This document shows, one piece after another, positions 1 to 64,000 of a stretch of 64,000 nt of DNA. Every line of letters begins with the position of its first letter. Within the stretch, counting starts at the first letter, position 1. The DNA is from an uncultured Ignavibacteriaceae bacterium (GTDB taxonomy: Bacteria; Bacteroidota; Ignavibacteria; UBA10030): NCBI GenBank assembly GCA_964651225.1, contig CAZYYD010000001.1, positions 50,811-114,810 of the forward strand, given 5' to 3'. The translations under genes and the position numbers were made by a program. The notes under the pieces are model-generated. The model was not told the origin of the DNA, did not search any database, and was given only the letters and a program-made list of their open reading frames with translations.

Positions 1-2
1 GG

Positions 3-1244
3 ATGAAAGGAACGCCGGGCGTGTCGGGAAAAGTATTCCAGGCGATCGGCCGTAATGGTGTGAATATCTCCGCTATCGCTCAAGGTGCTTCAGAAAGAAA
101 TATCTCGTTTGTTATTGATGAGCGGCAAAAAATATTAGCGTTGAATGTTATCCATGAAGCATTCTTTGAACCCAGGAAAAAGCTTGGTGTGATTCTGATC
201 GGTCCGGGAAATATCGGGGCTGCACTCCTTCGGCAGATCCAGCAGCAGCACTCGTTCCTGCAGTCCAATGGATTTGATGTGCGTGTCTGCGGGATTGCCA
301 ACAGCAAGCGGTTCATTCTCTCGTCGGCAGGGATAAACCTGAAACACTGGAAAGATGAACTCGGCCGGTCCCCCCAGAAAATGGATCCGGCTGAATTCCT
401 CCGGCAGCTTTCACAAATTCCGTTGACAAACGCCGTTGTGATTGATTGCACGGCAAGTTCGGAAATCGTCGACCTGTATGAAAACTTTGTCCGGTTGAAT
501 ATGCATATCATCACACCGAACAAGCGGGCTAATGTTCTGCCATGGCGACGATATAAACAACTGACGGAACTGCTGAAAAAACGGCAGAAATACTTTCTCT
601 ATGAAGCAAACGTAGGTGCAGGGCTTCCGATTATTTCCACGCTCAACGACCTCATTGCAAGCGGTGATCAGATCGTAAAGATCGAAGGAATGTTTTCCGG
701 AACGTTCAGTCATTTGTTTAATTCTTTTAACGGTACACGTCCCTTCAGTGCATTGGTGCAGGAGGCGCTGGAATTGGGGTACACTGAGCCGGATGTGCGG
801 GAGGATCTTTCGGGAGATGATGTGGCCCGCAAACTCCTTATCCTTGCGCGTCAGCTTGGATTGAAAATGGACATGAAGCAGATCAATGTTGAAAATCTTG
901 TTCCTCCAGCCCTCCGTCGTGGATCATTTTCAAAAGGCTTTTTCCAACAGTATGCAAAATATGACGAAGCGATAAAACAAAGACTGGATGCAGCCCGGGC
1001 GAAGGGATCGGTGCTCCGGTATGTAGGAGTGCTTCAAGGGAATGCCGCCGTTGCAGGCATCAAGGAAATTCCTACCAGTCATCTGTTTGCATCGACGAAG
1101 GGGAGCGATAATATTATCGCCTTTACTACGCATCGTTATGCACGCACACCGCTGGTCGTACAGGGACCCGGCGCCGGCGCCGATGTGACGGCCATGGGTG
1201 TGTTTTCCGATCTTCTCAAATTGCTCCATTATCTCCCTCATTAG
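3..1244 (+). CDS. thrA: bifunctional aspartokinase/homoserine dehydrogenase, C-terminal part (ACT region plus homoserine dehydrogenase domain); 5' end lies outside the window
   Basis: The translation resembles the ACT/regulatory region of aspartokinase followed by a homoserine dehydrogenase NAD-binding and catalytic domain (GPGNIGAALLRQ..., VQGPGAGADVTA). thrB and thrC follow directly. Confidence 0.85.
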   Translation: MKGTPGVSGKVFQAIGRNGVNISAIAQGASERNISFVIDERQKILALNVIHEAFFEPRKKLGVILIGPGNIGAALLRQIQQQHSFLQSNGFDVRVCGIANSKRFILSSAGINLKHWKDELGRSPQKMDPAEFLRQLSQIPLTNAVVIDCTASSEIVDLYENFVRLNMHIITPNKRANVLPWRRYKQLTELLKKRQKYFLYEANVGAGLPIISTLNDLIASGDQIVKIEGMFSGTFSHLFNSFNGTRPFSALVQEALELGYTEPDVREDLSGDDVARKLLILARQLGLKMDMKQINVENLVPPALRRGSFSKGFFQQYAKYDEAIKQRLDAARAKGSVLRYVGVLQGNAAVAGIKEIPTSHLFASTKGSDNIIAFTTHRYARTPLVVQGPGAGADVTAMGVFSDLLKLLHYLPH

Positions 1245-2192
1245 ATGAAACCGAAAAAAGTAACGGTTTTTGCTCCGGCAACGATTGCAAACCTCGGCTC
1301 TGGATTTGATGTACTTGGCCTTGCAATTGAACAGCCGGGTGATTTTGTTCTTGCTGAACGTCAGCGCAACCCTGAGTTAACTTTTTCTCTTCGTACAAGA
1401 CAAAACGATGTTCCTGCCGATGCCAAGACAAATGTTGCTGGTCATGTCGCCAGGCTCATGCTCAACGAATTTCGACCCCCGTTTGGTATCAGAATGATTC
1501 TGGATAAACGAATGCCTATCGGTTCCGGGCTTGGCAGCTCAGCGGCAAGCAGCGTGGCATCGGTGGTGGCGGTGAACGCGCTGCTCTCGAAACCGTTCAA
1601 GAAAACTGATCTTCTTCGGTTTGTGATAGAGGGAGAACGGATGGCATCCGGAACGCCGCATGCGGATAATGTTGCGCCTTCGCTGCTGGGAGGAGCTTGC
1701 CTGGTACGAAGCTACGAACCGCTTGATGTGATCTCGATCCCCATTAAAAATTCTATCTCGTGGGTCGTAGTTCACCCGCACGTTGTTATTCGGACAGAAG
1801 ATGCGCGCAGTATATTGCCTAAAGCAATCTCACTGCAGACTGCCATCCGTCAATGGGGTAACATCAGCGGACTAACAATTGGATTGGCTGCCGGTAACGC
1901 ACAACTCGTGGGTAAATGTGTTGCCGATGCAATCGCTGAACCTGTGCGGGGGAATCTTATTCCCGGTTTTTATGAAGTCAAAGAAGCTGCGCTGAAGGCA
2001 GGTGCGTTCGGCTGCTCCATCTCCGGTTCCGGTCCATCGATGTTTGCCGTGACGGCTTCCACAGCTTCGGCGCGCACCGTTGCCGCCGCGATGAAGAAAA
2101 CGTTTTTGCACGCTGCAGGAGTTAAATGCGATGTCTATATTTCCCGCATCAATCAGGCAGGTGCAAAGATTATGAAGGAAAAAAACGGATGA
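1245..2192 (+). CDS. thrB: homoserine kinase (GHMP kinase family)
   Basis: GHMP kinase motifs are present ([12 protein letters not shown]). The gene starts immediately after the thrA stop and sits between thrA and thrC. Confidence 0.9.
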
Positions 2193-3565
2193 AGACTGCC
2201 AGCCGATCAAAAACTCAGGCGGTTGAAAGTGAAAATTTGCAGCGATGCTGGCTGGCATGTATTCACGGATGCAGGAAACGATATTCGATCTATGATGTCG
2301 TCTATCGCTGCGAGGATTGCGGCGGCTTGCTGGATGTAGAACACCAGATGAAAGCACTCGCCCGTAGAAGTGCACCGTCGTGGAAAAAATTGTTTGAGGA
2401 CCGAACCCACACCACCGTGTGGCCCTACAGCAGCGGTGTATGGGGAAAGAAAGAATGGGTGTGTCCCGAGATTGCAGACGAAAATGTTGTCTCGATGTAC
2501 GAAGGGCATTCGACCCTTTTTCGAGCAGAACGAATGGGAAAAGACATCGGTCTCCCCGATCTGTGGGTGAAATTGTGCGGCAACAGCCATACCGGCTCAT
2601 TCAAAGACCTAGGCATGACGGTGCTCGTTTCTGTCGTCAAGCAGATGATTGCCGATGGAAGGCATATTCGTGCAGTTGCCTGCGCCTCCACCGGTGATAC
2701 ATCGGCGGCCCTCTCTGCATATGGTGCTGCTGCAGGAATTCCTACGATCGTCTTCCTCCCCAAAGGAAAAATTTCCACTGCACAGCTTGTTCAACCGATT
2801 GCGAATGGCGCAGTGGTGCTTTCGCTCGACACTGATTTCGACGGCTGTATGCGTATCGTGGAAAAGATCACTGCGGATACATCAATCTATCTTGCCAACT
2901 CAATGAACTCTCTCCGGATAGAGGGTCAGAAAACAGTAGGAATCGAGATTGTGCAGCAGTTCGACTGGGAAGTTCCGGATTGGATCATTATTCCTGCCGG
3001 TAATCTGGGAAACGTCAGCGCACTCGGCAAGGGACTGCTGATGATGCGTGAGCTTGGGCTTATCAAGAAATTACCCAGGATTGTGTGTGCGCAGGCCGCA
3101 AACGCGAATCCTTTGTACCTGAGTTTTCAAAATGGCTTTCAGAAATATGAATCGGTGAAAGCGAAAACGACGCTTGCATCGGCTATCCAAATCGGTGCGC
3201 CGGTCAGTTATGAACGCGCCGTGAAAGTGCTGCGGGAATTCAATGGTATAGTCGAACAAGCTACAGAAAGCGAATTAGCTGATGCGGCCGCCCATGCTGA
3301 CCGCACCGGACTCTTTACATGCCCGCAAACGGGTGTTGCTCTTGCAGCGCTACAGAAACTTATCGATCGCAAAGTGATCAAAACAAAAGAGCGTGTGGTG
3401 GTCATCTCAACGGCGCACGGCTTGAAATTTTCGCAGTTCAAAGTGAATTACCACAAACAAACTCTTGCCGGCATCAAAGCCCGGTATCCGAATCCTCCTC
3501 TCATGCTTCCTGCTGACCTCGATGCCGTCCGAAGTACTATCGACCGTGTTCTAGGAAAGTCCTGA
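2189..3565 (+). CDS. thrC: threonine synthase (PLP-dependent)
   Basis: The PLP lysine motif SFKDLGMT and the threonine synthase fold are present. The start at 2189 overlaps the thrB stop as ATGA, which I prefer over the longer ORF-track start at 2126. Confidence 0.9.
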
Positions 3566-3580
3566 TCTCATAAAAGAACT

Positions 3581-3614
3581 CTCCCCCTTGTCGAAGGGGG
3601 GGAATTTATTCTTT
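3581..3614 (+). terminator. rho-independent terminator after thrC
   Basis: A GC-rich hairpin (CCCCCTT gtcg AAGGGGG) is followed by the T-rich run aatttattcttt. Confidence 0.7.
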
Positions 3615-3830
3615 ACACTGAGAAGAATTGACTTTCCTCTCCTGATTTGATAAGTTATTCATGTCGTTGTACCGATTTTCGTTAACATGCCTTTCATGAT
3701 TCCGGAGGTGTTATGAATACTTCCTGAACTCATCCCCTCATTCGCATGGCTTCTCTCTTGAACCATGTCAATGCGAGCGTTTCGATTTCCATGGACTGCA
3801 TTCCTCACTCTGTCAGAACAGGGGGTCGGT

Positions 3831-4313
3831 ATGATACTCAAGAAGCTTGTTGAATTCCTCGATTCGAATAATGTTCGATACACCATTCTCACACATTCAC
3901 CGGCTTTCACAGCACAGGAAATTGCCCACCAGGCACATATCTCTGGAAAGGAGATCGCAAAGACTGTCATTGTCTGGATGGACGGAGCGATGGTCATGGC
4001 TGTTCTGCCGGGATCGCACATCATAAATTTTGCTCACCTGCAGGAACACAGCGGAGCGAAAAACGTCGAACTTGCCGGCGAAACGGAATTCAAGGATCGC
4101 TTTCCTAACTGCGAAGTCGGTGCAATGCCCCCATTCGGCAACCTGTTCAATATGCCTGTCTATGTCGCCAGCGCGCTGAAAGAGGATCGGGAGATCGCTT
4201 TTAATGCGGGGAGTCACCGTGAGCTTGTGAAGATGAGCTATACAGATTATGAACGGCTCGTGAAGCCGGTAATTGCTTCCTTCACGATTCCGAGAAAAAC
4301 AACTCTGGAATAA
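3831..4313 (+). CDS. YbaK/ProX-type aminoacyl-tRNA deacylase domain protein
   Basis: About 160 aa with the family-typical GAMPPFGN motif and a conserved N-terminus (ILKKL...VRYTILTHSPAFT). The start at 3831 is preceded by GGGGGTCGGT; I rejected the longer ORF-track start. Confidence 0.65.
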   Translation: MILKKLVEFLDSNNVRYTILTHSPAFTAQEIAHQAHISGKEIAKTVIVWMDGAMVMAVLPGSHIINFAHLQEHSGAKNVELAGETEFKDRFPNCEVGAMPPFGNLFNMPVYVASALKEDREIAFNAGSHRELVKMSYTDYERLVKPVIASFTIPRKTTLE

Positions 4314-4758
4314 TGAAATTCCTATGGTGAAGACCGCAGGCAAGAGATGACTTGCACGCATTCTGCTGTTCCGGAAACCGAATATCATTAGTGTCTCATC
4401 GGTAAAATCTGTCCACTGCCATGATTTGTTTGAACAAGATTCTCTCTTTCTCAAGTACCCATCGAGGTACTCTCTGCTATTGAAGATGGTTCCTGTCTTA
4501 TATTCTGCAGCCACTCATCGAAAATCAAGCCCTGTCATAGCGCTTATACTGATGAGAATCACCATAAAGAGATGCTCATACGATCTCACTCTGCCATTCG
4601 TCGATTATTCTTTGAGCTTCTGAGGTCATATCGCTATAATTTTGGTTGCTGCTATGAAGAATATATAATAATTGAGAAATCATCTCTGATTGGCTTTGGC
4701 ACTTCAATATTCGTAACTTACATCAAAAGAATATTTCAGTAAAAAAAAGGAATAAACC

Positions 4759-6795
4759 ATGAAACACATGAGCTTTGTCTTTATTGCTTTGCTGTTTGCC
4801 GTCACTATAAATGCCTGCAAACAAACAGGACAACAGCAGGATTTCAAATTTATTGCCGACAGGTTTGCCGACCTGAGGATCCTCCGCTATCAGGTGACAG
4901 ACTTTGAAAATCTTTCACTGAACCAGAAAAAACTCTTGTATTACCTCAGCCAGGCAGCATTGTGCGGCCGCGACATCATCTTTGATCAGAACGGGAAATA
5001 CAACCTCGCCATCCGAAAAACTCTCGAAGCCGTTGTTCAATCGTACAAAGGAGACACCGCAGCGCCGGAGTATCAAAATTTCATTGTGTATACAAAACGG
5101 GTCTGGTTCTCCAACGGCATCTACCACCATTACTCCAATGATAAATTTGTCCCCGGTTTTCCGGAATCGTATTTCCGCACACTTGTTCAGAACAGTGATC
5201 CGGGATTACTGCCCCTTCAATCCGGTCAAACGGTTCAAGACCTGCTCGGTGTGATCTGTCCGATCATGTTCGATCCTTCGGTACTCCCTAAAAAAGTCTG
5301 TCAGGAACCGGGGAAGGATCTTATCGTCAATTCCGCCTGCAACTTTTATGAAGGAGTGAGCGAGAAAGAAGCCGTTGCATTCTATGTAAAGATGAAGAAT
5401 CCGAAAGATCCCGAACCCCCATCCTACGGATTGAATTCCAAACTGCTCAAAGAGAAGGGAACGATCGTTGAAAAAGTATGGAAGGTCGATGGGATGTACG
5501 GTGCGGCTCTCCAGCGTGTAGTTTCCTGGCTGGAAAAAGCTGCGACGGTTGCCGAGAACGATCAGCAAAAGAAAACGATTGCATCGTTAATTTCGTATTA
5601 CACCACAGGCGATCTGAGAATGTTCGATACATACAATGTCCAGTGGCTGCAAGATACTGTGTCGCAAGTAGATTTTGTCAATGGATTTATCGAAACATAT
5701 AATGATCCATTGGGAATGAGGGCGAACTGGGAATCGTTGGTGAATTTTAAAGATATGAAGGCGACTAAGCGGGCAGAGACGATTACTGCCAATGCTCAAT
5801 GGTTTGAAGACAACTCACCGATCGATCCGCGGTTTAAGAAAAAAGAGGTGAAGGGCGTCAGCGCGAAAGTAATCACAGTTGCACAACTAGGCGGCGATTG
5901 TTATCCCAGCACTCCTATCGGTATTAATCTCCCAAATGCCGACTGGATACGAAAGGTCCATGGATCCAAATCGGTCACGCTGGAAAATATCACGTATGCA
6001 TACGACCAAGCCTCGCTGGGGAACGGCTTTCTGGAAGAATTTTATAGTTCGCCGGAAGAGGTCGAACTCATAAAGAAATACGGGTACGTTGCTGACAACC
6101 TGCATACCGACCTGCACGAATGCATTGGTCATGCTTCGGGTCAACTCCTGCCGGGAGTCACCGGCGATGAATTGAAGAATTACGGCGCGCCGCTGGAGGA
6201 AGCACGAGCCGATCTGTTCGGCCTCTACTATTGTATGGACCCGAAAATCGTGGAATTGGGATTGCTGCCCAACAACGATGCAGCAAAAGCAGAGTATATG
6301 CGGCAGATTTCTAACGGGCTGTTCACACAGTTGACGCGGATTGAACTGGGAAAAGACATTGAGCAGGCGCATCTACGCAACCGGCAGCTCATTGCCCGCT
6401 GGTGCTTTGAAAAAGGGAAAGCGAAGAATGTGATAGAAGAGATACATAAAAACGGAAAGGTGTTTTTCAGGATCAATGACTTCGAACAACTGCGCAACTT
6501 GTTTGGTACATTGCTCAAAGAAGTGCAACGTATTAAATCTGAAGGGGATTTTGAAGCGGGGAAAAAGCTTGTTGAAACATACGGTGTGAAAGTGGACAAA
6601 GCGCTGCATGCCGAAGTGCTTGAGCGTTATGCTAAACTGAACCTGTCCCCCTACAGCGGCTTTATCAATCCGGTGTTCACGCCTGTTGAAGAAAACGGTG
6701 AGATCAAAGACGTAAGAGTAGAATATCCGGACAACTATATGAAGCAGATGCTGGAATATTCAAAGCACTATTCCTTCCTGCCTGTCTGGAATTAA
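4759..6795 (+). CDS. dipeptidyl-peptidase III-like zinc metallopeptidase (family M49), lipoprotein
   Basis: The HECIGH (HExxGH) and EEARAD motifs define M49. The N-terminus carries a signal peptide with lipobox (...AVTINAC). Confidence 0.75.
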   Translation: MKHMSFVFIALLFAVTINACKQTGQQQDFKFIADRFADLRILRYQVTDFENLSLNQKKLLYYLSQAALCGRDIIFDQNGKYNLAIRKTLEAVVQSYKGDTAAPEYQNFIVYTKRVWFSNGIYHHYSNDKFVPGFPESYFRTLVQNSDPGLLPLQSGQTVQDLLGVICPIMFDPSVLPKKVCQEPGKDLIVNSACNFYEGVSEKEAVAFYVKMKNPKDPEPPSYGLNSKLLKEKGTIVEKVWKVDGMYGAALQRVVSWLEKAATVAENDQQKKTIASLISYYTTGDLRMFDTYNVQWLQDTVSQVDFVNGFIETYNDPLGMRANWESLVNFKDMKATKRAETITANAQWFEDNSPIDPRFKKKEVKGVSAKVITVAQLGGDCYPSTPIGINLPNADWIRKVHGSKSVTLENITYAYDQASLGNGFLEEFYSSPEEVELIKKYGYVADNLHTDLHECIGHASGQLLPGVTGDELKNYGAPLEEARADLFGLYYCMDPKIVELGLLPNNDAAKAEYMRQISNGLFTQLTRIELGKDIEQAHLRNRQLIARWCFEKGKAKNVIEEIHKNGKVFFRINDFEQLRNLFGTLLKEVQRIKSEGDFEAGKKLVETYGVKVDKALHAEVLERYAKLNLSPYSGFINPVFTPVEENGEIKDVRVEYPDNYMKQMLEYSKHYSFLPVWN

Positions 6796-6818
6796 AAGAT
6801 CGGACTGAGAAATTCTCA

Positions 6819-6848
6819 AGAGACCCTGCAATTGTGTGGGGTCTCTTA
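6819..6848. terminator. bidirectional hairpin terminator between the convergent M49 peptidase gene and kdpE
   Basis: An 8-bp stem (AGAGACCC / GGGTCTCT) with an 11-nt loop lies between two convergent genes. Confidence 0.6.
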
Positions 6849-6870
6849 TGAAAGAGATGGATGGAGAAGC

Positions 6871-7560
6871 TTAATCATCCACATGAAGCCGGTACCCAAT
6901 GCCGGATTCGGTGAGAAGAATTTTTGGGTGTGCAGGATCTTTTTCGATTTTTTTCCGTAATTGACCGACATAGACGCGGGTATATTGTGCTTCCTCTGCA
7001 AAGGTTGGTCCCCACACTTGTTCTAAAATATATTTATGTGTGAGTACTCTTCCGGCATTTCGTACAAACAATGCAAGCAGAGAATATTCAGTAGCTGTCA
7101 ACTTTAGGGTTGTAACCCCCTTCCTCACGATCCGAGCCGATAAATCTACGAAAAGATCACCTGTTGTGAACTGTTCTTTTTCTAAAATTCTGGGCCGATG
7201 TCGAAGAGCTGTTCGCACGCGGGCAACTAGTTCTCCAGTACGAAACGGTTTTACAAGGTAGTCGTCCGCACCGGCATCCAGACATGCAATGATATCGGTC
7301 TCCGTATTTCGGACCGAGAGAATGATGATAGGTGTTGTTGTCCATTCGCGAATTCTTTTTAACACAGCGCTTCCATCCATATCCGGCAAACCAAGATCAA
7401 GTATAATGAGCTCGGGCCGCTCTGAACCGGCACTAAGAATGCCATCGCTGCCTGTTTCTGCAAACTTGATCTGGTAACCATGTGGTTCTAGTGTAAGCTG
7501 AAGCAGCCGGCGTATCTGAATTTCGTCATCGATGGCAAGTATTTTTATCGCTGTCGTCAT
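6871..7560 (-). CDS. kdpE: OmpR-family response regulator KdpE
   Basis: A REC domain (ILAIDDE...D) plus a winged-helix DNA-binding domain. It overlaps the kdpD stop by 1 nt (TAATG). Confidence 0.85.
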   Translation of the reverse strand: MTTAIKILAIDDEIQIRRLLQLTLEPHGYQIKFAETGSDGILSAGSERPELIILDLGLPDMDGSAVLKRIREWTTTPIIILSVRNTETDIIACLDAGADDYLVKPFRTGELVARVRTALRHRPRILEKEQFTTGDLFVDLSARIVRKGVTTLKLTATEYSLLALFVRNAGRVLTHKYILEQVWGPTFAEEAQYTRVYVGQLRKKIEKDPAHPKILLTESGIGYRLHVDD

Positions 7561-10226
7561 TACCGTGCTTGTTCAATTTCTATGGGAATATCAATTTTGA
7601 ATTCTAACCCGACCGGGATTCTATTTCGAACAGAGAGGGTTCCACGAAGAGCTTCAATAAAACCCTTTGCGATCGGCAGACCTAATCCTGTCCCACCGGC
7701 GGGGGCTCCTTCCACACGATAGAATTTGTTGAAGATTTTAGGAATATCTGATTTTGGAATACCCGGTCCGTTATCTGTGACGGTGACAAGACAATGATCA
7801 TTTTCGACAAGAGCCTGAATTTCGATGTGCGTACCTGGGGGTGTATGCACTGTGGCATTATATACAAGGTTTGTCAAAGCCTGTTCCATCAATCCGAAAT
7901 CTAATTTAACTAGCGGCAGGTCTTCCTGTACTGTTATCGTTACCGTATGACGGCAAATTTCCCGTTCGAGTCCTTTCAGCGTTGCATTCATGATGTCCCG
8001 AATGTCGCACCAAGTTAATTTTGGCTGAATCATTCCGGATTCCAGGCGTGTCATATCCAGCAAATTTGCAACGAGCCGGTTTAGTCGTTCAGCAGCGATA
8101 TGAATTTCGTGATAAAGTTCGCCTGTCGTTGTTGAGACCTGCGTCTGGTTTGTCCCAAGCAAATTTTCTGAGGCGCCCATAATAGCAGCAAGAGGTGTTC
8201 TCAACTCATGGGAAATGGAATTAAAGAGTGTCTTATAAAGTTTTTCCGATTCAGCAACCACGATAGATCGTTTGGTGACGTCATTCAATAATTCCCGTTC
8301 AACGGCGGATGCAATTTGAGCGATAAAATTTTCCAGAAGGATTTCCTGATCGATGCCCAGTTTTTCGTTCTGACGAACTCGGACACCGATGACACCGACA
8401 GGATATCGAGGTCCAGACATGGAATAGTAGGTTGCTTGGGCAAAAGGAAGTGTGTCTGTAAATCTTCCGGCTTTTTTTTCATTCCAGTATGTCCAGGCTG
8501 CAACACTGAACTCCTTTTCATCCGGCGTCCATGAACCGGCTTGGTGAGGACTCTGGCTCATGTCGCCGTCTGCATCGCCGAGAAAAATAGCAACATCCGC
8601 GTCAAAAAATTTATTGATATTGGTTACCGCAGCTTTCACAACCTCTTCCTGTGAATGAGCTGAAGAAAGATCTTTCGTTAATGCGAAGAGAGCAGAGGCG
8701 CGTCTTTCGCGCTGCCGTACCGCTTGTTCTTGTGCGCGCACACGCGCAGATAAGGTGCCGGAGACAGCAGCAACAATGAAAAAGGTAGCGAGCATGAGCA
8801 CATCCTCAATATGTCCCACGGAAAATGTGAGGATGGGTGGTATAAAGAAAAAATCCCATGATAATGCTCCGAGGGCTGCACCAAGAAGCACGGGGCCGCG
8901 TCCGAATCTGAGCGGCAGAAGAGAGACTGCAAAGAGAATGATCATCGAGACCGTACGGTACCCAATGAACGAAGTGAAGGGAACGCAAACAAGTGCCACG
9001 CAAAGAACAAGTGTGGCTGCCATAACATACTGCAGCAGTGCGGATTGGATTCTCGGAATCCATTCCAGAGGGACTGAATCATGTTGTTCTTCTTCGCGGC
9101 CTACAATATAAAGATCAATATTTTCTGCATGCTGAAGCAACGAACGAACAAGATCCGATTTTTGAAAGAACCTGTGTTTATTTGGTTTGCCAACAAATAT
9201 ATGAGTCGCATTTTGTTCCCGTGCAACCCGAAGCAGTGCACCGGCAATATCTTCATCTGATGTTGTGACGATCTCAGCGCCAAGTTCCCTTGCGAGTTTG
9301 AAATTTTTCGACAGTTGCTCTGTTTCCGTTCCCGTTGCTTTTCTTGATGTTTCGACATACACCGCGATCCACGATGCATCCATCGTGTACGAAACTCTGC
9401 GTGCCCATCGGATGACAGAGAGTGATTGCAGACTGGCATTGATGCCGACGACAAGCCGTGTTCCAGATTTCCAAGTCTCAGAAATCCTTTGCTTTTGCCT
9501 ATATTCTCGCAATTGCTGATCAACACGTTCGGCTGTCAAACGGAGCGACATTTCACGCAATGCCGAGAGATTGCCGGCACGGAAAAAATGTTGAACCGCT
9601 CGCTGTGATCGTTCAGGAGTATAGACCTTTCCTTCCGAGAGACGCTTGAGAAGTTCATCGGGTGAAATGTCGATGACCTCTACTTCACTTGCGGCTTCAA
9701 AAATTGAATCTGGTACTGTTTCGCGAATAATACTTCCGGTAATCTGTGCAACGGTGCCGGCGCGGCTTTCAAGATGTTGAACATTGAGTGTTGTAAAAAC
9801 ATCGATCCCTTTATCGAGGATCTCAAGAACATCCTGATACCGTTTTGTATGTCGGCTGCCTGTGGCATTTGTGTGAGCGAGTTCATCAACAAGTACCAGT
9901 TGCGGTTTTCGGGAAATGATAGTATCGAGATCCATTTCTTCAACCAACGTGCCTTTATACTCAAGAGTTTTTCGAGGGAGAACTTGCAAACCGTCGAGAA
10001 GAGCTTCTGTCTCTAATCGTTTGTGCGTTTCTACATACCCAACAAGAACATCAATCCCTTTAAACTTAGCGGCATGGGCATCCTTCAACATGTCGTACGT
10101 TTTGCCGACGCCGGCACACATTCCAAAGAATATTTTCAGCTTCCCCTTTTTCTCTTTCTCCCCTTCTTTCTTAAGAAGCTGGAGAAGCGTATCAGGATCA
10201 GGCCTATGCTCAGGGTCGTTTTCCAT
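7560..10226 (-). CDS. kdpD: sensor histidine kinase KdpD
   Basis: The N-terminal KdpD domain with P-loop (GMCAGVGKTY), a Usp domain, four TM helices, then GAF, HisKA (HELRTPL) and HATPase (GTGLGL) domains. Confidence 0.9.
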   Translation of the reverse strand: MENDPEHRPDPDTLLQLLKKEGEKEKKGKLKIFFGMCAGVGKTYDMLKDAHAAKFKGIDVLVGYVETHKRLETEALLDGLQVLPRKTLEYKGTLVEEMDLDTIISRKPQLVLVDELAHTNATGSRHTKRYQDVLEILDKGIDVFTTLNVQHLESRAGTVAQITGSIIRETVPDSIFEAASEVEVIDISPDELLKRLSEGKVYTPERSQRAVQHFFRAGNLSALREMSLRLTAERVDQQLREYRQKQRISETWKSGTRLVVGINASLQSLSVIRWARRVSYTMDASWIAVYVETSRKATGTETEQLSKNFKLARELGAEIVTTSDEDIAGALLRVAREQNATHIFVGKPNKHRFFQKSDLVRSLLQHAENIDLYIVGREEEQHDSVPLEWIPRIQSALLQYVMAATLVLCVALVCVPFTSFIGYRTVSMIILFAVSLLPLRFGRGPVLLGAALGALSWDFFFIPPILTFSVGHIEDVLMLATFFIVAAVSGTLSARVRAQEQAVRQRERRASALFALTKDLSSAHSQEEVVKAAVTNINKFFDADVAIFLGDADGDMSQSPHQAGSWTPDEKEFSVAAWTYWNEKKAGRFTDTLPFAQATYYSMSGPRYPVGVIGVRVRQNEKLGIDQEILLENFIAQIASAVERELLNDVTKRSIVVAESEKLYKTLFNSISHELRTPLAAIMGASENLLGTNQTQVSTTTGELYHEIHIAAERLNRLVANLLDMTRLESGMIQPKLTWCDIRDIMNATLKGLEREICRHTVTITVQEDLPLVKLDFGLMEQALTNLVYNATVHTPPGTHIEIQALVENDHCLVTVTDNGPGIPKSDIPKIFNKFYRVEGAPAGGTGLGLPIAKGFIEALRGTLSVRNRIPVGLEFKIDIPIEIEQAR

Positions 10227-10271
10227 ACTTCGGTAATATACAAAATCCTTTTTCGAAGTTCTGGAGAAGGT

Positions 10272-10550
10272 TTATCGATTTTCCGAACTTTGAAGCGACG
10301 AACTTTTCCAGATGGGTTTGTCGGTTGTCTCATGGAAGAAGCGATCATGAAAAACCGAACCGAGTGCCAAGCCAAAAATCAACGAAATAATGCAGAGAAG
10401 AACCCACAAAGTTGTCCGAAAACGAGCGGACATGGAGAATGGAAGTAGGGGAATTAATTCATCTTGCAATATCGAATCACGGGGCACTTTGATGATCACA
10501 TATTTCCCATTTCTGGGTTCCTGAGGCGTGGGAACAATCAGAGTTTTCAT
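10272..10550 (-). CDS. hypothetical small membrane protein (one predicted TM helix) occupying the slot between kdpB and kdpD
   Basis: Only an ORF in the 388-nt kdpB-kdpD gap, with a hydrophobic stretch LWVLLCIISLIFGLALGSVF. No recognisable family. Confidence 0.2.
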   Translation of the reverse strand: MKTLIVPTPQEPRNGKYVIIKVPRDSILQDELIPLLPFSMSARFRTTLWVLLCIISLIFGLALGSVFHDRFFHETTDKPIWKSSSLQSSENR

Positions 10551-10613
10551 AGGCGACTCTTTTGGAATTGTTGTTGGAATGATTCATGTAAAAGTATAAA
10601 TATTGTTTCATTA

Positions 10614-12716
10614 CTAGATTACATTAAATGCTGCAAGAAGCATATCAATCACCTTGATACCGATAAATGGAGCAAGGATACCGCCGACTCCATAAATGAG
10701 CAGGTGTCTTCGAAGCAATTGCACTGCACTCACAGGCCGATATTTCACGCCTTTCAATGCTAATGGAATCAAAGCCACAATGATCAAAGCATTAAAGATA
10801 ACTGCGGAGAGAATCGCGCTCTCAGGCGTGGCAAGTCTCATAATGTTCAATGCATTCAATACAGGATATATTGTTGCGAATGCAGCAGGGATGATTGCAA
10901 AGTACTTCGCAACATCATTGGCAATGCTGAATGTCGTCAATGTCCCGCGTGTCATCAAAAGCTGCTTGCCGATTTCTACAATTTCTAACAACTTGGTCGG
11001 ATTACTGTCGAGGTCAATCATATTTGCAGCTTCACGTGCGGACTGCGTACCAGTATTCATTGCCACAGCAACATCTGCCTGGGCAAGCGCTGGGGCGTCG
11101 TTCGTGCCGTCACCAGTCATTGCGACGAGTCTGCCTCCTTTTTGATATTCGCGGATCAAGTTTAATTTATCTTCCGGTTTTGCTTCGGCAAGAAAATCAT
11201 CGACTCCGGCTTCTGCGGCAATGGCCGTTGCTGTCAACGAGTTATCCCCCGTGATCATAACGGTTTTTATTCCCATCTGACGCAGGTGTGCAAACCGCTC
11301 CTTGATTCCGCCTTTGACAATATCTTTCAGATGAATGACACCGAGTACTTCTTTGTTTTCCGAGACAACCAACGGTGTGCCACCTGCGCGACTGATCTCC
11401 TGCACCAATTGCTGAACCGCAGATGGAAATACTCCGCCGTGTTGTTCTATATAAAGTTTCATTGCCTCCGTAGCCCCTTTTCTGATAATCCGCTTACCAT
11501 TTTTGCCTTCAGGTTGAATATCGGCTCCGCTCATTTGAGTCTGCGCACTAAAGGGGACAAAATGCGCAGCAATCTCATGAATGTCGCGACCTCGTAGGCC
11601 GTACTTTTCTTTGGCAAGAATCACGATGGAACGCCCCTCAGGTGTTTCATCCGCAAGCGAGGCAAGCTGCGCTGCATCGGCTAATCGTTCCTTTGAAATT
11701 CCGGGGGCGGAAGTAAATTCCGTTGCCATACGATTTCCTAATGTTATCGTCCCTGTTTTATCGAGCAATAGAACATCAACGTCACCGGCTGCTTCAATTG
11801 CACGGCCGGATGTTGCGATTACGTTATGCTGGGTCATACGGTCCATTCCGGCAATGCCAATAGCAGAGAGGAGCCCGCCGATTGTTGTAGGAATCAGACA
11901 AACAAGAAGAGCGACGAGTACTGTGACGGTAATGGGTGTCCCATGGCCGGCAACTTCGACACTGAAGAGTGAGAAAGGAAGAAGTGTCACGCATACGATA
12001 AGAAATATAATGGTAAACGCGGCAAGCAAAATATTGAGGGCAATTTCATTCGGCGTTTTTTGCCTCTTGGCGCCTTCAATTAAATGAATCATCCGGTCGA
12101 GAAAACCGCCGCCCGGTTCCGCTGTCACTTTGATAATTAGCCAATCAGAGAGCACGCGCGTTCCTCCAGTGACGGCACTTCGATCACCGCCGGATTCACG
12201 AATCACTGGAGCGCTTTCGCCTGTGATAGCGCTTTCATCAACAGAAGCGATTCCCTCAACAACCTCGCCGTCAGCGGAAATAATGTCTCCTGCTTCCGCA
12301 AGAAACACATTATTCTTCTGCAGTACGCTGGATGTGACGATATCGAACGGCGCATCTTTGCGACGTTCATGTAATCGCTTTGCCGTGGTATCCCTGCGTG
12401 ATCGACGTAATGCATCCGCCTGCGCTTTTCCTCGTCCTTCAGCCAGTGCTTCAGAAAAGTTTGCAAAAAGAACTGTGAACCATAACCAGAGCGATACAAA
12501 TCCGATATACCATGTTTGTGCCTCGCCCGAACCGAGCAGTGCTTGAATCCAGAGTGCCGTTGTGAGAACGCTTCCGACTTCCACGACAAACATCACAGGA
12601 TTTCGCGCCATCTTCCACGGATTTAATTTTCTTACAGAATCGGTACAGGCGCGAAGATACATTTCCCGATTCAATGCTAACGGCTTTTTCAATTGTTGTG
12701 AACTCTGCGTTGTCAT
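10614..12716 (-). CDS. kdpB: potassium-transporting P-type ATPase, B subunit
   Basis: The P-type ATPase phosphorylation site DKTGTIT and the [14 protein letters not shown] motifs are present. Length and context fit KdpB. Confidence 0.95.
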
Positions 12717-12745
12717 TCTCCTATTTCCTTTTTCCTGCTCGCCAA

Positions 12746-14488
12746 TTATTGCATCATCAAAAAATGCTCAACAATCGGACCCAGAGCGAGGGCTGGTAAA
12801 AAGTTGAGCGCACCCACAAGAAGAACAACTGCGATAAGCCAAAAAATAAACAGCGGTGTATGCGTCGGCAGTGTTCCTTCGGAAGCGGGTACCAATTTCT
12901 TTCGGACAAGCGATCCCGCAAGCGCTAAGGTCGGAACTGCAAGCCAATATCTTCCGATTAACATTGCCAATCCACCGGTGAAATTGTAAAATGGCGTGTT
13001 GACACTTGCGCCGGCAAATGCGCTTCCGTTATTATTTGCTTGCGATGTAAAGACGTACAGGATTTCGCTGAATCCGTGAGGACCAGGATTTATAATTCCT
13101 GCTTTTCCATCAGACGTAACAACTGCAATCGCCGTAAGAACGAGAACAGTGATCGGCATAATGAGAATCATGAGAGATGCCATTTTCATTTCGTACGCTT
13201 CAATTTTATGACCTAAATATTCCGGTGTGCGGCCGACAAGAAGTCCGGCAACAAACACTGCAACGATAACAAATACCAACATACCGTAGAGTCCTGATCC
13301 AACCCCTCCAAAAACAACTTCTGCCAAGTGAATCATAACGAGCGTTATCAATCCACCAAGCGGGGTATAGGAATCGTGCATGGAATTCACAGAACCATTT
13401 GACGCAGCGGTCGTTACAGTCGCCCAAACAGCCGAATTGGGAATGCCAAATCTAACTTCCTTTCCCTCCATATTGCCGCCGGGGTTAGTGGAAGTCGAAT
13501 GTTGATCCGCACCGAGGGTGGCGAGCTTGGGATTGCCCGAACCTTCTACGCTGTACATCAAAAATATTGCTGCAACAAGCATCAACATCATAGCAGCAAA
13601 GATTGCCAACCCCTGACGCGTGTCTTTCACCATCACTCCATACGTGTAACAGAGGGCCGCCGGAATTAGCAAGATTGCAAGCATCTCCAAAATATTTGTA
13701 AGAGGCGTGGGGTTCTCATACGGATGCGTTGAATTGACGTTGAAGAAACCTCCACCATTTGTTCCTAGCTGCTTAATGGCAATCTGCGATGCCGCAGGTC
13801 CCATTGCCAAAACTTGACCCGTTACTTTTACTCCAGTGGTGTTGGTCGTTGATTGGAGAAAAGGTACAGTGATATAAGCGGAATTATTTTGGATAACTCC
13901 CTGCGAGACAAGTACAAGCGAGAAGACAATAGCAAGAGGTAGAAGTATATACAGTGTACTACGTGTCATATCGACCCAAAAATTTCCAAGTTTCATTGCC
14001 GAGTGACGAACAATTCCACGGATGAAAAGCGTAAGCACAGCCATTCCCGTTGCGGCAGAAACGAAATTCTGCACAGTCAGGCCGAGCATCTGCGTTAAGT
14101 AGCTCATGGTCGTTTCACCGCCGTACCCTTGCCAGTTGGTATTTGTCGCGAAACTTACAGCGGTGTTAAATGATGAATCAGGCGTTACCGCCTGCATCGC
14201 TTGTGGATTGAGTGGAAGAAATTGTTGAATCCGTTGCAATGTATAGACAAGAATAAGCCCAAGGCAGTTGAACAGCAGCATCGCAATGGCATTCTGCTTC
14301 CAGTCCATCTCTTCATCCGGATTGATACCGGAGAGACGATAGATGAGTCGTTCGATCGGTCCAAGAACAGGATCAGGAAATGTTCTTTCCCGCTGGTACA
14401 CGCGAGCCATATATTCACCGAGCGGTTTGGCAAGAAGCGTCAGCACTGCGATGTAAAATGCGATTTGTAAAACCCCGTTGAGTGTCAT
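12746..14488 (-). CDS. kdpA: potassium-transporting ATPase, A subunit
   Basis: A polytopic KdpA-like membrane protein. The start is trimmed to MTLNGVLQ... (14488), whose ATG overlaps the kdpF stop as ATGA. The 622-aa ORF-track extension is rejected. Confidence 0.9.
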
Positions 14489-14577
14489 TCGAATATCTCC
14501 GGGTTCAATAATGCCACAAGCAAATATGCGAAGATGCCAATTGCGATAATTCCTAAAACGATATAGAGCCAGTTCAT
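14485..14577 (-). CDS. kdpF: KdpF small hydrophobic subunit (30 aa), not in the ORF track
   Basis: Hand translation gives [30 protein letters not shown], a typical KdpF. Its TGA overlaps the kdpA ATG. Confidence 0.6.
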   Translation of the reverse strand: MNWLYIVLGIIAIGIFAYLLVALLNPEIFE

Positions 14578-14686
14578 GATTTCTCTCCCGATTTATTTTC
14601 TCCCAGGCGTTCACACAACTTCAGAAAACCCCAGGTGAGGACAAAAAATACAACGGTAACGCAGATATAGAGAATGTCGGTCAAGA

Positions 14687-15280
14687 TTATTTCCCTCCTG
14701 ATAAGGATTGCGTTTCATCAAGGGCAAGATTCAACTTGAGAACATTCACACGAGTTTCTCCAAGAAATCCTAATTGTCTGCCTTCTGTATATTGATCCAT
14801 CAATGTTTGAATTGTTTCTTTGTTAAGATTCCGAACACGCGCCACGCGAGGCAGTTGGTATTGTGCTGCTGCAAAACTAATGTGCGGGTCAAGTCCGCTG
14901 CCAGATGCGGTAACAAGATCAGCTGGAATCGGCAGGGTATTCAACGAATCGGCGGCCTTTAAATCTAAGATCCTTTTCTGTACACCATCGAGATAGGACT
15001 GATTGATCGGTCCAAAGTTTGAACCCGATGATGCCCCTGCATTGTAGGCAAACGGACCTGTTGCAGATGGACGACTCCAGAAATATTTCGGATCGCTAAA
15101 CGGCTGACCGATTAACTCGGAGCCGATGGCCTTACCATTTTTCATGATCATACTCCCGTTTGCCTTTCCAAGGAAGAGAAGCTGTGCCAACCCTGTTATG
15201 ACAAGAGGATAAAAAATTCCGGTGAGTATGGTCATCAGAGCGATGACTGCTGCTGCGGGGCGTACGTGTTTACGGAACAT
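14687..15280 (-). CDS. kdpC: potassium-transporting ATPase, C subunit
   Basis: An N-terminal TM anchor and the conserved KdpC core (LVTASGSGLDPHIS, PRVARVRNL). Unusually it lies upstream of kdpF-A-B. Confidence 0.85.
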   Translation of the reverse strand: MFRKHVRPAAAVIALMTILTGIFYPLVITGLAQLLFLGKANGSMIMKNGKAIGSELIGQPFSDPKYFWSRPSATGPFAYNAGASSGSNFGPINQSYLDGVQKRILDLKAADSLNTLPIPADLVTASGSGLDPHISFAAAQYQLPRVARVRNLNKETIQTLMDQYTEGRQLGFLGETRVNVLKLNLALDETQSLSGGK

Positions 15281-15703
15281 GTTTTTGATTCATCCGGCCA
15301 AAATTATTTTATCTGTTATCTATGAGACAAGTCACCGTCTTGGAAGAATATTCTCGTATTAACTTGCAGAAGAGCAAAGAAGAAGGCAATGAAGAGAATG
15401 TAAAGACTTAAAGAAGATGTATAAAAAGATTATATAGGAAAATAGCAACACATGAGGAACGGTCAATGTCATGTATCAGGGGAGGGAATGGACGAATATT
15501 TCCAGAACCGATATACAGCGATACGTTTAGATGAAAAATCCTTGAAAAACCAGTGTTTCCCTTCGTTTTTTGTCGAAATTACATTTTTCCACTGAAGGAT
15601 TAATTTGAGATATTCAGGCCAAATTAGCTGATCATAAGGCTTGTGTATGGGAACTTCACCAATTATCTTTCTGTTATATAGTTTGAATTTAAAAGGAGAT
15701 AGC

Positions 15704-16162
15704 ATGAAAACAACAAAACAATACGGCAAGAAAATTGACCTTGCCCTTTCGCTGTGGGTCAAACTGGCTCGAGCGCATGATACCTTCAACCGCCTGACAG
15801 CGACCAATATACGCCACTTCAAGCTGACACCGGCACAATTCGGTGCGATAGAGTGCCTTGGTCATCTCGGTCCCATGCTGATCGGTGAATTGACGAGGAA
15901 GCACCTGGTGACCGGCGGGAATATGACGGTGGTCGTCGACAACCTCGAAAAAGAAGGTTTTGTCGAACGTGTGGTCAGTAAAAAAGACCGCCGTGCGTTT
16001 GTTGTAAAACTGACACCAAAGGGTAAACGTCTCTTTGAAAAAGTCTTCATCCAGCATGCAGAATACGTTGCAGCCTTGGCATCTGTCCTTACAGAGGAAG
16101 AACAGGCTGATCTTGGACGTCTTCTGAAAAAGCTTGGAACCGGTTTACCCCAGATGGAATAA
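15704..16162 (+). CDS. MarR-family transcriptional regulator
   Basis: A winged-HTH MarR fold (LTPAQFGAIECL...DRRAFVVKLTPKG). A strong SD (AAAGGAGA) lies before the ATG at 15704. Confidence 0.8.
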   Translation: MKTTKQYGKKIDLALSLWVKLARAHDTFNRLTATNIRHFKLTPAQFGAIECLGHLGPMLIGELTRKHLVTGGNMTVVVDNLEKEGFVERVVSKKDRRAFVVKLTPKGKRLFEKVFIQHAEYVAALASVLTEEEQADLGRLLKKLGTGLPQME

Positions 16163-16239
16163 TTCTTCGAACTGAGATATTTGAACTTGAAACTATTCGG
16201 CTTGTCCCGGCGTTCTCATAGGTAGAGAAAGTATTTGAC

Positions 16240-16812
16240 ATGACAAACATGCCGCTCAATATTGTTGCTCTGGCAGGGAGTCTTCGCGCAGAGTCGTTCA
16301 ATCGGAAAGCCCTCCGGATTGCCAGTGCAATGGCCTCGGAATTCGGTGCGCACGTGCGTGAAGTCGATCTGAAAGTGCTCGATTTGCCTGTCTTCAATGC
16401 TGATCTACGGGAGCAGAAATTTCCAGATTCCGTGACGATACTCAAGCGGGAAATTGAATCTGCAGATATGTTCTTGATCGCAACACCGGAATATAATCAT
16501 TCCGTTCCTGGGCCATTAAAAAATGCAATCGACTGGGCGTCAGACAAAACAAATCCCTTCCAGGGAAAAGTCGCCACACTGTTTGGAGCTTCGACAGGAC
16601 TGGTGGGAACCTTGAGGGCGCAGTTGCATCTCCGCGAAATATTAGGTTCCCTCGGTGTCTTGATCGTTCCTCAACCGCAGGTGTTGATCAGATCAGCATC
16701 GAAGGCATTTCAACCGGACGGATCGTTTGCTGATAGAAAGGTACACGATCAGCTCAGACTTCTCATCAAAGAGTCTATGAAACTGGCCTATGCGACAGGG
16801 AAGTCGGAGTAA
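16240..16812 (+). CDS. NAD(P)H-dependent FMN reductase / flavodoxin-like oxidoreductase
   Basis: NADPH-dependent FMN reductase family pattern (LNIVALAGSLRAESFNR, ATPEYNHSVPGPLKNAIDW). Confidence 0.8.
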   Translation: MTNMPLNIVALAGSLRAESFNRKALRIASAMASEFGAHVREVDLKVLDLPVFNADLREQKFPDSVTILKREIESADMFLIATPEYNHSVPGPLKNAIDWASDKTNPFQGKVATLFGASTGLVGTLRAQLHLREILGSLGVLIVPQPQVLIRSASKAFQPDGSFADRKVHDQLRLLIKESMKLAYATGKSE

Positions 16813-16874
16813 ACATGGTGTAATAGTTACGTGGTGATTATTCAAAGACATGATAAATCAATAAGAGAATACAT

Positions 16875-17243
16875 ATGGAAACAACAATATTATACTTGGG
16901 ACGCCTGCTGTTTGGCGGATATTTTCTTTTTGGCGGATTTAATCACTTCAGCAATCTGAAGATGATGGCCGGTTATGCGCAATCGAAGGGTGTGCCGATG
17001 CCGGAGTTCGCGGTGGGTTCTTCCGGTTTGCTGTTGCTGATCGGCGGTGTAAGTATGCTGTTTCACGTTTACCCTCTCGTGGGCGGTGTGGCGCTTGTTC
17101 TGTTCCTTCTTCCAGTGACGTATATGATGCATGCTTTCCGGAAGATTCAGGATCCAATGGTAAAAATGGGTGAGATGGTTAACTTTATGAAAAATCATGC
17201 TTTACTGGGTGCAGTGTTGATTCTGTTGTCAGCCTCAGTATAA
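16875..17243 (+). CDS. DoxX-family membrane protein
   Basis: A small polytopic protein with the DoxX-like pattern (GRLLFGGYFLFGGFNHF). Confidence 0.65.
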   Translation: METTILYLGRLLFGGYFLFGGFNHFSNLKMMAGYAQSKGVPMPEFAVGSSGLLLLIGGVSMLFHVYPLVGGVALVLFLLPVTYMMHAFRKIQDPMVKMGEMVNFMKNHALLGAVLILLSASV

Positions 17244-17295
17244 TAAAGAAAGAGGAACTTTGTAGCCTAGATTATCCTCGGTTACAAAAAGGCAG

Positions 17296-17598
17296 ATGAA
17301 TATGAACGAGTATATGATCGTTATACACTTTACATCGTCATTCACGGAAGAATTTGCCGCTCTTATTCCCAACCAGCGTGCACAGATTAACAAGCTGATG
17401 GAAAAGGGGATTATCACAAGTTACAGTTTATCTGCCGATCGCGGGACATTGTGGGTAACATTACTTGCAACCTCGGTGGAAGCCGTGGAGAAAACGCTGC
17501 GATTGATGCCGCTCTATATCTTTATGGAATACACCGTCGTCGAGTTGATGTTTCACAATAGTCCGGTCTATGCGCCGGCGCGTTTTTCTATGAATTAA
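17296..17598 (+). CDS. muconolactone isomerase-like domain protein (about 100 aa)
   Basis: The size and C-terminal motif MPLYIFMEYTVVEL resemble the muconolactone delta-isomerase signature (LPLFPYMDIEV). The call is tentative. Confidence 0.4.
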   Translation: MNMNEYMIVIHFTSSFTEEFAALIPNQRAQINKLMEKGIITSYSLSADRGTLWVTLLATSVEAVEKTLRLMPLYIFMEYTVVELMFHNSPVYAPARFSMN

Positions 17599-17629
17599 CT
17601 TAAACCAATTGCCAATAGGAGCATCAAAT

Positions 17630-18208
17630 ATGAAACGAATGAAATTTATAACGCTAGCACTGGTGATAACATCAGTGTCGATTTTTGCACAGACAGCCTG
17701 GAAGCTCGATAAGGCCCATTCGGCGGTCACGTTTACCGTGAAACACATGGTTATATCAGATGTGTCCGGGTCATTCAAGGATTTCACACTGAACCTTGTT
17801 TCTGATAAAGAAGATTTTTCAGATGCCAAAGTAGAAAGTGTGATCAAAGTGGCAAGTATCAGCACGGATAATGAATATCGGGATAAACACCTGAAATCAG
17901 ATGATTTTTTCAATGCTGAAAAATTCCCTGAAATTCAGTTTAAAAGCACTTCATTTAAAAACATGGGCGAAAATAGGTATAAAATCACTGGCGATCTGAC
18001 TCTTCGGGATGTCACAAAAGAAGTCACATTTGATGCAATACTCAATGGAACTCTGAAGACTGACCGCGGGTTATTAAGTGCATGGAAAGCAACCACCGTC
18101 ATTAATCGCTTTGATTACAATCTCAAATGGAACAAAACCATAGAGACAGGCGGTCTAATAGTCGGACAGGATGTGACGATCACGTTGAACCTTGAATTGA
18201 ACAAGTAA
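17630..18208 (+). CDS. YceI-family periplasmic (polyisoprenoid-binding) protein
   Basis: A signal peptide plus the YceI-like pattern (WKLDKAHSAVTFTVKHM...). SD AGGAG lies before the ATG at 17630. Confidence 0.8.
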   Translation: MKRMKFITLALVITSVSIFAQTAWKLDKAHSAVTFTVKHMVISDVSGSFKDFTLNLVSDKEDFSDAKVESVIKVASISTDNEYRDKHLKSDDFFNAEKFPEIQFKSTSFKNMGENRYKITGDLTLRDVTKEVTFDAILNGTLKTDRGLLSAWKATTVINRFDYNLKWNKTIETGGLIVGQDVTITLNLELNK

Positions 18209-18416
18209 GAATCTTCCCTCAAAACGATGGAGCCCGTCTCGGCCTCGATTTTTAGGCGGGCTTCATCTCCTCTTTTCCATAAAGTATTGTCTTCTTCCTT
18301 GTAAACTCCGAGCCTTGCTATTGCTCTCTGCATTGGTTAATTTCTCTACGATTAAATTTTCCTTGCCGACTTGATGACGGTATTCATGCTCCCGTTCATG
18401 CGAGAAAGGATATTCC

Positions 18417-19526
18417 ATGAAACACCACAAGATCGTACGTATAGCTATTAACACCGGCGGCGGTGACGCACCCGGACTGAATGCTGTGATCCGTGCAGCG
18501 GTGGTTTCGGCCATCAATCGCGGATGGGAGTGCTACGGCATCCGTGACGGATACAACGGATTGATGGATCCCAAAAAATATCCCGAAGGAGGACTCATTC
18601 CGCTGCCGAAGTCAAGGGTACGCGGTATTACGCATCTTGGTGGGACGATTCTTGGTACCACCAACAAAGGAAATCCATTGAAATGGCCGGTGAAAAGGAA
18701 AGACGGCACATGGGTTGAAACAGATCGCACAGACGAATTACTCAAAGCGTTCAAGAAGAATAACATCGATGCACTGATTGCAATTGGCGGTGATGGTTCA
18801 CTGGGGATTGCGAATGCATTAGCCCAAAAAGGGCTCCGGGTAGTTGGTGTACCGAAAACTATTGATAACGATCTTGACAAAACGGTCATTACATTCGGCT
18901 TTGATACGGCTGTTTCCTTTGCGACGGCATGCATCGATAGACTCAATACTACTGCCGAATCCCACCAGCGTGTGATGATCGTCGAGGTGATGGGCCGTTA
19001 TGCCGGGTGGATTGCACTGGAATGCGGCATATCAAGCTCGGCAGACGTTATTCTCATTCCGGAAATTCCGTACGATATCCGTAAAGTGGTGCAAAAAATT
19101 GAAAACCGCGAAAAGTTAGGGGCAAAATTTTCGATCGTCGTTGTTGCGGAAGGGGCTAAACCACAAGGAGGCACTGTTTCAGTGGTTTCAAAAGAAATTG
19201 GCCGGGCCGAAAAACTGGGAGGCGCCGGTGAGCGAGTTGCAGGAGAAATACAGAAGCTGAGTGGAAAAGAGACGCGGTGCGTGGTGCTGGGACATTTGCT
19301 TCGCGGTGGCACACCGACTACGTTTGATAGGCTCATTTCACTACGATTTGGTGCGGCGGCTGTTCGTGCATTGGCGGAAGGGCAGAATGGCGTTATGGTG
19401 GCGCTTGATCCCCCGACGGTGCGGTATGTACCGCTTGCCGAAGCAACAAACCGGATGAAATGTGTTCCTCTTGACTGCGACATCATCCTGACAGGCCGCG
19501 ATCTGGGAATAAGTTTTGGCGATTGA
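18417..19526 (+). CDS. pfkA: 6-phosphofructokinase
   Basis: PFK family motifs (GGDAPGLNAVIRA, GGDGSL, PKTIDNDL, MGRYAGW). Confidence 0.9.
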   Translation: MKHHKIVRIAINTGGGDAPGLNAVIRAAVVSAINRGWECYGIRDGYNGLMDPKKYPEGGLIPLPKSRVRGITHLGGTILGTTNKGNPLKWPVKRKDGTWVETDRTDELLKAFKKNNIDALIAIGGDGSLGIANALAQKGLRVVGVPKTIDNDLDKTVITFGFDTAVSFATACIDRLNTTAESHQRVMIVEVMGRYAGWIALECGISSSADVILIPEIPYDIRKVVQKIENREKLGAKFSIVVVAEGAKPQGGTVSVVSKEIGRAEKLGGAGERVAGEIQKLSGKETRCVVLGHLLRGGTPTTFDRLISLRFGAAAVRALAEGQNGVMVALDPPTVRYVPLAEATNRMKCVPLDCDIILTGRDLGISFGD

Positions 19527-19542
19527 TACGATGAGGAATACT

Positions 19543-20031
19543 ATGGCCATTAGAATCTTTATCACCGGCGGCACTTTCGACAAAGAATATAACGAGTTGG
19601 ATGGGAAGCTGTTTTTCAAAGACACGCATTTACCGGAGATGTTAAAACTGGGGCGCTGCAAAATCCCGGTAGATGTACGCACGCTCATGCTTGTGGACAG
19701 CCTGGAGATGACGGATGCCGACCGGCAGATTATTGTCGACCATTGCCGAAAGTGCAAAGAAAATCGGATTGTTATCACCCATGGTACCGATACTATGCAG
19801 GATACTGTTCGAGTGCTTGGCAAAGCAATAAGCGGAAAAACCGTTGTCATAACCGGCGCGATGATACCGTATAAATTCGGCAGCTCCGATGGACTCTTTA
19901 ATTTAGGAAGCGCACTTGCTTTTGCGCAGACTCTTCCTCACGGAGTGTATATTGCTATGAACGGCCGCTATTTTTCGTGGGATAATGTGAAGAAGAATAA
20001 GAAATTGGGAGAGTTCGAAGAATCACGATAA
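19543..20031 (+). CDS. asparaginase N-terminal-domain-only protein
   Basis: ITGGTF and HGTDTM match the asparaginase/glutaminase N-domain signatures, but the protein is only about 160 aa. The SD GAGGAA before the 19543 ATG makes me prefer that start to 19516. Confidence 0.55.
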   Translation: MAIRIFITGGTFDKEYNELDGKLFFKDTHLPEMLKLGRCKIPVDVRTLMLVDSLEMTDADRQIIVDHCRKCKENRIVITHGTDTMQDTVRVLGKAISGKTVVITGAMIPYKFGSSDGLFNLGSALAFAQTLPHGVYIAMNGRYFSWDNVKKNKKLGEFEESR

Positions 20032-20133
20032 CTGTGTTAAAGGTTTTTCCCAAAATCGTCCACGAGTTCTTTTTACGAACGGAAACGATTTTGAGGATCT
20101 CCCACCGCTTTTAGGCGGGATAAGATCTTTAGG

Positions 20134-20170
20134 TAACGTGTGGACGCTACTGGGATCGAACCAGTGACCT
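20134..20170. repeat. 37-nt direct repeat copy 1 (tRNA-Val 3' half plus flanking TAACGTG)
   Basis: Exact match to 20462..20498, read by eye. Confidence 0.8.
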
Positions 20171-20220
20171 TCCCGTCTCGTCAGGAACGAGACGGGACGC
20201 TCTGAACCAGTCGCTCAATG
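20134..20220 (-). pseudogene. degenerate tRNA copy: a D-arm-like segment, a 10-bp perfect hairpin where the anticodon arm would be, and an intact variable/T-arm/acceptor 3' half identical to tRNA-Val
   Basis: The reverse complement reads GAGCGACTGGTTCAGAGCG-TCCCGTCTCG TTCCTGA CGAGACGGGA-AGGTC-ACTGGTTCGATCCCAGT-AGCGTCCA. No 5' acceptor strand exists upstream, so it cannot fold as a tRNA. Confidence 0.5.
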
Positions 20221-20459
20221 TATTTTCTGCTTTTTCGAGATTTGATTTCTTTTTCTCGCTTCATTGCTTCCGACCGCGTTCGAAAGGATTCGAAATACAC
20301 GACTTTCCAGGGAATTCCTCTTTTCGTATAAAGAGACCTTCCGGCGTTATGATATTTTTCTATCCGTTCTTGGAGGTCTTGAGTATGACCGGTATAATAG
20401 GAATCGAGAGAAATGCTGTAGAGAATGTATGTAGAATACGGCAAATCGATTTGAACCAT
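20181..20459 (-). CDS. GIY-YIG nuclease-family small protein (92 aa)
   Basis: GIY-YIG motifs YILYS...YYTGHT plus downstream R and E residues, at the ~90-aa size class of stand-alone GIY-YIG proteins. The last 12 codons and the stop lie inside the degenerate tRNA copy. Confidence 0.7.
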   Translation of the reverse strand: MVQIDLPYSTYILYSISLDSYYTGHTQDLQERIEKYHNAGRSLYTKRGIPWKVVYFESFRTRSEAMKREKEIKSRKSRKYIERLVQSVPSRS

Positions 20460-20461
20460 AT

Positions 20462-20498
20462 TAACGTGTGGACGCTACTGGGATCGAACCAGTGACCT
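20462..20498. repeat. 37-nt direct repeat copy 2
   Basis: Exact match to 20134..20170. Confidence 0.8.
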
Positions 20499-20543
20499 CG
20501 TGCTTGTAAGGCACGCGCTCTGAACCAGCTGAGCTAAGCGTCC
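20469..20543 (-). tRNA. tRNA-Val (anticodon TAC)
   Basis: Hand-folded cloverleaf: GGACGCT TA GCTC AGCTGGTTCA GAGC G CGTGC CTTACAA GCACG AGGTC ACTGG TTCGATC CCAGT AGCGTCC A. CCA is not encoded. Confidence 0.85.
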
Positions 20544-20856
20544 AAAATGCCTCTTTTGTAAATTTACGCAATCTTCTCTCTTATTGCAAACAGCGATTCC
20601 ATCACACATCCCAGAAAGTCAATTCACCTTTTTAAAGATTCCTCTGTTATGATCGCGTGGGTTCGGCAGGTTTGAAGCAGCGGACCAACGATGTATCGAG
20701 ATAGGATAAAATGCTCCTCCAAGGTAGCGCGTGGAAGCACCATATGGCATCACATCGACAAATATATTACAAATAAGAATATTAAGGAATTCTTGTTGGT
20801 TATTCTTGAATGAAGTGTTATGAGCTCGTAAAATATTTAGAATTCTTTGAGGATAA

Positions 20857-21834
20857 TTACTTGCGTGAATCGCTGAACGACCATGTGAATTTACCAGGCT
20901 CTAATATCTGCATCTGGTTGAGAGTTCTCGTGAGCAATTTCTCATCTAGGTGAACAGGAGATGCATCATGTTTCACAACAGAAAAATGCGGTGCTTTCCC
21001 TAGAACAGCCTCTGCGAGAAATTGGCCTCCGCCAACATGCAAATATTGACTGGAGTTTATCCCCATTTCCTGTATTGTTGAGAGAAAACTGTGGTAAGCA
21101 TAATCTTGAGAATCATCTAAAGAAGTAAACACGTACCCAAGCCCCTCGGGTCCCTGAAACAGAGCAAAAGTAAAAGGAACACTCGATAGGCTTTTTTCTT
21201 GAGAGGTTTGAACTGCTTCAAGAATATAATCGAGATTCATCCTTTCCGGCCTTAAGAATGGAAATGTCACACTGTAGGTTGTCGGAAGAGGACGCACTTC
21301 ACTATCAACAACTTCCACAAGCCTCGGATTCCTGAGAGTATATCCGTTTTCATCGAGAGGCTCGAGTGACACCTGTACAGTTTCTTCCTTTATATTAAAA
21401 AAATCACCGTAGGCCAAAAAGAATTTTTCAAGCTGCCTTGCACATTTAGCTTCTTCAAGTGTAAGCTGGCTGTGTACAATTCCCCTGACAAGATATGGCT
21501 TACTGTCCAGATTGTCGCCATGCAAGGAGCTCTTCTTCAGCATATGCTCGTTCAGATTCAAAATATCCTGCCGGTAACCCAGGGATTCCATATGCTGCCG
21601 AACCTCTGCAAACAAATCATTAAACTCTGCATGATCAGGACCATTCAACTTGGCACTGACATAAGGAACCTGGATCAAGTCCCTGTAATGCAACTCGTGG
21701 GTTGGTACTGCAGGATCGGAAATCTTCAAAAGCATATCCCGCAGGGTTTTGAGTTTAATCTTCTCCGAATCTAAAAAATTACCGGCATTGCGTTCGATAA
21801 GTCGATCCAACCGTTTTACGTATTGTTCGTTCAT
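20857..21834 (-). CDS. hypothetical protein (325 aa), no recognisable domain
   Basis: A long clean ORF in an AT-rich segment downstream of the tRNA-Val/GIY-YIG locus. I recognise no motifs. Confidence 0.5.
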   Translation of the reverse strand: MNEQYVKRLDRLIERNAGNFLDSEKIKLKTLRDMLLKISDPAVPTHELHYRDLIQVPYVSAKLNGPDHAEFNDLFAEVRQHMESLGYRQDILNLNEHMLKKSSLHGDNLDSKPYLVRGIVHSQLTLEEAKCARQLEKFFLAYGDFFNIKEETVQVSLEPLDENGYTLRNPRLVEVVDSEVRPLPTTYSVTFPFLRPERMNLDYILEAVQTSQEKSLSSVPFTFALFQGPEGLGYVFTSLDDSQDYAYHSFLSTIQEMGINSSQYLHVGGGQFLAEAVLGKAPHFSVVKHDASPVHLDEKLLTRTLNQMQILEPGKFTWSFSDSRK

Positions 21835-22165
21835 AGATATAAGGAACAGATGTCTCTCGACAAAGTCAAATGGAAAAAACAGGCCATGATTTATGTAATA
21901 GAGTGGACGACAAGTATTCGAAAGATTGTTTCACTTCTTGGCTCTTTAGAGTCTGGTGCATGACTCGCTGCCTTCCTGTATGATCTCCATATGTCTGCCA
22001 GAATTCATATCGACGGCCGCGAGCTGTGTGATTGATAAGAGCGTTAATTGTTGTTACAGTCGATTCAGTGCTTGCCTGGATTATTGAATGAAGTGATTTC
22101 GATGCTGTACGTTTACGATCTATATTACGCAGTAATATTTTTCAATCTATAACTGCCGAGCCCAT

Positions 22166-25126
22166 TCATTTTTTCGACAGATCGTTTTTTTCTTTTTTGA
22201 ATTCGCTGCGAAATTTCTCTGCACATTCTGGACAGAGCCCATGCGTAAATTTAGCCCCTGAATGCTCGATGATATATTTTTCCAATTGATTCCAATATCC
22301 CTTATCATCGCGTATTTTCTTGCACGAAGCACAAATAGGGATCAAGCCGCTTAATGTCTTAATATTTGCGAGGGCTTCCTGCAGTTCTAAAATGAGCTTT
22401 TCCCGTTCTCCTTCCATATGCTTGCGCAAAGTGATATCAGCAACAATAGCCATCCGTCCCGCCACGTTTCCAGCGGCATCATATATCGGTGCCGATGATA
22501 TACTCACATCGATGAACGTTCCATCCTTCCGCTGGCGGACGGTTTCCAGGTTGGTGATAGGTTTGCCCGTTGAAATTTGAGCACTTAATGTATTGTACTC
22601 GTCTTGTTTACCCAGGGGTACAATAGGATTGGGATGTCCGATAACTTTTTCTGATCTCCAGCCAAAGATTTGTTCCGCTGCGGTGTTCCAGAGTTGAACA
22701 TTCCCATCGGAATCAAGAAGCATAATGGCAAGCGGTGAGACCTGTACCAGGGTTTCGAGTTTAGCAGTACTGGTGCGCAATGCCTCTTCGGCCTGCTTGC
22801 GGTCAGTAACGTCCCTAAAGATACTTAGTGATACTATAGGTTGATCTGCAATTCTGAGGAATGTGTTTGACAGCTCAAGAGATTTTTTTTCACCATTCCA
22901 GAGAGTAATTGTCCGTTCTATGTGAGGGGGGATGCTTCTGGATCGGAAACGTTCCCGATGTTTATTCAAAATTTCTATTTTCCTTGCCTGTTCATAAACA
23001 ACAGACATCGGTTTCCCCTCAATTTCCGCACGTGGTTTCTCCATCATTTTGCAAAACGCATCATTCACTGAAATGACGTCGCCTGCTTCGTTTGTGATTC
23101 GCATTCCATCATTGCTTTTTTCCCAAACCGACCGAAACTTCTCTTCGCTTTCCTGCAATGTCTTCTCTGCATGCTTGCGCTCGGTAATATCTCGGGCCAC
23201 CCCTACTGTGGCGACGACTTTACCGCTTTCGTCTTTCACAACAGAAGTCCAGAGTTCAATAGGAAATTCACTCCCGTCTTTCCGACAGTTGAGAAGTTCG
23301 CCGTACCATCCCCCCGCAAGTGTTCCCGCTAGGATTTGACTTCCAACCTCTGGGGATGCGTTTACTAAACGGACGACCGATATCGGACGTCCTATCAACT
23401 CTTCACGGGTATACCTGTAGGTTTGTAGAAAAGCATCATTAACGAAGATGATCTTATCTTCAAAGTCCGCTATGGATATGCAGTCCTTCGTTGATGCCAA
23501 TGTCTGAGCCAGCAATCGAATCTCGCTTTCCGCCTTTCTGCGCTCAGTGATATCTTCCTTCACTGCAATGAAATGAGTAATGACATTGTCTTTGTCCTTG
23601 ACAGGCGAAATGGATGCCGTCTCCCAATACAGATCACCGTTTTTCTTCTTGTTGTGAAATTCACCCCGCCATTCCTTGCCCGACGTGATGTTTTCCCATA
23701 AGGTCTTGTATCCTTCCGCAGACATTTCACCCGATTTCAAAATGCGGGGATTCTTTCCGAGCGCTTCTCCCATTGTGTATCCCGTTATTTGTGTAAACTT
23801 AGGATTGACATATTCGATATTGCCGTGCGTGTCTGTGATGACAATGGTCGCAGGGCTTTGCTCAACGGCAAGAGAGAGTTTACGCAATTGATCTTCAGTC
23901 CGCTTGCGGTCCGTGATGTCCCGTGTGACCCCCAGGAGCGCTTTCACATCTCCAGCGGGTCCGGTCTCCCTCAATGGGACACTGGTTGTCTCGAGTGTCA
24001 ATCGTCGTCCCTTTAATCCGATAATATCATACACGAGATGGCGTGTTTCTCCGCGGAAGACAGCTTCCACCATCTCATTAAATGCAGACTTGTCTTTTTC
24101 CGCGACTACTCCTACTGCTTTCTTACCCCGGACCTGATCGAACGTAGCTTGAATCATAGCTAAGCCAGCGGGATTCATTTCCAGCACGCGCCCCTCACGA
24201 TCAAACAGCTTCACACATTCGGGTTCGTATGTAACAATGGTACGCCAGCGTTCTTCGCTCTCGCGCAGCGCTTCCTCCGCCTGTTTGCGTTCAGTAATAT
24301 CTCGGATCAGTCCGTCGTAGCGAACGAGGGCCCCCGACGAGTCATGGTATGGAACGGGAGTATTCGATACCCAACGCACATTGCCGTCTTTCCTTCGTAT
24401 TCGATGTTCAATAGAACTGGGGTCTTTGACGGAAAGGATACGTGATGCATGGTCTTTGACACGATCACGGTCTTCCGGATGCACCATGTTGAACCACAAA
24501 TAGGGGTCGGCGATAAACTCCTCTGCCGAATACCCGGTAACTGCGATACACCCTGGACCATGCACTGTCTTTACTACCCGGCCGTTCTCGAGGTAGGAGG
24601 TGAATATGTAATCTGTTAATGTGGTAACGATGCGGTGATACCGCTCCTCGCTCTCGCGCAGCGCCTCATCCGTGCGTTTGCGTTCAGTGATATTGCGGAA
24701 GGACCACACGCGTCCGGAGACAGTACCACCCAGAATCATTGGCCGGGAATAACGTTCAAAAACACGGCCATCCTTGAAGATCAGGATATCCATGTCTTCT
24801 GCGTCTGAATTGTAAAGTAAGTTCACTTTTTTAAGAAATGCATCAGGATCAATCAACTGATCGAGTACGAAATCCAGCAAAACACGGTCGTCCTTGCGCT
24901 CCATGAGAGTCTGAGGAATTCTCCATAGTTCGACAAATCGTTGGTTAGCTTGCAAAACCTTTCCCTTGCTGTCAACAGCGAGAATTCCATCCGCGGTGGA
25001 TTGGAGAGCAGCCCTGAATTGTGCTTCGCTTTCCCGCAGCGCTTTCTCAGTCTGTCTGCGCAATTTCAACGCCGGCTTTCTTGAAGGTTTCGGTGGCTGC
25101 TTTGTACGGATCTTTTTCTTAGGCAT
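22166..25126 (-). CDS. multi-PAS sensor protein (about 8 PAS/PAC modules) with no histidine kinase, GGDEF, EAL or HTH output; ends in a about 50-aa Cys/His-rich module
   Basis: PAS units recur, separated by DITERK(Q/R)AEEALRESEE linkers. The tail reads LIPICASCKKIRDDKGYWNQLEKYIIEHSGAKFTHGLCPECAEKF (C-x2-C ... H ... H-x2-C-x2-C). Confidence 0.85.
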   Translation of the reverse strand: MPKKKIRTKQPPKPSRKPALKLRRQTEKALRESEAQFRAALQSTADGILAVDSKGKVLQANQRFVELWRIPQTLMERKDDRVLLDFVLDQLIDPDAFLKKVNLLYNSDAEDMDILIFKDGRVFERYSRPMILGGTVSGRVWSFRNITERKRTDEALRESEERYHRIVTTLTDYIFTSYLENGRVVKTVHGPGCIAVTGYSAEEFIADPYLWFNMVHPEDRDRVKDHASRILSVKDPSSIEHRIRRKDGNVRWVSNTPVPYHDSSGALVRYDGLIRDITERKQAEEALRESEERWRTIVTYEPECVKLFDREGRVLEMNPAGLAMIQATFDQVRGKKAVGVVAEKDKSAFNEMVEAVFRGETRHLVYDIIGLKGRRLTLETTSVPLRETGPAGDVKALLGVTRDITDRKRTEDQLRKLSLAVEQSPATIVITDTHGNIEYVNPKFTQITGYTMGEALGKNPRILKSGEMSAEGYKTLWENITSGKEWRGEFHNKKKNGDLYWETASISPVKDKDNVITHFIAVKEDITERRKAESEIRLLAQTLASTKDCISIADFEDKIIFVNDAFLQTYRYTREELIGRPISVVRLVNASPEVGSQILAGTLAGGWYGELLNCRKDGSEFPIELWTSVVKDESGKVVATVGVARDITERKHAEKTLQESEEKFRSVWEKSNDGMRITNEAGDVISVNDAFCKMMEKPRAEIEGKPMSVVYEQARKIEILNKHRERFRSRSIPPHIERTITLWNGEKKSLELSNTFLRIADQPIVSLSIFRDVTDRKQAEEALRTSTAKLETLVQVSPLAIMLLDSDGNVQLWNTAAEQIFGWRSEKVIGHPNPIVPLGKQDEYNTLSAQISTGKPITNLETVRQRKDGTFIDVSISSAPIYDAAGNVAGRMAIVADITLRKHMEGEREKLILELQEALANIKTLSGLIPICASCKKIRDDKGYWNQLEKYIIEHSGAKFTHGLCPECAEKFRSEFKKEKNDLSKK

Positions 25127-25732
25127 GGTATTGCCTCACTCATGTTCTCATCTTTTCAAAGGATCTCGAATCACATTATCGTGCTCCGATAATACAACTT
25201 ATTAAAGCCGTCATCATCCTAAACTTAATGCTAATGAATCTTCAGTTAAAAAAAAACAGCAGACATTGTCGCGGTTCTGAGTTTGTCCTCTGGTTTAAGC
25301 AATAAATGAGAAAACATCAAATTACTTGGACATTTCGGGAATTAATTTCTTTCTCCAGATGTCCTTTTTTCGTGGTGTATGAAGGTCCGGCAAGGATAAA
25401 ACATTAATCGATGACGCCATGTGGAACCACGTCCGTTCCATACTCGACTTCAATTGCTTTGAGCCTGATTTTTTTGTAGCATAACGCCACGTTCTATCTC
25501 GTGGAAAAGCAGATAAGCACCGGAATCATTACGATAAACACAGAAAGCGTCTCGCAGATCTATGAACAAAGCGCTTCTTGATTATTCACTTCGCATTCGT
25601 CTTCCGATTGCTGTCTTTGTCGCTGATGCTCTAGTTGCCTTTGTACCGTTGCTTTCTTACTTTACAAGCACGGAATAAGACTTTTCTGAACCACGCGGTT
25701 GGACGGAAGAACCATCCGCACAAGGAACGTAC

Positions 25733-26137
25733 ATGAACCAATCCCAGAATGACACCTCAGGGCTCTCCGCAAAGACAGCGCTCTGTCTTGCAGCAATAAC
25801 CATGGCGGGAGTGGATGGAGAGTTCAAGGAAGAGGAATTAGAAAAACTTCGCAAGCTGATTCAGGTCGATGAAACAGCCTTTTTCGATGCGCTTAAATTT
25901 TATACCGAGCAGCCTCTTGATGTCTGCATTAAAACTGTGTCCACTCGATTGAACGAAGGACAGAAGCGGATTGCATATCGCATGCTCTACGATCTCGCAC
26001 AGGTTGATAAGGATTTTGCGGTCTCCGAACAGGATCTTCTCGAACAATATGCCGCCATGTTTGGTTTGCGTAGAGATTTTATCGCTTCGGTAAGCGGGCC
26101 GGCAGGACACCAATACGATCTTTCTGTGTTTGAATAG
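25733..26137 (+). CDS. TerB-like (tellurite-resistance TerB family) domain protein
   Basis: Two TerB-like acidic-motif repeats (AGVDGEFKEEELEKL and AQVDKDFAVSEQDLL) on an all-helical about 130-aa scaffold. Tentative. Confidence 0.45.
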   Translation: MNQSQNDTSGLSAKTALCLAAITMAGVDGEFKEEELEKLRKLIQVDETAFFDALKFYTEQPLDVCIKTVSTRLNEGQKRIAYRMLYDLAQVDKDFAVSEQDLLEQYAAMFGLRRDFIASVSGPAGHQYDLSVFE

Positions 26138-26438
26138 GATAGCATAGATAGTCAATGTGAATCAAGGACCAGAAATACGTTCTCATCACATTTGAATCCT
26201 CCCATGTCTTTCCTTCTGCGTTTTCATGCAGCGATACACAAAGAATTGAGTGATTTCCGAACCCCCCTTCTGCAAACCCGCACAATCCCATTCGTGATAA
26301 AGGATTTATCAGAATCGTACCGATGGTTTAAAGTATATTCATTGTGTTACGTTTCAGAGCCGAATGGACAGATGAGGATGTAAAGCTAAGAGATGGTTTT
26401 GAGTATATTAGAACATCTTTTAGCAAAGGAGCATCATC

Positions 26439-26621
26439 ATGGTCCAGCAAGCAAACCCAGAGAGGATCGTTCGGGAGATCAAGCGAAAGACCCGGAAGAA
26501 ATACATAAGTGAAGAGAACATCCAGATTGTCCTGGAAGGATTACGGGGAGAGGAAGGAATCGCAGAGATCTGTCGACGAGAGGGCATCCATGCCTATATG
26601 TTCCATAGAGCGGAAGTAGCC
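26439..26621 (+). pseudogene. IS3-family transposase OrfA N-terminal HTH remnant (Transposase_8-like), fused in frame upstream of the hydrolase gene
   Basis: RKKYISEENIQIVLEGLRGEEGIAEICRREGIHAYMFHR matches the conserved OrfA/HTH_Tnp_1 pattern (..EfKxxvVLEaLkGExsiAElcReyGIhpnqly.W). No downstream transposase body is present. Confidence 0.5.
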
Positions 26622-27539
26622 ATGGTTCGCTCTTTTCTAAAATCCATATTTCTTTTCTTACTTGCATCCGTTCTCCTTCTGTGCGGGATAGCGCTGTATC
26701 TCTCGTACAAAGAATATACTTCATATTTCCGAACCCGCCATGGCCGTCTAATAAGCATCTCAGAACAACAAGATTCAACCGCGAGGAAATTTTGGATTAC
26801 GCTCGGCAATGACGATGGTTTCAACATCGACTGCGGGCTTCTTCTACCTCAACATTTCCGTAAACGTTCTCCTGCAATCGTCCTGTTAGGAGGTAAAGCG
26901 ACAGGGAAGTATGCTGTGGAATACGCGCTTGGAATTGATAGTGTCATCATCCTTGCCTTGGATTATCCGTATGAACCACGCCCGTCGTACACGTTCTGGA
27001 CGATTGTGCAAGATATACCGGCTGTGCGCAAAGCACTCATCGATATGGTGCCTGCATCCATGCTCGCCGTCGATTATTTGCGTCAGAGGAACGATGTCGA
27101 CACGGCAAAGATTGTCCTTTTAGGGTATAGTTTCGGTGCCCCGTTTGTTCCGGTGATTGTGGCACATGACCGACGTTACTCCGCTGTCTCAATGGTGTAT
27201 GGCGGCGGGGAATTGACTTCCATGATACGGCATAATGTGCGGCGATATGAAGGTGCGTTGCTGAGTGAGTTTGTTGGAAGACTTGGCGGGCTGCTTCTCC
27301 GTCCCTTGGAACCCATGCGGTACACGCAAAAAATTTCTCCGATACCACTGGTGATGATTAACGGAATCCATGATGAGCAGGTGCCACGTGCCAATACAGA
27401 AATTTTTTACAAGGCCGCACAGGAACCAAAGAAGATCGTCTATCTGGATTCGCGACACGTCAATCCGAATAATCCGGATCTCACCCGCCAGATAATCGCT
27501 GTATTAAAAGAAGAATTGAAAAGAATGCGTATTCTCTAA
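26622..27539 (+). CDS. alpha/beta-hydrolase (dienelactone-hydrolase-like) with N-terminal membrane anchor
   Basis: The start MVRSF is followed by a TM helix (IFLFLLASVLLLCGIALYL). A nucleophile-elbow-like GYSFG and an alpha/beta hydrolase C-terminus follow. The ORF track fuses it with the upstream remnant. Confidence 0.65.
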   Translation: MVRSFLKSIFLFLLASVLLLCGIALYLSYKEYTSYFRTRHGRLISISEQQDSTARKFWITLGNDDGFNIDCGLLLPQHFRKRSPAIVLLGGKATGKYAVEYALGIDSVIILALDYPYEPRPSYTFWTIVQDIPAVRKALIDMVPASMLAVDYLRQRNDVDTAKIVLLGYSFGAPFVPVIVAHDRRYSAVSMVYGGGELTSMIRHNVRRYEGALLSEFVGRLGGLLLRPLEPMRYTQKISPIPLVMINGIHDEQVPRANTEIFYKAAQEPKKIVYLDSRHVNPNNPDLTRQIIAVLKEELKRMRIL

Positions 27540-27633
27540 ACAAAGCAGGCGAAGATTTCTCTCCGCCTATCATCTCATAATTTATCTTTCATTCTCCATT
27601 CTTCACTCATCACTCATCACTCTTCATTCTCTC

Positions 27634-28650
27634 TCAATAACTCTCCTCACCAATCTCTACTTTCCCTCGAAAGACATAGTGAATAAAGGCTGAATAAGCG
27701 ATAACGATCGGGACACCAATCAATGCAATAAACAGCATTGTCCGCAATGTTAAATTGCTGGATGAGGAATTGTAAATCGTTAAACTATATGCCAGATCGA
27801 TGGAAGAAGGAACGAGTCGTGGAAATAAGCTTAATGCCATTTGGCCGAGCATTGCTGTAATGATGAGCGAGGAAATGAAAAAAGCACGGTGGTATCTTCC
27901 TGCTTTGAGAACGACAGGCAGGTAAACGATGGTGCCGATCAACAGAACCAGAAAGCAATAGAAGAGCGGATTTTTGGTGGTGTGCTCAAACAAAAAGGGG
28001 GATGCAAGCCACGACCAAATCGTCTGAATCACATACAGGAGAACAAATGGCATCCAGAGATTAGAAGCCCATCTCGCTGACCGTTCCCGAAGGATTCCTT
28101 CTGTTTTGGTCGCCAGATAAATCGCACCGTGCATGGTGAACAAAATCACACTCAGCAATCCAACACTCAAGGAATAAGGATTTAACAAGCCCAGAAATGT
28201 CCCCGTGTATGCGCCGGTGGCGTCCACAGGAACACCATGGAGGATGTTGCCGATAGCGACACCGAAGAGAAGCGCCGGCACAAAACTGCCAAGTCCAAAA
28301 GCCCAATCCCATGCACGCCGCCATGATGCAGAGGTCACCTTGCTACGGAATTCAAAGGATACCGCACGAAAAATGAGAGCTACCAGCAGCAGTATCATCG
28401 CAAGGTAGAATCCGCTGAAGACTGTTGCGTAAACAATCGGAAATGCGGCAAACAGTGCTCCACCGCCGGTAATCAGCCATACTTCATTGCCATCCCACAC
28501 CGGGCCGATCGCATTCATATGAATGCGGCGTTCTTGTTCATTGTTTGCGAAGAGAGAAAGAATGCCGACACCGAAATCGAATCCATCCAAAATTGCATAG
28601 CCGATGATCAAAACACCGACAAGCCAAAACCAAATTGTATTGAGATCCAT
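27634..28650 (-). CDS. cydB: cytochrome bd ubiquinol oxidase subunit II
   Basis: A polytopic CydB-like membrane protein immediately downstream of cydA. Confidence 0.9.
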   Translation of the reverse strand: MDLNTIWFWLVGVLIIGYAILDGFDFGVGILSLFANNEQERRIHMNAIGPVWDGNEVWLITGGGALFAAFPIVYATVFSGFYLAMILLLVALIFRAVSFEFRSKVTSASWRRAWDWAFGLGSFVPALLFGVAIGNILHGVPVDATGAYTGTFLGLLNPYSLSVGLLSVILFTMHGAIYLATKTEGILRERSARWASNLWMPFVLLYVIQTIWSWLASPFLFEHTTKNPLFYCFLVLLIGTIVYLPVVLKAGRYHRAFFISSLIITAMLGQMALSLFPRLVPSSIDLAYSLTIYNSSSSNLTLRTMLFIALIGVPIVIAYSAFIHYVFRGKVEIGEESY

Positions 28651-28662
28651 GGTCGTTTTCTC

Positions 28663-29994
28663 CTATCCTTGTGCCGGCTGCGGTCCGTGTTTGACTTCTC
28701 GTACGAGTACATACACGTAGAGGCTTCCGAGAAGTGCATAGATAAGCCCAAAGAGAATGATCGAAAAGAGAATTTCAGGTGCTGTGACAGTTATGGAATA
28801 AGATTCTGAGGTCCGGAGCAGTCCGTAGACAATCCATGGCTGCCTGCCGACCTCTGCGGCGATCCAACCTAACTGGCATGCTGCAAGAGGCAGGGGAATC
28901 GACCAGACAAAGAGCTTCAACAGCCATTTCTTGTCAAACAGTTTATTTTTTTTCAATAAGAAGACCGCATACGCTGTCACGGCGATGAAATAGAGTCCGA
29001 GGACGACCATATTGTGGAATGAAACAAAGGTTAACCATAGCGGAGGAATATTATCCGGCGGAAACTCATTGATCCCTTTGATGTGTGCATTGATATCGCC
29101 GAACGTCATCAAGCTTAACAATCCTTGAAGTTCTATTTTGGCTTTCAATTCGGGTGGCTGCGTAAACGGAATAGCAAAGAACACCAATGGTGCGCCTGAC
29201 TGGCTGACATACATTCCCTCAAGGGCGGCAAATTTTTCCGGCTGTGTATGTGCCACTTGTTTAGCATGTTCGTGGCCGAACGGCATAAGTTCCAGAAGCG
29301 AAGTGACCAAGCCGAAGATGATAGCAATGTTCATGGCTCGCTTTGCGAGTTCAACTTCTTTCCTTCTCAGAATAAGGAACGCAGCGATACCGGCGACGAA
29401 AAATGCACCCGTGATGAGTGCGGCATCAACCGTATGAAGATACCGGATCATGGTCGATGGATTAAACACTGCATCGTAGAAACTTGTCATCTCGGCCCTG
29501 TCGTTCCGCAGAATATATCCAGCCGGTGTTTGCTGCCACGAGTTTGCCACAATAATCCAAAACGCTGAGATTGTCGCTCCAATAGCTACCATGAAAATAG
29601 AAAACCAGTGAACGGCTTTGGAGACTTTGTTTCTACCGAAGAGATATAGTCCAAGAAATCCGGATTCGAGGAAGAAAGCGAAAATACCTTCTGCGGCAAG
29701 CGGCGCCCCAAAAATATCGCCGACAAACTTTGAATACACAGCCCAGTTTGTTCCAAATTGGAATTCCATCACGATACCGGTTGCGACACCGACCGCAAAA
29801 GTCAAGGCGAGCAGTTTTCCAAAAAATTTGCCCATACGAACGTACATTTCATCTCCTCTCCGCCAGCCTAGTCCTTCCATAATGACCAGGAGCCAAGCGA
29901 GTCCGATAGAAATGGGGGGGAAAAGAAAGTGAAAACCGATTGTCATCGCAAATTGTAAACGTGCCAGTAAGAGTGCATCCATGGGAATCTCCAT
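28663..29994 (-). CDS. cydA: cytochrome bd ubiquinol oxidase subunit I
   Basis: The conserved CydA N-terminus (LSRLQFAMTIGFHFLFPPISIG) and Q-loop region. The true start may be the internal Met at 29982. Confidence 0.9.
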   Translation of the reverse strand: MEIPMDALLLARLQFAMTIGFHFLFPPISIGLAWLLVIMEGLGWRRGDEMYVRMGKFFGKLLALTFAVGVATGIVMEFQFGTNWAVYSKFVGDIFGAPLAAEGIFAFFLESGFLGLYLFGRNKVSKAVHWFSIFMVAIGATISAFWIIVANSWQQTPAGYILRNDRAEMTSFYDAVFNPSTMIRYLHTVDAALITGAFFVAGIAAFLILRRKEVELAKRAMNIAIIFGLVTSLLELMPFGHEHAKQVAHTQPEKFAALEGMYVSQSGAPLVFFAIPFTQPPELKAKIELQGLLSLMTFGDINAHIKGINEFPPDNIPPLWLTFVSFHNMVVLGLYFIAVTAYAVFLLKKNKLFDKKWLLKLFVWSIPLPLAACQLGWIAAEVGRQPWIVYGLLRTSESYSITVTAPEILFSIILFGLIYALLGSLYVYVLVREVKHGPQPAQG

Positions 29995-30105
29995 ATTTGT
30001 ATTACGGCATGGCCGTGTGTGCCTTCTTCTTGTCAGAGTGAAAAACCATCCCTGACGGAATCGCTGAACCAGAGCTTCCAGGAATAACCGAACGAGCAGA
30101 AGAAA

Positions 30106-31101
30106 TCATCGTGATAATTTTGCTCTGAGTCCGGCAAGTTGTTCTGGAGTACCGATGACGACAAGTATATCTTCTAGATCCAGCACCGTTGAGGGGGGCG
30201 GATTGAAAGTGAATTTCTTATCGCTCTTTTTCATAGAAACAAGGACGACACCGGAATCCGCGAGTGCGTCGCAATGCTTCAATTGTTTGCCGCGATATGT
30301 TGTCGAATCACCGATTTTGAGCTCTTCAACCCGAAGAGCAGAATCGTCGCGCAGCATGGTGTCGAGAAACGACGTGGCATCCGGCCGTATCATTTCTGAC
30401 GCCATCCGCAGTCCGCCGATATACGGAGCAGAAACCGCTGAGTCGGCACCGCTGCGGAAGAATTTTTCGCGTACATCAATGTTATCTACTTTTGCGACGA
30501 TACGCAATTTTGGATTCATCCCGCGTGCGGTAATGACGACAAATAAATTGTCTTTATCTTCCGGCAGTGTCGTCACGAGTCCTGCAGCAGAGTCAATGCC
30601 GGCCGAACGAAGGACATCATCGTTTGCCGCATCACCTTCCACCGTCGGGATCCCGCGGTCAATCAGCAGCTGCACTTTTTTCGGGTCCTTTTCGACAACA
30701 ATCACCTTCCTCTTCGTCCGGAGAAGTTCTTCCAGTACATAGTGTCCGTTCTTGCCTGCACCGCACACAATGTAATGATGTGATATTTTTTTGATCGAGC
30801 GTTCCATCTTTCGTCTCCTGAGAATACCGCCGATGCCGCCTTGTACGATAAACTGTGCAATCTCCGAAATACCATAAAGAATAATGCCCATACCGCCAAG
30901 AATCAGAAATATCGTGAATACTCGTCCGGAGGTTGTCAGCTGGTGTGTTTCACCGTACCCCACGGTCGCGAGAGTGATCACCGACATGTACAAAGAATCA
31001 AACAGCGGCCATCCCTCAATGAAATGATACCCTAGCGTGCCCGCTATGAGGATAAGCAGGAGGAGGTAGACGATTTGGAGTGCGTTCCGTGCGGTGCTCA
31101 T
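30106..31101 (-). CDS. potassium channel with C-terminal RCK/TrkA-N domain
   Basis: Two TM helices flank the TVGYG selectivity filter, followed by a Rossmann-like RCK domain (IVCGAGKNG). Confidence 0.8.
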   Translation of the reverse strand: MSTARNALQIVYLLLLILIAGTLGYHFIEGWPLFDSLYMSVITLATVGYGETHQLTTSGRVFTIFLILGGMGIILYGISEIAQFIVQGGIGGILRRRKMERSIKKISHHYIVCGAGKNGHYVLEELLRTKRKVIVVEKDPKKVQLLIDRGIPTVEGDAANDDVLRSAGIDSAAGLVTTLPEDKDNLFVVITARGMNPKLRIVAKVDNIDVREKFFRSGADSAVSAPYIGGLRMASEMIRPDATSFLDTMLRDDSALRVEELKIGDSTTYRGKQLKHCDALADSGVVLVSMKKSDKKFTFNPPPSTVLDLEDILVVIGTPEQLAGLRAKLSR

Positions 31102-31107
31102 GACTGC

Positions 31108-33672
31108 TTAGTGTCTTCCTTCAAACTTCTTCCATTCATCGGCATAATACTGCAATTTTTGATCAGCAAGAGCATATAAGGTACCCGGTTCAAATGAGTG
31201 ACGGGGCATCTGTTTTCCCGCTTTCGTGCCGGTGAGGATCTCGATTCCTTCGTTAATGGTTTTGATTGCATAAATGTTGAATTTCTTTTTTTGCACAGCC
31301 TCGAACACATCTTCCCGCAGCATCAGATCGTCCACATTCTGAATGGGAATCATGACGCCTTGTTTGCCGGTCAGTCCGCGGGCTCTGCAGATATCGTAAA
31401 AACCTTCGATCTTGAGATTGACCCCGCCAATCGGCTGGATCTCTCCTTTTTGGTTTACCGAACCGGTGACCGCGATATCCTGGCGGAGGGGGATTTCGGT
31501 GAGACTTGAGAGAATAGCATAGATTTCCGTCGAAGATGCGCTGTCGCCGTCGATGCCGCCGTACGATTGCTCGAAGGTAATACTTGCATCCATCACCAGC
31601 GGTTTGTTTTGAGCAAAGAGACTGCGGAAATACCCGCTCAGGATAGCGACACCCTTATTGTGTGTCGGGCCGCTCATGTCAGCATCGCGGTCGATATTGA
31701 TGACACCGCTCCGTCCCAAAGCCGTGCGCGCCGTGATGCGGGAAGGCTTGCCAAAAGCATGTTCGCCAACGTCGTAGACAGAAAGTCCATTTACTTGACC
31801 GACGACCGATCCTTCGGTATCGATCATAAGCGTGCCGTTCTCGATCATTTCTTGTATTTTCTCTTCCACGAGTTTTACTCGGTAAATACGTTCGGCAATT
31901 GCTTTCTCAATATGATTGCCGGTGACAATGGTAGATTTTTCCTTCTGAGCCCAATAATTTGCTTCGCGAACGACATCAGCAACAAGATTAAACCGGGTAG
32001 ATAGTTTCTGCTGGCGCCCTGCAAGGCGAACACCAAATTCGATAATTTGTGCCAGTGCGGCTGCATTGAACGGGGAGAGATGTTCATCGTCACAGATCAT
32101 TTTTACGAAGCGGATGTACTGTGCAACGGTCGCTTTGGTCTTCGGCATTTCAAAATCGAAATCTGCGCGAATCTTAAAGATCTTCTTAAAATCATCATCG
32201 CGGAAATATAAAAGATGGTACAAATCCGTATCGCCGATCATGATCACTTTCACCGTGATCTGAAACGGCTCCGGCTTGAGGCTTGCTGCGGAATATCCGA
32301 AGAGCGGTTCATAAGTTTGAATATCCATCAAACCCGTCCTCAGCGTGCGCTTTAAATCCTGCCAGACACTCGGCTCGATGAGGGTATCGAGAGCGTTGAG
32401 CACGAGGTACCCTCCGTCTGCCCGTAACAAGGATCCGGCCTTGACCTTCGTAAAATCGGTACGCCAGATGCCTCCTTTTTCCATTTCGCGTTCGACTGTG
32501 CCAAAGATATTCTTGTACTTCGGATTTGTTTCAATAACGATGGGAACGTGCTGCGTTTCGGAATTATCAACTAGGACATTAACCTGAAACTCAAGAAATT
32601 CGTCCTCATCCTCTTCATTCGGTTCTCCCTCCTGCGGCGGTATTGCGAGCTGCTGTTTCCGAAATCTGTCAAGGTTCTCTCTAACATTTGACCGCACTTC
32701 ATCAAAATAACCATGCAATTTTTCGAGACTGTACGTGGCTTTCAAAACGCGGATAGCATCGTCGACAGCCGGCATGACCAGCTTCTCTTCCAGACCCTTA
32801 AGCGACTGCTGGACTTTTTTCTCGATATTGCGCAATTCGCGGAAGACGGTCGCCATCTGCTTCTCTAATTCCGTCAGTGCATCGCGCATCACACGAAACT
32901 GTTCCTTCTCGAACTCTCCCTTCTGAACAAGGATTTCCACCTGATCCAGATTCGTCGGATTTCCGTTTACCACGGGGACGATATCGGGGCGCATGGAATT
33001 GCCGATCTGTACCTGCACGAGATCAAAACCGCGTTCTTTGACACGCCGTTCAAAATCTTGCAGCACACTCTTCTGGCGTTCTTGAAAATGCTGAACGAGT
33101 TTTTTGCGCTCCTGCTGGTACCGCTGACTTTCATAGACGGAAGGAATATCCCGCAGTAATTCCTTGATAAAATTTTCCATATCCTGGCGTAATCCCTGTC
33201 CCTGACCCGGGGGAAGAGAAATGGCGATCGGCATATCAGGATTTTTGAAGTTGTAGACGTAGCAATGGTCTTTCAGGCTGCCCTGTTTTTTCTCAAAATC
33301 CTGCAGCAGCCGTTTGATCGTTGTCGTGCGTCCGGTACCGGTCAAACCGGTGACAAAAATATTATATCCGAAATGACTCATCTCTAACCCGACGCGTAAT
33401 GCCCGCAGCGCACGTTCCTGTCCGATAATTTCACGCGTAGGTTGAATGTCGTTTGTGGATTTAATCCCAAGCGAGAGAGGATCACACTGCCACCGAAGCT
33501 TATGAACCTGCAGCGGTTTATGGTCGGGTGCCGCTTTGAGTTGATTTGACGAACTGTTGGTCTTCTTTTTCATAGGTTCTCTGCTTATGTGGTGGCTGCC
33601 GGTTTTCCCTTCGATTGTACGGAAAAGAGGGGTGAGTTTCAAACACTTCCTCCAGGGCTCGATAAAAACCAT
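31108..33672 (-). CDS. Lon-like ATP-dependent protease (COG1067 type: AAA+ module with Lon S16 proteolytic domain)
   Basis: Walker A (GLTGTGRTT), a Lon C-terminal proteolytic domain (GGIDGDSASSTEIYAILSSL), and 6 nt upstream of the K+ channel gene. The true start is probably the internal MKKKTNSS (about 33573). Confidence 0.8.
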   Translation of the reverse strand: MVFIEPWRKCLKLTPLFRTIEGKTGSHHISREPMKKKTNSSSNQLKAAPDHKPLQVHKLRWQCDPLSLGIKSTNDIQPTREIIGQERALRALRVGLEMSHFGYNIFVTGLTGTGRTTTIKRLLQDFEKKQGSLKDHCYVYNFKNPDMPIAISLPPGQGQGLRQDMENFIKELLRDIPSVYESQRYQQERKKLVQHFQERQKSVLQDFERRVKERGFDLVQVQIGNSMRPDIVPVVNGNPTNLDQVEILVQKGEFEKEQFRVMRDALTELEKQMATVFRELRNIEKKVQQSLKGLEEKLVMPAVDDAIRVLKATYSLEKLHGYFDEVRSNVRENLDRFRKQQLAIPPQEGEPNEEDEDEFLEFQVNVLVDNSETQHVPIVIETNPKYKNIFGTVEREMEKGGIWRTDFTKVKAGSLLRADGGYLVLNALDTLIEPSVWQDLKRTLRTGLMDIQTYEPLFGYSAASLKPEPFQITVKVIMIGDTDLYHLLYFRDDDFKKIFKIRADFDFEMPKTKATVAQYIRFVKMICDDEHLSPFNAAALAQIIEFGVRLAGRQQKLSTRFNLVADVVREANYWAQKEKSTIVTGNHIEKAIAERIYRVKLVEEKIQEMIENGTLMIDTEGSVVGQVNGLSVYDVGEHAFGKPSRITARTALGRSGVINIDRDADMSGPTHNKGVAILSGYFRSLFAQNKPLVMDASITFEQSYGGIDGDSASSTEIYAILSSLTEIPLRQDIAVTGSVNQKGEIQPIGGVNLKIEGFYDICRARGLTGKQGVMIPIQNVDDLMLREDVFEAVQKKKFNIYAIKTINEGIEILTGTKAGKQMPRHSFEPGTLYALADQKLQYYADEWKKFEGRH

Positions 33673-33723
33673 ACGGATTTCTCTGAATACTGCGACGCAT
33701 ATTCGTTTGTGCTCCTCAAAGGT

Positions 33724-34638
33724 CTAGCCATGGGAAGGTGAAAAGAGTCCGCGATCATTTTCCGGCAGATCGCAAAATGGCTGGAGGCGTGGAAATGCGG
33801 CAAGCAGATTTGCCGGAGCTTTCAGTCGCTTTGCGGGATATAATGCATGTTCTACCTGGCGGCCATTCACCAGGGAAAAAGCCTGACGATCATTATGGAA
33901 AACAACGTAGGTTTTCTTTGCACCGATTTGATGAATCCTCTGAACAAGATCATGGAGTTCCTCTTCGCTGTACAGGTAGAAGTACCGGTCTCCGTCTGCG
34001 GGATTCTTCCATGCTTGTGCGTTGCGCCCCATCATTCGAAAGTACGCTGTACCTTCCCAGGAAAAAGAATGCAGGGGTCTATGGTTTGGCAGCGTCGGCA
34101 GGTCGACATTGATCAGGCGTAAACCATGATCGCGGCAGAATTGATAGAAGAGGTCATTATCCCACGAAGAGTGGCGGAGATCAAGGAATAAGGGATCTTC
34201 GGAAAAAGCAGAACGGAGCTGAAGAAGGTACCTCTGACGTTCATCCGTTCTCTCGAATAAAGACGAAAATTGGATGACCAATCCCTCCAATTTTTCCGCT
34301 TCACGCAGCGGATCCAGCATCCGATGAACGGCAAGAGCATCGTTCCTTGTCGCGTCAAACGTATGGGTAAATCCCCGGTACAGTTTGATGGTAAAGATAA
34401 ATTCCGGATTCTGACTGACATCTTTCAGCCATCGTTGTGCTTGTGCCGGAGAAAGCGAGGTATTGTAGAATGTCGCGTTGATCTCGACCATATCGAAAAA
34501 TTGACTGTAGTATTCCAGTTTGCGAAACCCTTTCGGAAGTTTCGCCGGATAGAATACACCGTTGAATGGCGGTAGTTCCCATCCACCCATCCCAATAAAA
34601 ATTTTGGTTGTGCCTTCGATGTTTCCGTCGCCCGTCAT
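33724..34638 (-). CDS. DUF72-family protein (YecE-like)
   Basis: The N-terminal pattern IFIGMGGWELPPFNGVFYPAKLPKGFRKLEYYSQFFDMVEINATFY is typical of DUF72. Confidence 0.75.
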   Translation of the reverse strand: MTGDGNIEGTTKIFIGMGGWELPPFNGVFYPAKLPKGFRKLEYYSQFFDMVEINATFYNTSLSPAQAQRWLKDVSQNPEFIFTIKLYRGFTHTFDATRNDALAVHRMLDPLREAEKLEGLVIQFSSLFERTDERQRYLLQLRSAFSEDPLFLDLRHSSWDNDLFYQFCRDHGLRLINVDLPTLPNHRPLHSFSWEGTAYFRMMGRNAQAWKNPADGDRYFYLYSEEELHDLVQRIHQIGAKKTYVVFHNDRQAFSLVNGRQVEHALYPAKRLKAPANLLAAFPRLQPFCDLPENDRGLFSPSHG

Positions 34639-34714
34639 GGTGCAGGTGTGTGAATGTTTCTTCCACGGTACGGAATCGTTCGTGTCGGGAGAATGTGGTT
34701 CCCTTTTTTGAACA

Positions 34715-36025
34715 TTATTCTGTTTTATCCTGTAGAGGGAGTTTTTTCATACGGACGAAGACGATGACATTTTCCTTAACATCCTCTGCCGTAAATTCGA
34801 TACCGTTGAGGACCAGGCGCTCACCCTTCGAGGGAATATGGCCGAACTGTTCAATCATCAATCCGCCGATGGAACGAATATCCATAGGCGAAAGTTCAAC
34901 GGAAAAGAGTCGCTCAACATCATTTGTGGTAATACTGCCGTCAACGATATATTCATTCTCACTGACTTTGACGACATCAGGAGGTTCGCGGTCATACTCG
35001 TCTTGAATGTTTCCTACAAGCTCTTCCAGGACCAATTCGAGTGTCAGAAGTCCCGCTGTACCGCCGTACTCATCGGCGAGAATGACCATATGTGTCTTCT
35101 TTTGCAGGATCGTCGTCAATGCTTTTTCAAGGGATGCTGTCTCGGGCAGGAATGAGGCATCACGGAGAACGGAGTCTAATGTAAAACCGGGTTGGAGATG
35201 GCGGTCGTGTTTAAAAATATCTTTTGTGTAGACCATGCCGATAATATTGTCGATGGTGTCCCGGAAAACAGGAAATCGGGAGAATTTATGACTGCGCATC
35301 AGAGCAATACTTTCCTGAACGGGCGCATAGAGAGAAAGCGCTACAATTTCTTTTCGAGGAACCATAACATGCCGTGCCTGTTTTTCATGAAAATCCATCG
35401 CATTCAAAGCGATACTTCTTGTCGTGGCGGAGACGTGCTTATCCTGCGTAAGGATGAGACGCAGTTCTTCTTCCGAGTGACCATCTGAGACGATAAAGGA
35501 TTGCAGTCCCAACAGGCGGAGCAGGCCGTTGGAAGCGGCGTTCAGGAGTCTAATGAGCGGTTTGAAGAAAAAGAAAAAGAACCTTAGCGGTGAAGAAACA
35601 AACAGGATCGTCTGTCGCGCCCTTTGAATGGCGAGAACTTTGGGTGCCTGTTCACCCACAATAATGTGCAGTGCTGTGATGACAGCAAATGCGAATGCGA
35701 ACGAGATACCATGAATCCATGTCTGCTGAGTCAGACCGATCAATTGAAAGAACGGGAGCAGCATTTCTGCCGCAAGCGGTTCCCCGATCCATCCAAGAGC
35801 AAGCGATGTCATGGTAATGCCGAGCTGTGCAGCGGAGAGATACACTGTTGTATGGAGAAGAATCTCGCGGGCAATCTTTGCGCGCCAGTTTCCTTTGATG
35901 ACGAGCGGTTCGATCTGCGTGAGACGCACTTTGACAATGGCGAATTCAGCGGCGACAAAAAACCCGTTGAGAAAAACGAAGAAGAAAATTGTGGAAATAT
36001 CGAAAACGTATTGCCAAAAACTCAT
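34715..36025 (-). CDS. HlyC/CorC-family transporter (DUF21/CNNM TM domain, CBS pair, CorC_HlyC)
   Basis: An N-terminal DUF21 membrane domain, tandem CBS region and a C-terminal transporter-associated domain. Confidence 0.85.
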   Translation of the reverse strand: MSFWQYVFDISTIFFFVFLNGFFVAAEFAIVKVRLTQIEPLVIKGNWRAKIAREILLHTTVYLSAAQLGITMTSLALGWIGEPLAAEMLLPFFQLIGLTQQTWIHGISFAFAFAVITALHIIVGEQAPKVLAIQRARQTILFVSSPLRFFFFFFKPLIRLLNAASNGLLRLLGLQSFIVSDGHSEEELRLILTQDKHVSATTRSIALNAMDFHEKQARHVMVPRKEIVALSLYAPVQESIALMRSHKFSRFPVFRDTIDNIIGMVYTKDIFKHDRHLQPGFTLDSVLRDASFLPETASLEKALTTILQKKTHMVILADEYGGTAGLLTLELVLEELVGNIQDEYDREPPDVVKVSENEYIVDGSITTNDVERLFSVELSPMDIRSIGGLMIEQFGHIPSKGERLVLNGIEFTAEDVKENVIVFVRMKKLPLQDKTE

Positions 36026-36140
36026 AGATGTCCCTTTTTGTGCCTGACTAATATAGCCGAATAAGAGCTGTGCATCAAGAAGTTCGCTAAAACAGGAAAA
36101 ATCGCTTTTTAGCAGGATTCTAGGACTCAGAAAGAATAGT

Positions 36141-39002
36141 TTACCGGCGTATTTGCTCTGAAATCCAGCTCAAGTACGATTCCAGCCGCGCAAGGAAATT
36201 GAGATAGGCAGTAGACCATTCAGCAGGGTTGCCCGGTTTATTTTTGCCGAGGAGTTCCTGAAAAACACGGGAGACTTCCATCGCAAGTTTCTGTTTGCCT
36301 TCTTCGAGAGCGGACTCAACTTCGGAGGAGTAAAAGCTTCGGAGGCTGCGGATGTCCTGCCGTACACGAGATTCCGGTCCTTTGCTGGTAAAAAACGTCT
36401 GATCGGTTTTTTGCCCGCCGGACATTTCATAAATGAGAAGATTCCATTGTTCCATCACATCACGGAAATGTTTCTCATTTTCACACGTATCCAGAGGCAG
36501 GCTGCGTGAAACTTCATCGGTTGCGACGGAATTATGAAAGACTATATCCCCGCCAACATACTGCGAAAGGAGATTGATGTCCGTCCGCCAGCCGATGACA
36601 CGCTGAACAGCGGTAACGACATCCTGCTCAATGTCGCGTACAGGTTTGACAGCTGGCTTCGTTTCCCGCTGTTTTGCTATCATCTTCATTTTCAGTTCGA
36701 GTTCGTGATCGGCTTCCTTTTTCGGTTCTTCTGATCCGGACGGTGTGGATTCGTATTTTTGTCTTTTGTCGCTGAGCGAAAAGAGATTCTCACGGTCGCT
36801 GTAGGTAAGCCCGTCGAACTTTTTTGCCGTCTGGGCAAAAGAAGCCGGTTCGTCCGCTTCTGCCTGCAGCAGCATCAGGAGCCGCGTAAAAAGTCGATCC
36901 TGATACAAGGATTTGAAGTGTGACATGTCGGCAAGAACGTACAAATCTTCTCCAACACAGGAAAAAACCGTATTAAAGAGCCGTGCAATCTTGTGTTCAC
37001 CGATCTTTTTATCGTCGATAGCGCGCATGGTATAATCGACACCGGCCATTGTCGTATCAAAAATGATTGCACTCTTCCGGCGGTTACAAAAGCTCTGCGG
37101 AGTTCCTATTTCGATATTCCTGATTCCATGAAGCCGAACTTGGAGTTTTGCTGCCAAGGTGGGGCCCGCAAACGGTAAAACAACTCCTATGTCAAGAGCG
37201 CACCGGCCGGGCTCCATAAGAGCATGCTTGACACATTCAACGACCTGTTTGGAATGGAGTTCGTTATAAGGAAGAATCTTTTTCTTGCCGAGATACTGCT
37301 TGCACCTGGATCGGATATTCGTCGTATCGATGAAATAAATCTTTCCCTTTGCAGTGGGAGATGCAAACACATTGATCTTGTCGTCGAACAGAACCGAGGC
37401 GACGAAGAGCGACAATTTTGGAGTAGTCGCGAAGTGTGATTTCATCAGAATGGACCATTGGGGATTTCTTTCCGACCATTCAAAGAGCTTATGAAGTTCA
37501 GTGGTCTGAGCAACGTGCATAAAAATATCGCGCTGAAGCCACCGCTCTGTCTGTGCGTCGGTCGATACAGTTTCCGGTTCTGCCTGGAAGGGATCACCCG
37601 CGATAACGAATTTGTCGCGGGCTATTGTTGCCAGTGCAGCTAATGTCGGTATGTTGACTCGCTGAGCTTCATCCACGATGACAAGGTCAAACTGTTGTCC
37701 CCGGATTGCAGGATTCATCAATGCAGAAGAGATACCGGTGGCAATAAACAATTTTGGCTGCAGAAATGTCTGCTCATCCATAGCAGTAAAATCTTCCACC
37801 GCTGTTGTCACTTTTTCCTGGCCGCCAAGTTCATCCATCCTCTTGAGAGTTTCCCTGAATTCCTTCTGCTCTTGGGCAGTGACAGGCGCATAGAGTTCGA
37901 TCCCTGTGATCTCGTTGGAGACCGCCTGCTGGGCCGCCAGGAGACGTTTATGAGATTGCTGTTGTTTCGACAATTGTTCATGCGCACTGGCAACATCTTC
38001 TTTTGAGAATCCCTTTTTTACACGGTCCATCAACGATGCATTTTCCAGGTCAATAATTGTTTGATTGAGCTGAGAGATATCCTTTGAGACCTGGTCAATC
38101 TGCTTGCGGAGCTCGGCCAGACGGTCCCGTTTGTCTTGTACTTTCTGATAAAAATCTTCATGGAGAATTTGTTTGATCTTTATCCGCCAATAGGTATTTA
38201 ATAATGTAACCCGCTCCTGGAAGGCTTTGCGTTTTTCTGTTTTCAAACTCTCGATCTGGTCTTCGAACGAGTATTTGGCGATTGCATCAAAAGTCTCCAG
38301 CGAAGGAAGGTCGACACGTACCGCAAATTTCGTCATCTTGATACCGAGTTGTTCGCCAATACTTGCGGTTTCCAGCAGCATAGAATCGACATTGTCATTG
38401 GAAGGTGCAATAAACAACACTTTGCGGCCGGCTTTCAAATAACTGACTGCGGCAAGAGCCAGGGCGTGAGTCTTTCCGGAAAGAACAGGCCCCCATACCA
38501 TGGTCACCCTGTTTTGAAACATCTTCTTCACTGTCTCGAGCTGCTCAGGCGGTGTATTAGCAATACTATATGCTTCAACATTGACTGTGTGACTGTTCGT
38601 CCTGTCTGCCGGATTGAACAGCAGCTGCGGGATGGGGGATTTGACATCAAGCTTGTTCAAGAGGTCAATAACAGGGCGTTGTTCTGCTTCATAGTTCCAT
38701 GAACAGAATACTTCCGGTAGCACTGGGCCAAAATCTTGAGGCAACGCAACGGTCAAGAATTGATTTTCGAGAGTGATAATATTACCGGAAACACTGATAG
38801 GCTGCTTTTGACCGAAGGTGAAGAGGCCGCGTTCTGCTGTGTGAAGAAGGATATCCTCGGGAATTTCGAATCGATAATAGGTAAAACCGGCAAACTGACC
38901 TACACGTTCGCCGCTGGAAAGACAAATTCTTTGTCGGGCAGATTTTAATTGCTCAAGTTCTTTTTGTAGTGCATCGGCCAACTCTGTGTAAAGTGTTTTC
39001 AC
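36141..39002 (-). CDS. Upf1/DNA2-like superfamily-1 helicase (953 aa) with a coiled-coil insertion and uncharacterised N- and C-terminal regions
   Basis: Walker A (GPVLSGKTHAL), motif II (LVIVDEAQRV) and an AAA_11/AAA_12-like organisation. A heptad-rich insert of about 170 aa lies between motifs I and II. The about 170-aa N-terminal and about 250-aa C-terminal regions are unrecognised. Confidence 0.75.
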   Translation of the reverse strand: MKTLYTELADALQKELEQLKSARQRICLSSGERVGQFAGFTYYRFEIPEDILLHTAERGLFTFGQKQPISVSGNIITLENQFLTVALPQDFGPVLPEVFCSWNYEAEQRPVIDLLNKLDVKSPIPQLLFNPADRTNSHTVNVEAYSIANTPPEQLETVKKMFQNRVTMVWGPVLSGKTHALALAAVSYLKAGRKVLFIAPSNDNVDSMLLETASIGEQLGIKMTKFAVRVDLPSLETFDAIAKYSFEDQIESLKTEKRKAFQERVTLLNTYWRIKIKQILHEDFYQKVQDKRDRLAELRKQIDQVSKDISQLNQTIIDLENASLMDRVKKGFSKEDVASAHEQLSKQQQSHKRLLAAQQAVSNEITGIELYAPVTAQEQKEFRETLKRMDELGGQEKVTTAVEDFTAMDEQTFLQPKLFIATGISSALMNPAIRGQQFDLVIVDEAQRVNIPTLAALATIARDKFVIAGDPFQAEPETVSTDAQTERWLQRDIFMHVAQTTELHKLFEWSERNPQWSILMKSHFATTPKLSLFVASVLFDDKINVFASPTAKGKIYFIDTTNIRSRCKQYLGKKKILPYNELHSKQVVECVKHALMEPGRCALDIGVVLPFAGPTLAAKLQVRLHGIRNIEIGTPQSFCNRRKSAIIFDTTMAGVDYTMRAIDDKKIGEHKIARLFNTVFSCVGEDLYVLADMSHFKSLYQDRLFTRLLMLLQAEADEPASFAQTAKKFDGLTYSDRENLFSLSDKRQKYESTPSGSEEPKKEADHELELKMKMIAKQRETKPAVKPVRDIEQDVVTAVQRVIGWRTDINLLSQYVGGDIVFHNSVATDEVSRSLPLDTCENEKHFRDVMEQWNLLIYEMSGGQKTDQTFFTSKGPESRVRQDIRSLRSFYSSEVESALEEGKQKLAMEVSRVFQELLGKNKPGNPAEWSTAYLNFLARLESYLSWISEQIRR

Positions 39003-39169
39003 GTTCGCCTTGTTTAAGTGCGGGTGAGGTTAACGTCGTTTTTTATAAAAGCAGAACCCTATCAAAAGTAGGACTTTTACACTCAAAGTCAAGAAACCGG
39101 AACATTCCAGGATTTACAAATGATATGGATTTCAGGCGATATTTTACTATTCTCAATAAAGGTGCAGTT

Positions 39170-40600
39170 ATGGAACAGTATGATGTCCTCATTATGGGCG
39201 GGGGATTGTCTGGATTAAGTGCAGCGGTTGATCTGACATTACTCGGACGCAAGGTGTGTCTCCTGGAACAGCGTCAGTATGCCGGCGGGAGGGCGTATTC
39301 ATTCCCCGATCCGGTTTCAGGTGAGATCGTTGATAACGGCCAGCATTTGATGATGGGATGCTACCATGCAACACAGAGATATCTGCGAAGCATCGGCACG
39401 GAACATCTTGCTCTGCTTCAACCGGTTCTTCGGATCGCGTTCCTATGTCCGGGAGAAGATAAAGCGGTTTTGAGTTGTCTGCGTCTTCCGGCTCCATTCC
39501 ACGTGCTGTCAGGTCTGCTCCGATTTAACGCAATTCCTCTTTGGGAACGCTTCCAGATGCTCAAGGTCGGGTTCGCACTGATCAGGCCTCCGAATGAATC
39601 GCAGCTTGATGCTCTGACTGCCGATGAATGGCTCACGCAGCTCGATCAATCTGATCGGAGCCGTAAATTTTTATGGGACGTCATTACCATTGGGGCGTTG
39701 AATAATCATCCCCGAAATGTCTCGGCGCTGATGCTGTTCAGGGTTTTACACGCGGCATTTTTTGGTCAGAAGAAAAATGCGAGTCTGCTTATTCCGAGTG
39801 TTGGTCTCAGTGAACTTTTTGTTGATCCGGCGGTAAAATTTCTCCGATCGCATGGCGGAACAATTGTTACGGGTGTTGAAGCGGAGAGCATGAAGATAAA
39901 TGGAACACACATTCATTCGGTGCAAACCACGGAAGGAAGGGAATTCTTCGCTGAATCGTTCATCAGCGCTGTTCCGTGGTATGCTGTTGAGAAAATCATG
40001 CTGATCAACGATGCCACTCATCGCCGGGGTTCTCTAGCGGATTTGATTCAGAAAAAAGGGAAAGAAAAACTTCATGACAACTTTCACTCATCCCCCATTA
40101 TTTCTCTTCAACTCAGACTCGACCGGACAGTGCTGGATGAAGAATTCGCTGCCATGATTGACACCCGCGTGCAATGGGTGTTTAATAAAAGCTGGAAAGC
40201 CGGTAAGCAAATGAGCAGTGGAGCAGTGGAGCAGTCAAGTTCTGAAGCCGATGAGTACAAAAGGGAAGGAATAGAACAGAGTCTTTCATTCGTTATCAGT
40301 GGTGCGCAGGAATTTATAGAGATGAACAAGGAACAACTCGCTGCCATTGCTATGGAAGATCTGCGAAGTGTACTGCCGAAGGCAAAAGAGGCGAAAGTAC
40401 TTCATTCGCTTGTCATCAAAGAGAAACGGGCGACGTTCTCTCCGGTGTCGAAACTTGAAACATTCCGCCCGGGTGCCCAGACTGAATTTAAGAATCTTTT
40501 TCTTGCCGGCGATTGGACAGATACAGGTTATCCTGCAACGATAGAGGGAGCAGTGTTAAGCGGAAAGAAAGCGGCGGCTATGGTGCAGCAATACAGCTAA
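39170..40600 (+). CDS. FAD-dependent amine-oxidase-family oxidoreductase (HpnE / phytoene-desaturase-like)
   Basis: An N-terminal dinucleotide-binding motif (DVLIMGGGLSGLSAA) and DNGQH motif. The start is set at MEQYD (39170), not the longer ORF-track start. Confidence 0.5.
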   Translation: MEQYDVLIMGGGLSGLSAAVDLTLLGRKVCLLEQRQYAGGRAYSFPDPVSGEIVDNGQHLMMGCYHATQRYLRSIGTEHLALLQPVLRIAFLCPGEDKAVLSCLRLPAPFHVLSGLLRFNAIPLWERFQMLKVGFALIRPPNESQLDALTADEWLTQLDQSDRSRKFLWDVITIGALNNHPRNVSALMLFRVLHAAFFGQKKNASLLIPSVGLSELFVDPAVKFLRSHGGTIVTGVEAESMKINGTHIHSVQTTEGREFFAESFISAVPWYAVEKIMLINDATHRRGSLADLIQKKGKEKLHDNFHSSPIISLQLRLDRTVLDEEFAAMIDTRVQWVFNKSWKAGKQMSSGAVEQSSSEADEYKREGIEQSLSFVISGAQEFIEMNKEQLAAIAMEDLRSVLPKAKEAKVLHSLVIKEKRATFSPVSKLETFRPGAQTEFKNLFLAGDWTDTGYPATIEGAVLSGKKAAAMVQQYS

Positions 40601-40670
40601 GGCAACTGCTGCTGGAAAATGTATCTGATGAATTCTTGATTCTGACTTCTGTATACTGTTTCACTCGAAT

Positions 40671-43217
40671 TCACATCATTCCCTGCGGGTCAACATCGAT
40701 AATCATCTTGATCTTTCTGTTTGAGACTATGGGAGATGCCTCATATTGTGCTTTCGCTTTGAGGAGCGCCGAGCGGAGAAAGGATCCTGAGGGATCGCTG
40801 CTTTTTAGATCTTTTACAACCACATGCTTACGGTAAACATTTTTGATTTTCGGAATGGCGGCATCAGCCGGTCCTAGAACGATAAAACGGTTTTGCTGGT
40901 TGTGCATGACAAGAAACTCGACAAACTTTTTGGCATGGTGCTGCACTTCATTTTCCCGTTCCCCGGAAAACTCCAGAAGTACAATCCGGGAGAACGGGGG
41001 ATAATCCAGCTCGCGCCGGTATTCCAATTCTTCCCGATAAAATCCACGGGAGTCGTGGAGAATAACATGCTTCAAGCTGTAATGATCGGGCTGCAGTGTT
41101 TGGATAATCACTTCGCCGGCAAGATTGCTTCTGCCGGCGCGCCCCGAGACCTGCGTGAGCAATTGGAACGTTCCTTCGGAAGCGCGGAAATCCGGTAAGA
41201 GCATTTGTGTATCGGCAGAAATCACGCCGACCAGCGTAACGCGAGGAAAGTCTAATCCCTTGGCAACCATTTGCGTGCCGAGAAGAATATCTGCTTCACC
41301 CGATTCAAATTGTTTGAGAATTTTGTTGTGGGCGCCTTTGGCACTCGTGGTATCGCGGTCCATTCGGAGTATAACTGCTTTGGGAAAGAGCTGCTGCAGT
41401 TCCTGCTGCACCTGCTGTGTGCCGAAGGCATGCATCCGCAGTTCCGTGCCGCTGCACTTGGGGCAGATGGACGGCGGTTTCTTGACAAAGCCGCAGTAAT
41501 GACAGCGAAGATGTTTCTTGGTCGCGTGGAACGTTAACGAAACTTCGCAGTTGTCGCACTTTTCCACGTACCCACACTCGAAACATTCCAGCACATGCGA
41601 GAAGCCGCGCCTGTTCTGAAGAAGTATAACCCCTTCTTTGCGTTCCAACCGTCGGGCTATTTGTATCTGGAGGAGCTGTGAAATGGAAGAATCGGGAAGG
41701 CGTTTGGGAAACGGCTTCGCGCTCTTTTTGGTTTCAATTTTTAGTTCTTCATACACCCGCCGCCGTTCTTTCGCCATATCGACGATCTCAATCGTGGGCA
41801 ACTGGGCTGTGTCAACGCGGTTGGGCAATTCAAGCAGGGTGTATTTATTCTGGATGGCGTTGGCGAAACTTTCCGCCGAAGGTGTCGCTGATCCAAGGAT
41901 TACCACTGCCTTGATGTGTAATGCACGGACAAGCGCGACATCACGTGCATTGTAGCGCGGTGCGGCATCATATTGCTTGTAGGAACTGTCGTGCTCTTCG
42001 TCGACCACGATCAATCCAATGTTTTCTAACGGGGCGAAGATTGCCGAACGGGGCCCGATAACAATCCGGACCTTTCCCTGATGCGCCATCCGCCATGCAT
42101 CGTATCGTTCACCCACAGACATTTGACTATGCATGACGGCAACGTCATTTCCGAAATGAGCCTTAAACCGGCGGACGGTCTGCGGCGTCAGAGAAATTTC
42201 CGGTACAAGGACAATCGCTGTTTTGCCGAGGGCAAGGACTTTGCGGATCGCATCGATGTACACCTGTGTCTTTCCGCTGCCGGTAATCCCGTGGAGGAGA
42301 AATGCCCGGAATCCGCCTGATGATGCGGCGCCGGATATCTCGTTCAACGCATATTGTTGATTCGCATTCAGGATGATGTTGAGGGGCGGTCCTACCGGTT
42401 CGTACTCTGAGCGGCGGTATACTTCCCGTTCACCAATCTGGAGCACTCCATTTTTCACGAGTGTCTTAAGAGAAGAAAGTGAAGCATGGTGACGCTGTAA
42501 AAAAGGATTCATTTCCACAGCATCTGTCGGCGATGCTAATTCTTCCCTTAGTGCCTCTATAATCGCAAGCTGTTTTACAGAAAGAGCCTCTTTAGCCCTT
42601 TCATCCGACAAAATCTGCAATCCGGCGGAAGCAATGCTGACAAATCGTTCGATTTTCGGTTTCGCTTTCGGCTTTTCGATTTCTTCGGTGATAGAAATCC
42701 ATCCGCGTTGCTGCATCTCGTTCAAAACGGCATGGATGCTTTTTGTGTTCGATTTTCTTTGCAGCTGCGCAATGTTTAGCGGTGTACCATGCGCAAGCGC
42801 CTGCAGTATCGCATACTGGCGCGGTGCAGATTTTCTCGTAGACTGAAGAAGGTCTTCCACCTTTTGAGCAATCAGACATACACTTTGTTTACTTTCCTGC
42901 GACAATCCTTGCGGTGTCGCCGCTCTCAGCACTTCACCCCAGGGAGCATAATAATAGTTACTCATCCATTGTGTAAGTGAGAGAATCTCCGCAGAAAAGG
43001 AGGGCTTCGTATCAAGAATATCTGTCACCGGCTTGAGGCCGCGGATATCCGTAAAGGGGGGCAGTGCAACGATAACGCCGGTAAGATGTTTTTTCCCGAA
43101 TGGAACGAGCGCACGGTTGCCGGGTAGAGCAGAAGATTGTAGTCCAGGCGGAACGAGATACGTGAATATGCGGTCAAGGGGAACAGGGAGAGCAATATCG
43201 ACAAGGAAGGGCTGCAA
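40671..43217 (-). CDS. priA: primosomal protein N' (replication restart helicase)
   Basis: N-terminal 3'-DNA-binding domain, DExH helicase core (GSGKT, DEEH) and the Cys-rich zinc-binding region (CFECGYVEKCDNCEVSLTFH...CHYCGF...CPKCSG). Confidence 0.9.
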   Translation of the reverse strand: MQPFLVDIALPVPLDRIFTYLVPPGLQSSALPGNRALVPFGKKHLTGVIVALPPFTDIRGLKPVTDILDTKPSFSAEILSLTQWMSNYYYAPWGEVLRAATPQGLSQESKQSVCLIAQKVEDLLQSTRKSAPRQYAILQALAHGTPLNIAQLQRKSNTKSIHAVLNEMQQRGWISITEEIEKPKAKPKIERFVSIASAGLQILSDERAKEALSVKQLAIIEALREELASPTDAVEMNPFLQRHHASLSSLKTLVKNGVLQIGEREVYRRSEYEPVGPPLNIILNANQQYALNEISGAASSGGFRAFLLHGITGSGKTQVYIDAIRKVLALGKTAIVLVPEISLTPQTVRRFKAHFGNDVAVMHSQMSVGERYDAWRMAHQGKVRIVIGPRSAIFAPLENIGLIVVDEEHDSSYKQYDAAPRYNARDVALVRALHIKAVVILGSATPSAESFANAIQNKYTLLELPNRVDTAQLPTIEIVDMAKERRRVYEELKIETKKSAKPFPKRLPDSSISQLLQIQIARRLERKEGVILLQNRRGFSHVLECFECGYVEKCDNCEVSLTFHATKKHLRCHYCGFVKKPPSICPKCSGTELRMHAFGTQQVQQELQQLFPKAVILRMDRDTTSAKGAHNKILKQFESGEADILLGTQMVAKGLDFPRVTLVGVISADTQMLLPDFRASEGTFQLLTQVSGRAGRSNLAGEVIIQTLQPDHYSLKHVILHDSRGFYREELEYRRELDYPPFSRIVLLEFSGERENEVQHHAKKFVEFLVMHNQQNRFIVLGPADAAIPKIKNVYRKHVVVKDLKSSDPSGSFLRSALLKAKAQYEASPIVSNRKIKMIIDVDPQGMM

Positions 43218-43273
43218 TGGTCAATATTTCAAAACAAATAAATAGTGAACAGAGGAAAAACAATGAGTATCGA

Positions 43274-44440
43274 TCAAGCATTCAACTCGCGTTCAAGAAT
43301 CTGATACACTTCCGAAAGAGGAATATTCTTCTCTGACGCGATCCGTTTGCATTCTTCAAACTCGACACGTTTCTGTTCGTTGCCGTCAACCGTAACGATT
43401 TTGATGGAGACAGGGCCGAAAATGGTATTGATCTTCGTATGGCGACGCGGAAGTTTTTTCCTCTCCACTGGCTGAATACGCACACCAATAGTGGTTGTCT
43501 CGCGGAAAACAATGTCAAGAATTCGGTCGATCCTTGCACGCTCCGCGAGAATCGAAAGGAGAATACCGGGACGTCCCTTCTTCATGACGATTGGAATGAG
43601 ATAGGCATCGTGCGCACCAGCAGCAAGAAGCTTTTCGATGATGTACGGATAAATCTCCGGATTCATATTGTCAATATTGGTTTCGATGCTGACAATTTCA
43701 TCGGCGACGTATTCAGGTGCCAGTTCACCAATGAAGACCCGGAGTAAATTAGGCAGCTGTTCAATGTCCCGTCCGCCTGCACCGTAGCCTATGGCAGAGA
43801 CCTGTATTCTCTCTGCCGAGAGAACGCCCTGTGAGAGAGCTTTGATGATTGCAGCTCCGGTCGGTGTTGTCAGCTCAAATGGAACATCGGTCAACACAAC
43901 GGGATAATCTTTAAGGATTTCTATCGTGGCGGGTGTGGGAACGGGAAGCATCCCGTGCTGGGTTTTCACCATACCGCCGTTGCCGACTTTCATGGGCGAT
44001 GAATAGACTTTCTGAATACCCAGCATCTCTAAACAGATCGATGCTCCAACGATATCGACCAGTGAATCGATTGCTCCGACTTCGTGGAAGTGCACCTTTT
44101 CAATACTGGTGTTATGCACGTTTGATTCGGCAACAGCGATTTCATGAAAAATTTTCTTTGACCGCTCTTTGACAGTCAGGGAAAACTCGCTGTCGTCAAG
44201 AAGTTTTTCGATGTCTTTCAGGTGACGATGGTAATGCGGTTGTCCGGAAATGAGGACATCCACCTTGACAGCGACGATGCCGTTGCGTGTGATATGTTGT
44301 GCCGAAAGTTCAAATCCGCTGAGGTGGAGCTTCCGGAGTTCTGAAATCAAATCGTCGATGGGAATCCCGGCGCTGACGAGAGCGCCCAGTGTCATATCGC
44401 CGCTGATGCCGGCGATGGTGTCGAAGTATGCTATTTTCAT
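43274..44440 (-). CDS. larC: LarC-family nickel-pincer cofactor biosynthesis protein (DUF111)
   Basis: The conserved N-terminus MKIAYFDTIAGISGDMTLGALV and length fit LarC. The start is trimmed from the 449-aa ORF. Confidence 0.75.
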   Translation of the reverse strand: MKIAYFDTIAGISGDMTLGALVSAGIPIDDLISELRKLHLSGFELSAQHITRNGIVAVKVDVLISGQPHYHRHLKDIEKLLDDSEFSLTVKERSKKIFHEIAVAESNVHNTSIEKVHFHEVGAIDSLVDIVGASICLEMLGIQKVYSSPMKVGNGGMVKTQHGMLPVPTPATIEILKDYPVVLTDVPFELTTPTGAAIIKALSQGVLSAERIQVSAIGYGAGGRDIEQLPNLLRVFIGELAPEYVADEIVSIETNIDNMNPEIYPYIIEKLLAAGAHDAYLIPIVMKKGRPGILLSILAERARIDRILDIVFRETTTIGVRIQPVERKKLPRRHTKINTIFGPVSIKIVTVDGNEQKRVEFEECKRIASEKNIPLSEVYQILERELNA

Positions 44441-44469
44441 GGGATATTCGTTCTTCCAGTCGTCAATCG

Positions 44470-45765
44470 TTACAACACTTTCGAAAGATGCTCGATGAAT
44501 CTTTTTGTCGCTCCGACATTCTCTTTGACAAGTTTTAGCGACACCTGTCCGGCTCGTCTCGCCGAGCGGGCATCCGTATCTTCTTTCCTTCCGCGGAGCA
44601 GTGTTCGGATTGTCCGATAGCATTCCTGCTGATCATGAATCACAAACGCTCCGCCGAGGCGAAGAAGTTCCTGCGCTTCCTGAGAATTCGTATAACGCGG
44701 CCCAAAAAACACTGGAATACCATACACTGCCGGTTCTAACACATTGTGGATGCCCTGCCGGAAACTGCCTCCGACGTATGCAACATCGGCGTACTGGTAT
44801 AGCGCCATCAATATTCCTATGCTGTCGACAAGGATCACCTGTTCGTGTGAATAATCGTTCAGCAGAGAGAATCGAATGAATGTTGTTTTGGAGTTGAGCT
44901 GCCGTTCAATTGTTTCTAATGCCTCTTCCGTTGGCTCATGCGGAACGAGAATGATCAGAACGTTTGAATCGTACTCCAGGAGTTTCTTTATCGTCGGCAG
45001 GAGGACTTCCTCATCTTCAGGCCATGTACTCCCGGCGACCAGGACATTCTTTCCTTTCAGAACAGCAGAGGGAATAAGATGCTTTTTCTTTGCTTCGGTA
45101 CTGCGCTGCCATACCTGGTCGTACCGGGTTTCACCGATCGCCTGCATAGTAGGATGTGTTAAACCAAACCGGGAAAATGCTTCCACGTCTTTTGTGGACA
45201 CCGTGAGAATGGATTCGAAGTTGTCAAAGAGCATCCGATGGAAGCTTTTCATCAAAGGAAAGAAACGGGCAGAGGATGTGCGCATGGTGGCGTTGGCGAT
45301 GAAAGCAGGAATATGTCTCTCGGTCAGTTCCCATAAGTGATTGGGCCAGACATCGTACCGCACAAACACGGCTGCTGTCGGCTGGAGCAAATCCAGGAAG
45401 CGGCGGGCGTTTATCGGGGTATCGAACGGAATGTACGTGATGATGTCGGCAAATTTGTAATTCTTCGAATGATCGTATCCTGAAGGGGAGAAGAACGTGA
45501 CAATGATATTGATGTCCCGGTATTTTTTGCGCAGGGCTGCTATGATCGGTTTTGCCTGCTCGAATTCGCCCATAGAGGATGAATGAAACCATACACGTCT
45601 TGTTGATGTAAGCTTCTGGACATCACGTTCCAACTGTTCGAACAATCCCTTTCGACCCTGAATTCCCCTGCGAACTTTAAACTTAAAGGGGGCGGTCACA
45701 TGCAGCACAAACCAGAAAGAAGGGATAAACAGCCAATTATAGACAATAAAAAAGAGGTTTTTCAT
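44470..45765 (-). CDS. waaA: 3-deoxy-D-manno-octulosonic acid (Kdo) transferase
   Basis: An N-terminal membrane anchor and the Kdo-transferase pattern (VWFHSSSMGEFEQAKPIIAAL) on a glycosyltransferase fold. Confidence 0.75.
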   Translation of the reverse strand: MKNLFFIVYNWLFIPSFWFVLHVTAPFKFKVRRGIQGRKGLFEQLERDVQKLTSTRRVWFHSSSMGEFEQAKPIIAALRKKYRDINIIVTFFSPSGYDHSKNYKFADIITYIPFDTPINARRFLDLLQPTAAVFVRYDVWPNHLWELTERHIPAFIANATMRTSSARFFPLMKSFHRMLFDNFESILTVSTKDVEAFSRFGLTHPTMQAIGETRYDQVWQRSTEAKKKHLIPSAVLKGKNVLVAGSTWPEDEEVLLPTIKKLLEYDSNVLIILVPHEPTEEALETIERQLNSKTTFIRFSLLNDYSHEQVILVDSIGILMALYQYADVAYVGGSFRQGIHNVLEPAVYGIPVFFGPRYTNSQEAQELLRLGGAFVIHDQQECYRTIRTLLRGRKEDTDARSARRAGQVSLKLVKENVGATKRFIEHLSKVL

Positions 45766-45850
45766 TAGACAGTTATTACTTAATGAAGCGAAATTTCGAA
45801 ATTATGGTAGAGAAAGTTTGACGGAAATGCAAGGATGAGGGAACTAGGTG

Positions 45851-47191
45851 GTTGCATCCTTTTTAGTGGGGGGAAGGGCTTGCTCTCAGATGCTGAGTTT
45901 GGGCATTAAGATATTGGGCTCGCAAGACAAGAAGATTATTGGCACCTTCGCGGGACCATCTCATACCTTGCCGTTTCATACGTTTCTTGACCACGAGATC
46001 AGCCATTTTTTCGATGACACCAGAACCATGAATATCATTGGGATGATAGTGCATACCATCAAGATTTCCTTCGACATACTGGGAGAATGTTCGAAGCTCC
46101 TGAGCGTGCTGTTCATCCGATGGGTGCAACGATCTCAGATACTTCAATGCTGTGTTTGGTAATCCTGTCATCACAAAGCTCATAAATCGTTTATATTGAT
46201 GACTCACCAACACCGTCCCGGCTTTCTCCTTCAGATGATATAAATCCAGAGTAAAACGACTTGTTGGTAAAACCGCTTGTCGCATCGTGCCAATCCACGG
46301 CGCTCCATCGCTCAAAAAATGCACGGGATCATCGCTGCGTAATCCTGCACTTCGACAGTGTGCATACAAATGCTCTGCAAATCCATCGGCATCTTCCACT
46401 TGAGCATAGACACTGCGTTCACTGGTTGCCCGTCGACGGGGACTCAGCTGTCGTATCCCTCTGAACATCACTCCTATCTTGACCTCCATCCGATGTCGTC
46501 CAAAATCATCAAAAACCCCTCGTTCACGGCTTCCAATCAACGTTCCGTCTGCTTCTATCACTGCCGGTCGTGGTGGGTGGGGGGGCTCGGCTGTCGTGGC
46601 TGCCTCAAAAACCTTCCGCCGTTCCTCTTCCTGCCGTGCTCGTTCCTGTATTCCTTCTTCCTGTATAATCTTCCACAACCTCATTCGCGAGATTTGCATC
46701 CCCCACTCTTCCTGCAACAACCTCGCACTCCAACCATAGGATCGCTCAATCGCTAAACGCTTACATCGTCTCCGTGCATGAACCGTCTCTCCTCCTATGC
46801 CACAAAGATCTCGCAGGGGATAGACACTATGGCCGTTCTTGTTCCTATAACGATGTACCTTGACTCGGATCTTCCCCACACCACTCAAAATCGTTCTCTC
46901 CACCAATCCCTTGTTTTCATAACCTCCCCAGTGTAGTACCTCTTGGGAGGCTTGACGATCCAGGTTCTCAAAATACTCCCGCAGTTCCTGTCGTTGTTCT
47001 TCCCGATGGCGTGCTTCCAACGTTATTTCAAATCTATTGACTTCTTCTTGCCACTTTTGTAGCTTTTCTCTGTCCAAACGTCGTACCATAAGGGTTTATC
47101 TCCTGAGCTGGTTCATCGGTCGCTAGCCTTTGTTCCATCTTAGAATAAACCCTTCTTCTTTTCAATACCCCCACACTTCTACGGATGCAAC
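45851..47191. mobile_element. insertion sequence, ISKra4-like family (about 1.34 kb)
   Basis: A single DDE transposase ORF flanked by imperfect terminal inverted repeats (left GTTGCATCCtttttagtgggggg, right ccccacacttctacGGATGCAAC). GC content is clearly higher than in the flanking DNA. No clear target-site duplication was identified. Confidence 0.5.
45863..47089 (-). CDS. DDE transposase, ISKra4-like
   Basis: IEADGTLIGSRE, LSDGAPWI and the C-terminal HGSGVIEKMADLVVKKRMKRQGMRWSREGANNLLVLRA resemble ISKra4-family transposases. Confidence 0.7.
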   Translation of the reverse strand: MVRRLDREKLQKWQEEVNRFEITLEARHREEQRQELREYFENLDRQASQEVLHWGGYENKGLVERTILSGVGKIRVKVHRYRNKNGHSVYPLRDLCGIGGETVHARRRCKRLAIERSYGWSARLLQEEWGMQISRMRLWKIIQEEGIQERARQEEERRKVFEAATTAEPPHPPRPAVIEADGTLIGSRERGVFDDFGRHRMEVKIGVMFRGIRQLSPRRRATSERSVYAQVEDADGFAEHLYAHCRSAGLRSDDPVHFLSDGAPWIGTMRQAVLPTSRFTLDLYHLKEKAGTVLVSHQYKRFMSFVMTGLPNTALKYLRSLHPSDEQHAQELRTFSQYVEGNLDGMHYHPNDIHGSGVIEKMADLVVKKRMKRQGMRWSREGANNLLVLRAQYLNAQTQHLRASPSPH

Positions 47192-47385
47192 GTGGCGCAT
47201 AAGCTGCGCCACTGAAAACTATCAATGTACTGTGAACGAACCGAGTTCATACTAAAAACGAACTTGTTGACCACTTAAGTTATGAGGTACAAAGAACGTA
47301 ATAATAAAAACTGAAACCTACCACACGCAATGCGTAAAGTAGTGGGCTCATTGCGTCAGCTTGATGCGCGGGTTAGGCGGTTGCG

Positions 47386-47883
47386 TTAAAAATTGTATAG
47401 GACATAAAGTCCCGCGCTGGGATTAAGCGTCCCGGAAGTAAAATAATATGTAGGATAGTACAGTATAAAACCGCCGCACAAATTATTACGTTTCTCTTTT
47501 GTCATAAAAGGTGTTTCAATACAAGTTGCCAGTGCTAATCTATTCTTCGTGTCTTCTTTAGATGATCCATAGACTCCAAAACTCGGTCCGAGAAAAATAT
47601 TGAATCCTGGAGCATTTGCCAAATAATAATGGACATCAAAACCATAGGTATATTCTGATTCCTTCTCCAATTTGATCCACCCTCCGGTTACTCGGTAGCG
47701 AAAGTCATTGGAGGTATAACAATATGTAATACCTGTACCTGCAACCCAACTTGCCTGGAATCCAAACGAGGAAAAAGATCGTTGTGATTTATTTTGAGAA
47801 GTATCCTGAGCACGAAGACTTGAAATGAGAAACAAAAAAGGAATAATAAAGATAAACGAAGACTTAAAGAGATGGTTAGTCAT
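47386..47883 (-). CDS. outer-membrane beta-barrel protein (OmpA-like/porin-type small barrel)
   Basis: A signal peptide (MTNHLFKSSFIFIIPFLFLISSLRAQ), alternating amphipathic beta-strand pattern and a C-terminal aromatic residue (..YVLYNF), in an AT-rich segment. Confidence 0.5.
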   Translation of the reverse strand: MTNHLFKSSFIFIIPFLFLISSLRAQDTSQNKSQRSFSSFGFQASWVAGTGITYCYTSNDFRYRVTGGWIKLEKESEYTYGFDVHYYLANAPGFNIFLGPSFGVYGSSKEDTKNRLALATCIETPFMTKEKRNNLCGGFILYYPTYYFTSGTLNPSAGLYVLYNF

Positions 47884-49194
47884 AACAATTCCCCAATTGT
47901 AATATTGAAATAAATTATGGAAACTATTCCAAAGTTTACGCAACCGCCTAATCTATGATTAGATAGAGTGAGTCCATATTTTGTGCGTAATAGGATGATA
48001 TATAGACTTTGTCTATGTTTTTGTAATATGAAACACGAGGAATATCGAGGTTTTGAGTTTTCGTAAAGCCATCCGCTAGATATGCAGGCCCCTGCATATC
48101 TTCCCTGGCTCCAATATCGATTTCCTTGCAGCCAAAATCAAGCTTGAAATAAATATTATAAAAATACCGGAAACCGCGAAGACTTCTTTCAAAAATCAAA
48201 ATATTTTAAGAATGACACCCCCCACCCCCTTCACGGGTACTACCTTCTTGTAGAATTCCGCGGTCATCCAGCTTCGTTTGTTTGCTCCCTTGATCTATGT
48301 CGTAGTACCTCCGCCGTTCGAGAGTAGATGGTATCACCACCTCGATGAGGCTCAAAAAGAAAGCTTTTCTGTGGCCCCTTTTCATTGTATAAGAATATAG
48401 CAACATCTTCATCTTTCCACCGGCATTCCTTCCCTGCCAGATCTTTTTCTGCGAAGCTTTTAGGGACTCGAAAGGCAACATGCTTCCAATAGATAAAAAA
48501 AGAGCGCAGATACTTTGCACTCTCTATCTTGTTTACAGGTATGCGACAGCTTTTATTGAAGTAATTGTCGGAGGGATGCGAGGCGGGATCTTTCGACGGA
48601 ATATCGTTTAGATAATTCCTTCATTTTGTACCCGTCAGTCAAGTTATCGAGGAATCTCTGTTCCTCATTGGTCAGGACTACCAGGGAGTCATTTGCTACC
48701 GTAAAGTCCAACGGCGTGATACGCATCGGCAGTAGGAACTCTGCAACGCTATCGGATCAGTGCCCTTCTTCACCGGTGAATCAATTGGTACTTATAGATG
48801 AATAAACACGTCAGATTTCTTCTTTCCAACGTCATCGATGGAGGCTTCACACTCTTTCATAGGAAGAGAAACAAGAATGAATGAGTTGAGTTTACCTATA
48901 GAGAAGTTATTCGGTTTTTGTGTGTTGACCATCGGCAATAGGTTTTCTAATATTTAACTGGAATTCTACATAATGTTGCAGTGATTTATTTGGATTTTTA
49001 GCATTTCCCCTTTCCCCATCTCGATTGCTGCTATTCCTCTCTCTTCTTGTTATTCATAGAATATCCTACTATTATTGCACAAACGTGCGATGTAAATTCT
49101 AGACATGATGGGACTCATTCATGTGAATGAATTTCTTTTGTATGAAGAGCTAGGGGAGCAATCTATTCTTTTCAATAATTATTTCAAAGAATTT

Positions 49195-51090
49195 ATGAAT
49201 CGATTTACCTTTCTTTTCATGCTTGGTTTCCCATGCATGCTTTTTGCGCAGACACTTGAACCATTCCAAGCAGTTGTACGAACTACGAATCCCCAACGCG
49301 TACAACGAGAGAAAAGAGCAAGAGTTCTTTTTGATCATGCTGAGAATAATGTATTAAACTTAAATATTAGCTCGTCTCAACAATCAAAGAATTCAAATAG
49401 TGCGCATACGACCGTTTCTCCCTCTGAAGGATTCATACTTGGAACAACGGATTATGACTACGTCTGGAACAGCGGTTCACGCCGTACTATCGTGGTCAAC
49501 GCTGCAGGAACAAATGTTCACATGGTATGGATGGAACGAAATCTATCATTGATTCCTCCTAGGAATAAATGCACAATGAAATATGGTTACTACGATTGGT
49601 CCCTTGGAACGGTTATTACGGGATATCCAGAACAGAATGTTATCACAGCTTCCGGTTTAGGCAATGTTGATGTATTTTGGGGTGGCGATAAAGATAATAT
49701 TGCAGCAATATGCGGAGGTACACCAATCTGGTTTGCCATTGATCGTAGCCCTGGTGCTGCAAATTTCACTAAAACTAACATTGGAGTAAATGAGTCAACA
49801 GGTCCAGCGATGACGATTGATAATTCAAACGCTGGAACAATTTATTTGACTGGTAATAACGGCGCTCGTAACAACTATTTCGTTCAAAAAAGTACAGATT
49901 ACGGCAGCACGTGGGCAATGTGTGATTCGCTCTTAGTCCATTCTCCATTTGTCACTGGCAACCTGGATGTTGAGGTCCTTGTCGCTCCTAATGGAAACCT
50001 CTTCCTTCCTACCTGTTTATCAGGTTATGGAACAATAAACCAGGTGAGTGCTGATAGTGCCGATTGCGTTGGATATTATAAGTCGACGGATCAAGGCAGC
50101 CACTGGACATGGACAACCATAGCACATGATGGCGATTTGGTTGCTTATGGATCAGAGAACGTTACTAATTATTTTGAAAATTTCGGATCCATGGATGCAT
50201 CGATCGATAAGGACAACAACCTGCATATCGTGATACAAGGGTATGGACAAAAATTAGCCTATGGAACAACAGATATTGTAGCCGCGAATTATTTTGGTAC
50301 ATTATACTGGAAGACCGGTCAATCGGGCTTTAAACTGATTTCCCGCCCGGAAGATGCTCATATTACGGATTTCGACAGCTCTTACTATACAGAGATGTTT
50401 TCAGGGAATGCATTTGGTCATCCATATCCGTCTATTTCAGTTGATCCAGCGGGTGATGGATTGTTTGCGATCTGGTCGCAAACTCGTATTACTAATGGAA
50501 AGCTTGATGTGGCATATAATGGAATTTCGCAATATGATCTCTGGTACAGCTTTTCCACGAATGGTGGTACGAGCTGGTCGACGGCGCAAAAATTAGCGAA
50601 CAGTGATGGCGGGTTGTTTGTCTCTGCTGCTCCAAAATTAACTGTCATCGATGGAAACACCTATAGGGCACATTGCATCTATATTGCTGATACCACTGCT
50701 GGTTGCGCCGTGGTTGGTCAAAGTGCCGCAACGCAAGTACCAGTCGTCTATCGAACAATTGATTTCTTCTATGAAGGGTCTATAACTGGTTCATCCCCTA
50801 TAGTTGATAATCATTCTGGATTACCAAAATATTATAGTCTTCTGCAGAATTATCCGAATCCCTGCAACCCGTCTACACGGATCGAATTCGCACTCCCGAA
50901 GCATTCTTTTGTGACATTGAAGGTGTATGACGTGCTCGGGAAGGAAGTTGCCACCCTATTGAATTCGGCGAAAGAGGCTGGAATATACACGACTACTTGG
51001 AATGCTGAGGGCTGTCCAAGCGGTGTCTATTTCTATCGGCTCTCCGCTGGATCCTATACGATGACGAGAAAGCTCCTGCTATTGAGATAG
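49195..51090 (+). CDS. secreted BNR/Asp-box repeat protein with T9SS C-terminal sorting domain
   Basis: A signal peptide (MNRFTFLFMLGFPCMLFAQT), several Asp-box repeats (STDYGSTW, STDQGSHWT, STNGGTSWS), and a C-terminal about 80 aa matching the Por-secretion CTD pattern (LLQNYPNPCNPSTRIEF...VYDVLGKEVATL...GVYFYRL). Confidence 0.8.
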   Translation: MNRFTFLFMLGFPCMLFAQTLEPFQAVVRTTNPQRVQREKRARVLFDHAENNVLNLNISSSQQSKNSNSAHTTVSPSEGFILGTTDYDYVWNSGSRRTIVVNAAGTNVHMVWMERNLSLIPPRNKCTMKYGYYDWSLGTVITGYPEQNVITASGLGNVDVFWGGDKDNIAAICGGTPIWFAIDRSPGAANFTKTNIGVNESTGPAMTIDNSNAGTIYLTGNNGARNNYFVQKSTDYGSTWAMCDSLLVHSPFVTGNLDVEVLVAPNGNLFLPTCLSGYGTINQVSADSADCVGYYKSTDQGSHWTWTTIAHDGDLVAYGSENVTNYFENFGSMDASIDKDNNLHIVIQGYGQKLAYGTTDIVAANYFGTLYWKTGQSGFKLISRPEDAHITDFDSSYYTEMFSGNAFGHPYPSISVDPAGDGLFAIWSQTRITNGKLDVAYNGISQYDLWYSFSTNGGTSWSTAQKLANSDGGLFVSAAPKLTVIDGNTYRAHCIYIADTTAGCAVVGQSAATQVPVVYRTIDFFYEGSITGSSPIVDNHSGLPKYYSLLQNYPNPCNPSTRIEFALPKHSFVTLKVYDVLGKEVATLLNSAKEAGIYTTTWNAEGCPSGVYFYRLSAGSYTMTRKLLLLR

Positions 51091-51116
51091 AAGTGATATT
51101 CACCTTTTAACCTCCG

Positions 51117-51150
51117 TCCCCAGACATCCACCACCTGGGGCTCTTTTTTA
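51117..51150 (+). terminator. rho-independent terminator after the T9SS protein gene
   Basis: Hairpin CCCCAG-(11 nt)-CTGGGG followed by CTCTTTTTTA. Confidence 0.7.
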
Positions 51151-51338
51151 TTATCGGCGTGGATTGCTACCTCCTGACCCACGTATGGTAAGTGTCATAA
51201 GGACATTACATCCCCCCTCCTCCTCACAATCCTCAACAACGAGAGCACCAAACAAACATCTGGTACAATTTGTTGACAGGATTGCGTACAATGGCAGGGT
51301 ACAAAAAAAGGCATCCACGAATGTGAACGCCTTTGGTG

Positions 51339-51385
51339 TGGACAGGGAGGGAATTGAACCCCCGACACATGGATTTTCAGACCGA
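51339..51385 (-). pseudogene. orphan 3' half of a tRNA-Phe(GAA)-like gene (anticodon loop through acceptor 3' end); no 5' half
   Basis: The reverse complement reads CTGAAAA-TCCAT-GTGTC-GGGGG-TTCAATT-CCCTC-CCTGTCC-A. The variable loop, T-arm and acceptor fold correctly, but no GGACAGG 5' acceptor strand or D-arm lies upstream. Confidence 0.6.
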
Positions 51386-51595
51386 CCGTGTGCGAATTTT
51401 TCGCCGAATTCAGACGAAATTCGCATCAAAAATCATCAAATTAACTGCCAGTGTTAGCACACTGTTAGCAGACGAATTGCATTGAACATAAAACAAAACT
51501 CTGATTCTTCCAAACAAATAATGCAAATATTTTTCAATGAATACTTTGACAATGGAAATCCATACATACGATGGAGTAGAAGAGATATTTATGAA

Positions 51596-52684
51596 TCAAA
51601 TAATATTCCCAGTCGTTGTGTCAAAGAAATGTGATTTTGTCATATCGAGGAATATTTTTCTCTTCTCTCCCACCTTTAATTCCGTTGGTTTCATCCGTGC
51701 AATAATTTGAGACTTTCCTAACGTGCTATAGACAAATATTTCATTTCCCATTGGTTCTACAACATCAATATGGACATGAAGATTGGAACTATTTTTCGTA
51801 TTCCCCATATCTATATGTTCAGGACGAATTCCAAGCCACACCTTTTTTCCGATGTACGGCTGAAGCGTTTTTTGATTTCTTTTCGGGACTTCAAGCGAGA
51901 CCATCGATTCACTTTCAACGAAAAGCATCTTATTTCTTGTGAGAATAATCCCTTCAAGAAAATTCATGGACGGGCTGCCAATGAATCCTGCAACAAATTT
52001 ATTCCGCGGCTCATTATAAAGGTTCAATGGCGTATCTGTCTGCATGACGATGCCATCATGCATAACGACGATTCTATCACCCATCGTCATTGCTTCTGTC
52101 TGGTCATGGGTGACATATATCATGGTTGCTCCAAGCCGTTGATGTAATTTCGATATTTCAATCCGCATCTGTACCCGAAGCTTCGCATCAAGATTCGAGA
52201 GTGGTTCATCGAACAAAAAGACTTTCGGTTTCCGCACGATAGCTCTGCCCACCGCGACACGCTGCCGCTCTCCTCCTGAAAGAGCTTTGGGTTTTCGATT
52301 CAAGTATTCTTCAATCCCGAGGATACTTGCCGCTTCAAGAACACGTTCATCAATCTCTTGTTTTGAATATTTTCGTAGTGTCAAACCGAAGGCCATATTC
52401 TCATACACGGTCATATGAGGATACAGGGCATAATTCTGAAAGACCATTGCGATGTCACGGTCTTTGGGCGGTATATCATTCATAATTTTATCATCGATCA
52501 TCAAAATGCCGTCGGTAATATTTTCCAGACCCGCAATCATCCGTAACGTTGTTGATTTACCGCACCCTGACGGACCTACGAGGACAACAAATTCTTTATC
52601 TCGTACGTCGATGGAGACACCTTTGACAGCCACCACACCGCCTTCATACTCCTTTTTGATATTTTGCAGTTTAACGCTTGCCAC
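51596..52684 (-). CDS. ABC transporter ATP-binding protein, MalK/UgpC/MsmK type (sugar importer ATPase)
   Basis: Walker A (GPSGCGKST), signature LSGGERQRV, Walker B (FLFDEPLSNLD) and a C-terminal TOBE-like regulatory domain. Confidence 0.85.
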   Translation of the reverse strand: MASVKLQNIKKEYEGGVVAVKGVSIDVRDKEFVVLVGPSGCGKSTTLRMIAGLENITDGILMIDDKIMNDIPPKDRDIAMVFQNYALYPHMTVYENMAFGLTLRKYSKQEIDERVLEAASILGIEEYLNRKPKALSGGERQRVAVGRAIVRKPKVFLFDEPLSNLDAKLRVQMRIEISKLHQRLGATMIYVTHDQTEAMTMGDRIVVMHDGIVMQTDTPLNLYNEPRNKFVAGFIGSPSMNFLEGIILTRNKMLFVESESMVSLEVPKRNQKTLQPYIGKKVWLGIRPEHIDMGNTKNSSNLHVHIDVVEPMGNEIFVYSTLGKSQIIARMKPTELKVGEKRKIFLDMTKSHFFDTTTGNII

Positions 52685-53582
52685 AATTCTCTCCCCTCAA
52701 TGCTCCATTTCGAAATTCATTATTTATGCTTTCAATAGCTTGTTCCGTAAGAGTATTTTTCTCCACAGCGACTTTGTTCCAGACTACGGAAAGGATGATC
52801 GATGCAGAAAGGATGCCCAGGACGACACTCAAAGATATTACAATACTGAGAGGATAGAAATGATCCAAAAGCATCTTCGTGCCAACAAACGCCAGCACTA
52901 CCCCCACTCCATATTTCACAAAAATGAATAATTTGTGGATCTTCTCAAGAACAAAATAGATCGACCGTAATCCTAAAACTGCTAGCAAGTTTGATGAAAA
53001 AATAATAAATGGATCCGTCGTTATACCAAAAACAGCTGGAACTGAATCAACGGCAAATACTACATCAGTTGTCTCTATCACCAGGAGCACCACAAAGAGA
53101 AGTGTGGCATACCAGTGTCCTTGTCCTTTGACAAAAAATTTGTTACCTGAATTTCCCTCTTTGACACGAAATACTTTTTTGAACATGCGCGTGACAGTAT
53201 TGTTTTCGGGATGGAGTTCAATCTCTCCACCGAGAGCTATTTTATATCCAGAATATACAAGGAAGACCCCAAACAGATAGAGCACCCATTCAAAATGCGA
53301 GACAAGTTCAGTACCGAGATAAATCATAATTCCACGCAAAATGATCACACCAATGATACCATAATTCAGAATACGCCGTTGTTGTATCGGAGTGATTTTA
53401 AAGAAAGAGAAAATAAGCAGAAATACGAACAGATTATCTACACTCAATGATTCTTCAATGACATAACCAGTCATAAATTCCATAGCTTTTACTTGACCTA
53501 GTTCAAGGTACACACCGAGATTCACCATGAGGGCAAGAAGGATCCATAATACTGTCCAGGCTATAGCTTTCCGTAAACTCAT
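52671..53582 (-). CDS. TerC/Alx-family integral membrane protein
   Basis: The family-typical pattern MEFMTGYVIEESLSVDNLFVFLLIF. The start is trimmed to MSLRKA (53582) so that it does not overlap citF. Confidence 0.75.
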   Translation of the reverse strand: MSLRKAIAWTVLWILLALMVNLGVYLELGQVKAMEFMTGYVIEESLSVDNLFVFLLIFSFFKITPIQQRRILNYGIIGVIILRGIMIYLGTELVSHFEWVLYLFGVFLVYSGYKIALGGEIELHPENNTVTRMFKKVFRVKEGNSGNKFFVKGQGHWYATLLFVVLLVIETTDVVFAVDSVPAVFGITTDPFIIFSSNLLAVLGLRSIYFVLEKIHKLFIFVKYGVGVVLAFVGTKMLLDHFYPLSIVISLSVVLGILSASIILSVVWNKVAVEKNTLTEQAIESINNEFRNGALRGENCGKR

Positions 53583-53602
53583 AGTGGAATCGATTTCAAG
53601 TA

Positions 53603-55177
53603 TTATGGGATAGTGGGATGCACACTGTCTAGGAGTGTCCCGTCCACCCATTGAACGACAGCAACGACATTATCTTTAGTTACCTTTGGCAATTCGGGTT
53701 TCCCGCCGCATATTTCATCTACCTCGCGCTGTATGTCTTCAAGACTTCGGATAGGTAATGAGCTGCTTGATAATTTCTTATTTAGATCGTGCCGTAATGG
53801 ATTTATGGCGATCCCACGCTCTGTGATGACAACATCGATCATTTCTCCAGGCCCACAGAGCGTCGTGACACGATCAACAATGATGGGGACACGATCCCTG
53901 AAAGACGGTATCGCGAGAATAACACATTTTCCGAATAAACAATCCTGCCATCCACCAATGCCATGGAGCAAGAGCCCATCCGAATGGGTAACGACATTTG
54001 CATTAAACTTGATATCTACTTCCGTGGCGCCTAAAACCACAGTATCCAGCATGGATGCAAAATTGCCTTTCCCGTGAAAATTATAACTCGTAAACGGGCT
54101 TGTAGAAACGTGCCTTGGATTTTCACGCAACGACCGAATACCTTCTGCATCGAATGCTTGACCATCGAGAATGTAATCAGTCAATCCTTCTTCCAGCATT
54201 TCAGTAAGATATTGTGTGCTGCCGCCGCGAATAAATCTTGCTTTTATTCCTTGGGATTTCATTCGTTCTTTCAGCAATACAAGGAATGCAAGATTGATTC
54301 CTCCCGCACCCGCTTGGAACGAAAATCCGTTCTGCATAATCCCCGACTCTTCGACAAACTGTGCAATATATCTTGCAATAAGAATTCTATCGGGGCTTTT
54401 CGTTATTTGAGTCGTTCCGGAAACAATCTTCGAGGCATCACCCAACGAATCTACTTCAACAACGTAGTCAACATTGTTTCCCTGGATATGCCATGGAATG
54501 CAGGGAAAATCCACTAACGTATCTGTCACAACGATCACCCTGTCGGCATATTCGGAGTCTCCCAAGGCAAAACCAAGGGGACCGCAGGCAGACTTGCCCG
54601 CGACACCATTTGCATTACCAAAAGAATCGGCACTCGGAGCAGCGATCACGGCTATATCAATATGCACCTCTCCATCCTGTATGGCTCTATATCGTCCTCC
54701 GTGAGAGCGCAGGACCCCCATCCCTTTCATCTTCCCTTCCGAGGCATACCGTCCCAGCGGTCCATTCATGCTTCCTTCAATATGATGGATCGTTCCGTCT
54801 TCCAAATATTTTATCAAATATTCATGGCACGGGAATGATGCACTCGGGAACCAGCGGATATTCTTCACTCCCATTTCTTTGATGGTATCGAACAGAATAC
54901 ACGTTAATCCATCACCATCACGCAGATGATGGTGGGTCGAGATTGTCATGCCGCTCTTCAGCCCTGATTTCTTCAATGCTTCTTTGAGAGTTTGAACGAG
55001 CTTATTTCCGTCGGATGGGTATTCAGTGCAGCTTCGAATCGGAGGGGCAGCCATGAGACGATCAGGTCGGTATTTGCCAATACCTTTAAATGGAACTGCG
55101 GGAATCCCATTGACGATGGTGGGGACAGAACGTCCTGCAGCATTCTTGACGAGTTTTGCCTGGTGTGTGTTTGTCAT
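53603..55177 (-). CDS. citF: citrate lyase alpha subunit (citrate CoA-transferase)
   Basis: Resemblance to CitF along the whole length (GMTISTHHHLRDGD, SFGNANGVAGKSACGPLG, HSDGLLLHGIGG). Confidence 0.8.
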   Translation of the reverse strand: MTNTHQAKLVKNAAGRSVPTIVNGIPAVPFKGIGKYRPDRLMAAPPIRSCTEYPSDGNKLVQTLKEALKKSGLKSGMTISTHHHLRDGDGLTCILFDTIKEMGVKNIRWFPSASFPCHEYLIKYLEDGTIHHIEGSMNGPLGRYASEGKMKGMGVLRSHGGRYRAIQDGEVHIDIAVIAAPSADSFGNANGVAGKSACGPLGFALGDSEYADRVIVVTDTLVDFPCIPWHIQGNNVDYVVEVDSLGDASKIVSGTTQITKSPDRILIARYIAQFVEESGIMQNGFSFQAGAGGINLAFLVLLKERMKSQGIKARFIRGGSTQYLTEMLEEGLTDYILDGQAFDAEGIRSLRENPRHVSTSPFTSYNFHGKGNFASMLDTVVLGATEVDIKFNANVVTHSDGLLLHGIGGWQDCLFGKCVILAIPSFRDRVPIIVDRVTTLCGPGEMIDVVITERGIAINPLRHDLNKKLSSSSLPIRSLEDIQREVDEICGGKPELPKVTKDNVVAVVQWVDGTLLDSVHPTIP

Positions 55178-55184
55178 AGTCGTA

Positions 55185-56384
55185 CTATTTCACCGAATAA
55201 ATGGTCGCAAGCGACAAGATACGCTGTGCTCTTTTCACCACAGGAGCATCGATCATTTTTGAACCCAACGCAACGACACCCGATCCATTCCGCTGTGCTT
55301 CAGTGAATGCATCGACAACACGTTGGGCATATTCGATCTCCGTCGCTGTAGGAGTAAATGCATCGTGAATAATTTGTATTTGCCGAGGATGGATGCACCC
55401 TTTCCCTTCGAAACCGATCGCTTTCGCATCCAGAACACTTTGACGCAGGCCTGCATCGTCCTGGACATCAGAGAATACTGAATCGAGCGCCTGGATTCCT
55501 GCCGCTTTTGCCGCATTGATGATTGCGCTTCGGGCAAACAAACTTTCAATTCCATTTTTCGTCCGTTCAACACCTATATCGGCCGTATAGTCTTCCAATC
55601 CGATGGCCAGACCGCAATTCCATGGGCTCGCAGAGGCAATTTCAAAAGCCCGCACAACGCCAAGGGCACTTTCAATGATCGGGATCAGAAAGACACTGCG
55701 TTTGCTTTTCCGTTTCTCGAAGAGTGCATTCACCTCTTCATCAACATTTTTAATTTGAGCAGCGGATTCACATTTCGGAAGAAGAATCGTCTCAACATTA
55801 TGATGAACGACCTGGCGCACATCTTCAAGACCTTCCGGTAAGGGATTGATCCTGACCATTCGTTCTGCATCTCCAAAATTTACATTCATGAGAGCATTTC
55901 TCACGAGAATGCGCGCGGCATCTTTTTCTGACGGAGCGACACTGTCTTCGAGATCAAGGATGATGCCGTCGGGTTGATGCAATCCTGCATTCAGAAAATA
56001 CTGCGGCTCATTTCCCGGAAGATAAAGCCGCGTCCGGCGTAGACGATCGCGCGAACTGTTTTTTGCATACTCCATCTCGCCCAAAAGATAATTCGTAATG
56101 AATTGTGGATCTGCTCTTTTGAGCGCTGCTTCTACCCTCGCCGCTAGAACGAAGGGAACCGCACCTGCATCTTCAACACTAACGATCGCATCCTCCACAC
56201 CGAAATGTTTGAGGATGTCGGTAATTTGAGACCGGATGGACTTCCCGTAGAGCGAGTCCACTTTGCTTTTAACGTCAATAGCTATTCCGCCGTTCGTCCT
56301 CAGTAATACGTGGACGTGGCAATCCGAGCGAATCGTCGTACCGGTTCTTCCGGCTGATCCGACTTTATGTTTTTGAGCTTTCAT
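55185..56384 (-). CDS. citDE: citrate lyase gamma (acyl carrier) - beta (citryl-CoA lyase) fusion protein
   Basis: The N-terminal about 95 aa resemble CitD (...VEDAGAVPFVLAARVEAALKRA). The rest is HpcH/HpaI-aldolase-family CitE (LYLPGNEPQYF...IILDLEDSVAPSEKDAAR). Confidence 0.7.
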   Translation of the reverse strand: MKAQKHKVGSAGRTGTTIRSDCHVHVLLRTNGGIAIDVKSKVDSLYGKSIRSQITDILKHFGVEDAIVSVEDAGAVPFVLAARVEAALKRADPQFITNYLLGEMEYAKNSSRDRLRRTRLYLPGNEPQYFLNAGLHQPDGIILDLEDSVAPSEKDAARILVRNALMNVNFGDAERMVRINPLPEGLEDVRQVVHHNVETILLPKCESAAQIKNVDEEVNALFEKRKSKRSVFLIPIIESALGVVRAFEIASASPWNCGLAIGLEDYTADIGVERTKNGIESLFARSAIINAAKAAGIQALDSVFSDVQDDAGLRQSVLDAKAIGFEGKGCIHPRQIQIIHDAFTPTATEIEYAQRVVDAFTEAQRNGSGVVALGSKMIDAPVVKRAQRILSLATIYSVK

Positions 56385-56405
56385 GGTCGTTCCATCGAAC
56401 ACATG

Positions 56406-57377
56406 TTACCAGGCATATGCCTCTGGTGCTTCGCCACCCGGACCCGGCCAGATGGCTTCCACTGTTTGAATTTCATCATCCGTTAATGTTGTTTGCAGCG
56501 CATCCACCATGCCACGGACCTGCTCAACTGTTCGCGACCCTATAACCACGGAACTGATCACGGGATTCTTCAGGAGCCACGCGAGCGCGACTGCTTCAGG
56601 TCTCTTCCCGATGGAGGTGCAATATGTTTCATAATCTTCAACTTGTTTCCGATGCTGCGACAGCGCCTTTTGGACCGCCTCTGTTTTTTTTCGCACGCCC
56701 TTTTCATCATTCAGAATACCGGCAAGCAACCCTTCCGCTAACGGACTCCAGGGAATGATGCCAATGCCATGCTCTCGGCATGCTGGAATAACTTCCAGTT
56801 CGACCATTCTCTTCGTCAAATTATACAAACTTTGTTCCGAGATGAGGCCTCCAAGATTTCTCTCTCGTGCGGTGAATTGCGCTTCAACAATATTCCAAGC
56901 CGCAAAATTACTGCTCCCCATATAGGTGATCTTCCCTGCATGAAGAAGTTGATCCATCGCTGACCAGATCTCATTCCATGGGGTCGACCGATCAATGTGA
57001 TGCATTTGATACAGGTCGATATGATCCGTCTTAAGACGGCGTAAACTTGCTTCGCAGGCAGAACGGATATGATATGCGGAGAGCCCCCGTTCATTGATCC
57101 CTTCACCCATTTTCCCGTACACTTTTGTTGCCAGGACAATCTTTTCACGTCGTCCCCCGCCGCGGGATAGCCATTTCCCGATGAACTCTTCCGTTCTTCC
57201 TCGATGACCGATCCCGCCATAGACATCGGCAGTGTCAACAAAGTTTATCCCTGCTTCAATCGCCGTGTCGAAAATGGCAAAGCTGGTCTCTTCATCAACT
57301 AATTTGCCGATATTCATTGTGCCGAGGCATAGTCTGGAGACCCGTAAGCCCGAACGACCGAGTGTTGAATATTCCAT
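56406..57377 (-). CDS. aldo/keto reductase
   Basis: AKR family pattern (LGRSGLRVSRLCLGTM, INFVDTADVYG). Confidence 0.85.
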   Translation of the reverse strand: MEYSTLGRSGLRVSRLCLGTMNIGKLVDEETSFAIFDTAIEAGINFVDTADVYGGIGHRGRTEEFIGKWLSRGGGRREKIVLATKVYGKMGEGINERGLSAYHIRSACEASLRRLKTDHIDLYQMHHIDRSTPWNEIWSAMDQLLHAGKITYMGSSNFAAWNIVEAQFTARERNLGGLISEQSLYNLTKRMVELEVIPACREHGIGIIPWSPLAEGLLAGILNDEKGVRKKTEAVQKALSQHRKQVEDYETYCTSIGKRPEAVALAWLLKNPVISSVVIGSRTVEQVRGMVDALQTTLTDDEIQTVEAIWPGPGGEAPEAYAW

Positions 57378-57380
57378 GTA

Positions 57381-58364
57381 TTATTTGACCAATTCAGATA
57401 ATTGAGAAGCGACATCAAAAAGATCCATCCCCTTTGTAAAAGGAAGACAGACTCCTGTCGTGAACCGAACCTTATCGATCCATGGAAGTGGAATACTGCT
57501 CATCCCGTTCATTGCGCCACTGATGGCACCGACAATCGCCGAGATCGTATCAGCATCTCTTCCAAAATTTCCGCTATAAATAATCCCACGCCTAAATTCT
57601 CCATTCGTCAATTTCACTATTGCCAGAGCTGAAGCGACCGCTTCCGGTGAGACTGCTTTGTATTCTGTCCACAACGCGTCATGGAGCGGTTTCCAAGCTG
57701 CCTCCAGTGTTCTCTTCTCTTCGATAATGTTTAACACTTTCGTAAAAGTAAATCTCAACCATGAATCTTTCGGAGTAACATTCATCGCAGTTTGGAATAT
57801 TTCATCGACTGAAGCCCCTACCATGGCAACGGCAATAGAAACCGCAACTGCCTGTGCGCCCCACAGACCATCGCGGGAATGACTAATGCGCGCATCGATT
57901 TCGGCCAACCGGGCAGCTCGTTCCGGATCACCGGCACAGACAATCCCGATCGGCGTGACACGCATTGCCGCTCCGTCGCTCATATAATGGGAATTATACA
58001 CACCGGACAGAGGGGGTAAAACGCCGCGACGTATATTCGCTGCTGCTTCTCGCTCACTCGCGCCACCTCGTTTCAACTCTGAAAGCGGGAGAACATGCGT
58101 TTTCCAACTCTCAAGAACATCAGCGTCGGTCAAATTCCCTTTCGCGTTGATGAGTGTTTGAGCTGTCAGCAATGCGAATTCAGTGTCATCTGTTCCCGGT
58201 GCAGGCTTTTCCGAAAAATCCATCGTAATGCCGTATTGGAAATGATAATCGGGCGAGCGCGCGATATCACCGAATGAATCACCGATTGCGTGCCCCACAA
58301 GGCACGCCCGAGCTCTGTCTTGTAACAACGTTTTATCTTTTACGAGACCTTTTTTTGTCAGCAT
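57381..58364 (-). CDS. ADP-ribosylglycohydrolase-fold protein, paralog 1 (canonical motifs present)
   Basis: GHAIGDSFG, GTDDTEF and GRDADTISAIVGA motifs are all present. Confidence 0.8.
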   Translation of the reverse strand: MLTKKGLVKDKTLLQDRARACLVGHAIGDSFGDIARSPDYHFQYGITMDFSEKPAPGTDDTEFALLTAQTLINAKGNLTDADVLESWKTHVLPLSELKRGGASEREAAANIRRGVLPPLSGVYNSHYMSDGAAMRVTPIGIVCAGDPERAARLAEIDARISHSRDGLWGAQAVAVSIAVAMVGASVDEIFQTAMNVTPKDSWLRFTFTKVLNIIEEKRTLEAAWKPLHDALWTEYKAVSPEAVASALAIVKLTNGEFRRGIIYSGNFGRDADTISAIVGAISGAMNGMSSIPLPWIDKVRFTTGVCLPFTKGMDLFDVASQLSELVK

Positions 58365-58373
58365 AGTGCACTT

Positions 58374-59717
58374 TCAATGTTGAGGTGAATATTTCGCGAG
58401 TTTCGATGTCCGGTTTGCAAGATCGCTGAGCAGAGCATGATCGAATCCTTTCAGACTGCTTCGAACTTTATTATTCAGAGGAGAGATCCATTTCGATGGA
58501 AGGTTCTTTGCACCGAGCATCGTACCCATGATCGAGCCAACCGTTGCGCCATTACTATCTGTATCCCAACCTCCCATCACCACATTGCAAATAGCCCGCT
58601 CATAGTCCCCTTTTGCGGAAAGCAACGCAGCAACGATGAGGGAGGCATTGTTAATCGTATGGACCCAGTGATATGTTCCGAATTTTGCATAAAGAGCATC
58701 AACTGTTGCATCCCACGATTGTTTTTGAATTGGCAAAGATGTGACAAAGCGAATTGCTTCTGCGAACCGGGAGTGAGGCGGGACAAACGATAGTGCATCG
58801 TGTATGACAGCTTTTTCGTCAGGAGAGCGAAACGATGCGGCAATTGCAGCGGCAAAAAACATCTCCCCATACATGCCATTACGAACATGACTCAGTCTGG
58901 CATCACGCCAGGCGAATTCCGCAGCGCGTGCCGGCTGTGTGGGGGAAATCCAGCCCCAGACATCCGCCCGTATCTGGGCGCCAATCCATTCGCGGTATGG
59001 ATTTCTTACGATTGCCGTCTCTGGCGGTTGGAGACCGGTAAGCCGGTTCACATACGCGACACGCTCCGCCGTAAATGTTGAAAGAACCGGCGCTAAGTCT
59101 AACCAGGTTTGGATGATATGCTCCGATGTCAATGCTTCACCATATCGCTCGTATGCCGACAAATTCAGCATCGGATAATTCAAGTCATCATCCTCTGGCA
59201 TGCATTCGATGTTCTCTTTGAGACTTTCTTTGCCGTTGTGTCTATTCCAAGGGTATTTTTGCAAAAGAGAATCGGGTATTCCGCGTCCTGTGATATATTC
59301 AGAAATGGGCCATGTCCCGTTCGAGGACAGCAATTCGATAACCCCCGACCGGGGTGTTTTTTCGATCGGTTTCCCGAGCAGACATCCAGCACTTCTGCCA
59401 AGCCACCCTCCAAGAATCCGATCTGCAACGAACGAGGAGGTAAACGAAGGAACAGCGTCAGGTGTGATCGTACATTGTTGCACGATCTCGCTCCAGAAGG
59501 TCGGTTCATTACCTTCGTTGTGAACACGAGAAGGAGTTTTTTCAAGTTTGCGATAGAATTCTTCCGCTTCACTACGGAATTTCTCTTCACCCAGATGAAG
59601 GTTTTCGATTCGGACCCATTCGCGGCGAAGTTCGGTAACATTATTCCCCTCTTCCTCCCTCTGTTGTAATTCATGGTTAATCCGTTCGGCGATGTCTATC
59701 CAGGAGATTTTCATCAT
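58374..59717 (-). CDS. ADP-ribosylglycohydrolase-fold protein, paralog 2 (about 110-aa N-terminal extension; first metal-site Asp replaced: GRSAGCLLG)
   Basis: The ARH fold has the C-terminal GGWDTDSNGATVGS motif intact. Motif 1 reads G-C instead of G-D. Confidence 0.75.
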   Translation of the reverse strand: MMKISWIDIAERINHELQQREEEGNNVTELRREWVRIENLHLGEEKFRSEAEEFYRKLEKTPSRVHNEGNEPTFWSEIVQQCTITPDAVPSFTSSFVADRILGGWLGRSAGCLLGKPIEKTPRSGVIELLSSNGTWPISEYITGRGIPDSLLQKYPWNRHNGKESLKENIECMPEDDDLNYPMLNLSAYERYGEALTSEHIIQTWLDLAPVLSTFTAERVAYVNRLTGLQPPETAIVRNPYREWIGAQIRADVWGWISPTQPARAAEFAWRDARLSHVRNGMYGEMFFAAAIAASFRSPDEKAVIHDALSFVPPHSRFAEAIRFVTSLPIQKQSWDATVDALYAKFGTYHWVHTINNASLIVAALLSAKGDYERAICNVVMGGWDTDSNGATVGSIMGTMLGAKNLPSKWISPLNNKVRSSLKGFDHALLSDLANRTSKLAKYSPQH

Positions 59718-60763
59718 AATATTTTTTGACCTGCCAACGTTGAGATCTCTTCAGTGAGCGCGAGATAATCCTTCCCTGCGAGTGAAGGAACACAAATACC
59801 CTTCAAAACTCCGATAGCCTTCAACCAACTCTCACTGGCAATTGACATGTTCTGCCTTGCACCGACGAGTGCACCGACTAATGCAGGAAGAGTTTCTGCG
59901 CTTTTTGCAAAACCTGTCGCTGTCAGGAGCGCTGTTTCAAATGATTCTCCGTGACTTTGAGCAATACTCAAGGTGAGTGCCAACGTTTCAGGTGCGGCAT
60001 TTCCATAACTGTATTCGCGATTCACAATTCTCTTGTGCAGGTCCGGTACAAGGGAAAAGATGGACCTGCTTTGACCTGCAATGCTCAGTGCCTCATCGAC
60101 GGTCCGTTTGATCCATGAAGACTCCGGGAGGTACTGTCGCGCACGCTCTATGGCTTCTTTCATGGTTTTTCCGTCACACGCCAGCGATATCGCGACAGCC
60201 ATTGCCTGCGCAGCCCAAATTCCATCCTCACTGTTTGTCACTGAAGCATCAATCTCCGCTAACCGTGCGGCTTCATCCGGTCGGCCTGAACAAAGAATTC
60301 CAATCGGGACGGATCGGGACATTGCACCATCATCAAAATAATGCGGATTTTCTTTTCCGCATTGCGGCGGAAGTATTCCATGGTTCAAATTATGAAGTGC
60401 CGCCTGCGTGCTCACGCCTCCTCGTATGGGATCCTTTGATAGAGCAAGATTCATCCATTCTCTCAACACTGATTCCTTATACGAGCTTACCCCAGAAGCC
60501 AATAACGTTCCTGCAGTAAAAGCTGCCCACTCAGTGGGAACCGTTGGTGAAAGACTTAAATGATCCGCCGGCTGATTGAGCGTGAATGGCATCGGTGTAA
60601 CGATCACATTCGTCGTCTCCGATGCTGTATCCATTTCTCGGCGTTTTCTTCTCGTCCATGGAGGAAGAAGAATGCTGCGATGAAACATGGCTGTCCAACT
60701 CATTGCATCGCCGATGGCGAGGCCAATCATGGCATTACGCGCATGTTGCTGGACGTCGCTCAT
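59714..60763 (-). CDS. ADP-ribosylglycohydrolase-fold protein, paralog 3 (lacks the TDDT and GxDxDT motifs; probably non-canonical or inactive)
   Basis: GLAIGDAMS motif 1 is present, but no second Asp cluster exists. It overlaps both neighbours by 4 nt (ATGA). Confidence 0.75.
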   Translation of the reverse strand: MSDVQQHARNAMIGLAIGDAMSWTAMFHRSILLPPWTRRKRREMDTASETTNVIVTPMPFTLNQPADHLSLSPTVPTEWAAFTAGTLLASGVSSYKESVLREWMNLALSKDPIRGGVSTQAALHNLNHGILPPQCGKENPHYFDDGAMSRSVPIGILCSGRPDEAARLAEIDASVTNSEDGIWAAQAMAVAISLACDGKTMKEAIERARQYLPESSWIKRTVDEALSIAGQSRSIFSLVPDLHKRIVNREYSYGNAAPETLALTLSIAQSHGESFETALLTATGFAKSAETLPALVGALVGARQNMSIASESWLKAIGVLKGICVPSLAGKDYLALTEEISTLAGQKIL

Positions 60764-61752
60764 GGTTTTTTACTCCATGATTGTGCGAGCAAGGAAAGAT
60801 TATCTGCCACTACAAGAATATTCATATTCTTCACAGCACTGATACAAATTCCGCGTGAAATAGAAATTCGTTTGACCCAGTGTTCAGGGATCGCTTGAAT
60901 CCCATGCGACGCACCGCAGATCGCACCCGCAATTGCAGCGATCGTATCGGTATCCCTGCCCATATTTACTGCACCGAGCACAGCATCTTCAAATATTCCC
61001 TTTGCCGCTGCGACGATCCCGAACGCAAGTCCAACCGCTTCGGGAGCGACATCGGGCCAAAAATAATAAGAACATGCGAGTGATGTATACAACGGCGCTA
61101 ATGAACTCCAGACATCAGCACATGAACTCCCAAGAGAAATTCCACGAGTGATAGAGGATGCTGTCCAGGAATTTTTCGGGACAACATCCAGCGCTGCTTG
61201 AGCGACCTTTTCGAAGGATGCTCCGGTCATGGCAACAGCAATAGCCGCGGCCACAGCTTGCCCGCAATATATTCCCTCACCGGCATTGGCAACAACGCCA
61301 TCTTCTTTCGCAAGATGCGCTGCAAAATAAGGATCGCCTGCAGAAGCGATACCATACGGAGCAACGCGCATTGCCAAACCGTCACTCCAACTGTGGACAT
61401 GCTGACCGGAAGCGGGGGGCTGCAAACCGTCTAAGAGATTGTGAAGCGCAATGATTTCACTGAATCCGGCTCCTTTGTATGTATTCGCTGAATTGATGAT
61501 ATCGCGACGATACGCATCTGCGACCATGGCCGATGTCAGGTCTCGCTTATACTGTAAAAGTAATTTGGCACCGAATAACGCATATTCCGTATCATCACTT
61601 CCACCTTGCTCGTCCGAAAGAAAATCGGTCACTCTGCCCCAGCGTGCAAAGATTTCAGCGGGGGTTTTACCTTCTGTCGGACTGCCGAGAGCATCTCCCA
61701 CGGCGAGACCAATGAAAGAACCGCGAGCCCTCTCTTGAAGAGTGATCACCAT
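60760..61752 (-). CDS. ADP-ribosylglycohydrolase-fold protein, paralog 4 (canonical motifs present)
   Basis: GLAVGDALGSPTEG, GSDDTEYALF and GRDTDTIAAIAGA are all present. Confidence 0.8.
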   Translation of the reverse strand: MVITLQERARGSFIGLAVGDALGSPTEGKTPAEIFARWGRVTDFLSDEQGGSDDTEYALFGAKLLLQYKRDLTSAMVADAYRRDIINSANTYKGAGFSEIIALHNLLDGLQPPASGQHVHSWSDGLAMRVAPYGIASAGDPYFAAHLAKEDGVVANAGEGIYCGQAVAAAIAVAMTGASFEKVAQAALDVVPKNSWTASSITRGISLGSSCADVWSSLAPLYTSLACSYYFWPDVAPEAVGLAFGIVAAAKGIFEDAVLGAVNMGRDTDTIAAIAGAICGASHGIQAIPEHWVKRISISRGICISAVKNMNILVVADNLSLLAQSWSKKP

Positions 61753-63107
61753 ACCTCCCCGTGTTTTTTGTAACGAGAGAGAACAATATTACTTTCATGT
61801 TCGATCCGCTGAGCTGCTTGATCTACAGAAAATCGACCGGCAAATAATTCCTGCAGTATGGGATTGGCAACACGGCTTTTCCATTCTTCATAGCCTGGTG
61901 CACCAAGCCAAATTCCTACCCCAAGGGTTGAAACTGCAGAACAGGTGACATCCCATCCTCCGAGGGTATCTTGAAATTCAGGCATGGATAAACACGATTT
62001 CCTCGCTGGGATCATCCAATCATTCAAGGCGAGACGAGCTGTGTTCTTTGAGCTCAGCATGAAATCAATGAACATCATTGCATCTTTTGCTCGTTTTGAT
62101 TTTTTAGGCACACTCAAGGTTTGTGTACTTGCACCGTACTGCTGTGTTTTTGCTTTGAGCGGGGGCATCACTCCCCAGCGGAATTCTTTCGGCGCGTTCT
62201 CGACGAGCTGCTGTCTTCCCCATGATCCAATGCCCACGAGCATCGCATATCTTCCGCCGAAGAACCCGGGGATCATTCCTGCACCGGTCTCGCCGATACT
62301 CGCCGGTGAAACAGACTTATCTTTATATATCATATCGACGATGGTCTGGAGCAATTTCTTTTCCTCCTCCTTTACCCTCACGACATAATGATCCCCCTCC
62401 TTTTGGAAGAAAGAACCGCCGAAGCTGATGGAGGTGTTCATGATAATGTTTGCGGAGTTGCGCAGTCCGAATCCAGCACCATATTGATCGATGACCCCGT
62501 CACCATTGGTATCTCTCGTCAAGCGACGTGACGCTGCTTGCAGATCATCCCATGTCCATGGATGATCAATGGTAGGAGGAATGATCCCCTCTTTTTCCAG
62601 AAGAGATCTGTTATAGAGCACCACAAGCGATTCAATAAGAAACGGAATGCCTCCCACTTCTCCATTTGGTCTCGTTACTGTTGCCCATGCCACATTGAGA
62701 ATATCGCTTTTCATTTCTGCAGAAATAAACGGGGAAAGATCTGTCAGGTATCCGCGCATTGCATAATCAATAATGACGGAGGATTCATAATGGAAGATAT
62801 CAGGCACATCCCCGGTCTCGAATGCCGTTATCAAATAATCATGCGCAGAGTTCCACGTTCCTTGGATGTACTCAACCTGCATATCGGGATGAACTGCATT
62901 CCATTCATTCACGATGGACCTGTTTGTTGCGATCGCTCGTTCTTGCCACGCAAGACTCACAAGACGGAGCGGAAGATTCTGCTCGTTGTCCTTGTTCCGC
63001 ATGGACCAAAATACCAGTGCAGCCCCGATCATGGCAACAGAGAGTATGATAAGAATTCGTTTCACTATCCTTTTAACGCTCCAGAGACCAATCCTGTTGT
63101 AAACCAT
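61746..63107 (-). CDS. ABC transporter substrate-binding protein, family 1 (carbohydrate-type), lipoprotein or anchored
   Basis: N-terminal TM/signal region and SBP_bac_1-like fold, adjacent to MalG/MalF-like permeases. Confidence 0.8.
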   Translation of the reverse strand: MVYNRIGLWSVKRIVKRILIILSVAMIGAALVFWSMRNKDNEQNLPLRLVSLAWQERAIATNRSIVNEWNAVHPDMQVEYIQGTWNSAHDYLITAFETGDVPDIFHYESSVIIDYAMRGYLTDLSPFISAEMKSDILNVAWATVTRPNGEVGGIPFLIESLVVLYNRSLLEKEGIIPPTIDHPWTWDDLQAASRRLTRDTNGDGVIDQYGAGFGLRNSANIIMNTSISFGGSFFQKEGDHYVVRVKEEEKKLLQTIVDMIYKDKSVSPASIGETGAGMIPGFFGGRYAMLVGIGSWGRQQLVENAPKEFRWGVMPPLKAKTQQYGASTQTLSVPKKSKRAKDAMMFIDFMLSSKNTARLALNDWMIPARKSCLSMPEFQDTLGGWDVTCSAVSTLGVGIWLGAPGYEEWKSRVANPILQELFAGRFSVDQAAQRIEHESNIVLSRYKKHGEVW

Positions 63108-63901
63108 TTACGCAAGAAGATGAACAAAACAATTGATGGTATGGTTGCGATAACGCTCGCCGCTGCAAGGGGACCGGTCCTTGCTTGTCCTTCCATTCCC
63201 GTGTATCGTGCCAATTCCACCTGCAATGTTGCGAGCGCCGGACTTTTCATCAAGACGAAAGCAAAGAAGAATTCATTCCATGCTGAGATGAAGGCGAAAA
63301 GTGCCGATGCACCGATCGCGGGAAGGAGCAATGGCATCAACACCTTGAAGATCACTTGAGATCGACTCGCTCCGTCGATAACAGCCGCTTCCTCCAATTC
63401 CACGGGAATACTTTTCACATACCCGTGCATCATCCATAGCACAAACGGTAATGACCAAACGACATAAATCAAGGTGAGTCCCATGAGAGAATCCGTCAAT
63501 CCGATATGCCTCAACAGGACATAGAGAGGGATCATCACCAAGATGACAGGAAATATTTGCGACGCGAGAATCCATCCCAAGATAGCATTGTTGACCATGG
63601 ATTTATAGCGCACCATCGCATAGGCCGACGGAACCGCGAGAAGCACAACGAGCATGGTCGATATCACGCCAACAACAACACTGTTCCACATACTTCGAAA
63701 GATCTGTTGACCCTTGATCACGGAAACATAGTGGTCGAATGAGATCTGTTGGGGCAATATCGTCGGAGATCCGGAATAAATTTCCTGCGTCGATTTCAAT
63801 GAACTTGCCACGACCCACAACAACGGGAACAGTAAGAATATGAGGTAGAGAATGATCAATCCATGAATCATAGTTTTTGAAAGTGGACTCATAGTCATCA
63901 T
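63065..63901 (-). CDS. carbohydrate ABC transporter permease (MalG-like)
   Basis: Six TM helices and the EAA loop region (VELEEAAVIDGASRSQVFFKV). Confidence 0.85.
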   Translation of the reverse strand: MMTMSPLSKTMIHGLIILYLIFLLFPLLWVVASSLKSTQEIYSGSPTILPQQISFDHYVSVIKGQQIFRSMWNSVVVGVISTMLVVLLAVPSAYAMVRYKSMVNNAILGWILASQIFPVILVMIPLYVLLRHIGLTDSLMGLTLIYVVWSLPFVLWMMHGYVKSIPVELEEAAVIDGASRSQVIFKVLMPLLLPAIGASALFAFISAWNEFFFAFVLMKSPALATLQVELARYTGMEGQARTGPLAAASVIATIPSIVLFIFLRKWFTTGLVSGALKG

Positions 63902-64000
63902 GATTCATTTCTCTCGTGTAATTGCAGTCTGATATACATGAACAACATCACCGAAAGGATAATGACCATAACATTGCCAATCGCTGCGGCATAACCGATA
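63898..64000 (-). CDS. carbohydrate ABC transporter permease (MalF-like), 3' end only; the gene continues beyond the window
   Basis: Hand translation of the minus strand gives ...IGYAAAIGNVMVIILSVMLFMYIRLQLHERNES*. The stop overlaps the downstream permease start as ATGA. Confidence 0.55.
   Translation of the reverse strand, partial: IGYAAAIGNVMVIILSVMLFMYIRLQLHERNES

Follow-up and report, generated by a model that had tools for sequence, protein, structure and literature searches.

A tRNA-nested unit of a minimal GIY-YIG nuclease gene, a pseudo-tRNA and a conserved hairpin, and its proposed recombination through tRNA homology

Known systems that resemble the locus

A GIY-YIG nuclease gene among tRNA genes is known from phage T4 where segB is reported to be co-inherited with flanking tRNA sequence (PMC2330249) and to be linked to segmental or tandem amplification of the tRNA region (PMC13096335). 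The locus described here was found in a window of 64,000 nucleotides (the whole stretch of DNA that was analysed) and resembles such Seg-like genes both in the placing of a GIY-YIG gene amid tRNA genes and in tandem amplification of the region. It differs in that it lies on a bacterial chromosome rather than in a phage and in that its protein consists of the catalytic domain only, with an Slx1-like rather than an I-TevI-like fold. A pseudo-tRNA and a conserved hairpin also belong to each unit, neither of which is mentioned for Seg genes in the abstracts of those papers (PMC2330249, PMC13096335).

Genomic islands and prophages that integrate into tRNA genes are bounded on one side by an intact, functional tRNA and on the other by a partial copy of it in direct repeat, an arrangement shared by the present cassette. 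They are, however, several kilobases or more in length, whereas the cassette measures about 330 bp and has no integrase. In its tRNA copy, moreover, 5' tRNA sequence is retained and a hairpin stands in for one arm, and the cassette is found in mirror orientation and in tandem arrays. The sublocations that it occupies, at the anticodon loop and the T-loop, recall the classes of integrase site reportedly distinguished by Williams in 2002.

In sequence and fold the nearest relatives of the cassette protein are eukaryotic Slx1, of Slx1-Slx4, and the prokaryotic, Slx1-like family of the UPF0213/YhbQ proteins, although it has neither a partner protein nor a RING domain. Slx1 is described in a 2006 survey as cutting branched or stem-loop DNA, stimulating recombination at rDNA repeats and influencing the copy number of these tandem repeats (PMC1564403); by analogy, this parallels what may be expected of a nuclease set within hairpin-bearing tandem tRNA-derived repeats. 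The bacterial family is treated there as one of vertically inherited repair proteins, and a term search of the survey found no mention of its linkage to tRNA genes (PMC1564403).

Two further kinds of element are similar in form. Integron cassettes are likewise small promoter-less ORFs arranged head to tail and each followed by an imperfect palindrome, and the hairpin shares with attC a conserved stem base and a variable top, a likeness of form only, the sequence motif being different; no IntI-type recombinase, nor any tyrosine recombinase, lies near the window locus. REP/RAYT and IS200/IS605 are hairpin elements too, and the cassettes have ORF-less, MITE-like derivatives, but the cassettes encode a GIY-YIG protein where these elements have an HUH (Y1) transposase, and their hairpins are not scattered over the genome, the 64-kb window containing one. 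In contrast to integrons and REP/RAYT, the cassette hairpin is located inside a tRNA copy and not at the junction of cassette and chromosome. No published description of the combined tRNA, ORF, pseudo-tRNA and hairpin architecture was found.

The tRNA-Val locus and its predicted nuclease

Read along the minus strand, the locus consists of an intact tRNA-Val(TAC), an 8-nt spacer (8-10 nt in relatives), a 92-aa GIY-YIG ORF and a pseudo-tRNA, and it contains a direct repeat of 37 nt without mismatches (Table 1). The unit is 328 nt long and the GIY-YIG ORF is the only gene within it. A first-pass annotation of this DNA had listed the tRNA, the 92-aa ORF, the repeats, a D-arm match, a hairpin and the TGA stop codon, and all of these were found where it had placed them. 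This includes the claims of perfect 37-nt repeats reaching about 7 nt past the tRNA end, of a D-arm-like stretch within the end of the ORF and of a 10-bp stem with the TGA in its 7-nt loop. The two copies of the repeat are identical and extend 7 nt beyond the tRNA discriminator (CACGTTA), and none of 100 dinucleotide-preserving shuffles had a match even at three or fewer mismatches. The final 12 codons of the ORF are made up of the D-arm segment of the pseudo-tRNA and the 5' arm of the hairpin, the former being translated as L-V-Q-S inside the last helix of the protein.

Table 1. Features of the tRNA-Val locus, in window coordinates
Feature	Position	Strand	Basis
Putative tRNA-Val promoter region (TTTGCAA ... 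TAAATTTA)	20559..20590	-	Read from sequence; function putative
Intact tRNA-Val(TAC)	20468..20543	-	ARAGORN; Rfam RF00005, 70.5 bits
Repeat copy within intact tRNA: positions 44-76 plus 7 nt of 3' flank	20462..20498	-	100% identical to 20134-20170
8-nt spacer, tRNA 3' end to ATG	20460..20467	-	Without Shine-Dalgarno-like sequence; read from sequence
Predicted 92-aa minimal GIY-YIG (UPF0213 / Slx1-like) nuclease ORF	20181..20459	-	ORF list, Pfam, PDB, AlphaFold2, Foldseek
Pseudo-tRNA D-loop/D-stem segment CTGGTTCAGAGCG, tRNA positions ~14-26	20198..20210	-	13/13 identical to tRNA D-arm
Cassette hairpin TCCCGTCTCG-TTCCTGA-CGAGACGGGA, in place of tRNA positions 27-43, TGA stop in loop	20171..20197		Fold
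Pseudo-tRNA 3' part (variable loop, T-arm, 3' acceptor strand plus 7 nt), second repeat copy	20134..20170	-	
Conserved ~100-nt module reaching the convergent asparaginase-like gene	20030..20133	-	Alignment with L001, L005, L167

The downstream copy (20134-20210) was not called as a tRNA by ARAGORN and gave no Rfam match at E values up to 1; with its 5' acceptor strand missing and its anticodon arm replaced, it cannot be counted as a functional tRNA. Rfam searches of the locus with an E-value cut-off, of the whole window with the gathering threshold and of five related loci placed the pseudo-tRNA and hairpin in no known RNA family, returning tRNA only. Folded whole as RNA the pseudo-tRNA has a z-score of -3.4. 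The ~100-nt module beyond it contains a degenerate hairpin of the TCCCGC...GCGGGA type and a second long hairpin (TCCTCAAAATCG...CGATTTTGGGA), the stem of which covaries between the window and locus L167 as read from the alignment. In loci L004-L006 an equivalent module is followed by a third tRNA-Val remnant in which the T-arm is swapped for a hairpin, and the module in the window is possibly what is left of an older cassette unit. Over 19966-20435 the window is matched at 100% identity by an independent metagenome contig (L171), and the junction of pseudo-tRNA and ORF is therefore not an artefact of the assembly of the window. The neighbours of the locus are an asparaginase-like gene, genes for PFK and a PAS sensor and one ORF without a Pfam match; the PFK has a relative of 94% identity (P0122).

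Upstream of tRNA-Val a motif, TTGCAA-N-GTAAATTT, is conserved in empty and occupied relatives alike. When the interval from tRNA to ORF was scanned for sigma-70 promoters none was convincing, and the putative tRNA-Val promoter region is the only obvious transcription signal upstream of the cassette. To judge from these signals the ORF is probably co-transcribed from the tRNA promoter, flanked by tRNA-like structures.

The ORF matches the Pfam GIY-YIG domain PF01541 (E=3e-16; 59.9 bits against a cut-off of 22.6), and phmmer against the PDB recovered the UPF0213 structures 1zg2 (E=4e-8) and 1ywl (E=6e-5). An AlphaFold2 model (pLDDT 84) has a folded domain at residues 8-87, the last ten of which (78-87) are helical, and a disordered tail. 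Foldseek aligned this model with 1zg2 and 1ywl and then with the Slx1 chains 4xm5, 7cq2 and 6seh at probability 1.00; for I-TevI the probability was only 0.44. The protein is thus assigned, from sequence and model, to the minimal Slx1-like GIY-YIG proteins (UPF0213; COG2827, YhbQ-type) and is a predicted nuclease. Residues Y11/Y14, Y22, G24, R32, H37/N38 and E69 are invariant in 25 aligned relatives; these correspond to the Tyr/Tyr/Gly/Arg/His/Glu positions to which published work on I-TevI and UvrC has assigned catalytic roles. Family members are 77-92 aa in length, and both this and the AlphaFold2 model indicate that the 92-aa protein is a catalytic domain alone with no DNA-binding module. 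The family comprises 6,799 cluster representatives at 50% identity and has so far been represented by structural-genomics structures only. No match to the ORF was found in NCBIfam, PADLOC or PHROGs, no relative in a scan of viral contigs and no identical protein by exact look-up.

Occurrence beside tRNA genes and conservation of the hairpin

A genome scan with the single protein recovered 79 loci from other genomes, the species of the window not being among them. A same-strand tRNA abuts 51 of the 72 evaluable ORF relatives in these loci, and the tRNAs concerned are of more than 15 isotypes and span many bacterial phyla. Isolates that carry the cassette are Niabella ginsengisoli GR10-1 and Niabella hirudinis DSM 25812 (loci L039 and L051). 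An intact same-strand tRNA lies at most 100 nt upstream of the ORF in 42/79 loci and directly downstream in 9/79. Most of the tRNA-abutting ORFs run into, or precede, a partial copy of the adjoining tRNA, and across the family the pseudo-tRNA is a copy of the local tRNA, whichever its isotype. The tRNA association that had been noted for the window is therefore borne out, and it extends to the protein family as a whole. In the mirror form of the unit the order is pseudo-tRNA, ORF and intact tRNA, and the ORF stop abuts tRNA position 1. Two or more tandem ORF copies are present in 23 loci, with four copies at a 401-nt period in L026, while hairpin/pseudo-tRNA units devoid of an ORF are arrayed in tandem on the upstream side of the tRNA, also in 23 loci. 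Arrays in those related loci that were inspected begin at a tRNA gene. The ORF-less units are tentatively regarded as internal deletion derivatives of ORF-bearing mirror units, as suggested by an 18-nt similarity between L017 and L030, the one piece of sequence that bears on the point. In the protein tree the clades are mostly tied to one isotype and one host lineage, which suggests that jumps between tRNAs are rare. It was also observed that ARAGORN called pseudo-tRNAs as tRNA-Leu(TAG) and others, and that gene callers gave N-terminally extended proteins that translate tRNA sequence.

The hairpin in the window, TCCCGTCTCG(T)/(A)CGAGACGGGA, can be drawn with 10 bp and a 7-nt loop or with 11 Watson-Crick pairs and a 5-nt loop, and folded as DNA it has a z-score of -5.1. 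A scan found no second hairpin of the TCCCG/CGGGA type elsewhere in the 64-kb window. It had been proposed that this hairpin derives from the anticodon arm. It does take the exact place of positions 27-43, its left flank mapping to tRNA position 26, but cassettes at other tRNAs carry this TCCCG/CGGGA hairpin as well, and at different places in the tRNA copy, and it is therefore not an anticodon-arm derivative. Exact replacement of positions 27-43 was seen for 42 of 124 mapped hairpins (103 of which had at least one flank placed on the tRNA), and the other boundaries are lineage-specific. The hairpin is instead conserved throughout the family as an element of the cassette; it has the form 5'-TCCCG...CGGGA-3' and the upper part of its stem covaries. 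Over the 533 kb of related loci the density of strict hairpins is 2.7 per kb directly after ORF ends and 0.11 per kb elsewhere, and the hairpins away from ORF ends belong nearly all to pseudo-tRNA arrays without ORFs that closely precede the same tRNA. When hairpins were sought without reference to the motif, the longest one after the ORF began with TCCCG in 24/78 loci, compared with 0/77 control regions. All 25 distinct hairpins of 18 nt form the interior pairs, for which 2 and 4 pair types were seen, and the covariation score was reached by none of 500 shuffles. Among family members that translate the motif all three reading frames are represented, and in others it falls outside the ORF; it is therefore conserved as nucleic acid and not by way of the protein. 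The stop codon lies in the loop in the window, as described in the first-pass annotation, but this is restricted to the window clade and is not general. Within that clade 8 of the 10 pairs are invariant and one shows a compensatory change, in spite of saturation at synonymous sites, and with dS above 1.2 the 3' arm of the hairpin, which is non-coding, has hardly varied.

Three other views of the hairpin were considered. A suggested role as an intrinsic terminator was dropped, as it has no T-run and a terminator scan found no match. Site-specific crossover with the anticodon arm was rejected since there are no hybrid sites, only a complete arm or a complete hairpin. Abutted terminal inverted repeats, as at an IS circle junction, are less parsimonious, for single integrated units hold the whole hairpin.

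Among syntenic relatives of this Ignavibacteriales genome, comparison of the tRNA-Val sites, which had been proposed as a check on mobility, revealed presence/absence polymorphism: three sites are clean and empty (L088, L089 and L091) and others are occupied (the window, L002, L005, L086 and L168), the two kinds being interleaved in the tree of a neighbouring gene. Copy number differs between near-identical strains, with one copy in L004 and L006 and at least two in L005. Decayed copies are also present, L086 having an in-frame stop, L087 a remnant and L166 a truncated copy. The empty sites carry no scar that would separate a never-occupied site from one that was precisely vacated, and all of them could be losses by direct-repeat recombination rather than sites never invaded. 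T-arm variants of tRNA and pseudo-tRNA shift together, with one discordant case in which the T-arm of the pseudo-tRNA is unlike that of the adjacent tRNA (L167); gene conversion of any origin would explain such concerted change. Proteins of the window clade are 65-75% identical and their synonymous sites are saturated, and dN/dS is 0.04-0.19 with dS above 1.2, indicating purifying selection. The cassette thus looks old and largely vertically inherited in this clade, and the combination of saturation and purifying selection also fits a domesticated gene of use to its host.

Origin and maintenance of the unit

The reading we favour, to which we assign a probability of roughly 55%, is that the locus is one unit of a widespread and apparently uncatalogued tRNA-nested selfish cassette that recombines through tRNA homology. 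Such a unit consists of a minimal Slx1-like GIY-YIG gene of ~80-92 aa, a pseudo-tRNA copied from the adjoining tRNA but with the hairpin 5'-TCCCG...CGGGA-3' in place of one arm (usually exactly positions 27-43), and the intact tRNA in direct tandem, by which tRNA function is retained. The cyclic order is hairpin, tRNA 3' part, spacer, ORF and tRNA 5' part. If the crossover falls within the 3' tRNA homology, the ORF and pseudo-tRNA would come to lie after the intact tRNA, which is the order in the window; if it falls within the 5' homology, the pseudo-tRNA and ORF would come to lie before it, giving the mirror form. Entry, exit and amplification would proceed by recombination between the direct repeats of tRNA and pseudo-tRNA, with Campbell-type insertion and excision, tandem arrays arising by unequal exchange, and transfer from one orthologous tRNA gene to another by gene conversion or homing, for which these genes provide homology arms that are conserved across species. 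We infer that the structure-specific nuclease would trigger these events by cutting the hairpin or folded tRNA-gene DNA. The first-pass annotation had supposed that the cassette duplicated its target. The repeat is real, but it is better seen as part of a standing tandem unit of tRNA, ORF and pseudo-tRNA, and since the mirror order exists, recombination through tRNA homology fits better than target duplication at a staggered cut. Several points weigh on the selfish-cassette model: a homology of only 26-37 bp makes for inefficient recombination, circular or excised forms were not seen, jumps between tRNAs are rare to judge from the protein tree, and the conservation of the hairpin sequence goes beyond what recombination alone accounts for. 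No horizontal vehicle was identified, the viral contigs being without relatives.

A stronger form of this reading is put forward tentatively, as we incline against it on balance. The units may form a new class of integrase-free mobile cassettes which, by means of a bare Slx1-like structure-specific nuclease and its cognate TCCCG/CGGGA hairpin, use the host tRNA gene as a portable homology arm. It would include Campbell insertion on either side of the hairpin, excision, tandem amplification and spread between species, the existence of ORF-less hairpin/pseudo-tRNA units as non-autonomous derivatives, and the selfish nature of part of the prokaryotic Slx1/UPF0213 'repair protein' family.

Rather unlikely, yet the most substantial of the alternatives, is a domesticated host function, in which the nuclease and the hairpin/pseudo-tRNA are retained to serve the tRNA locus and the arrays are by-products. 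The nuclease might process forks that stall, or R-loops that form, where transcription of the gene is heavy, or it might act in the regulation or processing of the tRNA transcript, or the pseudo-tRNA would be an RNA punctuation or stability element of a small mRNA. The strength of purifying selection and the long time that cassettes have stayed beside one tRNA in a given host lineage are as expected of such a function, as are the likely co-transcription of the tRNA with an ORF that has no detected promoter of its own, the constant flanking of the ORF by tRNA or tRNA-like structures (to the point that the mirror-form stop abuts tRNA position 1) and the want of phage and defence matches in viral contigs, PADLOC and PHROGs. 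The action of Slx1 at rDNA repeats and the fusion of one family member to a TrmH-like tRNA methyltransferase, both given in the 2006 survey, point the same way (PMC1564403). Close relatives nevertheless do without the cassette, and neither the tRNA nor its promoter differs at their empty sites; many copies are pseudogenes or truncated; and selfish amplification typically produces tandem arrays of identical copies and derivatives without an ORF, as seen here. The pseudo-tRNA in the window, having no 5' acceptor strand, would be a poor substrate for RNase P or RNase Z, and the more than 15 isotypes form no pattern suggestive of a tRNA-specific need.

A classical free-standing homing endonuclease gene, like segB of phage T4, is improbable. 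In that case the nuclease would cut empty tRNA-Val alleles and be copied in by break repair, the altered anticodon arm making the pseudo-copy immune. Membership of the GIY-YIG superfamily, the presence/absence polymorphism at a highly conserved target and the joint T-arm changes of tRNA and pseudo-tRNA, which resemble co-conversion of flanking markers, are in agreement with it, and the phage papers describe a tRNA-adjacent position for segB (PMC2330249) and SegB-driven segmental amplification of tRNA regions (PMC13096335). The homing-like cassette envisaged in the first-pass annotation is unlikely in the classical sense, however, because sequence-specific homing of the kind seen with I-TevI and SegB is not to be expected of a bare catalytic domain, which has nothing with which to specify more than 15 unrelated tRNA sequences. 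The fold is also nearer to Slx1 than to I-TevI, the upstream intact tRNA would stay a target, immunity needs mere disruption of the site whereas the hairpin sequence is conserved, and PHROGs and the viral contigs hold no matches.

It is very improbable that the locus is the scar of an integrase-mediated insertion at the tRNA 3' end (attL/attR), with the GIY-YIG gene as the last cargo of a decayed island. Elements that integrate into tRNA genes classically leave an intact tRNA and, in direct orientation, a second copy of its 3' part (PMC9897764), but the comparative data contradict this origin: the unit is only ~330 bp with no integrase or other recombinase among its neighbours, the same compact unit recurs across many phyla, in tandem and in mirror order, and the D-arm sequence and family hairpin of the pseudo-tRNA are not products of att-site duplication. 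Hardly credible at all is a chance duplication that trapped an unrelated small ORF and has no wider significance, for although tandem tRNA duplications are common in bacteria, it is refuted by a family-wide tRNA linkage far in excess of that expected from the low density of tRNA genes, by the local pseudo-copies, by the conserved and covarying hairpin and by purifying selection on the protein.

If the selfish-cassette reading is true, a very common family of hypothetical small nucleases would in large part gain a biological context, and essential, conserved tRNA genes would be seen to be colonised without an integrase and without destruction of the gene. A source of tRNA pseudogenes and annotation errors would also be explained. 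Change of repeat copy number by a structure-specific nuclease has so far been studied mainly with Slx1 at eukaryotic rDNA, and a 90-aa nuclease with an 18-27-nt hairpin would provide a simple bacterial system for it. If the unit instead serves its host, tRNA loci would have a hitherto undescribed accessory factor.

A tRNA-Val cassette encoding a bare GIY-YIG domain

The only tRNA gene that ARAGORN and Rfam detect in the entire 64 kb is tRNA-Val(TAC), which is followed by a small GIY-YIG ORF and then by a hairpin-bearing partial copy of the same tRNA (pseudo-tRNA). These features, their direct repeats and the TGA in the hairpin loop had all been described in a first-pass annotation; each was located in the sequence, and a separate metagenome contig (L171) matches the window at 100% identity across 19966-20435, confirming the description. 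Shuffled sequence yielded no chance counterpart of the 37-nt repeat, and the last codons of the ORF contain a 13-nt match to the D-arm. The hairpin is highly stable (z=-5.1, folded as DNA); the entire tRNA remnant has z=-3.4 when folded as RNA. The ORF starts 8 nt past the tRNA, no promoter of its own was detected in a promoter scan, and it is probably co-transcribed with the tRNA. Its mRNA may be delimited by the flanking tRNA-like structures, but the window pseudo-tRNA has no acceptor stem.

Coordinates of the window cassette, of ORF-less arrays at related loci (L-numbers) and of lineage-specific hairpin boundaries
Feature	Location	Strand	Details
tRNA-Val(TAC)	20543-20468	minus	ARAGORN, Rfam
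Spacer	between tRNA-Val(TAC) and 92-aa ORF	minus	8 nt
92-aa ORF	20459-20181	minus	GIY-YIG domain, Pfam E=3e-16
tRNA-like remnant (pseudo-tRNA)	3' of ORF, end at 20134	minus	
Direct repeat, 37 nt	20134-20170 and 20462-20498		copies identical; tRNA positions 44-76 plus 7 nt past tRNA
Hairpin	20171-20197		TGA in loop
ORF-less array	L010 3620-3895		three units
ORF-less array	L030 3455-3890		five units
ORF-less array	L026 3600-3865		three units
Other ORF-less arrays	L045, L052, L058, L041, L032, L011		range over all arrays, 2-5 units
Hairpin boundary, Asn and Phe	tRNA positions 25-34		
Hairpin boundary, Asp	tRNA positions 50-57		
Hairpin boundary, Cys	tRNA positions 38-55		
Hairpin boundary, Ala	tRNA positions 35-40		Chitinophagaceae
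Hairpin boundary, Asp	tRNA positions 22-27		Flavobacteriia

The neighbours of the cassette are a PFK gene (best named relatives in Ignavibacteriales MAGs, 86% identity), a short asparaginase-like gene convergent on the cassette, an ORF without Pfam match and a PAS sensor; no recombinase was found among them. No Pfam or PADLOC match was obtained for a 325-aa ORF (window 20857-21834, minus) that sits immediately upstream of the putative tRNA-Val promoter; its position is taken in relatives by cytochrome c7-like and molybdopterin oxidoreductase genes. On the 3' side of the cassette lies a conserved module of approximately 100 nt (window 20030-20133, minus; L001 2826-2950; L005 470-600; L167 1108-1230). 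This is composed of CTTATCCCGC-loop-GCGGGAT, degenerate in the window, and a long hairpin, TCCTCAAAATCG...CGATTTTGGGA, for which L167 has the covarying pair TCCTTAAAACTGC...GCAGTTTTGGGA. The module is missing from the occupied relatives L002, L086 and L168 and may be a remnant of an older cassette or a small RNA.

The protein is predicted to be a bare catalytic domain: in an AlphaFold2 model (pLDDT 84) residues 8-87 form three strands and three helices, and the tail is disordered. Among solved structures the protein comes closest to two UPF0213 NMR structures and next to the Slx1 nuclease domain, including branched-DNA complexes; I-TevI is a weak structural match. A 2006 survey of GIY-YIG proteins placed these bacterial proteins in a minimal-domain 'prokaryotic Slx1' family with a predicted role in repair and mostly vertical descent, and characterised Slx1 as a structure-specific nuclease that stimulates recombination at stalled forks and thereby maintains the number of rDNA copies (PMC1564403). 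In the passages of the survey retrieved by term search, tRNA is mentioned solely for a fusion to a TrmH-like tRNA methyltransferase, and linkage to tRNA genes is not mentioned (PMC1564403).

tRNA linkage and the hairpin across the family

The closest homologues of the ORF (65-75% identity, all metagenomic) all end in ...LVQSVPSR(S/L/Y), the translated D-arm plus hairpin. The order tRNA-Val(TAC), ORF, pseudo-tRNA is kept on their contigs, both at the syntenic loci L002-L006, L086 and L168 and, in a different gene neighbourhood, at L001. The wider family has 6,799 representatives (E up to 1e-3) among 50%-identity clusters. Scanning one genome per species gave 79 loci, spanning Bacteroidota, Ignavibacteriota, Chlorobi, Nitrospirota, Marinimicrobia, Leptospirales, Patescibacteria, Verrucomicrobiota, Zixibacteria and a few archaea. 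At 42 of the 79, the 3' end of an intact tRNA on the same strand lies no more than 100 nt upstream of the ORF, and at nine such a tRNA starts directly 3' of it; seven loci lie at contig edges and 21 have no adjoining tRNA. More than 15 tRNA isotypes are found beside the ORF, which at the majority of the upstream-tRNA loci precedes or runs into a partial copy of the same tRNA (positions ~6-17 to 76, or ~35-46 to 76). Tandem ORF copies, from two to four or more, occur at 23 loci, with periods of 401 nt at L026 and 330 nt at L012. Array-bearing genomes include cultured isolates (Niabella) and closed chromosomes, so metagenome binning does not account for the arrays. The tRNA/ORF/pseudo-tRNA arrangement characterises the protein family.

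This arrangement also affects annotation. Many of the family proteins listed have 20-45 extra N-terminal residues, which can be translated tRNA sequence, as in the related protein P0009; gene callers produce such extended proteins by translating the upstream tRNA (...LAQLVQSAALTRRRSLVRSQ...). ARAGORN and Rfam in turn call a hairpin-bearing pseudo-tRNA a tRNA (tRNA-Leu(TAG), 30.4 bits). Annotation errors of these two kinds were noted for L053 4215-4287, L033, L040, P0009 and many other family proteins listed.

Inside the pseudo-tRNA, 13 of 13 loci selected irrespective of hairpins carried a 5'-TCCCG...CGGGA-3' hairpin or a variant with CTCCG/CCCCG. The density of strict matches is 2.7 per kb over the 150 nt past ORF ends compared with 0.11 per kb elsewhere. 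In a test free of any motif, the longest perfect hairpin past the ORF started with TCCCG at 24 of 78 loci (TTCCG at two, CCCCG at two) and in none of 77 control regions. Among hairpins gathered by two 5-nt anchors at fixed distance alone, two interior pairs are formed in all 25 distinct sequences, with two and four pair types, and the observed covariation score was reached by none of 500 shuffles. In the window's clade eight of the ten stem pairs are invariant and one has changed on both sides (U-A to C-G). This near-invariance despite saturated synonymous sites in the ORFs (dS above 1.2) shows that the non-coding 3' arm is under selection. The motif is translated in three frames (GTC-CCG as VP, TCC-CGA as SR, GGT-CGT-CCC-GAA as GRPE) or lies outside the ORF, and the C-terminal peptide motifs of the family are therefore by-products of a nucleic-acid element.

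Placing both flanks on the neighbouring intact tRNA mapped 124 hairpins, 103 with at least one flank placed. Exact replacement of positions 27-43, the whole anticodon stem-loop, was seen in 42 of the 124, in Val, Met, Gly, Ala, Arg, Pro, Leu and Ser tRNAs, and the window hairpin has this common 26|44 form; the remaining boundaries are lineage-specific. The hairpin had been thought to derive from the anticodon arm. Its presence at other tRNAs and other tRNA positions identifies it as an element of the cassette family, and the stop codon in its loop, present in the window as described, is specific to the window's clade and not to the family. A dispersed REP-like repeat was rejected because the 64-kb window contains no second hairpin of this kind. 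In tRNA-Val remnants at L001 2750-2830, L004 (about 2450-2545) and L006 (about 2030-2085) the T-arm is replaced by a TCCCG-type hairpin (e.g. GTCCCGATGAATCATATTTATCGGGAC), and one pseudo-tRNA of L001 has both anticodon arm and T-arm replaced, which suggests serial events at one locus.

Empty sites, decayed copies and alternative forms

Syntenic loci were retrieved via the convergent asparaginase-like gene. The cassette had been read as possibly mobile, and presence/absence polymorphism was indeed found at the tRNA-Val of relatives. At L088, L089 and L091 (neighbour protein 79-85% identical) the tRNA is followed directly by a terminator and the neighbouring gene, with neither ORF nor scar, whereas the window, L002/L003, L005, L086 and L168 are occupied. 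Empty and occupied sites interleave in a neighbour-protein tree, implying that gain or loss occurred several times. One ORF copy is present in each of L004 and L006, and at least two in the nearly identical L005; the repeat shared at the L005 junction is only ~31 nt, which rules out a k=141 assembly artefact. Decay is also evident: at L086 3595-3870 (minus) codon 8 is an in-frame TAG and the GIY motif is gone (IICS replacing YILYS), with hairpin and pseudo-tRNA still intact, L087 is a remnant, L166 is truncated and L168 has lost the loop stop codon. In its T-stem variant the pseudo-tRNA matches the local tRNA (window, ACTGG/CCAGT; others, GTAGG/CCTAC) except at L167, where a pseudo-tRNA with the window-type T-stem and a ~70-nt GC-rich insertion in its T-loop (1040-1105) adjoins a tRNA-Val of GTAGG/CCTAC type; gene conversion or import of a unit from another lineage would explain this mismatch. 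Selection on intact ORFs is strongly purifying (dN/dS 0.04-0.19), and in a rough protein tree clades keep to a single isotype and a single host lineage, apart from occasional isotype switches such as Arg-TCT inside Val-TAC. Together with the site polymorphism, this indicates a long-lived cassette that is mostly vertically inherited, sometimes lost or amplified and rarely re-targeted.

A mirror form (e.g. L017, L021, L024, L038, L043) has the order tRNA(1-26), hairpin, positions 44 to about 56, spacer, ORF, intact tRNA, with tRNA position 1 abutting the ORF stop. The outer 3' part of the tRNA homology is whole in the window form and the inner 5' part is cut short; the mirror form shows the reverse. 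The two forms are one cyclic unit (hairpin, tRNA 3' part, spacer, ORF, tRNA 5' part) opened in the 3' or 5' tRNA homology, and this geometry is what would be produced by a single crossover between the unit and a chromosomal tRNA gene. The earlier proposal of a tRNA-associated cassette that duplicated its target thus holds family-wide in its first part, but a staggered-cut duplication is hard to reconcile with this geometry. In the Cytophagales mirror form (L017/L021/L024/L031 4241-4314) the acceptor stem of the intact tRNA-Gly(GCC), GCGGGAG...TTTCCCGC, is the base motif of the hairpin in inverse order; this may be coincidence.

Nearly all strict hairpins away from ORF ends lie just upstream of an intact tRNA, in tandem arrays with a period of 85-92 nt, and at least one ORF-less unit is present at 23 loci. 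Such a unit runs from tRNA positions 1-26 through the hairpin and the variable loop, with part of the T-arm, to a short spacer, and looks like a non-autonomous derivative of the cassette. The spacer end of the L030 unit resembles the 3' end of the ORF in the L017 mirror unit (18 nt), which hints at loss of the ORF by internal deletion.

Proposed recombination through tRNA repeats

From the observed architecture, spread, selected hairpin, polymorphisms and decay, we infer that recombination through the tRNA/pseudo-tRNA repeats most likely accounts for both the persistence and the movement of the unit. With a crossover to either side of the hairpin, a unit would be inserted and an intact tRNA regenerated. 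Exchange between repeats would give either clean deletion, leaving empty sites, or expansion into arrays and ORF-less derivatives, and, tRNA sequences being conserved between species, the same tRNA arms could serve after horizontal transfer. Recognition of more than 15 different tRNA sequences is beyond a nuclease that has no DNA-binding domain. What an Slx1-like enzyme could recognise is structure, either the TCCCG hairpin (or its cruciform) or the folded DNA of a tRNA gene exposed through heavy transcription, and a cut there would start recombination. The main rival, that the cassette has been domesticated for a function at the tRNA locus, is less likely given the existence of empty sites, decayed copies and arrays of identical units. 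Site-specific recombination at the hairpin is hard to reconcile with the window and mirror geometry and hard to invoke because no hybrid sites were seen.

In some features the unit resembles Seg-type homing endonuclease genes, tRNA-integrating islands, integron cassettes and hairpin-based transposons, but it lacks something that defines each of them: a DNA-binding domain, an integrase, IntI, and an HUH transposase or genomic dispersal, respectively. Full-text searches of literature outside subscription journals turned up neither a tRNA/GIY-YIG/pseudo-tRNA cassette nor the TCCCG hairpin, and a prior description in those journals is possible. The cassette is classified as nuclease-associated selfish DNA at tRNA genes, and there is a substantial chance that it represents a distinct class of element.

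Follow-up and report, generated by a model that had tools for sequence, protein, structure and literature searches.

An unnamed C-terminal Cys4/His2 module as a candidate output of a seven-PAS protein from an uncultured Ignavibacteriaceae bacterium

The 986-aa multi-PAS protein encoded in the window, a 64,000-nucleotide stretch of DNA from an uncultured Ignavibacteriaceae bacterium, ends in a helix and a Cys4/His2 core (Table 1), which together represent a large family without a name or a solved structure. This module occupies the C-terminal position, where it replaces the classical transmitters, and some of its relatives stand in a two-component context. The balance of the evidence tips slightly towards a transmitter or output function, in which a Zn(Cys)4 core on a signal-switched dimeric helix would bind a conserved partner, and not specific DNA sequences.

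Table 1 Features of the 986-aa ORF and their positions in the window
Feature	Residues (aa)	Position	Strand	Basis or remark
Whole ORF		22166..25126	-	Cytoplasmic multi-PAS sensor of 986 aa that ends in the Cys/His module; stop codon, 22166-22168
N-terminal basic leader (MPKKKIRTKQPPKPSRKPALKLRRQT)	1-26	25049..25126	-	Read from translation
PAS1	27-152	24671..25048	-	PAS_7 at 42-154; TIGR00229 x7; junction at aa 148
PAS2	160-281	24284..24649	-	PAS_3 at 192-273
PAS3	289-406	23909..24262	-	PAS_4 at 302-409
PAS4	412-535	23522..23893	-	Alignments of the NifL and YtvA models cover aa 420-540
PAS5	540-653	23168..23509	-	PAS profile matches, unit comparison
PAS6	661-775	22802..23146	-	PAS profile matches, unit comparison
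PAS7	783-896	22439..22780	-	PAS_10 at 790-899; Diguanyl_cycl_sensor at 799-877
Signalling helix (DITLRKHMEGEREKLILELQEALANIKTLS)	897-926	22349..22438	-	Conservation and predicted helix
Cys4/His2 core (GLIPICASCKKIRDDKGYWNQLEKYIIEHSGAKFTHGLCPECAEKFR)	927-973	22208..22348	-	Conservation, 29-residue spacing, AlphaFold2
Variable lysine-rich C-terminal extension	974-986	22169..22207	-	No conservation in homologs

The protein is soluble, with 0 TM-like segments in a sequence scan, and an identical 986-aa protein is encoded on public contigs, the longest of 192 kb. TIGR00229 scored 438.6 bits over seven stretches (cut-off, 22.9), placing the protein among the PAS S-box proteins, and PAS_9, PAS_4, PAS, PAS_3 and PAS_8 all scored far over their cut-offs, while the leader matched no family in the Pfam and NCBIfam profiles. 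An earlier, sequence-only reading had counted eight PAS units; the seven TIGR00229 stretches, the seven '[DN][IV]T[EDL]R[KR]' junctions in the protein and the full length, which is accounted for by 26 + 7 x ~120 + 90 aa, all give seven. The recent internal duplication that the same reading deduced from the similar linkers was not borne out, because the seven units share just 15-31% pairwise identity, and DNA-level repeats in the ORF are limited to linker segments of 40-76 nt with 60-83% identity. The linkers are not evidence of duplication: a 'DITERKxAE' junction also precedes the module in unrelated homologs of other phyla, and "DITERK…" is a generic PAS/linker junction. The best PDB relatives of PAS4 were MmoS (3EWK, E=9e-32), NifL (2GJ3, E=2e-16) and Aer (8DIK), suggesting that this unit is related to the FAD-binding redox-sensor PAS domains (MmoS PAS-A, NifL PAS1 and Aer) and may carry their cofactor. 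It lacks the photoadduct cysteine, since it has GKNPRILKSG where the LOV motif has GxNCRFLQ.

HisKA, HATPase_c, GGDEF, EAL, HD-GYP and HTH had no match in the ORF with the Pfam and NCBIfam profiles, even at E<=1, in agreement with the initial impression of a protein with no kinase or other known output, and a search of the C-terminus for a degenerate kinase or other effector domain detected none. A sensor histidine kinase was rejected on the lack of HisKA/HATPase_c matches at E<=1 and on the 90 residues that follow the last PAS unit; the NCBIfam models of kinase families aligned in their PAS portions only, with scores far under the cut-off. A c-di-GMP enzyme was likewise rejected, as PF00990, PF00563 and PF01966/PF13487 had no match in the 986-aa ORF, and GGDEF, EAL and HD-GYP domains were detectable by this search, because the same query found them in paralogous multi-PAS proteins. 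The closest relatives of the PAS array terminate in HK, GGDEF/EAL or HD-GYP domains, which argues that the module is interchangeable with the classical transmitters.

In the tail (aa 897-986), the Cys and His residues are arranged as C932-x2-C935 ... H955 ... H962-x2-C965-x2-C968, with the CASC…CPEC segment of the core at 22223-22333; C932, C935, C965 and C968 are putative metal ligands, and H962 (95% conserved) and H955 (89%) lie near them. The helix and the Cys4 core span ~75 residues, of which the core past the helix makes up ~50, and in the window the module comes after PAS7 and the protein stops 18 residues past the last Cys. The heptad hydrophobics of the signalling helix are I912, L915, L919 and I922; across the family, the helix carries the signature E-R-E-K-L-I-x-E-L-Q-x-A-L, with columns E11, R12, L19, A22 and L29 conserved at 91-99% and E11-R12-E13 at 91/91/86%. 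The family consensus reads EREKLIxELQxALxxVKTLSGLLPICxxCKKIRDDxGYWxQxExYIxxHSxAxFSHGxCPxC, and the family is defined by the pattern EREKLI…L-x-G-[LI][LI]-P-I-C-x2-C-K-K-I-R-D-D-x-G-Y-W … E-x-Y … H-S-x-A-x-F-[ST]-H-G-x-C-P-x-C, located no more than ~30 residues from the C-terminus and behind a signalling input domain. The window tail agrees with each invariant column of two family alignments, and thus belongs to this family. At least 1,396 tail homologs were retrieved in one search, the best 120 at 60-79% identity with E-values down to 4e-34, and all of these 120 keep the Cys/His pattern, indicating that the terminal module picked out by the sequence-only reading is a discrete conserved unit. 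That reading would have given way had the Cys residues proved variable; all four are invariant in homologs, and the C2-to-C3 spacing was 29 residues in 350/350 cases. Among 47 sequences from many phyla, 17 columns were invariant and 12 further ones were at least 90% conserved. The invariant polar and aromatic residues are R43, D44, D45, Y48, W49, E53, Y55, H59, S60 and H66, and an invariant K40-K41-x-R43 patch is followed directly by D44-D45, with the aromatics Y48/W49. A profile search had been suggested as a way of naming the module; the last ~90 aa matched nothing in Pfam-A (2025), NCBIfam 20 or the PDB, and no description of it was found in open-access papers or bioRxiv, consistent with an uncharacterised output module.

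The family comprises 24,447 clusters (50% identity) at E<=1e-3 and 20,027 at E<=1e-10, with at least 600 loci in species-representative genomes, and is found mainly in lineages that are anaerobic or microaerophilic. Its carriers include Thermodesulfobacteriota, Nitrospirota, Spirochaetota/Leptospirales, Ignavibacteria/Bacteroidota, Acidobacteriota and Verrucomicrobiota, as well as anammox Planctomycetes, Zixibacteria, Calditrichota, Elusimicrobia, Gemmatimonadota, Dehalococcoidia and Gammaproteobacteria, and the members are at present labelled 'PAS domain S-box protein', 'response regulator' or 'hypothetical'. In homologs, the module always closes the chain, lying within ~30 residues of its end, and the chains stop 6-29 residues beyond the last Cys in an unconserved extension. 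The domains preceding it in 74 members were PAS (55/74), REC (11), GAF (5), HAMP (4), HisKA_7TM (4) and dCache (3), with MASE3, CHASE, MEDS and TPR as further inputs, and the same helix leads into the core after REC, HAMP, GAF and PAS inputs. The module is thus not a peculiarity of PAS-only sensors, as had been supposed, since it also ends response regulators and GAF, HAMP, Cache, CHASE and 7TM receptors. The family members profiled showed no classical output besides the module, and the ten longest members hold only input domains in addition to it. Minimal members consist of TM helices, the helix and the core, so that the core is their sole cytoplasmic domain; stand-alone coiled-coil–module proteins also exist, and 40-44% of the family members have a membrane anchor (TM segments). 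In 4/6 loci examined, a REC–module gene lies directly behind a HisKA+HATPase_c kinase, with the gene order HK, REC, REC–module in three of those four.

AlphaFold2 model 1 (helix and core) was all-helical without strands, with the helix (2-28) at pLDDT 84-90, and model 2 (core only) was beta-knuckle-alpha-beta-knuckle-alpha, with two strands separated by a helix. The core had pLDDT 78-95 in these models, which disagree on secondary structure, and the five models per run span pLDDT 61-90. Both CxxC pairs were predicted at strand-end/helix-start knuckles. The Foldseek matches of the core-only model were weak Rossmann-like fragments, all with E>=3.5. In a zinc ribbon, a pair of zinc knuckles, both located in beta-hairpins, form a three-stranded sheet. 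The Cys/His spacing had been read as that of a zinc ribbon or a treble clef; the ribbon was not predicted by AlphaFold2, and no zinc-ribbon Pfam family matched the module at E<=1. Model 2 is treble-clef-like at best, its second CxxC at a helix N-terminus being nearer a treble clef than a ribbon, though the models disagree.

The module shares its position with HisKA-HATPase_c, GGDEF, EAL, HD-GYP and the MCP signalling domain, being likewise joined through a heptad helix, and like the MCP signalling domain it is very highly conserved whatever the input. It differs from these known transmitters in its core of only ~50 residues past the helix with four invariant Cys, and none of them showed sequence or profile similarity to it in Pfam and NCBIfam. 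The S-helix is a ~40-residue parallel coiled coil that links input and output domains and has a central 'ERT' signature (Anantharaman et al. 2006, PMC1592074); the module helix has the central E-R-x in common with it, but the third residue is E, not T. The Cys spacing is identical to that of the GspE/PilB CM subdomain, exemplified by EpsE, in which the four Cys of CXXC-X29-CXXC were experimentally shown to coordinate Zn and are essential (PMC5061722). The Zn site of EpsE is only structural, and the residues between its Cys are ~30% conserved and interchangeable (PMC5061722). The EpsE subdomain is an insertion in an ATPase domain, whereas the module is terminal and its inter-Cys segment near-invariant; membership of the GspE/PilB CM subdomain was rejected, as the spacing matches but neither a T2SSE/ATPase context nor a profile match was present.

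Papillomavirus E7 CR3 and E6 have the same CxxC-x29-CxxC arrangement, with the second pair as 'CPxC' where the last helix begins. E7 CR3 has the topology beta-beta-alpha-beta-alpha, which the beta/alpha order of the core-only AlphaFold2 model resembles, and forms a Zn-stapled dimeric protein-binding surface, the same mode that we propose for the module. E6 and E7 occur in viruses of eukaryotes, whereas the module is bacterial. Membership was rejected (hhalign probability, 2.6%, misaligned; Foldseek against the PDB retrieved neither), and the resemblance serves as a lead only. Rubredoxin, with C-x2-C-G … x29 … C-P-x-C-G and Fe(Cys)4, has a Cys spacing identical to that of the module and shares the Pro after the third Cys, but its Gly after each knuckle is missing from the module (CKK…, CPECA) and the long helices predicted for the module are absent from it; this membership was also rejected, with no PF00301 match at E<=1 and an hhalign probability of 1.7% over 7 residues. 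The ZAS motif, H-x3-C-x2-C (RsrA, ChrR), belongs to an N-terminal four-helix bundle, and DksA/TraR has C-x2-C-x17-C-x2-C after an antiparallel coiled coil. Both are small, helical, Zn-stapled domains that act by binding a conserved protein of the transcription machinery. The module resembles them in its H-x2-C-x2-C at a helix start and resembles DksA in having a CxxC…CxxC finger after a long helix; it differs from ZAS in having H-x2-C, not H-x3-C, at the C-terminus, not the N-terminus, and from DksA/TraR in that 29, not 17, residues separate the Cys pairs. Neither ZAS (zf-HC2; no PF13490 match; hhalign against RsrA, 0.15%) nor the DksA/TraR C4 finger (no PF01258 match; hhalign, 0.65%) was retained as a family assignment. 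HalOD2, found by census, is an archaeal response-regulator output with two CXXC motifs and a predicted Zn finger, and is present in a few halobacteria only, with a 20-25-residue spacing and a HalX-like N-terminal part (Galperin et al. 2018, PMC5847659). It is, like the module, a receiver-linked, C-terminal predicted Zn-finger output, but the module occurs in bacteria and in vastly greater numbers, and its spacing is fixed at 29 residues.

In the mechanism that we favour, the protein would be a soluble cytoplasmic integrator, in which seven divergent PAS units, at least one of them of the flavin/redox type (MmoS/NifL-like), feed the core via the coiled-coil helix. Helix and core would form a self-contained C-terminal transmitter in the position of a histidine-kinase, GGDEF or DNA-binding domain. 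The four invariant Cys (CxxC-x29-CPxC) would most likely bind a single structural Zn(II), and the module is probably Zn(Cys)4-stabilised, because CxxC-x29-CxxC is a proven Zn site in EpsE and both pairs lie at predicted knuckles. The near-invariant residues between the Cys (KKIRDD-GYW-E-Y-HS-F-H) may be the working surface. An input signal, namely PAS ligand or redox state here and phosphorylation in the REC–module proteins, would shift the dimeric helix in its register or packing and alter the presentation of the two cores, and partner binding would thereby be switched on or off. The partner might be a conserved cellular protein, or possibly a small ligand, common to all module-bearing sensors. 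Besides Zn binding, we infer dimerisation and this mode of partner binding. We prefer such a shared target to specific DNA sites because the inter-Cys surface is near-invariant across phyla and in sensors whose inputs are unrelated, the core carries a slight negative charge (family mean net charge, -1.2), 40-44% of the members are membrane-anchored and no neighbour is conserved; moreover, the same stretch is variable in EpsE, where the Zn site is structural only. No recurring neighbour gene family was found across 77 module loci, and the absence of a conserved neighbour gene does not by itself demonstrate a partner.

The nucleic-acid binding suggested by the sequence-only reading would imply a zinc-finger-type output, with a signal-driven rearrangement of the dimer that lets the KKIR core bind DNA, as a transcription factor would, or RNA. 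A dimeric coiled coil with a basic region is a common, bZIP-like DNA-binding logic, the invariant K40-K41-x-R43 patch and the aromatics Y48/W49 point the same way, and response-regulator C-terminal Cys4 zinc domains such as the archaeal HalOD2 have been proposed as DNA or RNA binders (PMC5847659). We nevertheless consider this output unlikely, and the suggestion is weakened: the mean charge of the core is negative, D44-D45 come directly after the basic patch, and a near-identical surface in thousands of sensors with differing inputs would send all of them to one site. Neither an HTH nor any known DNA-binding profile gave a match, and the 77 loci had no target-like conserved neighbour genes. 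One-component DNA binders are reportedly overwhelmingly cytoplasmic, against the TM segments in 40-44% of the members; membrane-tethered DNA-binding regulators, ToxR and CadC, do exist. The conserved K-K-x-R patch fits nucleic-acid or nucleotide binding too. It is decidedly unlikely that the Cys4/His2 centre is instead a sensor that gates dimerisation through its state of oxidation or its metal occupancy, either as a redox-active switch of thiols and zinc or as an Fe(Cys)4 centre of the rubredoxin type, which would make the module a further input or a redox gate and not purely an output. The REC–module regulators and the TM-helix–module receptors hold no other possible output domain, and a pure input would not account for about 15 near-invariant surface residues that are not ligands. 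Zinc-thiolate redox switches are an established mechanism in Hsp33 and RsrA, and such a sensor would suit the rubredoxin-like C-x2-C-x29-C-P-x-C spacing, the CPxC at a helix N-terminus, which is the active-site layout of thiol-disulfide oxidoreductases, the anaerobic or microaerophilic lineages, and the flavin-type redox PAS and nearby cydAB in the window; the low hhalign probabilities for rubredoxin (1.7%) and ZAS/RsrA (0.15%) and the lack of a Pfam match speak against it.

We give only a slim chance to a tiny enzymatic or sequestering transmitter that binds or processes a small molecule, such as a nucleotide second messenger, or a metal bound by His/Asp/Glu, and thereby connects many sensors with a single diffusible signal. 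Such an output would account for the unlinked partner gene and for a module common to membrane and soluble sensors, and there are more invariant polar and aromatic residues than a binding interface usually needs; however, about 50 residues are very few for catalysis, and no known enzyme or nucleotide-binding profile in Pfam, NCBIfam or the PDB is similar. The core-only beta-alpha-beta-alpha arrangement, with its CxxC pairs where Rossmann-like units bind phosphates, was not reproduced by the all-helical model, and the Foldseek matches all had E>=3.5. Structural Zn(Cys)4 sites lock the dimerisation domains of Fur/PerR, and a weak PerR match was seen, consistent with a module that is only a cap for dimerisation or stability, a zinc staple that closes the coiled coil, with signalling via PAS or REC (as phosphate sinks or PAS-PAS heterodimers with kinases). 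The identical Cys spacing plays a structural role in EpsE (PMC5061722), and the HK, REC, REC–module cassettes might work as branched phosphorelays in which receivers act as sinks. Such a cap is very improbable, because a staple needs no near-invariant inter-Cys segment, that of EpsE being variable and interchangeable, and because the minimal TM-helix–module proteins and the stand-alone coiled-coil–module proteins hold nothing else for signalling.

Extended to the whole family, the transmitter reading would make the module an unrecognised major transmitter class comparable to the histidine-kinase core, GGDEF and MCP, whose sensors converge on one universal target or signalling chemistry, a possibility that we regard as tentative and, on present evidence, doubtful. 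If it were true, this convergence would involve thousands of PAS, GAF, REC, Cache and 7TM sensors from over a dozen phyla, most of them anaerobic. Censuses of bacterial signalling sort sensors by output, and proteins like the window ORF are counted as output-less; the evidence suggests that about 24,000 clusters have the constrained terminal module, including genuine response regulators encoded beside kinases. If so, a sizeable share of signalling in sulfate reducers, syntrophs, Nitrospirota, spirochaetes and Ignavibacteria, among others, would use an undescribed mechanism. Identification of the partner or activity would give thousands of orphan sensors an output at once and would justify a new Pfam/NCBIfam domain model. 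The module is small (~75 aa) and sharply defined, and its ligand and surface residues are accessible to mutation.

The adjacent gene encodes a 325-aa protein that had been put forward as a likely partner, a role that its distribution speaks against: it has just two homologs among 5.8 billion proteins, and in the 68%-identical relative it does not adjoin a PAS–module gene, indicating that it is a near-orphan, not a family partner. The gene for the window protein also sits near cydAB.

The tail of the sensor (its last 90 residues) consists mainly of a signalling helix and a Cys4/His2 core, together the module, and ends with the sequence quoted in the sequence-only reading, which had proposed an HMM search for a named domain there. 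No Pfam or NCBIfam family matched the tail: the Pfam matches at E ≤ 1 were 11-30-residue noise (DUF3039, DUF7351, DUF7630), and NCBIfam gave none. In addition, no PDB relative was found by sequence or by family profile (best E = 0.023, with the Cys unaligned); the Rad50 zinc hook and PerR, both at E > 2, were noise from the coiled coil plus CxxC. The tail alone as the query retrieved at least 1,396 proteins, and the best 120 of these, at 60-79% identity, all contain C-x2-C … H-x2-C-x2-C (120/120). When 1.84 billion cluster representatives were searched exhaustively with a family profile, 24,447 clusters matched at E ≤ 1e-3, 20,027 of them at E ≤ 1e-10. Scanning a single genome for each species gave at least 600 loci; the 80 that were kept were dominated by Thermodesulfobacteriota and also included Nitrospirota, Spirochaetota/Leptospirales, Ignavibacteria/Bacteroidota, Acidobacteriota, Verrucomicrobiota, an anammox planctomycete, Zixibacteria, Calditrichota, Elusimicrobia, Gemmatimonadota, Dehalococcoidia and Gammaproteobacteria.

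Across the family, the consensus sequence reads EREKLIxELQxALxxVKTLSGLLPIC(A/S)xCKKIRDDxGYWxQxExYIxxHSxAxF(S/T)HG(I/L)CPxC, with 17 invariant alignment columns and 12 more conserved at 90% or above. Exactly 29 residues separate the second Cys from the third in 350 of 350 module instances. Loss of the Cys residues in homologs would have spoken against the metal site first proposed; all four (C932, C935, C965 and C968 in the sensor) are invariant. H962 and H955, measured without forcing His, are conserved at 95% and 89%, the latter being at times Arg or Asn, and the four Cys are therefore likely to be the obligatory ligands.

The CxxC-x29-CxxC spacing is found in several known zinc or metal units. 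In the CM subdomain of EpsE/GspE, where the Cys spacing is identical to that of the module, it forms a Zn(Cys)4 site proven by experiment, and the residues between the Cys pairs are about 30% conserved and interchangeable (PMC5061722). Those of the module are, in contrast, almost invariant, which implies that the inter-Cys loop itself is the functional surface. Papillomavirus E6/E7 zinc domains have the same spacing. Rubredoxin shares it too. Kinship with the four Cys-rich proteins compared by hhalign was rejected, with probabilities of 1.7% for rubredoxin, 0.15% for RsrA (ZAS), 0.65% for DksA and 2.6% for HPV16 E7. Thus, the shared spacing argues for a Zn(Cys)4 staple, but the insignificant profile comparisons do not place the module in these families. 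An HNH-type CxxC…H…CxxC nuclease finger was also dismissed, as there was no HNH Pfam match and the His spacing differs. The conserved heptad helix carries an E-R-E signature reminiscent of the "ERT" of the S-helix.

AlphaFold2 modelled the 90-residue tail (mean pLDDT 82) as a long N-terminal helix (tail residues 2-28) followed by three more helices, and the 63-residue core alone (pLDDT 89.9) as a strand, a CxxC knuckle, a helix, a strand and a CPxC that opens a long helix. Both models share the helix at YWNQLEKYIIEH, the C-terminal helix from CPEC and the location of both Cys pairs at knuckles, and they differ in the remaining secondary structure, so both predicted folds are provisional. Of the "zinc-ribbon or treble-clef" originally suggested, the predicted core-only structure is treble-clef-like, and neither model is a classical zinc ribbon.

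We surveyed the domains upstream of the module in 74 module-bearing ORFs from genomes. PAS was by far the most frequent (55/74), followed by REC (11), GAF (5), HAMP and HisKA_7TM (4 each), dCache (3) and MASE3 (2), and CHASE, MEDS, TPR and Tll0287-like domains were also present. The module always lies within about 30 residues of the C-terminus. The ten longest family members are made up of input modules alone, 5TMR-LYT and Reg_prop/Y_Y_Y among them, and lack any known output domain. TM-like segments occur in about 40-44% of the full-length members, and some members have nothing apart from a membrane domain followed by helix and core. In four of six loci examined, the REC-module gene lies directly downstream of a HisKA+HATPase_c kinase, and in three of these four the order is kinase, receiver, receiver-module. 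The carriers of this three-gene cassette, in which the stand-alone receiver has about 150 residues, belong to unrelated lineages (Desulfobulbaceae, Desulfobacterales and an anammox planctomycete), and its recurrence suggests a conserved branched phosphorelay into the module. Moreover, the closest relatives of the sensor's PAS array (28-40% identity; the named matches are Ignavibacteria/Bacteroidota) end in a kinase, GGDEF/EAL or HD-GYP. Taken together, the C-terminal position, the upstream inputs, the kinase-REC context and these relatives with classical outputs show that helix and core together form a transmitter/output module that can take the place of the classical ones and vice versa.

We propose that each module would hold one structural Zn and that module proteins would dimerise through the helix, so that a signal could reposition the two cores, which may bind a conserved partner or ligand that all module-bearing proteins share. 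A common target of this kind, as opposed to specific DNA sites, is favoured by a surface that is invariant across sensors with unrelated inputs, by the slightly acidic core (mean net charge -1.2), by the frequent membrane anchoring and by the lack of a conserved neighbouring gene: when ORFs within ±6 kb of 77 module loci were clustered, no non-sensor family occurred in more than four loci. Source annotations call the members "PAS domain S-box protein", "response regulator" or "hypothetical", and no description of the module was found in open-access papers, bioRxiv or signalling censuses. The sensor is an ordinary member, and the interest lies in the family itself, a very common and sharply defined output module with neither a name nor an assigned function.

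Where a protein has two modules, the whole unit is repeated in tandem, and such proteins provide no evidence for an internal, non-terminal role. Several of P0121-P0135 and P0162 (family proteins) are such tandems (REC-module-REC-module, TM-module-TM-module), which could reflect either true fusion of neighbouring paralogs or read-through in gene calling; P0162 has a second, degenerate core 24 residues past the first, without its own helix. At least one protein, P0068, is a genuine stand-alone coiled coil plus module. Many short stand-alone members were set aside as fragments or split genes. For example, the 109-aa P0043 starts at the very next base after a 307-aa PAS ORF on a 4-Mb long-read contig. 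The two most likely represent a single gene broken by a frameshift or an assembly error, which cautions that many of the short members in databases are artefacts. The only module match in 72,556 plasmids, on the Dongshaea marina plasmid NZ_CP028898.1, is a core remnant downstream of a GAF-domain gene with an IS21 transposase between them, and seems to derive from a GAF-module sensor that an IS element interrupted.

Coordinates of the sensor, its neighbours and selected loci (window positions unless marked aa or given with a locus handle, Lnnn)
Feature	Position	Strand	Description
Sensor	22166..25126	-	986-aa ORF
PAS units of sensor	aa 27-152, 160-281, 289-406, 412-535, 540-653, 661-775, 783-896		seven units
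PAS4	23522-23893	-	fourth PAS unit
Tail	aa 897-986		helix aa 897-926, core aa 927-973
325-aa ORF	20857..21834	-	331 nt from the sensor's stop codon
TerB-like gene	25733-26137	+	134 aa, divergent from sensor
GIY-YIG gene	20181-20543	-	92 aa, E=3e-16
tRNA gene	20469-20543		
366-aa ORF	26439-27539	+	HTH_Tnp_1-like N-terminus, hydrolase body
Neighbourhood genes	27634-29994	-	oxidase and others, with next row
Neighbourhood genes	17609-20031	+	
PriA helicase	40671-43217	-	
CxxC…CxxC of PriA	41493-41585		Cys-rich region
Kinase, receiver, receiver-module	L022:2354-6309, L031:549-3514, L042:1287-5079 (also L033:4391-6258)		
P0043 and PAS ORF	L084:4077-5330		
Plasmid remnant	L083:1822-5117		

In the sensor itself, Pfam and NCBIfam recognised PAS domains alone. 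TIGR00229 matched seven stretches (438.6 bits) and a "[DN][IV]T[EDL]R[KR]" junction closes each of seven units, correcting the earlier count of eight. The reported absence of classical outputs was confirmed, as HisKA, HATPase_c, GGDEF, EAL, HD-GYP and HTH models from both collections gave no match at E ≤ 1; the sensor also has no TM-like segment. The similar linkers had been read as recent internal duplication, but the PAS units are 15-31% identical to each other, DNA-level repeats in the gene are only linker segments of 40-76 nt with 60-83% identity, and a "DITERKxAE" junction also precedes the module in unrelated proteins of other phyla, indicating that the linkers do not reflect such an event. 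PAS4 resembles the FAD-binding redox PAS domains of MmoS (3EWK, E=9e-32), NifL and Aer far more than it resembles its six sister units, and has GKNPRILKSG where LOV domains carry the photoactive Cys. By sequence it is of the MmoS/NifL/Aer type, with FAD as its predicted cofactor, making a redox input to the sensor plausible.

An identical protein, flanked by the same genes, is present on public metagenomic contigs as long as 192 kb. The adjacent 325-aa ORF, once suggested as a partner, matched nothing in Pfam or NCBIfam, and a search of 5.8 billion proteins found just two homologs, 95% and 68% identical to it; the 68% relative lies beside a TerB-like gene, without an intervening PAS-module gene. 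This near-orphan without syntenic position is thus not a family-wide partner; an interaction specific to this lineage could still exist. In the related locus L086, a TerB-like gene adjoins the 325-aa homolog and a PAS gene. The only other CxxC…CxxC in the window belongs to PriA and is unrelated to the module. Genes in the neighbourhood of the sensor encode cytochrome bd oxidase subunits I/II, a YceI-like protein, phosphofructokinase and an asparaginase-family protein. The proximity of the oxidase to a sensor that has a flavin-type PAS unit could be significant or fortuitous. The N-terminal match of the 366-aa ORF is weak (E=0.13) and precedes an alpha/beta-hydrolase (Peptidase_S9/DLH) body. 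The true start could lie further downstream, or the ORF could carry a fused piece of a transposase. A small GIY-YIG gene next to a tRNA can be a sign of a mobile or integration-prone site, and the one in the window lies directly beside a tRNA gene.

Follow-up and report, generated by a model that had tools for sequence, protein, structure and literature searches.

The 42 nucleotides at positions 51339-51380 (minus strand) of the window, i.e., the whole stretch of 64,000 nucleotides of an uncultured Ignavibacteriaceae bacterium analyzed here, correspond to positions 32-73 of tRNA-Phe(GAA) and, judging from sequence comparisons, are almost certainly a displaced attachment-site copy rather than a decayed pseudogene. 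The reading that we favor, with a probability of roughly 0.7, is that they form the att core of an orphaned attR, from which the element body and the intact tRNA gene would have been separated by deletion or rearrangement, the adjoining operon being resident.

On the minus strand the core reads CTGAAAATCCATGTGTCGGGGGTTCAATTCCCTCCCTGTCCA (51380-51339), and all of its 42 bases are identical to the intact tRNA-Phe(GAA) of about 30 loci in Ignavibacteriota/Bacteroidota MAGs. The anticodon loop, the 3' strand of the anticodon stem, the variable loop, the T-arm, the 3' acceptor strand and the discriminator are retained, and the C at 51338 is invariant in all copies. When searched with up to three mismatches, the 42-mer had a single match in the window and none in 100 shuffles. 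A segment of 47 nt had originally been assigned to the tRNA, with the loss of identity placed inside the anticodon stem: 42 nt are exact, while the last five bases (51381-51385) read TCGGT vs. ATGGA in the tRNA and agree at GG alone, so that the break does indeed fall inside the anticodon stem. Neither ARAGORN nor Rfam called a tRNA at the fragment, the sole ARAGORN call in the window being a tRNA-Val, and even at E <= 10 Rfam returned there nothing but a T-arm-sized tmRNA echo. The 73 nt spanning the would-be whole tRNA fold no better than shuffles (z +0.68). The 5' half is missing, as the original prediction had stated, no cloverleaf is formed, and the fragment is therefore no functional or split tRNA gene. 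A contig of 1,778 nt (L139, JGI 3300028621) stops exactly at 51338, where the att repeat has its last base; a branching of the assembly graph at a second core copy would produce such an end, which is hence compatible with the presence of one in the population.

The 25-nt T-arm/acceptor part of the fragment was scanned across one genome per species and retrieved 40 loci, nearly all of them from Ignavibacteriota/Bacteroidota MAGs. At about 30 of the 40 the match sits in an ARAGORN-called intact tRNA-Phe(GAA), reading GGACAGGTAGCTCAGTTGGTAGAGCAATGGA-CTGAAAATCC...TGTCCA, and at seven (L004, L006, L007, L008, L010, L019, and L022) the 3' piece occurs without the 5' half. All seven fragment loci part from the intact genes immediately 5' of CTGAAAA, and the block of identity extends from the anticodon stem/loop to the 3' end of the tRNA, as found with an anticodon-centered attP subsite (Islander class A). 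The fragment of L004 (6948-6992), carried by a MAG labelled Gammaproteobacteria, shares the T-arm/acceptor and differs at two places in the variable region. An unrelated, GC-rich sequence that lacks the arm motif described below stands on its 5' side, and either a different element family or a mis-binned contig is its probable origin.

The attachment site is identified by what stands in front of the core, namely a conserved arm and the spacing of a motif, and not by the tRNA piece alone. Positions 51381-51479 (minus strand) represent the element-derived arm (P arm) of the att site; they include a GAATTC-rich stretch, and ACACGGTCGGT replaces the D-arm and the 5' anticodon stem of the tRNA. Its 94 nt from 51386 to 51479 are homologous to the 5' side of the same fragment in six genomes (L006, L007, L008, L010, L019, and L022; not L004), with an identity of 74-82% to L019, L010, L008, L007, and L006, and the homology stops at 51479. 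The arm contains at 51451-51469 (minus strand) an exact copy of the 19-nt motif GCTAACAGTGTGCTAACAC, a putative arm-type binding site of the integrase. Throughout the 1.6 Mb of fetched loci this motif is found 131-132 nt before the fragment core in the window, L006, L007, L008, L010, and L019 (the window copy being at -131, as in L006, L007 and L019), and 38 nt after the intact tRNA-Phe in L009, L014, L017, L027, and L031; the sole other occurrence is at -277 in L010.

In L017 and L009 the motif at +38 is followed at once by a gene encoding a 338-aa tyrosine recombinase (PF00589, 123 and 121 bits; SAM-like N-domains), and in L031 the same integrase gene is truncated, cut by an IS. Both ends of one element lie on the same strand of SPRUCE_214 contig 7, with tRNA, motif and integrase at 60.07 kb and arm and fragment at 95.05 kb; the ends are thus 35 kb apart and share a 45-nt direct repeat. 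In the MAG fen_1300 a single contig bears two fragments at a distance of 24 kb, pointing to a tandem array. The conserved arm, the motif spacing and the PF00589 integrase of the sister loci all speak for the earlier proposal that the fragment is the distal att-site copy left by a tRNA-targeting integrase. Core, GCTAACAGTGTGCTAACAC at -131/+38 and integrase together define a tRNA-Phe-specific element family, and can be used to delimit islands in MAGs of the Ignavibacteriota, a phylum that has been little studied. At two of the intact loci, L014 and L027, the P' arm motif is present at +38 with no integrase ORF behind it; they diverge from L017, L009, and L031 right after GCGTACTGGA and look like decayed or different members of the family.

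No description of a tRNA-Phe integrative element family of Ignavibacteriota was found in a literature search or in IMG/VR, where the GCTAACAGTGTGCTAACAC motif gave 0 matches and the family integrase had no relatives. The 25-mer matched in IMG/VR only within tRNA arrays of roughly 290-kb phage contigs; these matches are located in intact phage tRNA-Phe genes and were rejected as att sites. Three such contigs (L044, L045, and L046; 274-291 kb) carry arrays of 13-22 tRNA genes, whose tRNA-Phe has the exact 25-nt T-arm/acceptor of the Ignavibacteriota gene and a different anticodon arm, an identity that may be a clue to the host.

On the opposite side of the core the sequence resembles that of a native tRNA-Phe locus. 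A hairpin with a 12-bp stem followed by T7 (51334-51307, minus strand; -17 kcal/mol, z -5.2) stands directly after the fragment. It is the intrinsic terminator that the tRNA-Phe gene left behind, and transcripts leaving malK would now meet it before any other. The adjacent positions 51265-51306 (minus strand, TTGTACGCAATCCTGTC...) align with the post-terminator sequence of the intact tRNA-Phe in L016 and L036 and of the fragments in L019 and L022, which marks them as native chromosomal flank of the tRNA-Phe locus; terminator and TTGTACGCAAT flank are common to L019 and to the intact-tRNA loci L016 and L036. Compared with L019, the nearest relative, whose terminator is homologous, the window shows 89% identity (56/63) over the 63-nt right flank, 70% (69/99) in the arm and 100% (42/42) in the core, a pattern consistent with host flanks that are orthologous, with elements that are related without being the same, and with a core under constraint from the tRNA. 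The strong terminator originally placed at 51117-51150 turned out to be a weaker hairpin (-10 kcal/mol) on the plus strand, behind the stop of the convergent gene for a T9SS protein (49105-51090), the tRNA remnant having its own at 51334-51307. Since no other minus-strand terminator-like site was found between 51596 and 51334, transcription of the operon whose last gene is malK probably stops now at the terminator inherited from the tRNA gene.

After the tRNA-Phe terminator, a conserved module of 100-170 nt was observed in the window (51201-51306, minus strand) as well as in L016, L036, L006, L007, L022, L019, L008, and L010. It starts with TTTGTACGCAATTCTGTC..AATTTG, which we take to resemble the Bacteroidetes-type promoter consensus, and continues with ..GTGAGCAGGGGAGTGGA.TCC..GTCC. 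In L007 the module is bracketed, relative to L013, by two copies of TTTGTACGCAAT, as if inserted, and an Rfam search of the region and of its sister loci returned no known RNA.

According to the mechanism that we infer, an integrative element would have inserted into tRNA-Phe(GAA), with a tyrosine integrase performing the crossover at the anticodon loop. At one end, beside the integrase gene, the tRNA gene would have been completed by the 3' portion that the element brought along, and the original 3' portion would have been displaced, together with its terminator and chromosomal flank, to the other end, with the element arm in front. What the window appears to retain is this attR (in tRNA orientation), made up of some 95 nt of arm with an intact motif, the core of 42 nt, and the terminator and flank native to the tRNA locus; later a deletion or rearrangement would have parted it from the element body and the regenerated tRNA, leaving the neighboring operon to end at the tRNA terminator. 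The attR is considered orphaned because the ARH/citrate-lyase/ABC operon beside it appears to be resident chromosomal DNA. Against orphaning, the attR looks fresh and complete, with a perfect core, a perfect motif and the right spacing, a condition that would equally fit an element that is still present.

The latter possibility was the one put forward by the original prediction, in which the element lay at higher coordinates and the whole cluster from 51.6 to beyond 64 kb was island cargo. The minus-strand genes leading toward the fragment encode two permeases, a solute-binding protein, four ADP-ribosylglycohydrolase (ARH) paralogues, an aldo-keto reductase, a CitD-CitE fusion, CitF, TerC and a MalK-type ATPase. 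The arm at 51386-51479 does lie on the cluster side and in the right orientation, the attR is intact, and islands of the family reach 35 kb and carry ordinary-looking genes. Indeed, core-looking content alone cannot exclude cargo, as the neighbors of the arm in other genomes are also ordinary metabolic and secreted-protein genes. If a large island carried the cluster, its intact tRNA-Phe and its integrase would have to lie beyond about 73 kb, and a 61-kb ENA contig runs to about 107 kb, past the approximately 72.8 kb examined.

The available sequence nevertheless argues against cargo. A JGI contig (L001), 100% identical to the window over 49714-64000, extends it by 6,763 nt with genes for a permease, a beta-lactamase-family protein and two T9SS proteins, and a 99%-identical strain (L137) adds about 2 kb with an NHL-repeat T9SS protein, for a total reach of about 72.8 kb. 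An intact tRNA-Phe and an integrase had been anticipated beyond 64 kb; in the about 21.4 kb past the fragment (window, L001 and L137) there is no tRNA and no integrase, nor any match to the acyl-CoA dehydrogenase, SDR and GlmS that flank tRNA-Phe in relatives, where the acyl-CoA dehydrogenase gene is the 5' neighbor of the tRNA at 15 loci (74-100% identity). Over 70.7 kb, the family integrase had no tblastn match, no second core copy was present even with eight mismatches allowed, and no second arm motif was found; no integrase appeared among the Pfam-scanned ORFs either.

Synteny and composition, proposed at the outset as further checks of foreign origin, lead in the same direction. The order NHL-LVIVD-hydrolase-beta-lactamase-permease-permease-SBP-ARH recurs in relatives with an LVIVD identity of 77-81%, and the LVIVD protein family counts more than 1400 close full-length homologues across Ignavibacteria. 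From the beta-lactamase gene to CitF, the order is maintained in at least 10 metagenome loci (protein identity 55-94%). The cluster order is kept in L048, L049, the P0006 contig, L054-L058, and L063-L070, and the upstream NHL-repeat T9SS gene is conserved too. Neither the 10 kb preceding LVIVD nor the 10 kb following CitF contained a tRNA-Phe core (<= 6 mismatches) in 80 CitF loci, L048 and L049, and where checked there was no tRNA at all. Downstream of CitF the relatives differ, with one gene set in L055-L057, another in L054, TerC-MalK followed by IS5 in L058 and TerC in L059, so that synteny breaks recurrently at the 3' end of the operon. GC content ranges from 0.44 to 0.50 in the genes between CitDE and LVIVD inclusive, and 5-kb segments between 55 and 70 kb (GC 0.47-0.50) have a tetranucleotide correlation with the whole sequence of r 0.86-0.91, like the 0.88-0.94 of 1-45 kb; the only atypical part, 45-55 kb (r 0.80-0.84), straddles the fragment. 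Elsewhere the window carries ordinary chromosomal genes (hom-thrB-thrC, kdp, pfk, cytochrome bd, lon, priA, larC, kdtA). By these comparisons the cluster looks like resident chromosomal DNA, and its being the cargo of a large island is unlikely; whether neighboring genes are cargo is a matter decided by synteny in relatives, not by adjacency, and on present evidence an annotation should carry no flag of horizontal acquisition for the ARH/citrate-lyase cluster.

Positions 53603-64000 together with L001 1-6763 make up a widely conserved Ignavibacteria operon, comprising an ABC sugar-type importer, four ARH-family paralogues, an ACP(CitD)-CitE fusion and CitF, with the aldo-keto reductase being part of it in some genomes. 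CitC, CitG and CitX are not among its listed genes, and many other CitF loci have CitDE-CitF or tandem CitF pairs without ARH genes.

The atypical segment raises the question of whether foreign DNA lies on the other side, the fragment marking a junction within a tandem array, or else an attP-like site, and the foreign part being the low-GC 47.2-51.3 kb, possibly with terC-malK. This side contains a T9SS protein gene, three small ORFs, a MITE-like repeat and an IS, and the atypical composition of 45-55 kb, where GC is 0.40 in TerC, 0.42 in MalK, 0.43 in the T9SS protein and 0.36 in two small ORFs, is centered on the fragment. The same side also varies between strains, as one strain contig (L140) departs from the window below 51201 and the strain L136, described below, differs there as well; tandem arrays such as that of fen_1300 do exist, and copies of core, terminator and the approximately 100-nt module recur within one genome. 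However, directly behind the core 63-74 nt agree with the native flank found in L019, L016 and L036, the second core and second arm motif of an array are lacking over the 70.7 kb searched, no integrase is present, and the CitF-TerC(-MalK) adjacency occurs also in L058 and L059, all of which makes this arrangement quite unlikely. The fallback of the original prediction was a random decayed pseudogene; such a copy of tRNA-Phe, arisen by duplication followed by random decay or loss of its 5' part with no mobile element involved, would agree with the lack of a partner tRNA or integrase on the sequence, but is hardly tenable given a 5' flank homologous in six other genomes with the family motif at a fixed distance, a break point at the anticodon stem/loop common to all fragment loci, and a retained part that is undecayed between flanks 70-89% identical to L019.

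If the attR is orphaned, as we favor, little room is left between it and resident DNA. The last gene of the adjacent operon, at 51596-52684 (minus strand), encodes the MalK-type ABC ATPase (Pfam ABC_tran and OB_MalK), and the spacer from its stop to the arm (51480-51595, minus strand) consists of malK 3' flank at 51537-51595 and of 57 nt (51480-51536) without relatives among the fetched loci; these 57 nt alone separate resident DNA from the arm. Positions 52716-51537 share 83% DNA identity with the malK locus of L050. The closest MalK homologues (84 and 80%) lie behind GH130 genes in other genomes, and in the orthologue contexts P0122 and P0123, where malK likewise follows GH130, no tRNA-Phe comes after malK; the CitF-TerC-MalK order is found also in L058. 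Owing to the low GC of both genes and to the different gene context of the closest malK homologues, terC and malK, which make up the final 2 kb, could be cargo that has survived. At 51479/51480 itself there is no signature of a breakpoint such as an IS or a repeat. The 83% identity of the malK block (51537-52716) begins 30 nt before the gene and continues for 60 nt past it; its counterparts in other genomes, one of them a contig of the same metagenome sample, stand behind a GH2-GH130 mannoside cluster, and here malK is preceded by terC.

An orphan attR might still be working, so that recombination of attL with attR, by an integrase and an excisionase provided by a family member residing at the intact tRNA-Phe of the genome, would excise or invert the intervening chromosome, a scenario that we regard as most unlikely. 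If it were true, the conserved ARH/citrate-lyase operon would become mobilizable DNA, its transcripts would meanwhile end in a tRNA 3' half and a captured terminator, and the perfect core and motif, set against an arm only 70% identical to that of the nearest relative, would reflect selection and not recency.

Attachment sites of this kind have parallels in known systems. The pheV/pheU islands of Enterobacteria, carrying P4-type integrases, have their crossover near the 3' end of the tRNA gene and repeats much shorter than 42-45 nt. They can be likened to the present family in that the same isoacceptor gene is the hot spot and 3' fragment repeats bound the islands, and they are set apart by unrelated hosts and integrases. 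CIMEs are remnant or cis-mobilizable elements flanked by att sites, both of which they keep, and they undergo accretion at ICE attachment sites. Like them, the present family has att sites that persist without an integrase and, in the sister genome fen_1300, tandem accretion; a CIME keeps both att sites, whereas the window shows one. In tRNA-integrated islands a regenerated gene and a displaced fragment mark the two ends, and the anticodon-centered subsite is a common place of crossover: Islander lists 3760 of 3919 islands with a 3' fragment, and 2083 use the anticodon-centered site (PMC4383910). Its islands with attP subsite A (PMC4383910, and Williams 2002 cited there) share with the window family the displaced 3' tDNA fragment at one end, the regenerated tRNA with an integrase beside it at the other, the crossover at the anticodon loop and the occurrence of tandem arrays. 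Islander requires of them, however, a cognate tDNA and an integrase, and the sequence available here, to about 72.8 kb, contains neither, showing the fragment end alone beside genes that behave as resident. Fragments of tRNA genes generated by the integration of mobile elements are known to be mis-annotated as tRNA genes (PMC9897764); the present one is likewise a partial copy arising from integration, non-functional as a tRNA and beside element DNA, but unlike those it was called by neither ARAGORN nor Rfam. The element family, from Ignavibacteriota, appears to be undescribed by the searches given above, and the feature itself is a class-A tDNA att site of a well-known kind, an ordinary scar.

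Signs of rearrangement were found near the fragment. The strain L136, 97.5% identical, matches the window over 40533-45850 and then continues with a GH113 gene and a 185-aa ORF, the divergence at 45850/45851 coinciding exactly with the end of an IS (45851 being its first base), 4 kb from the fragment. In a relative with 78% identity the kdp operon precedes kdtA, while in the window kdp is 30 kb away, and the KdtA-proximal side is a breakpoint in both this relative and the 97.5% strain; KdtA contexts, searched for the ancestral neighbor, showed the breakpoint only. The IS (45851-47191) is multicopy, and two assemblies of the same strain show 72 differences, every one of them within this IS. It encodes a UPF0236-family transposase (45863-47089, minus strand) and has 23-nt imperfect terminal inverted repeats (GTTGCATCC...). 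It abuts the end of a non-coding repeat of roughly 190 nt (47194-47387) that looks MITE-like; this sequence has terminal inverted repeats (GCAACCTAACC...GGTTAGGTTGC), and its copies in different genomes are 70-75% identical. This repeat matches island DNA in L017 and L007 and was considered as a sign of an element on that side of the fragment, a candidate rejected in view of its MITE-like nature and of its several copies per genome. Further copies are located in L007 (6211-6395) and L017 (6262-6451), and several partial ones in L008, L013 and L031.
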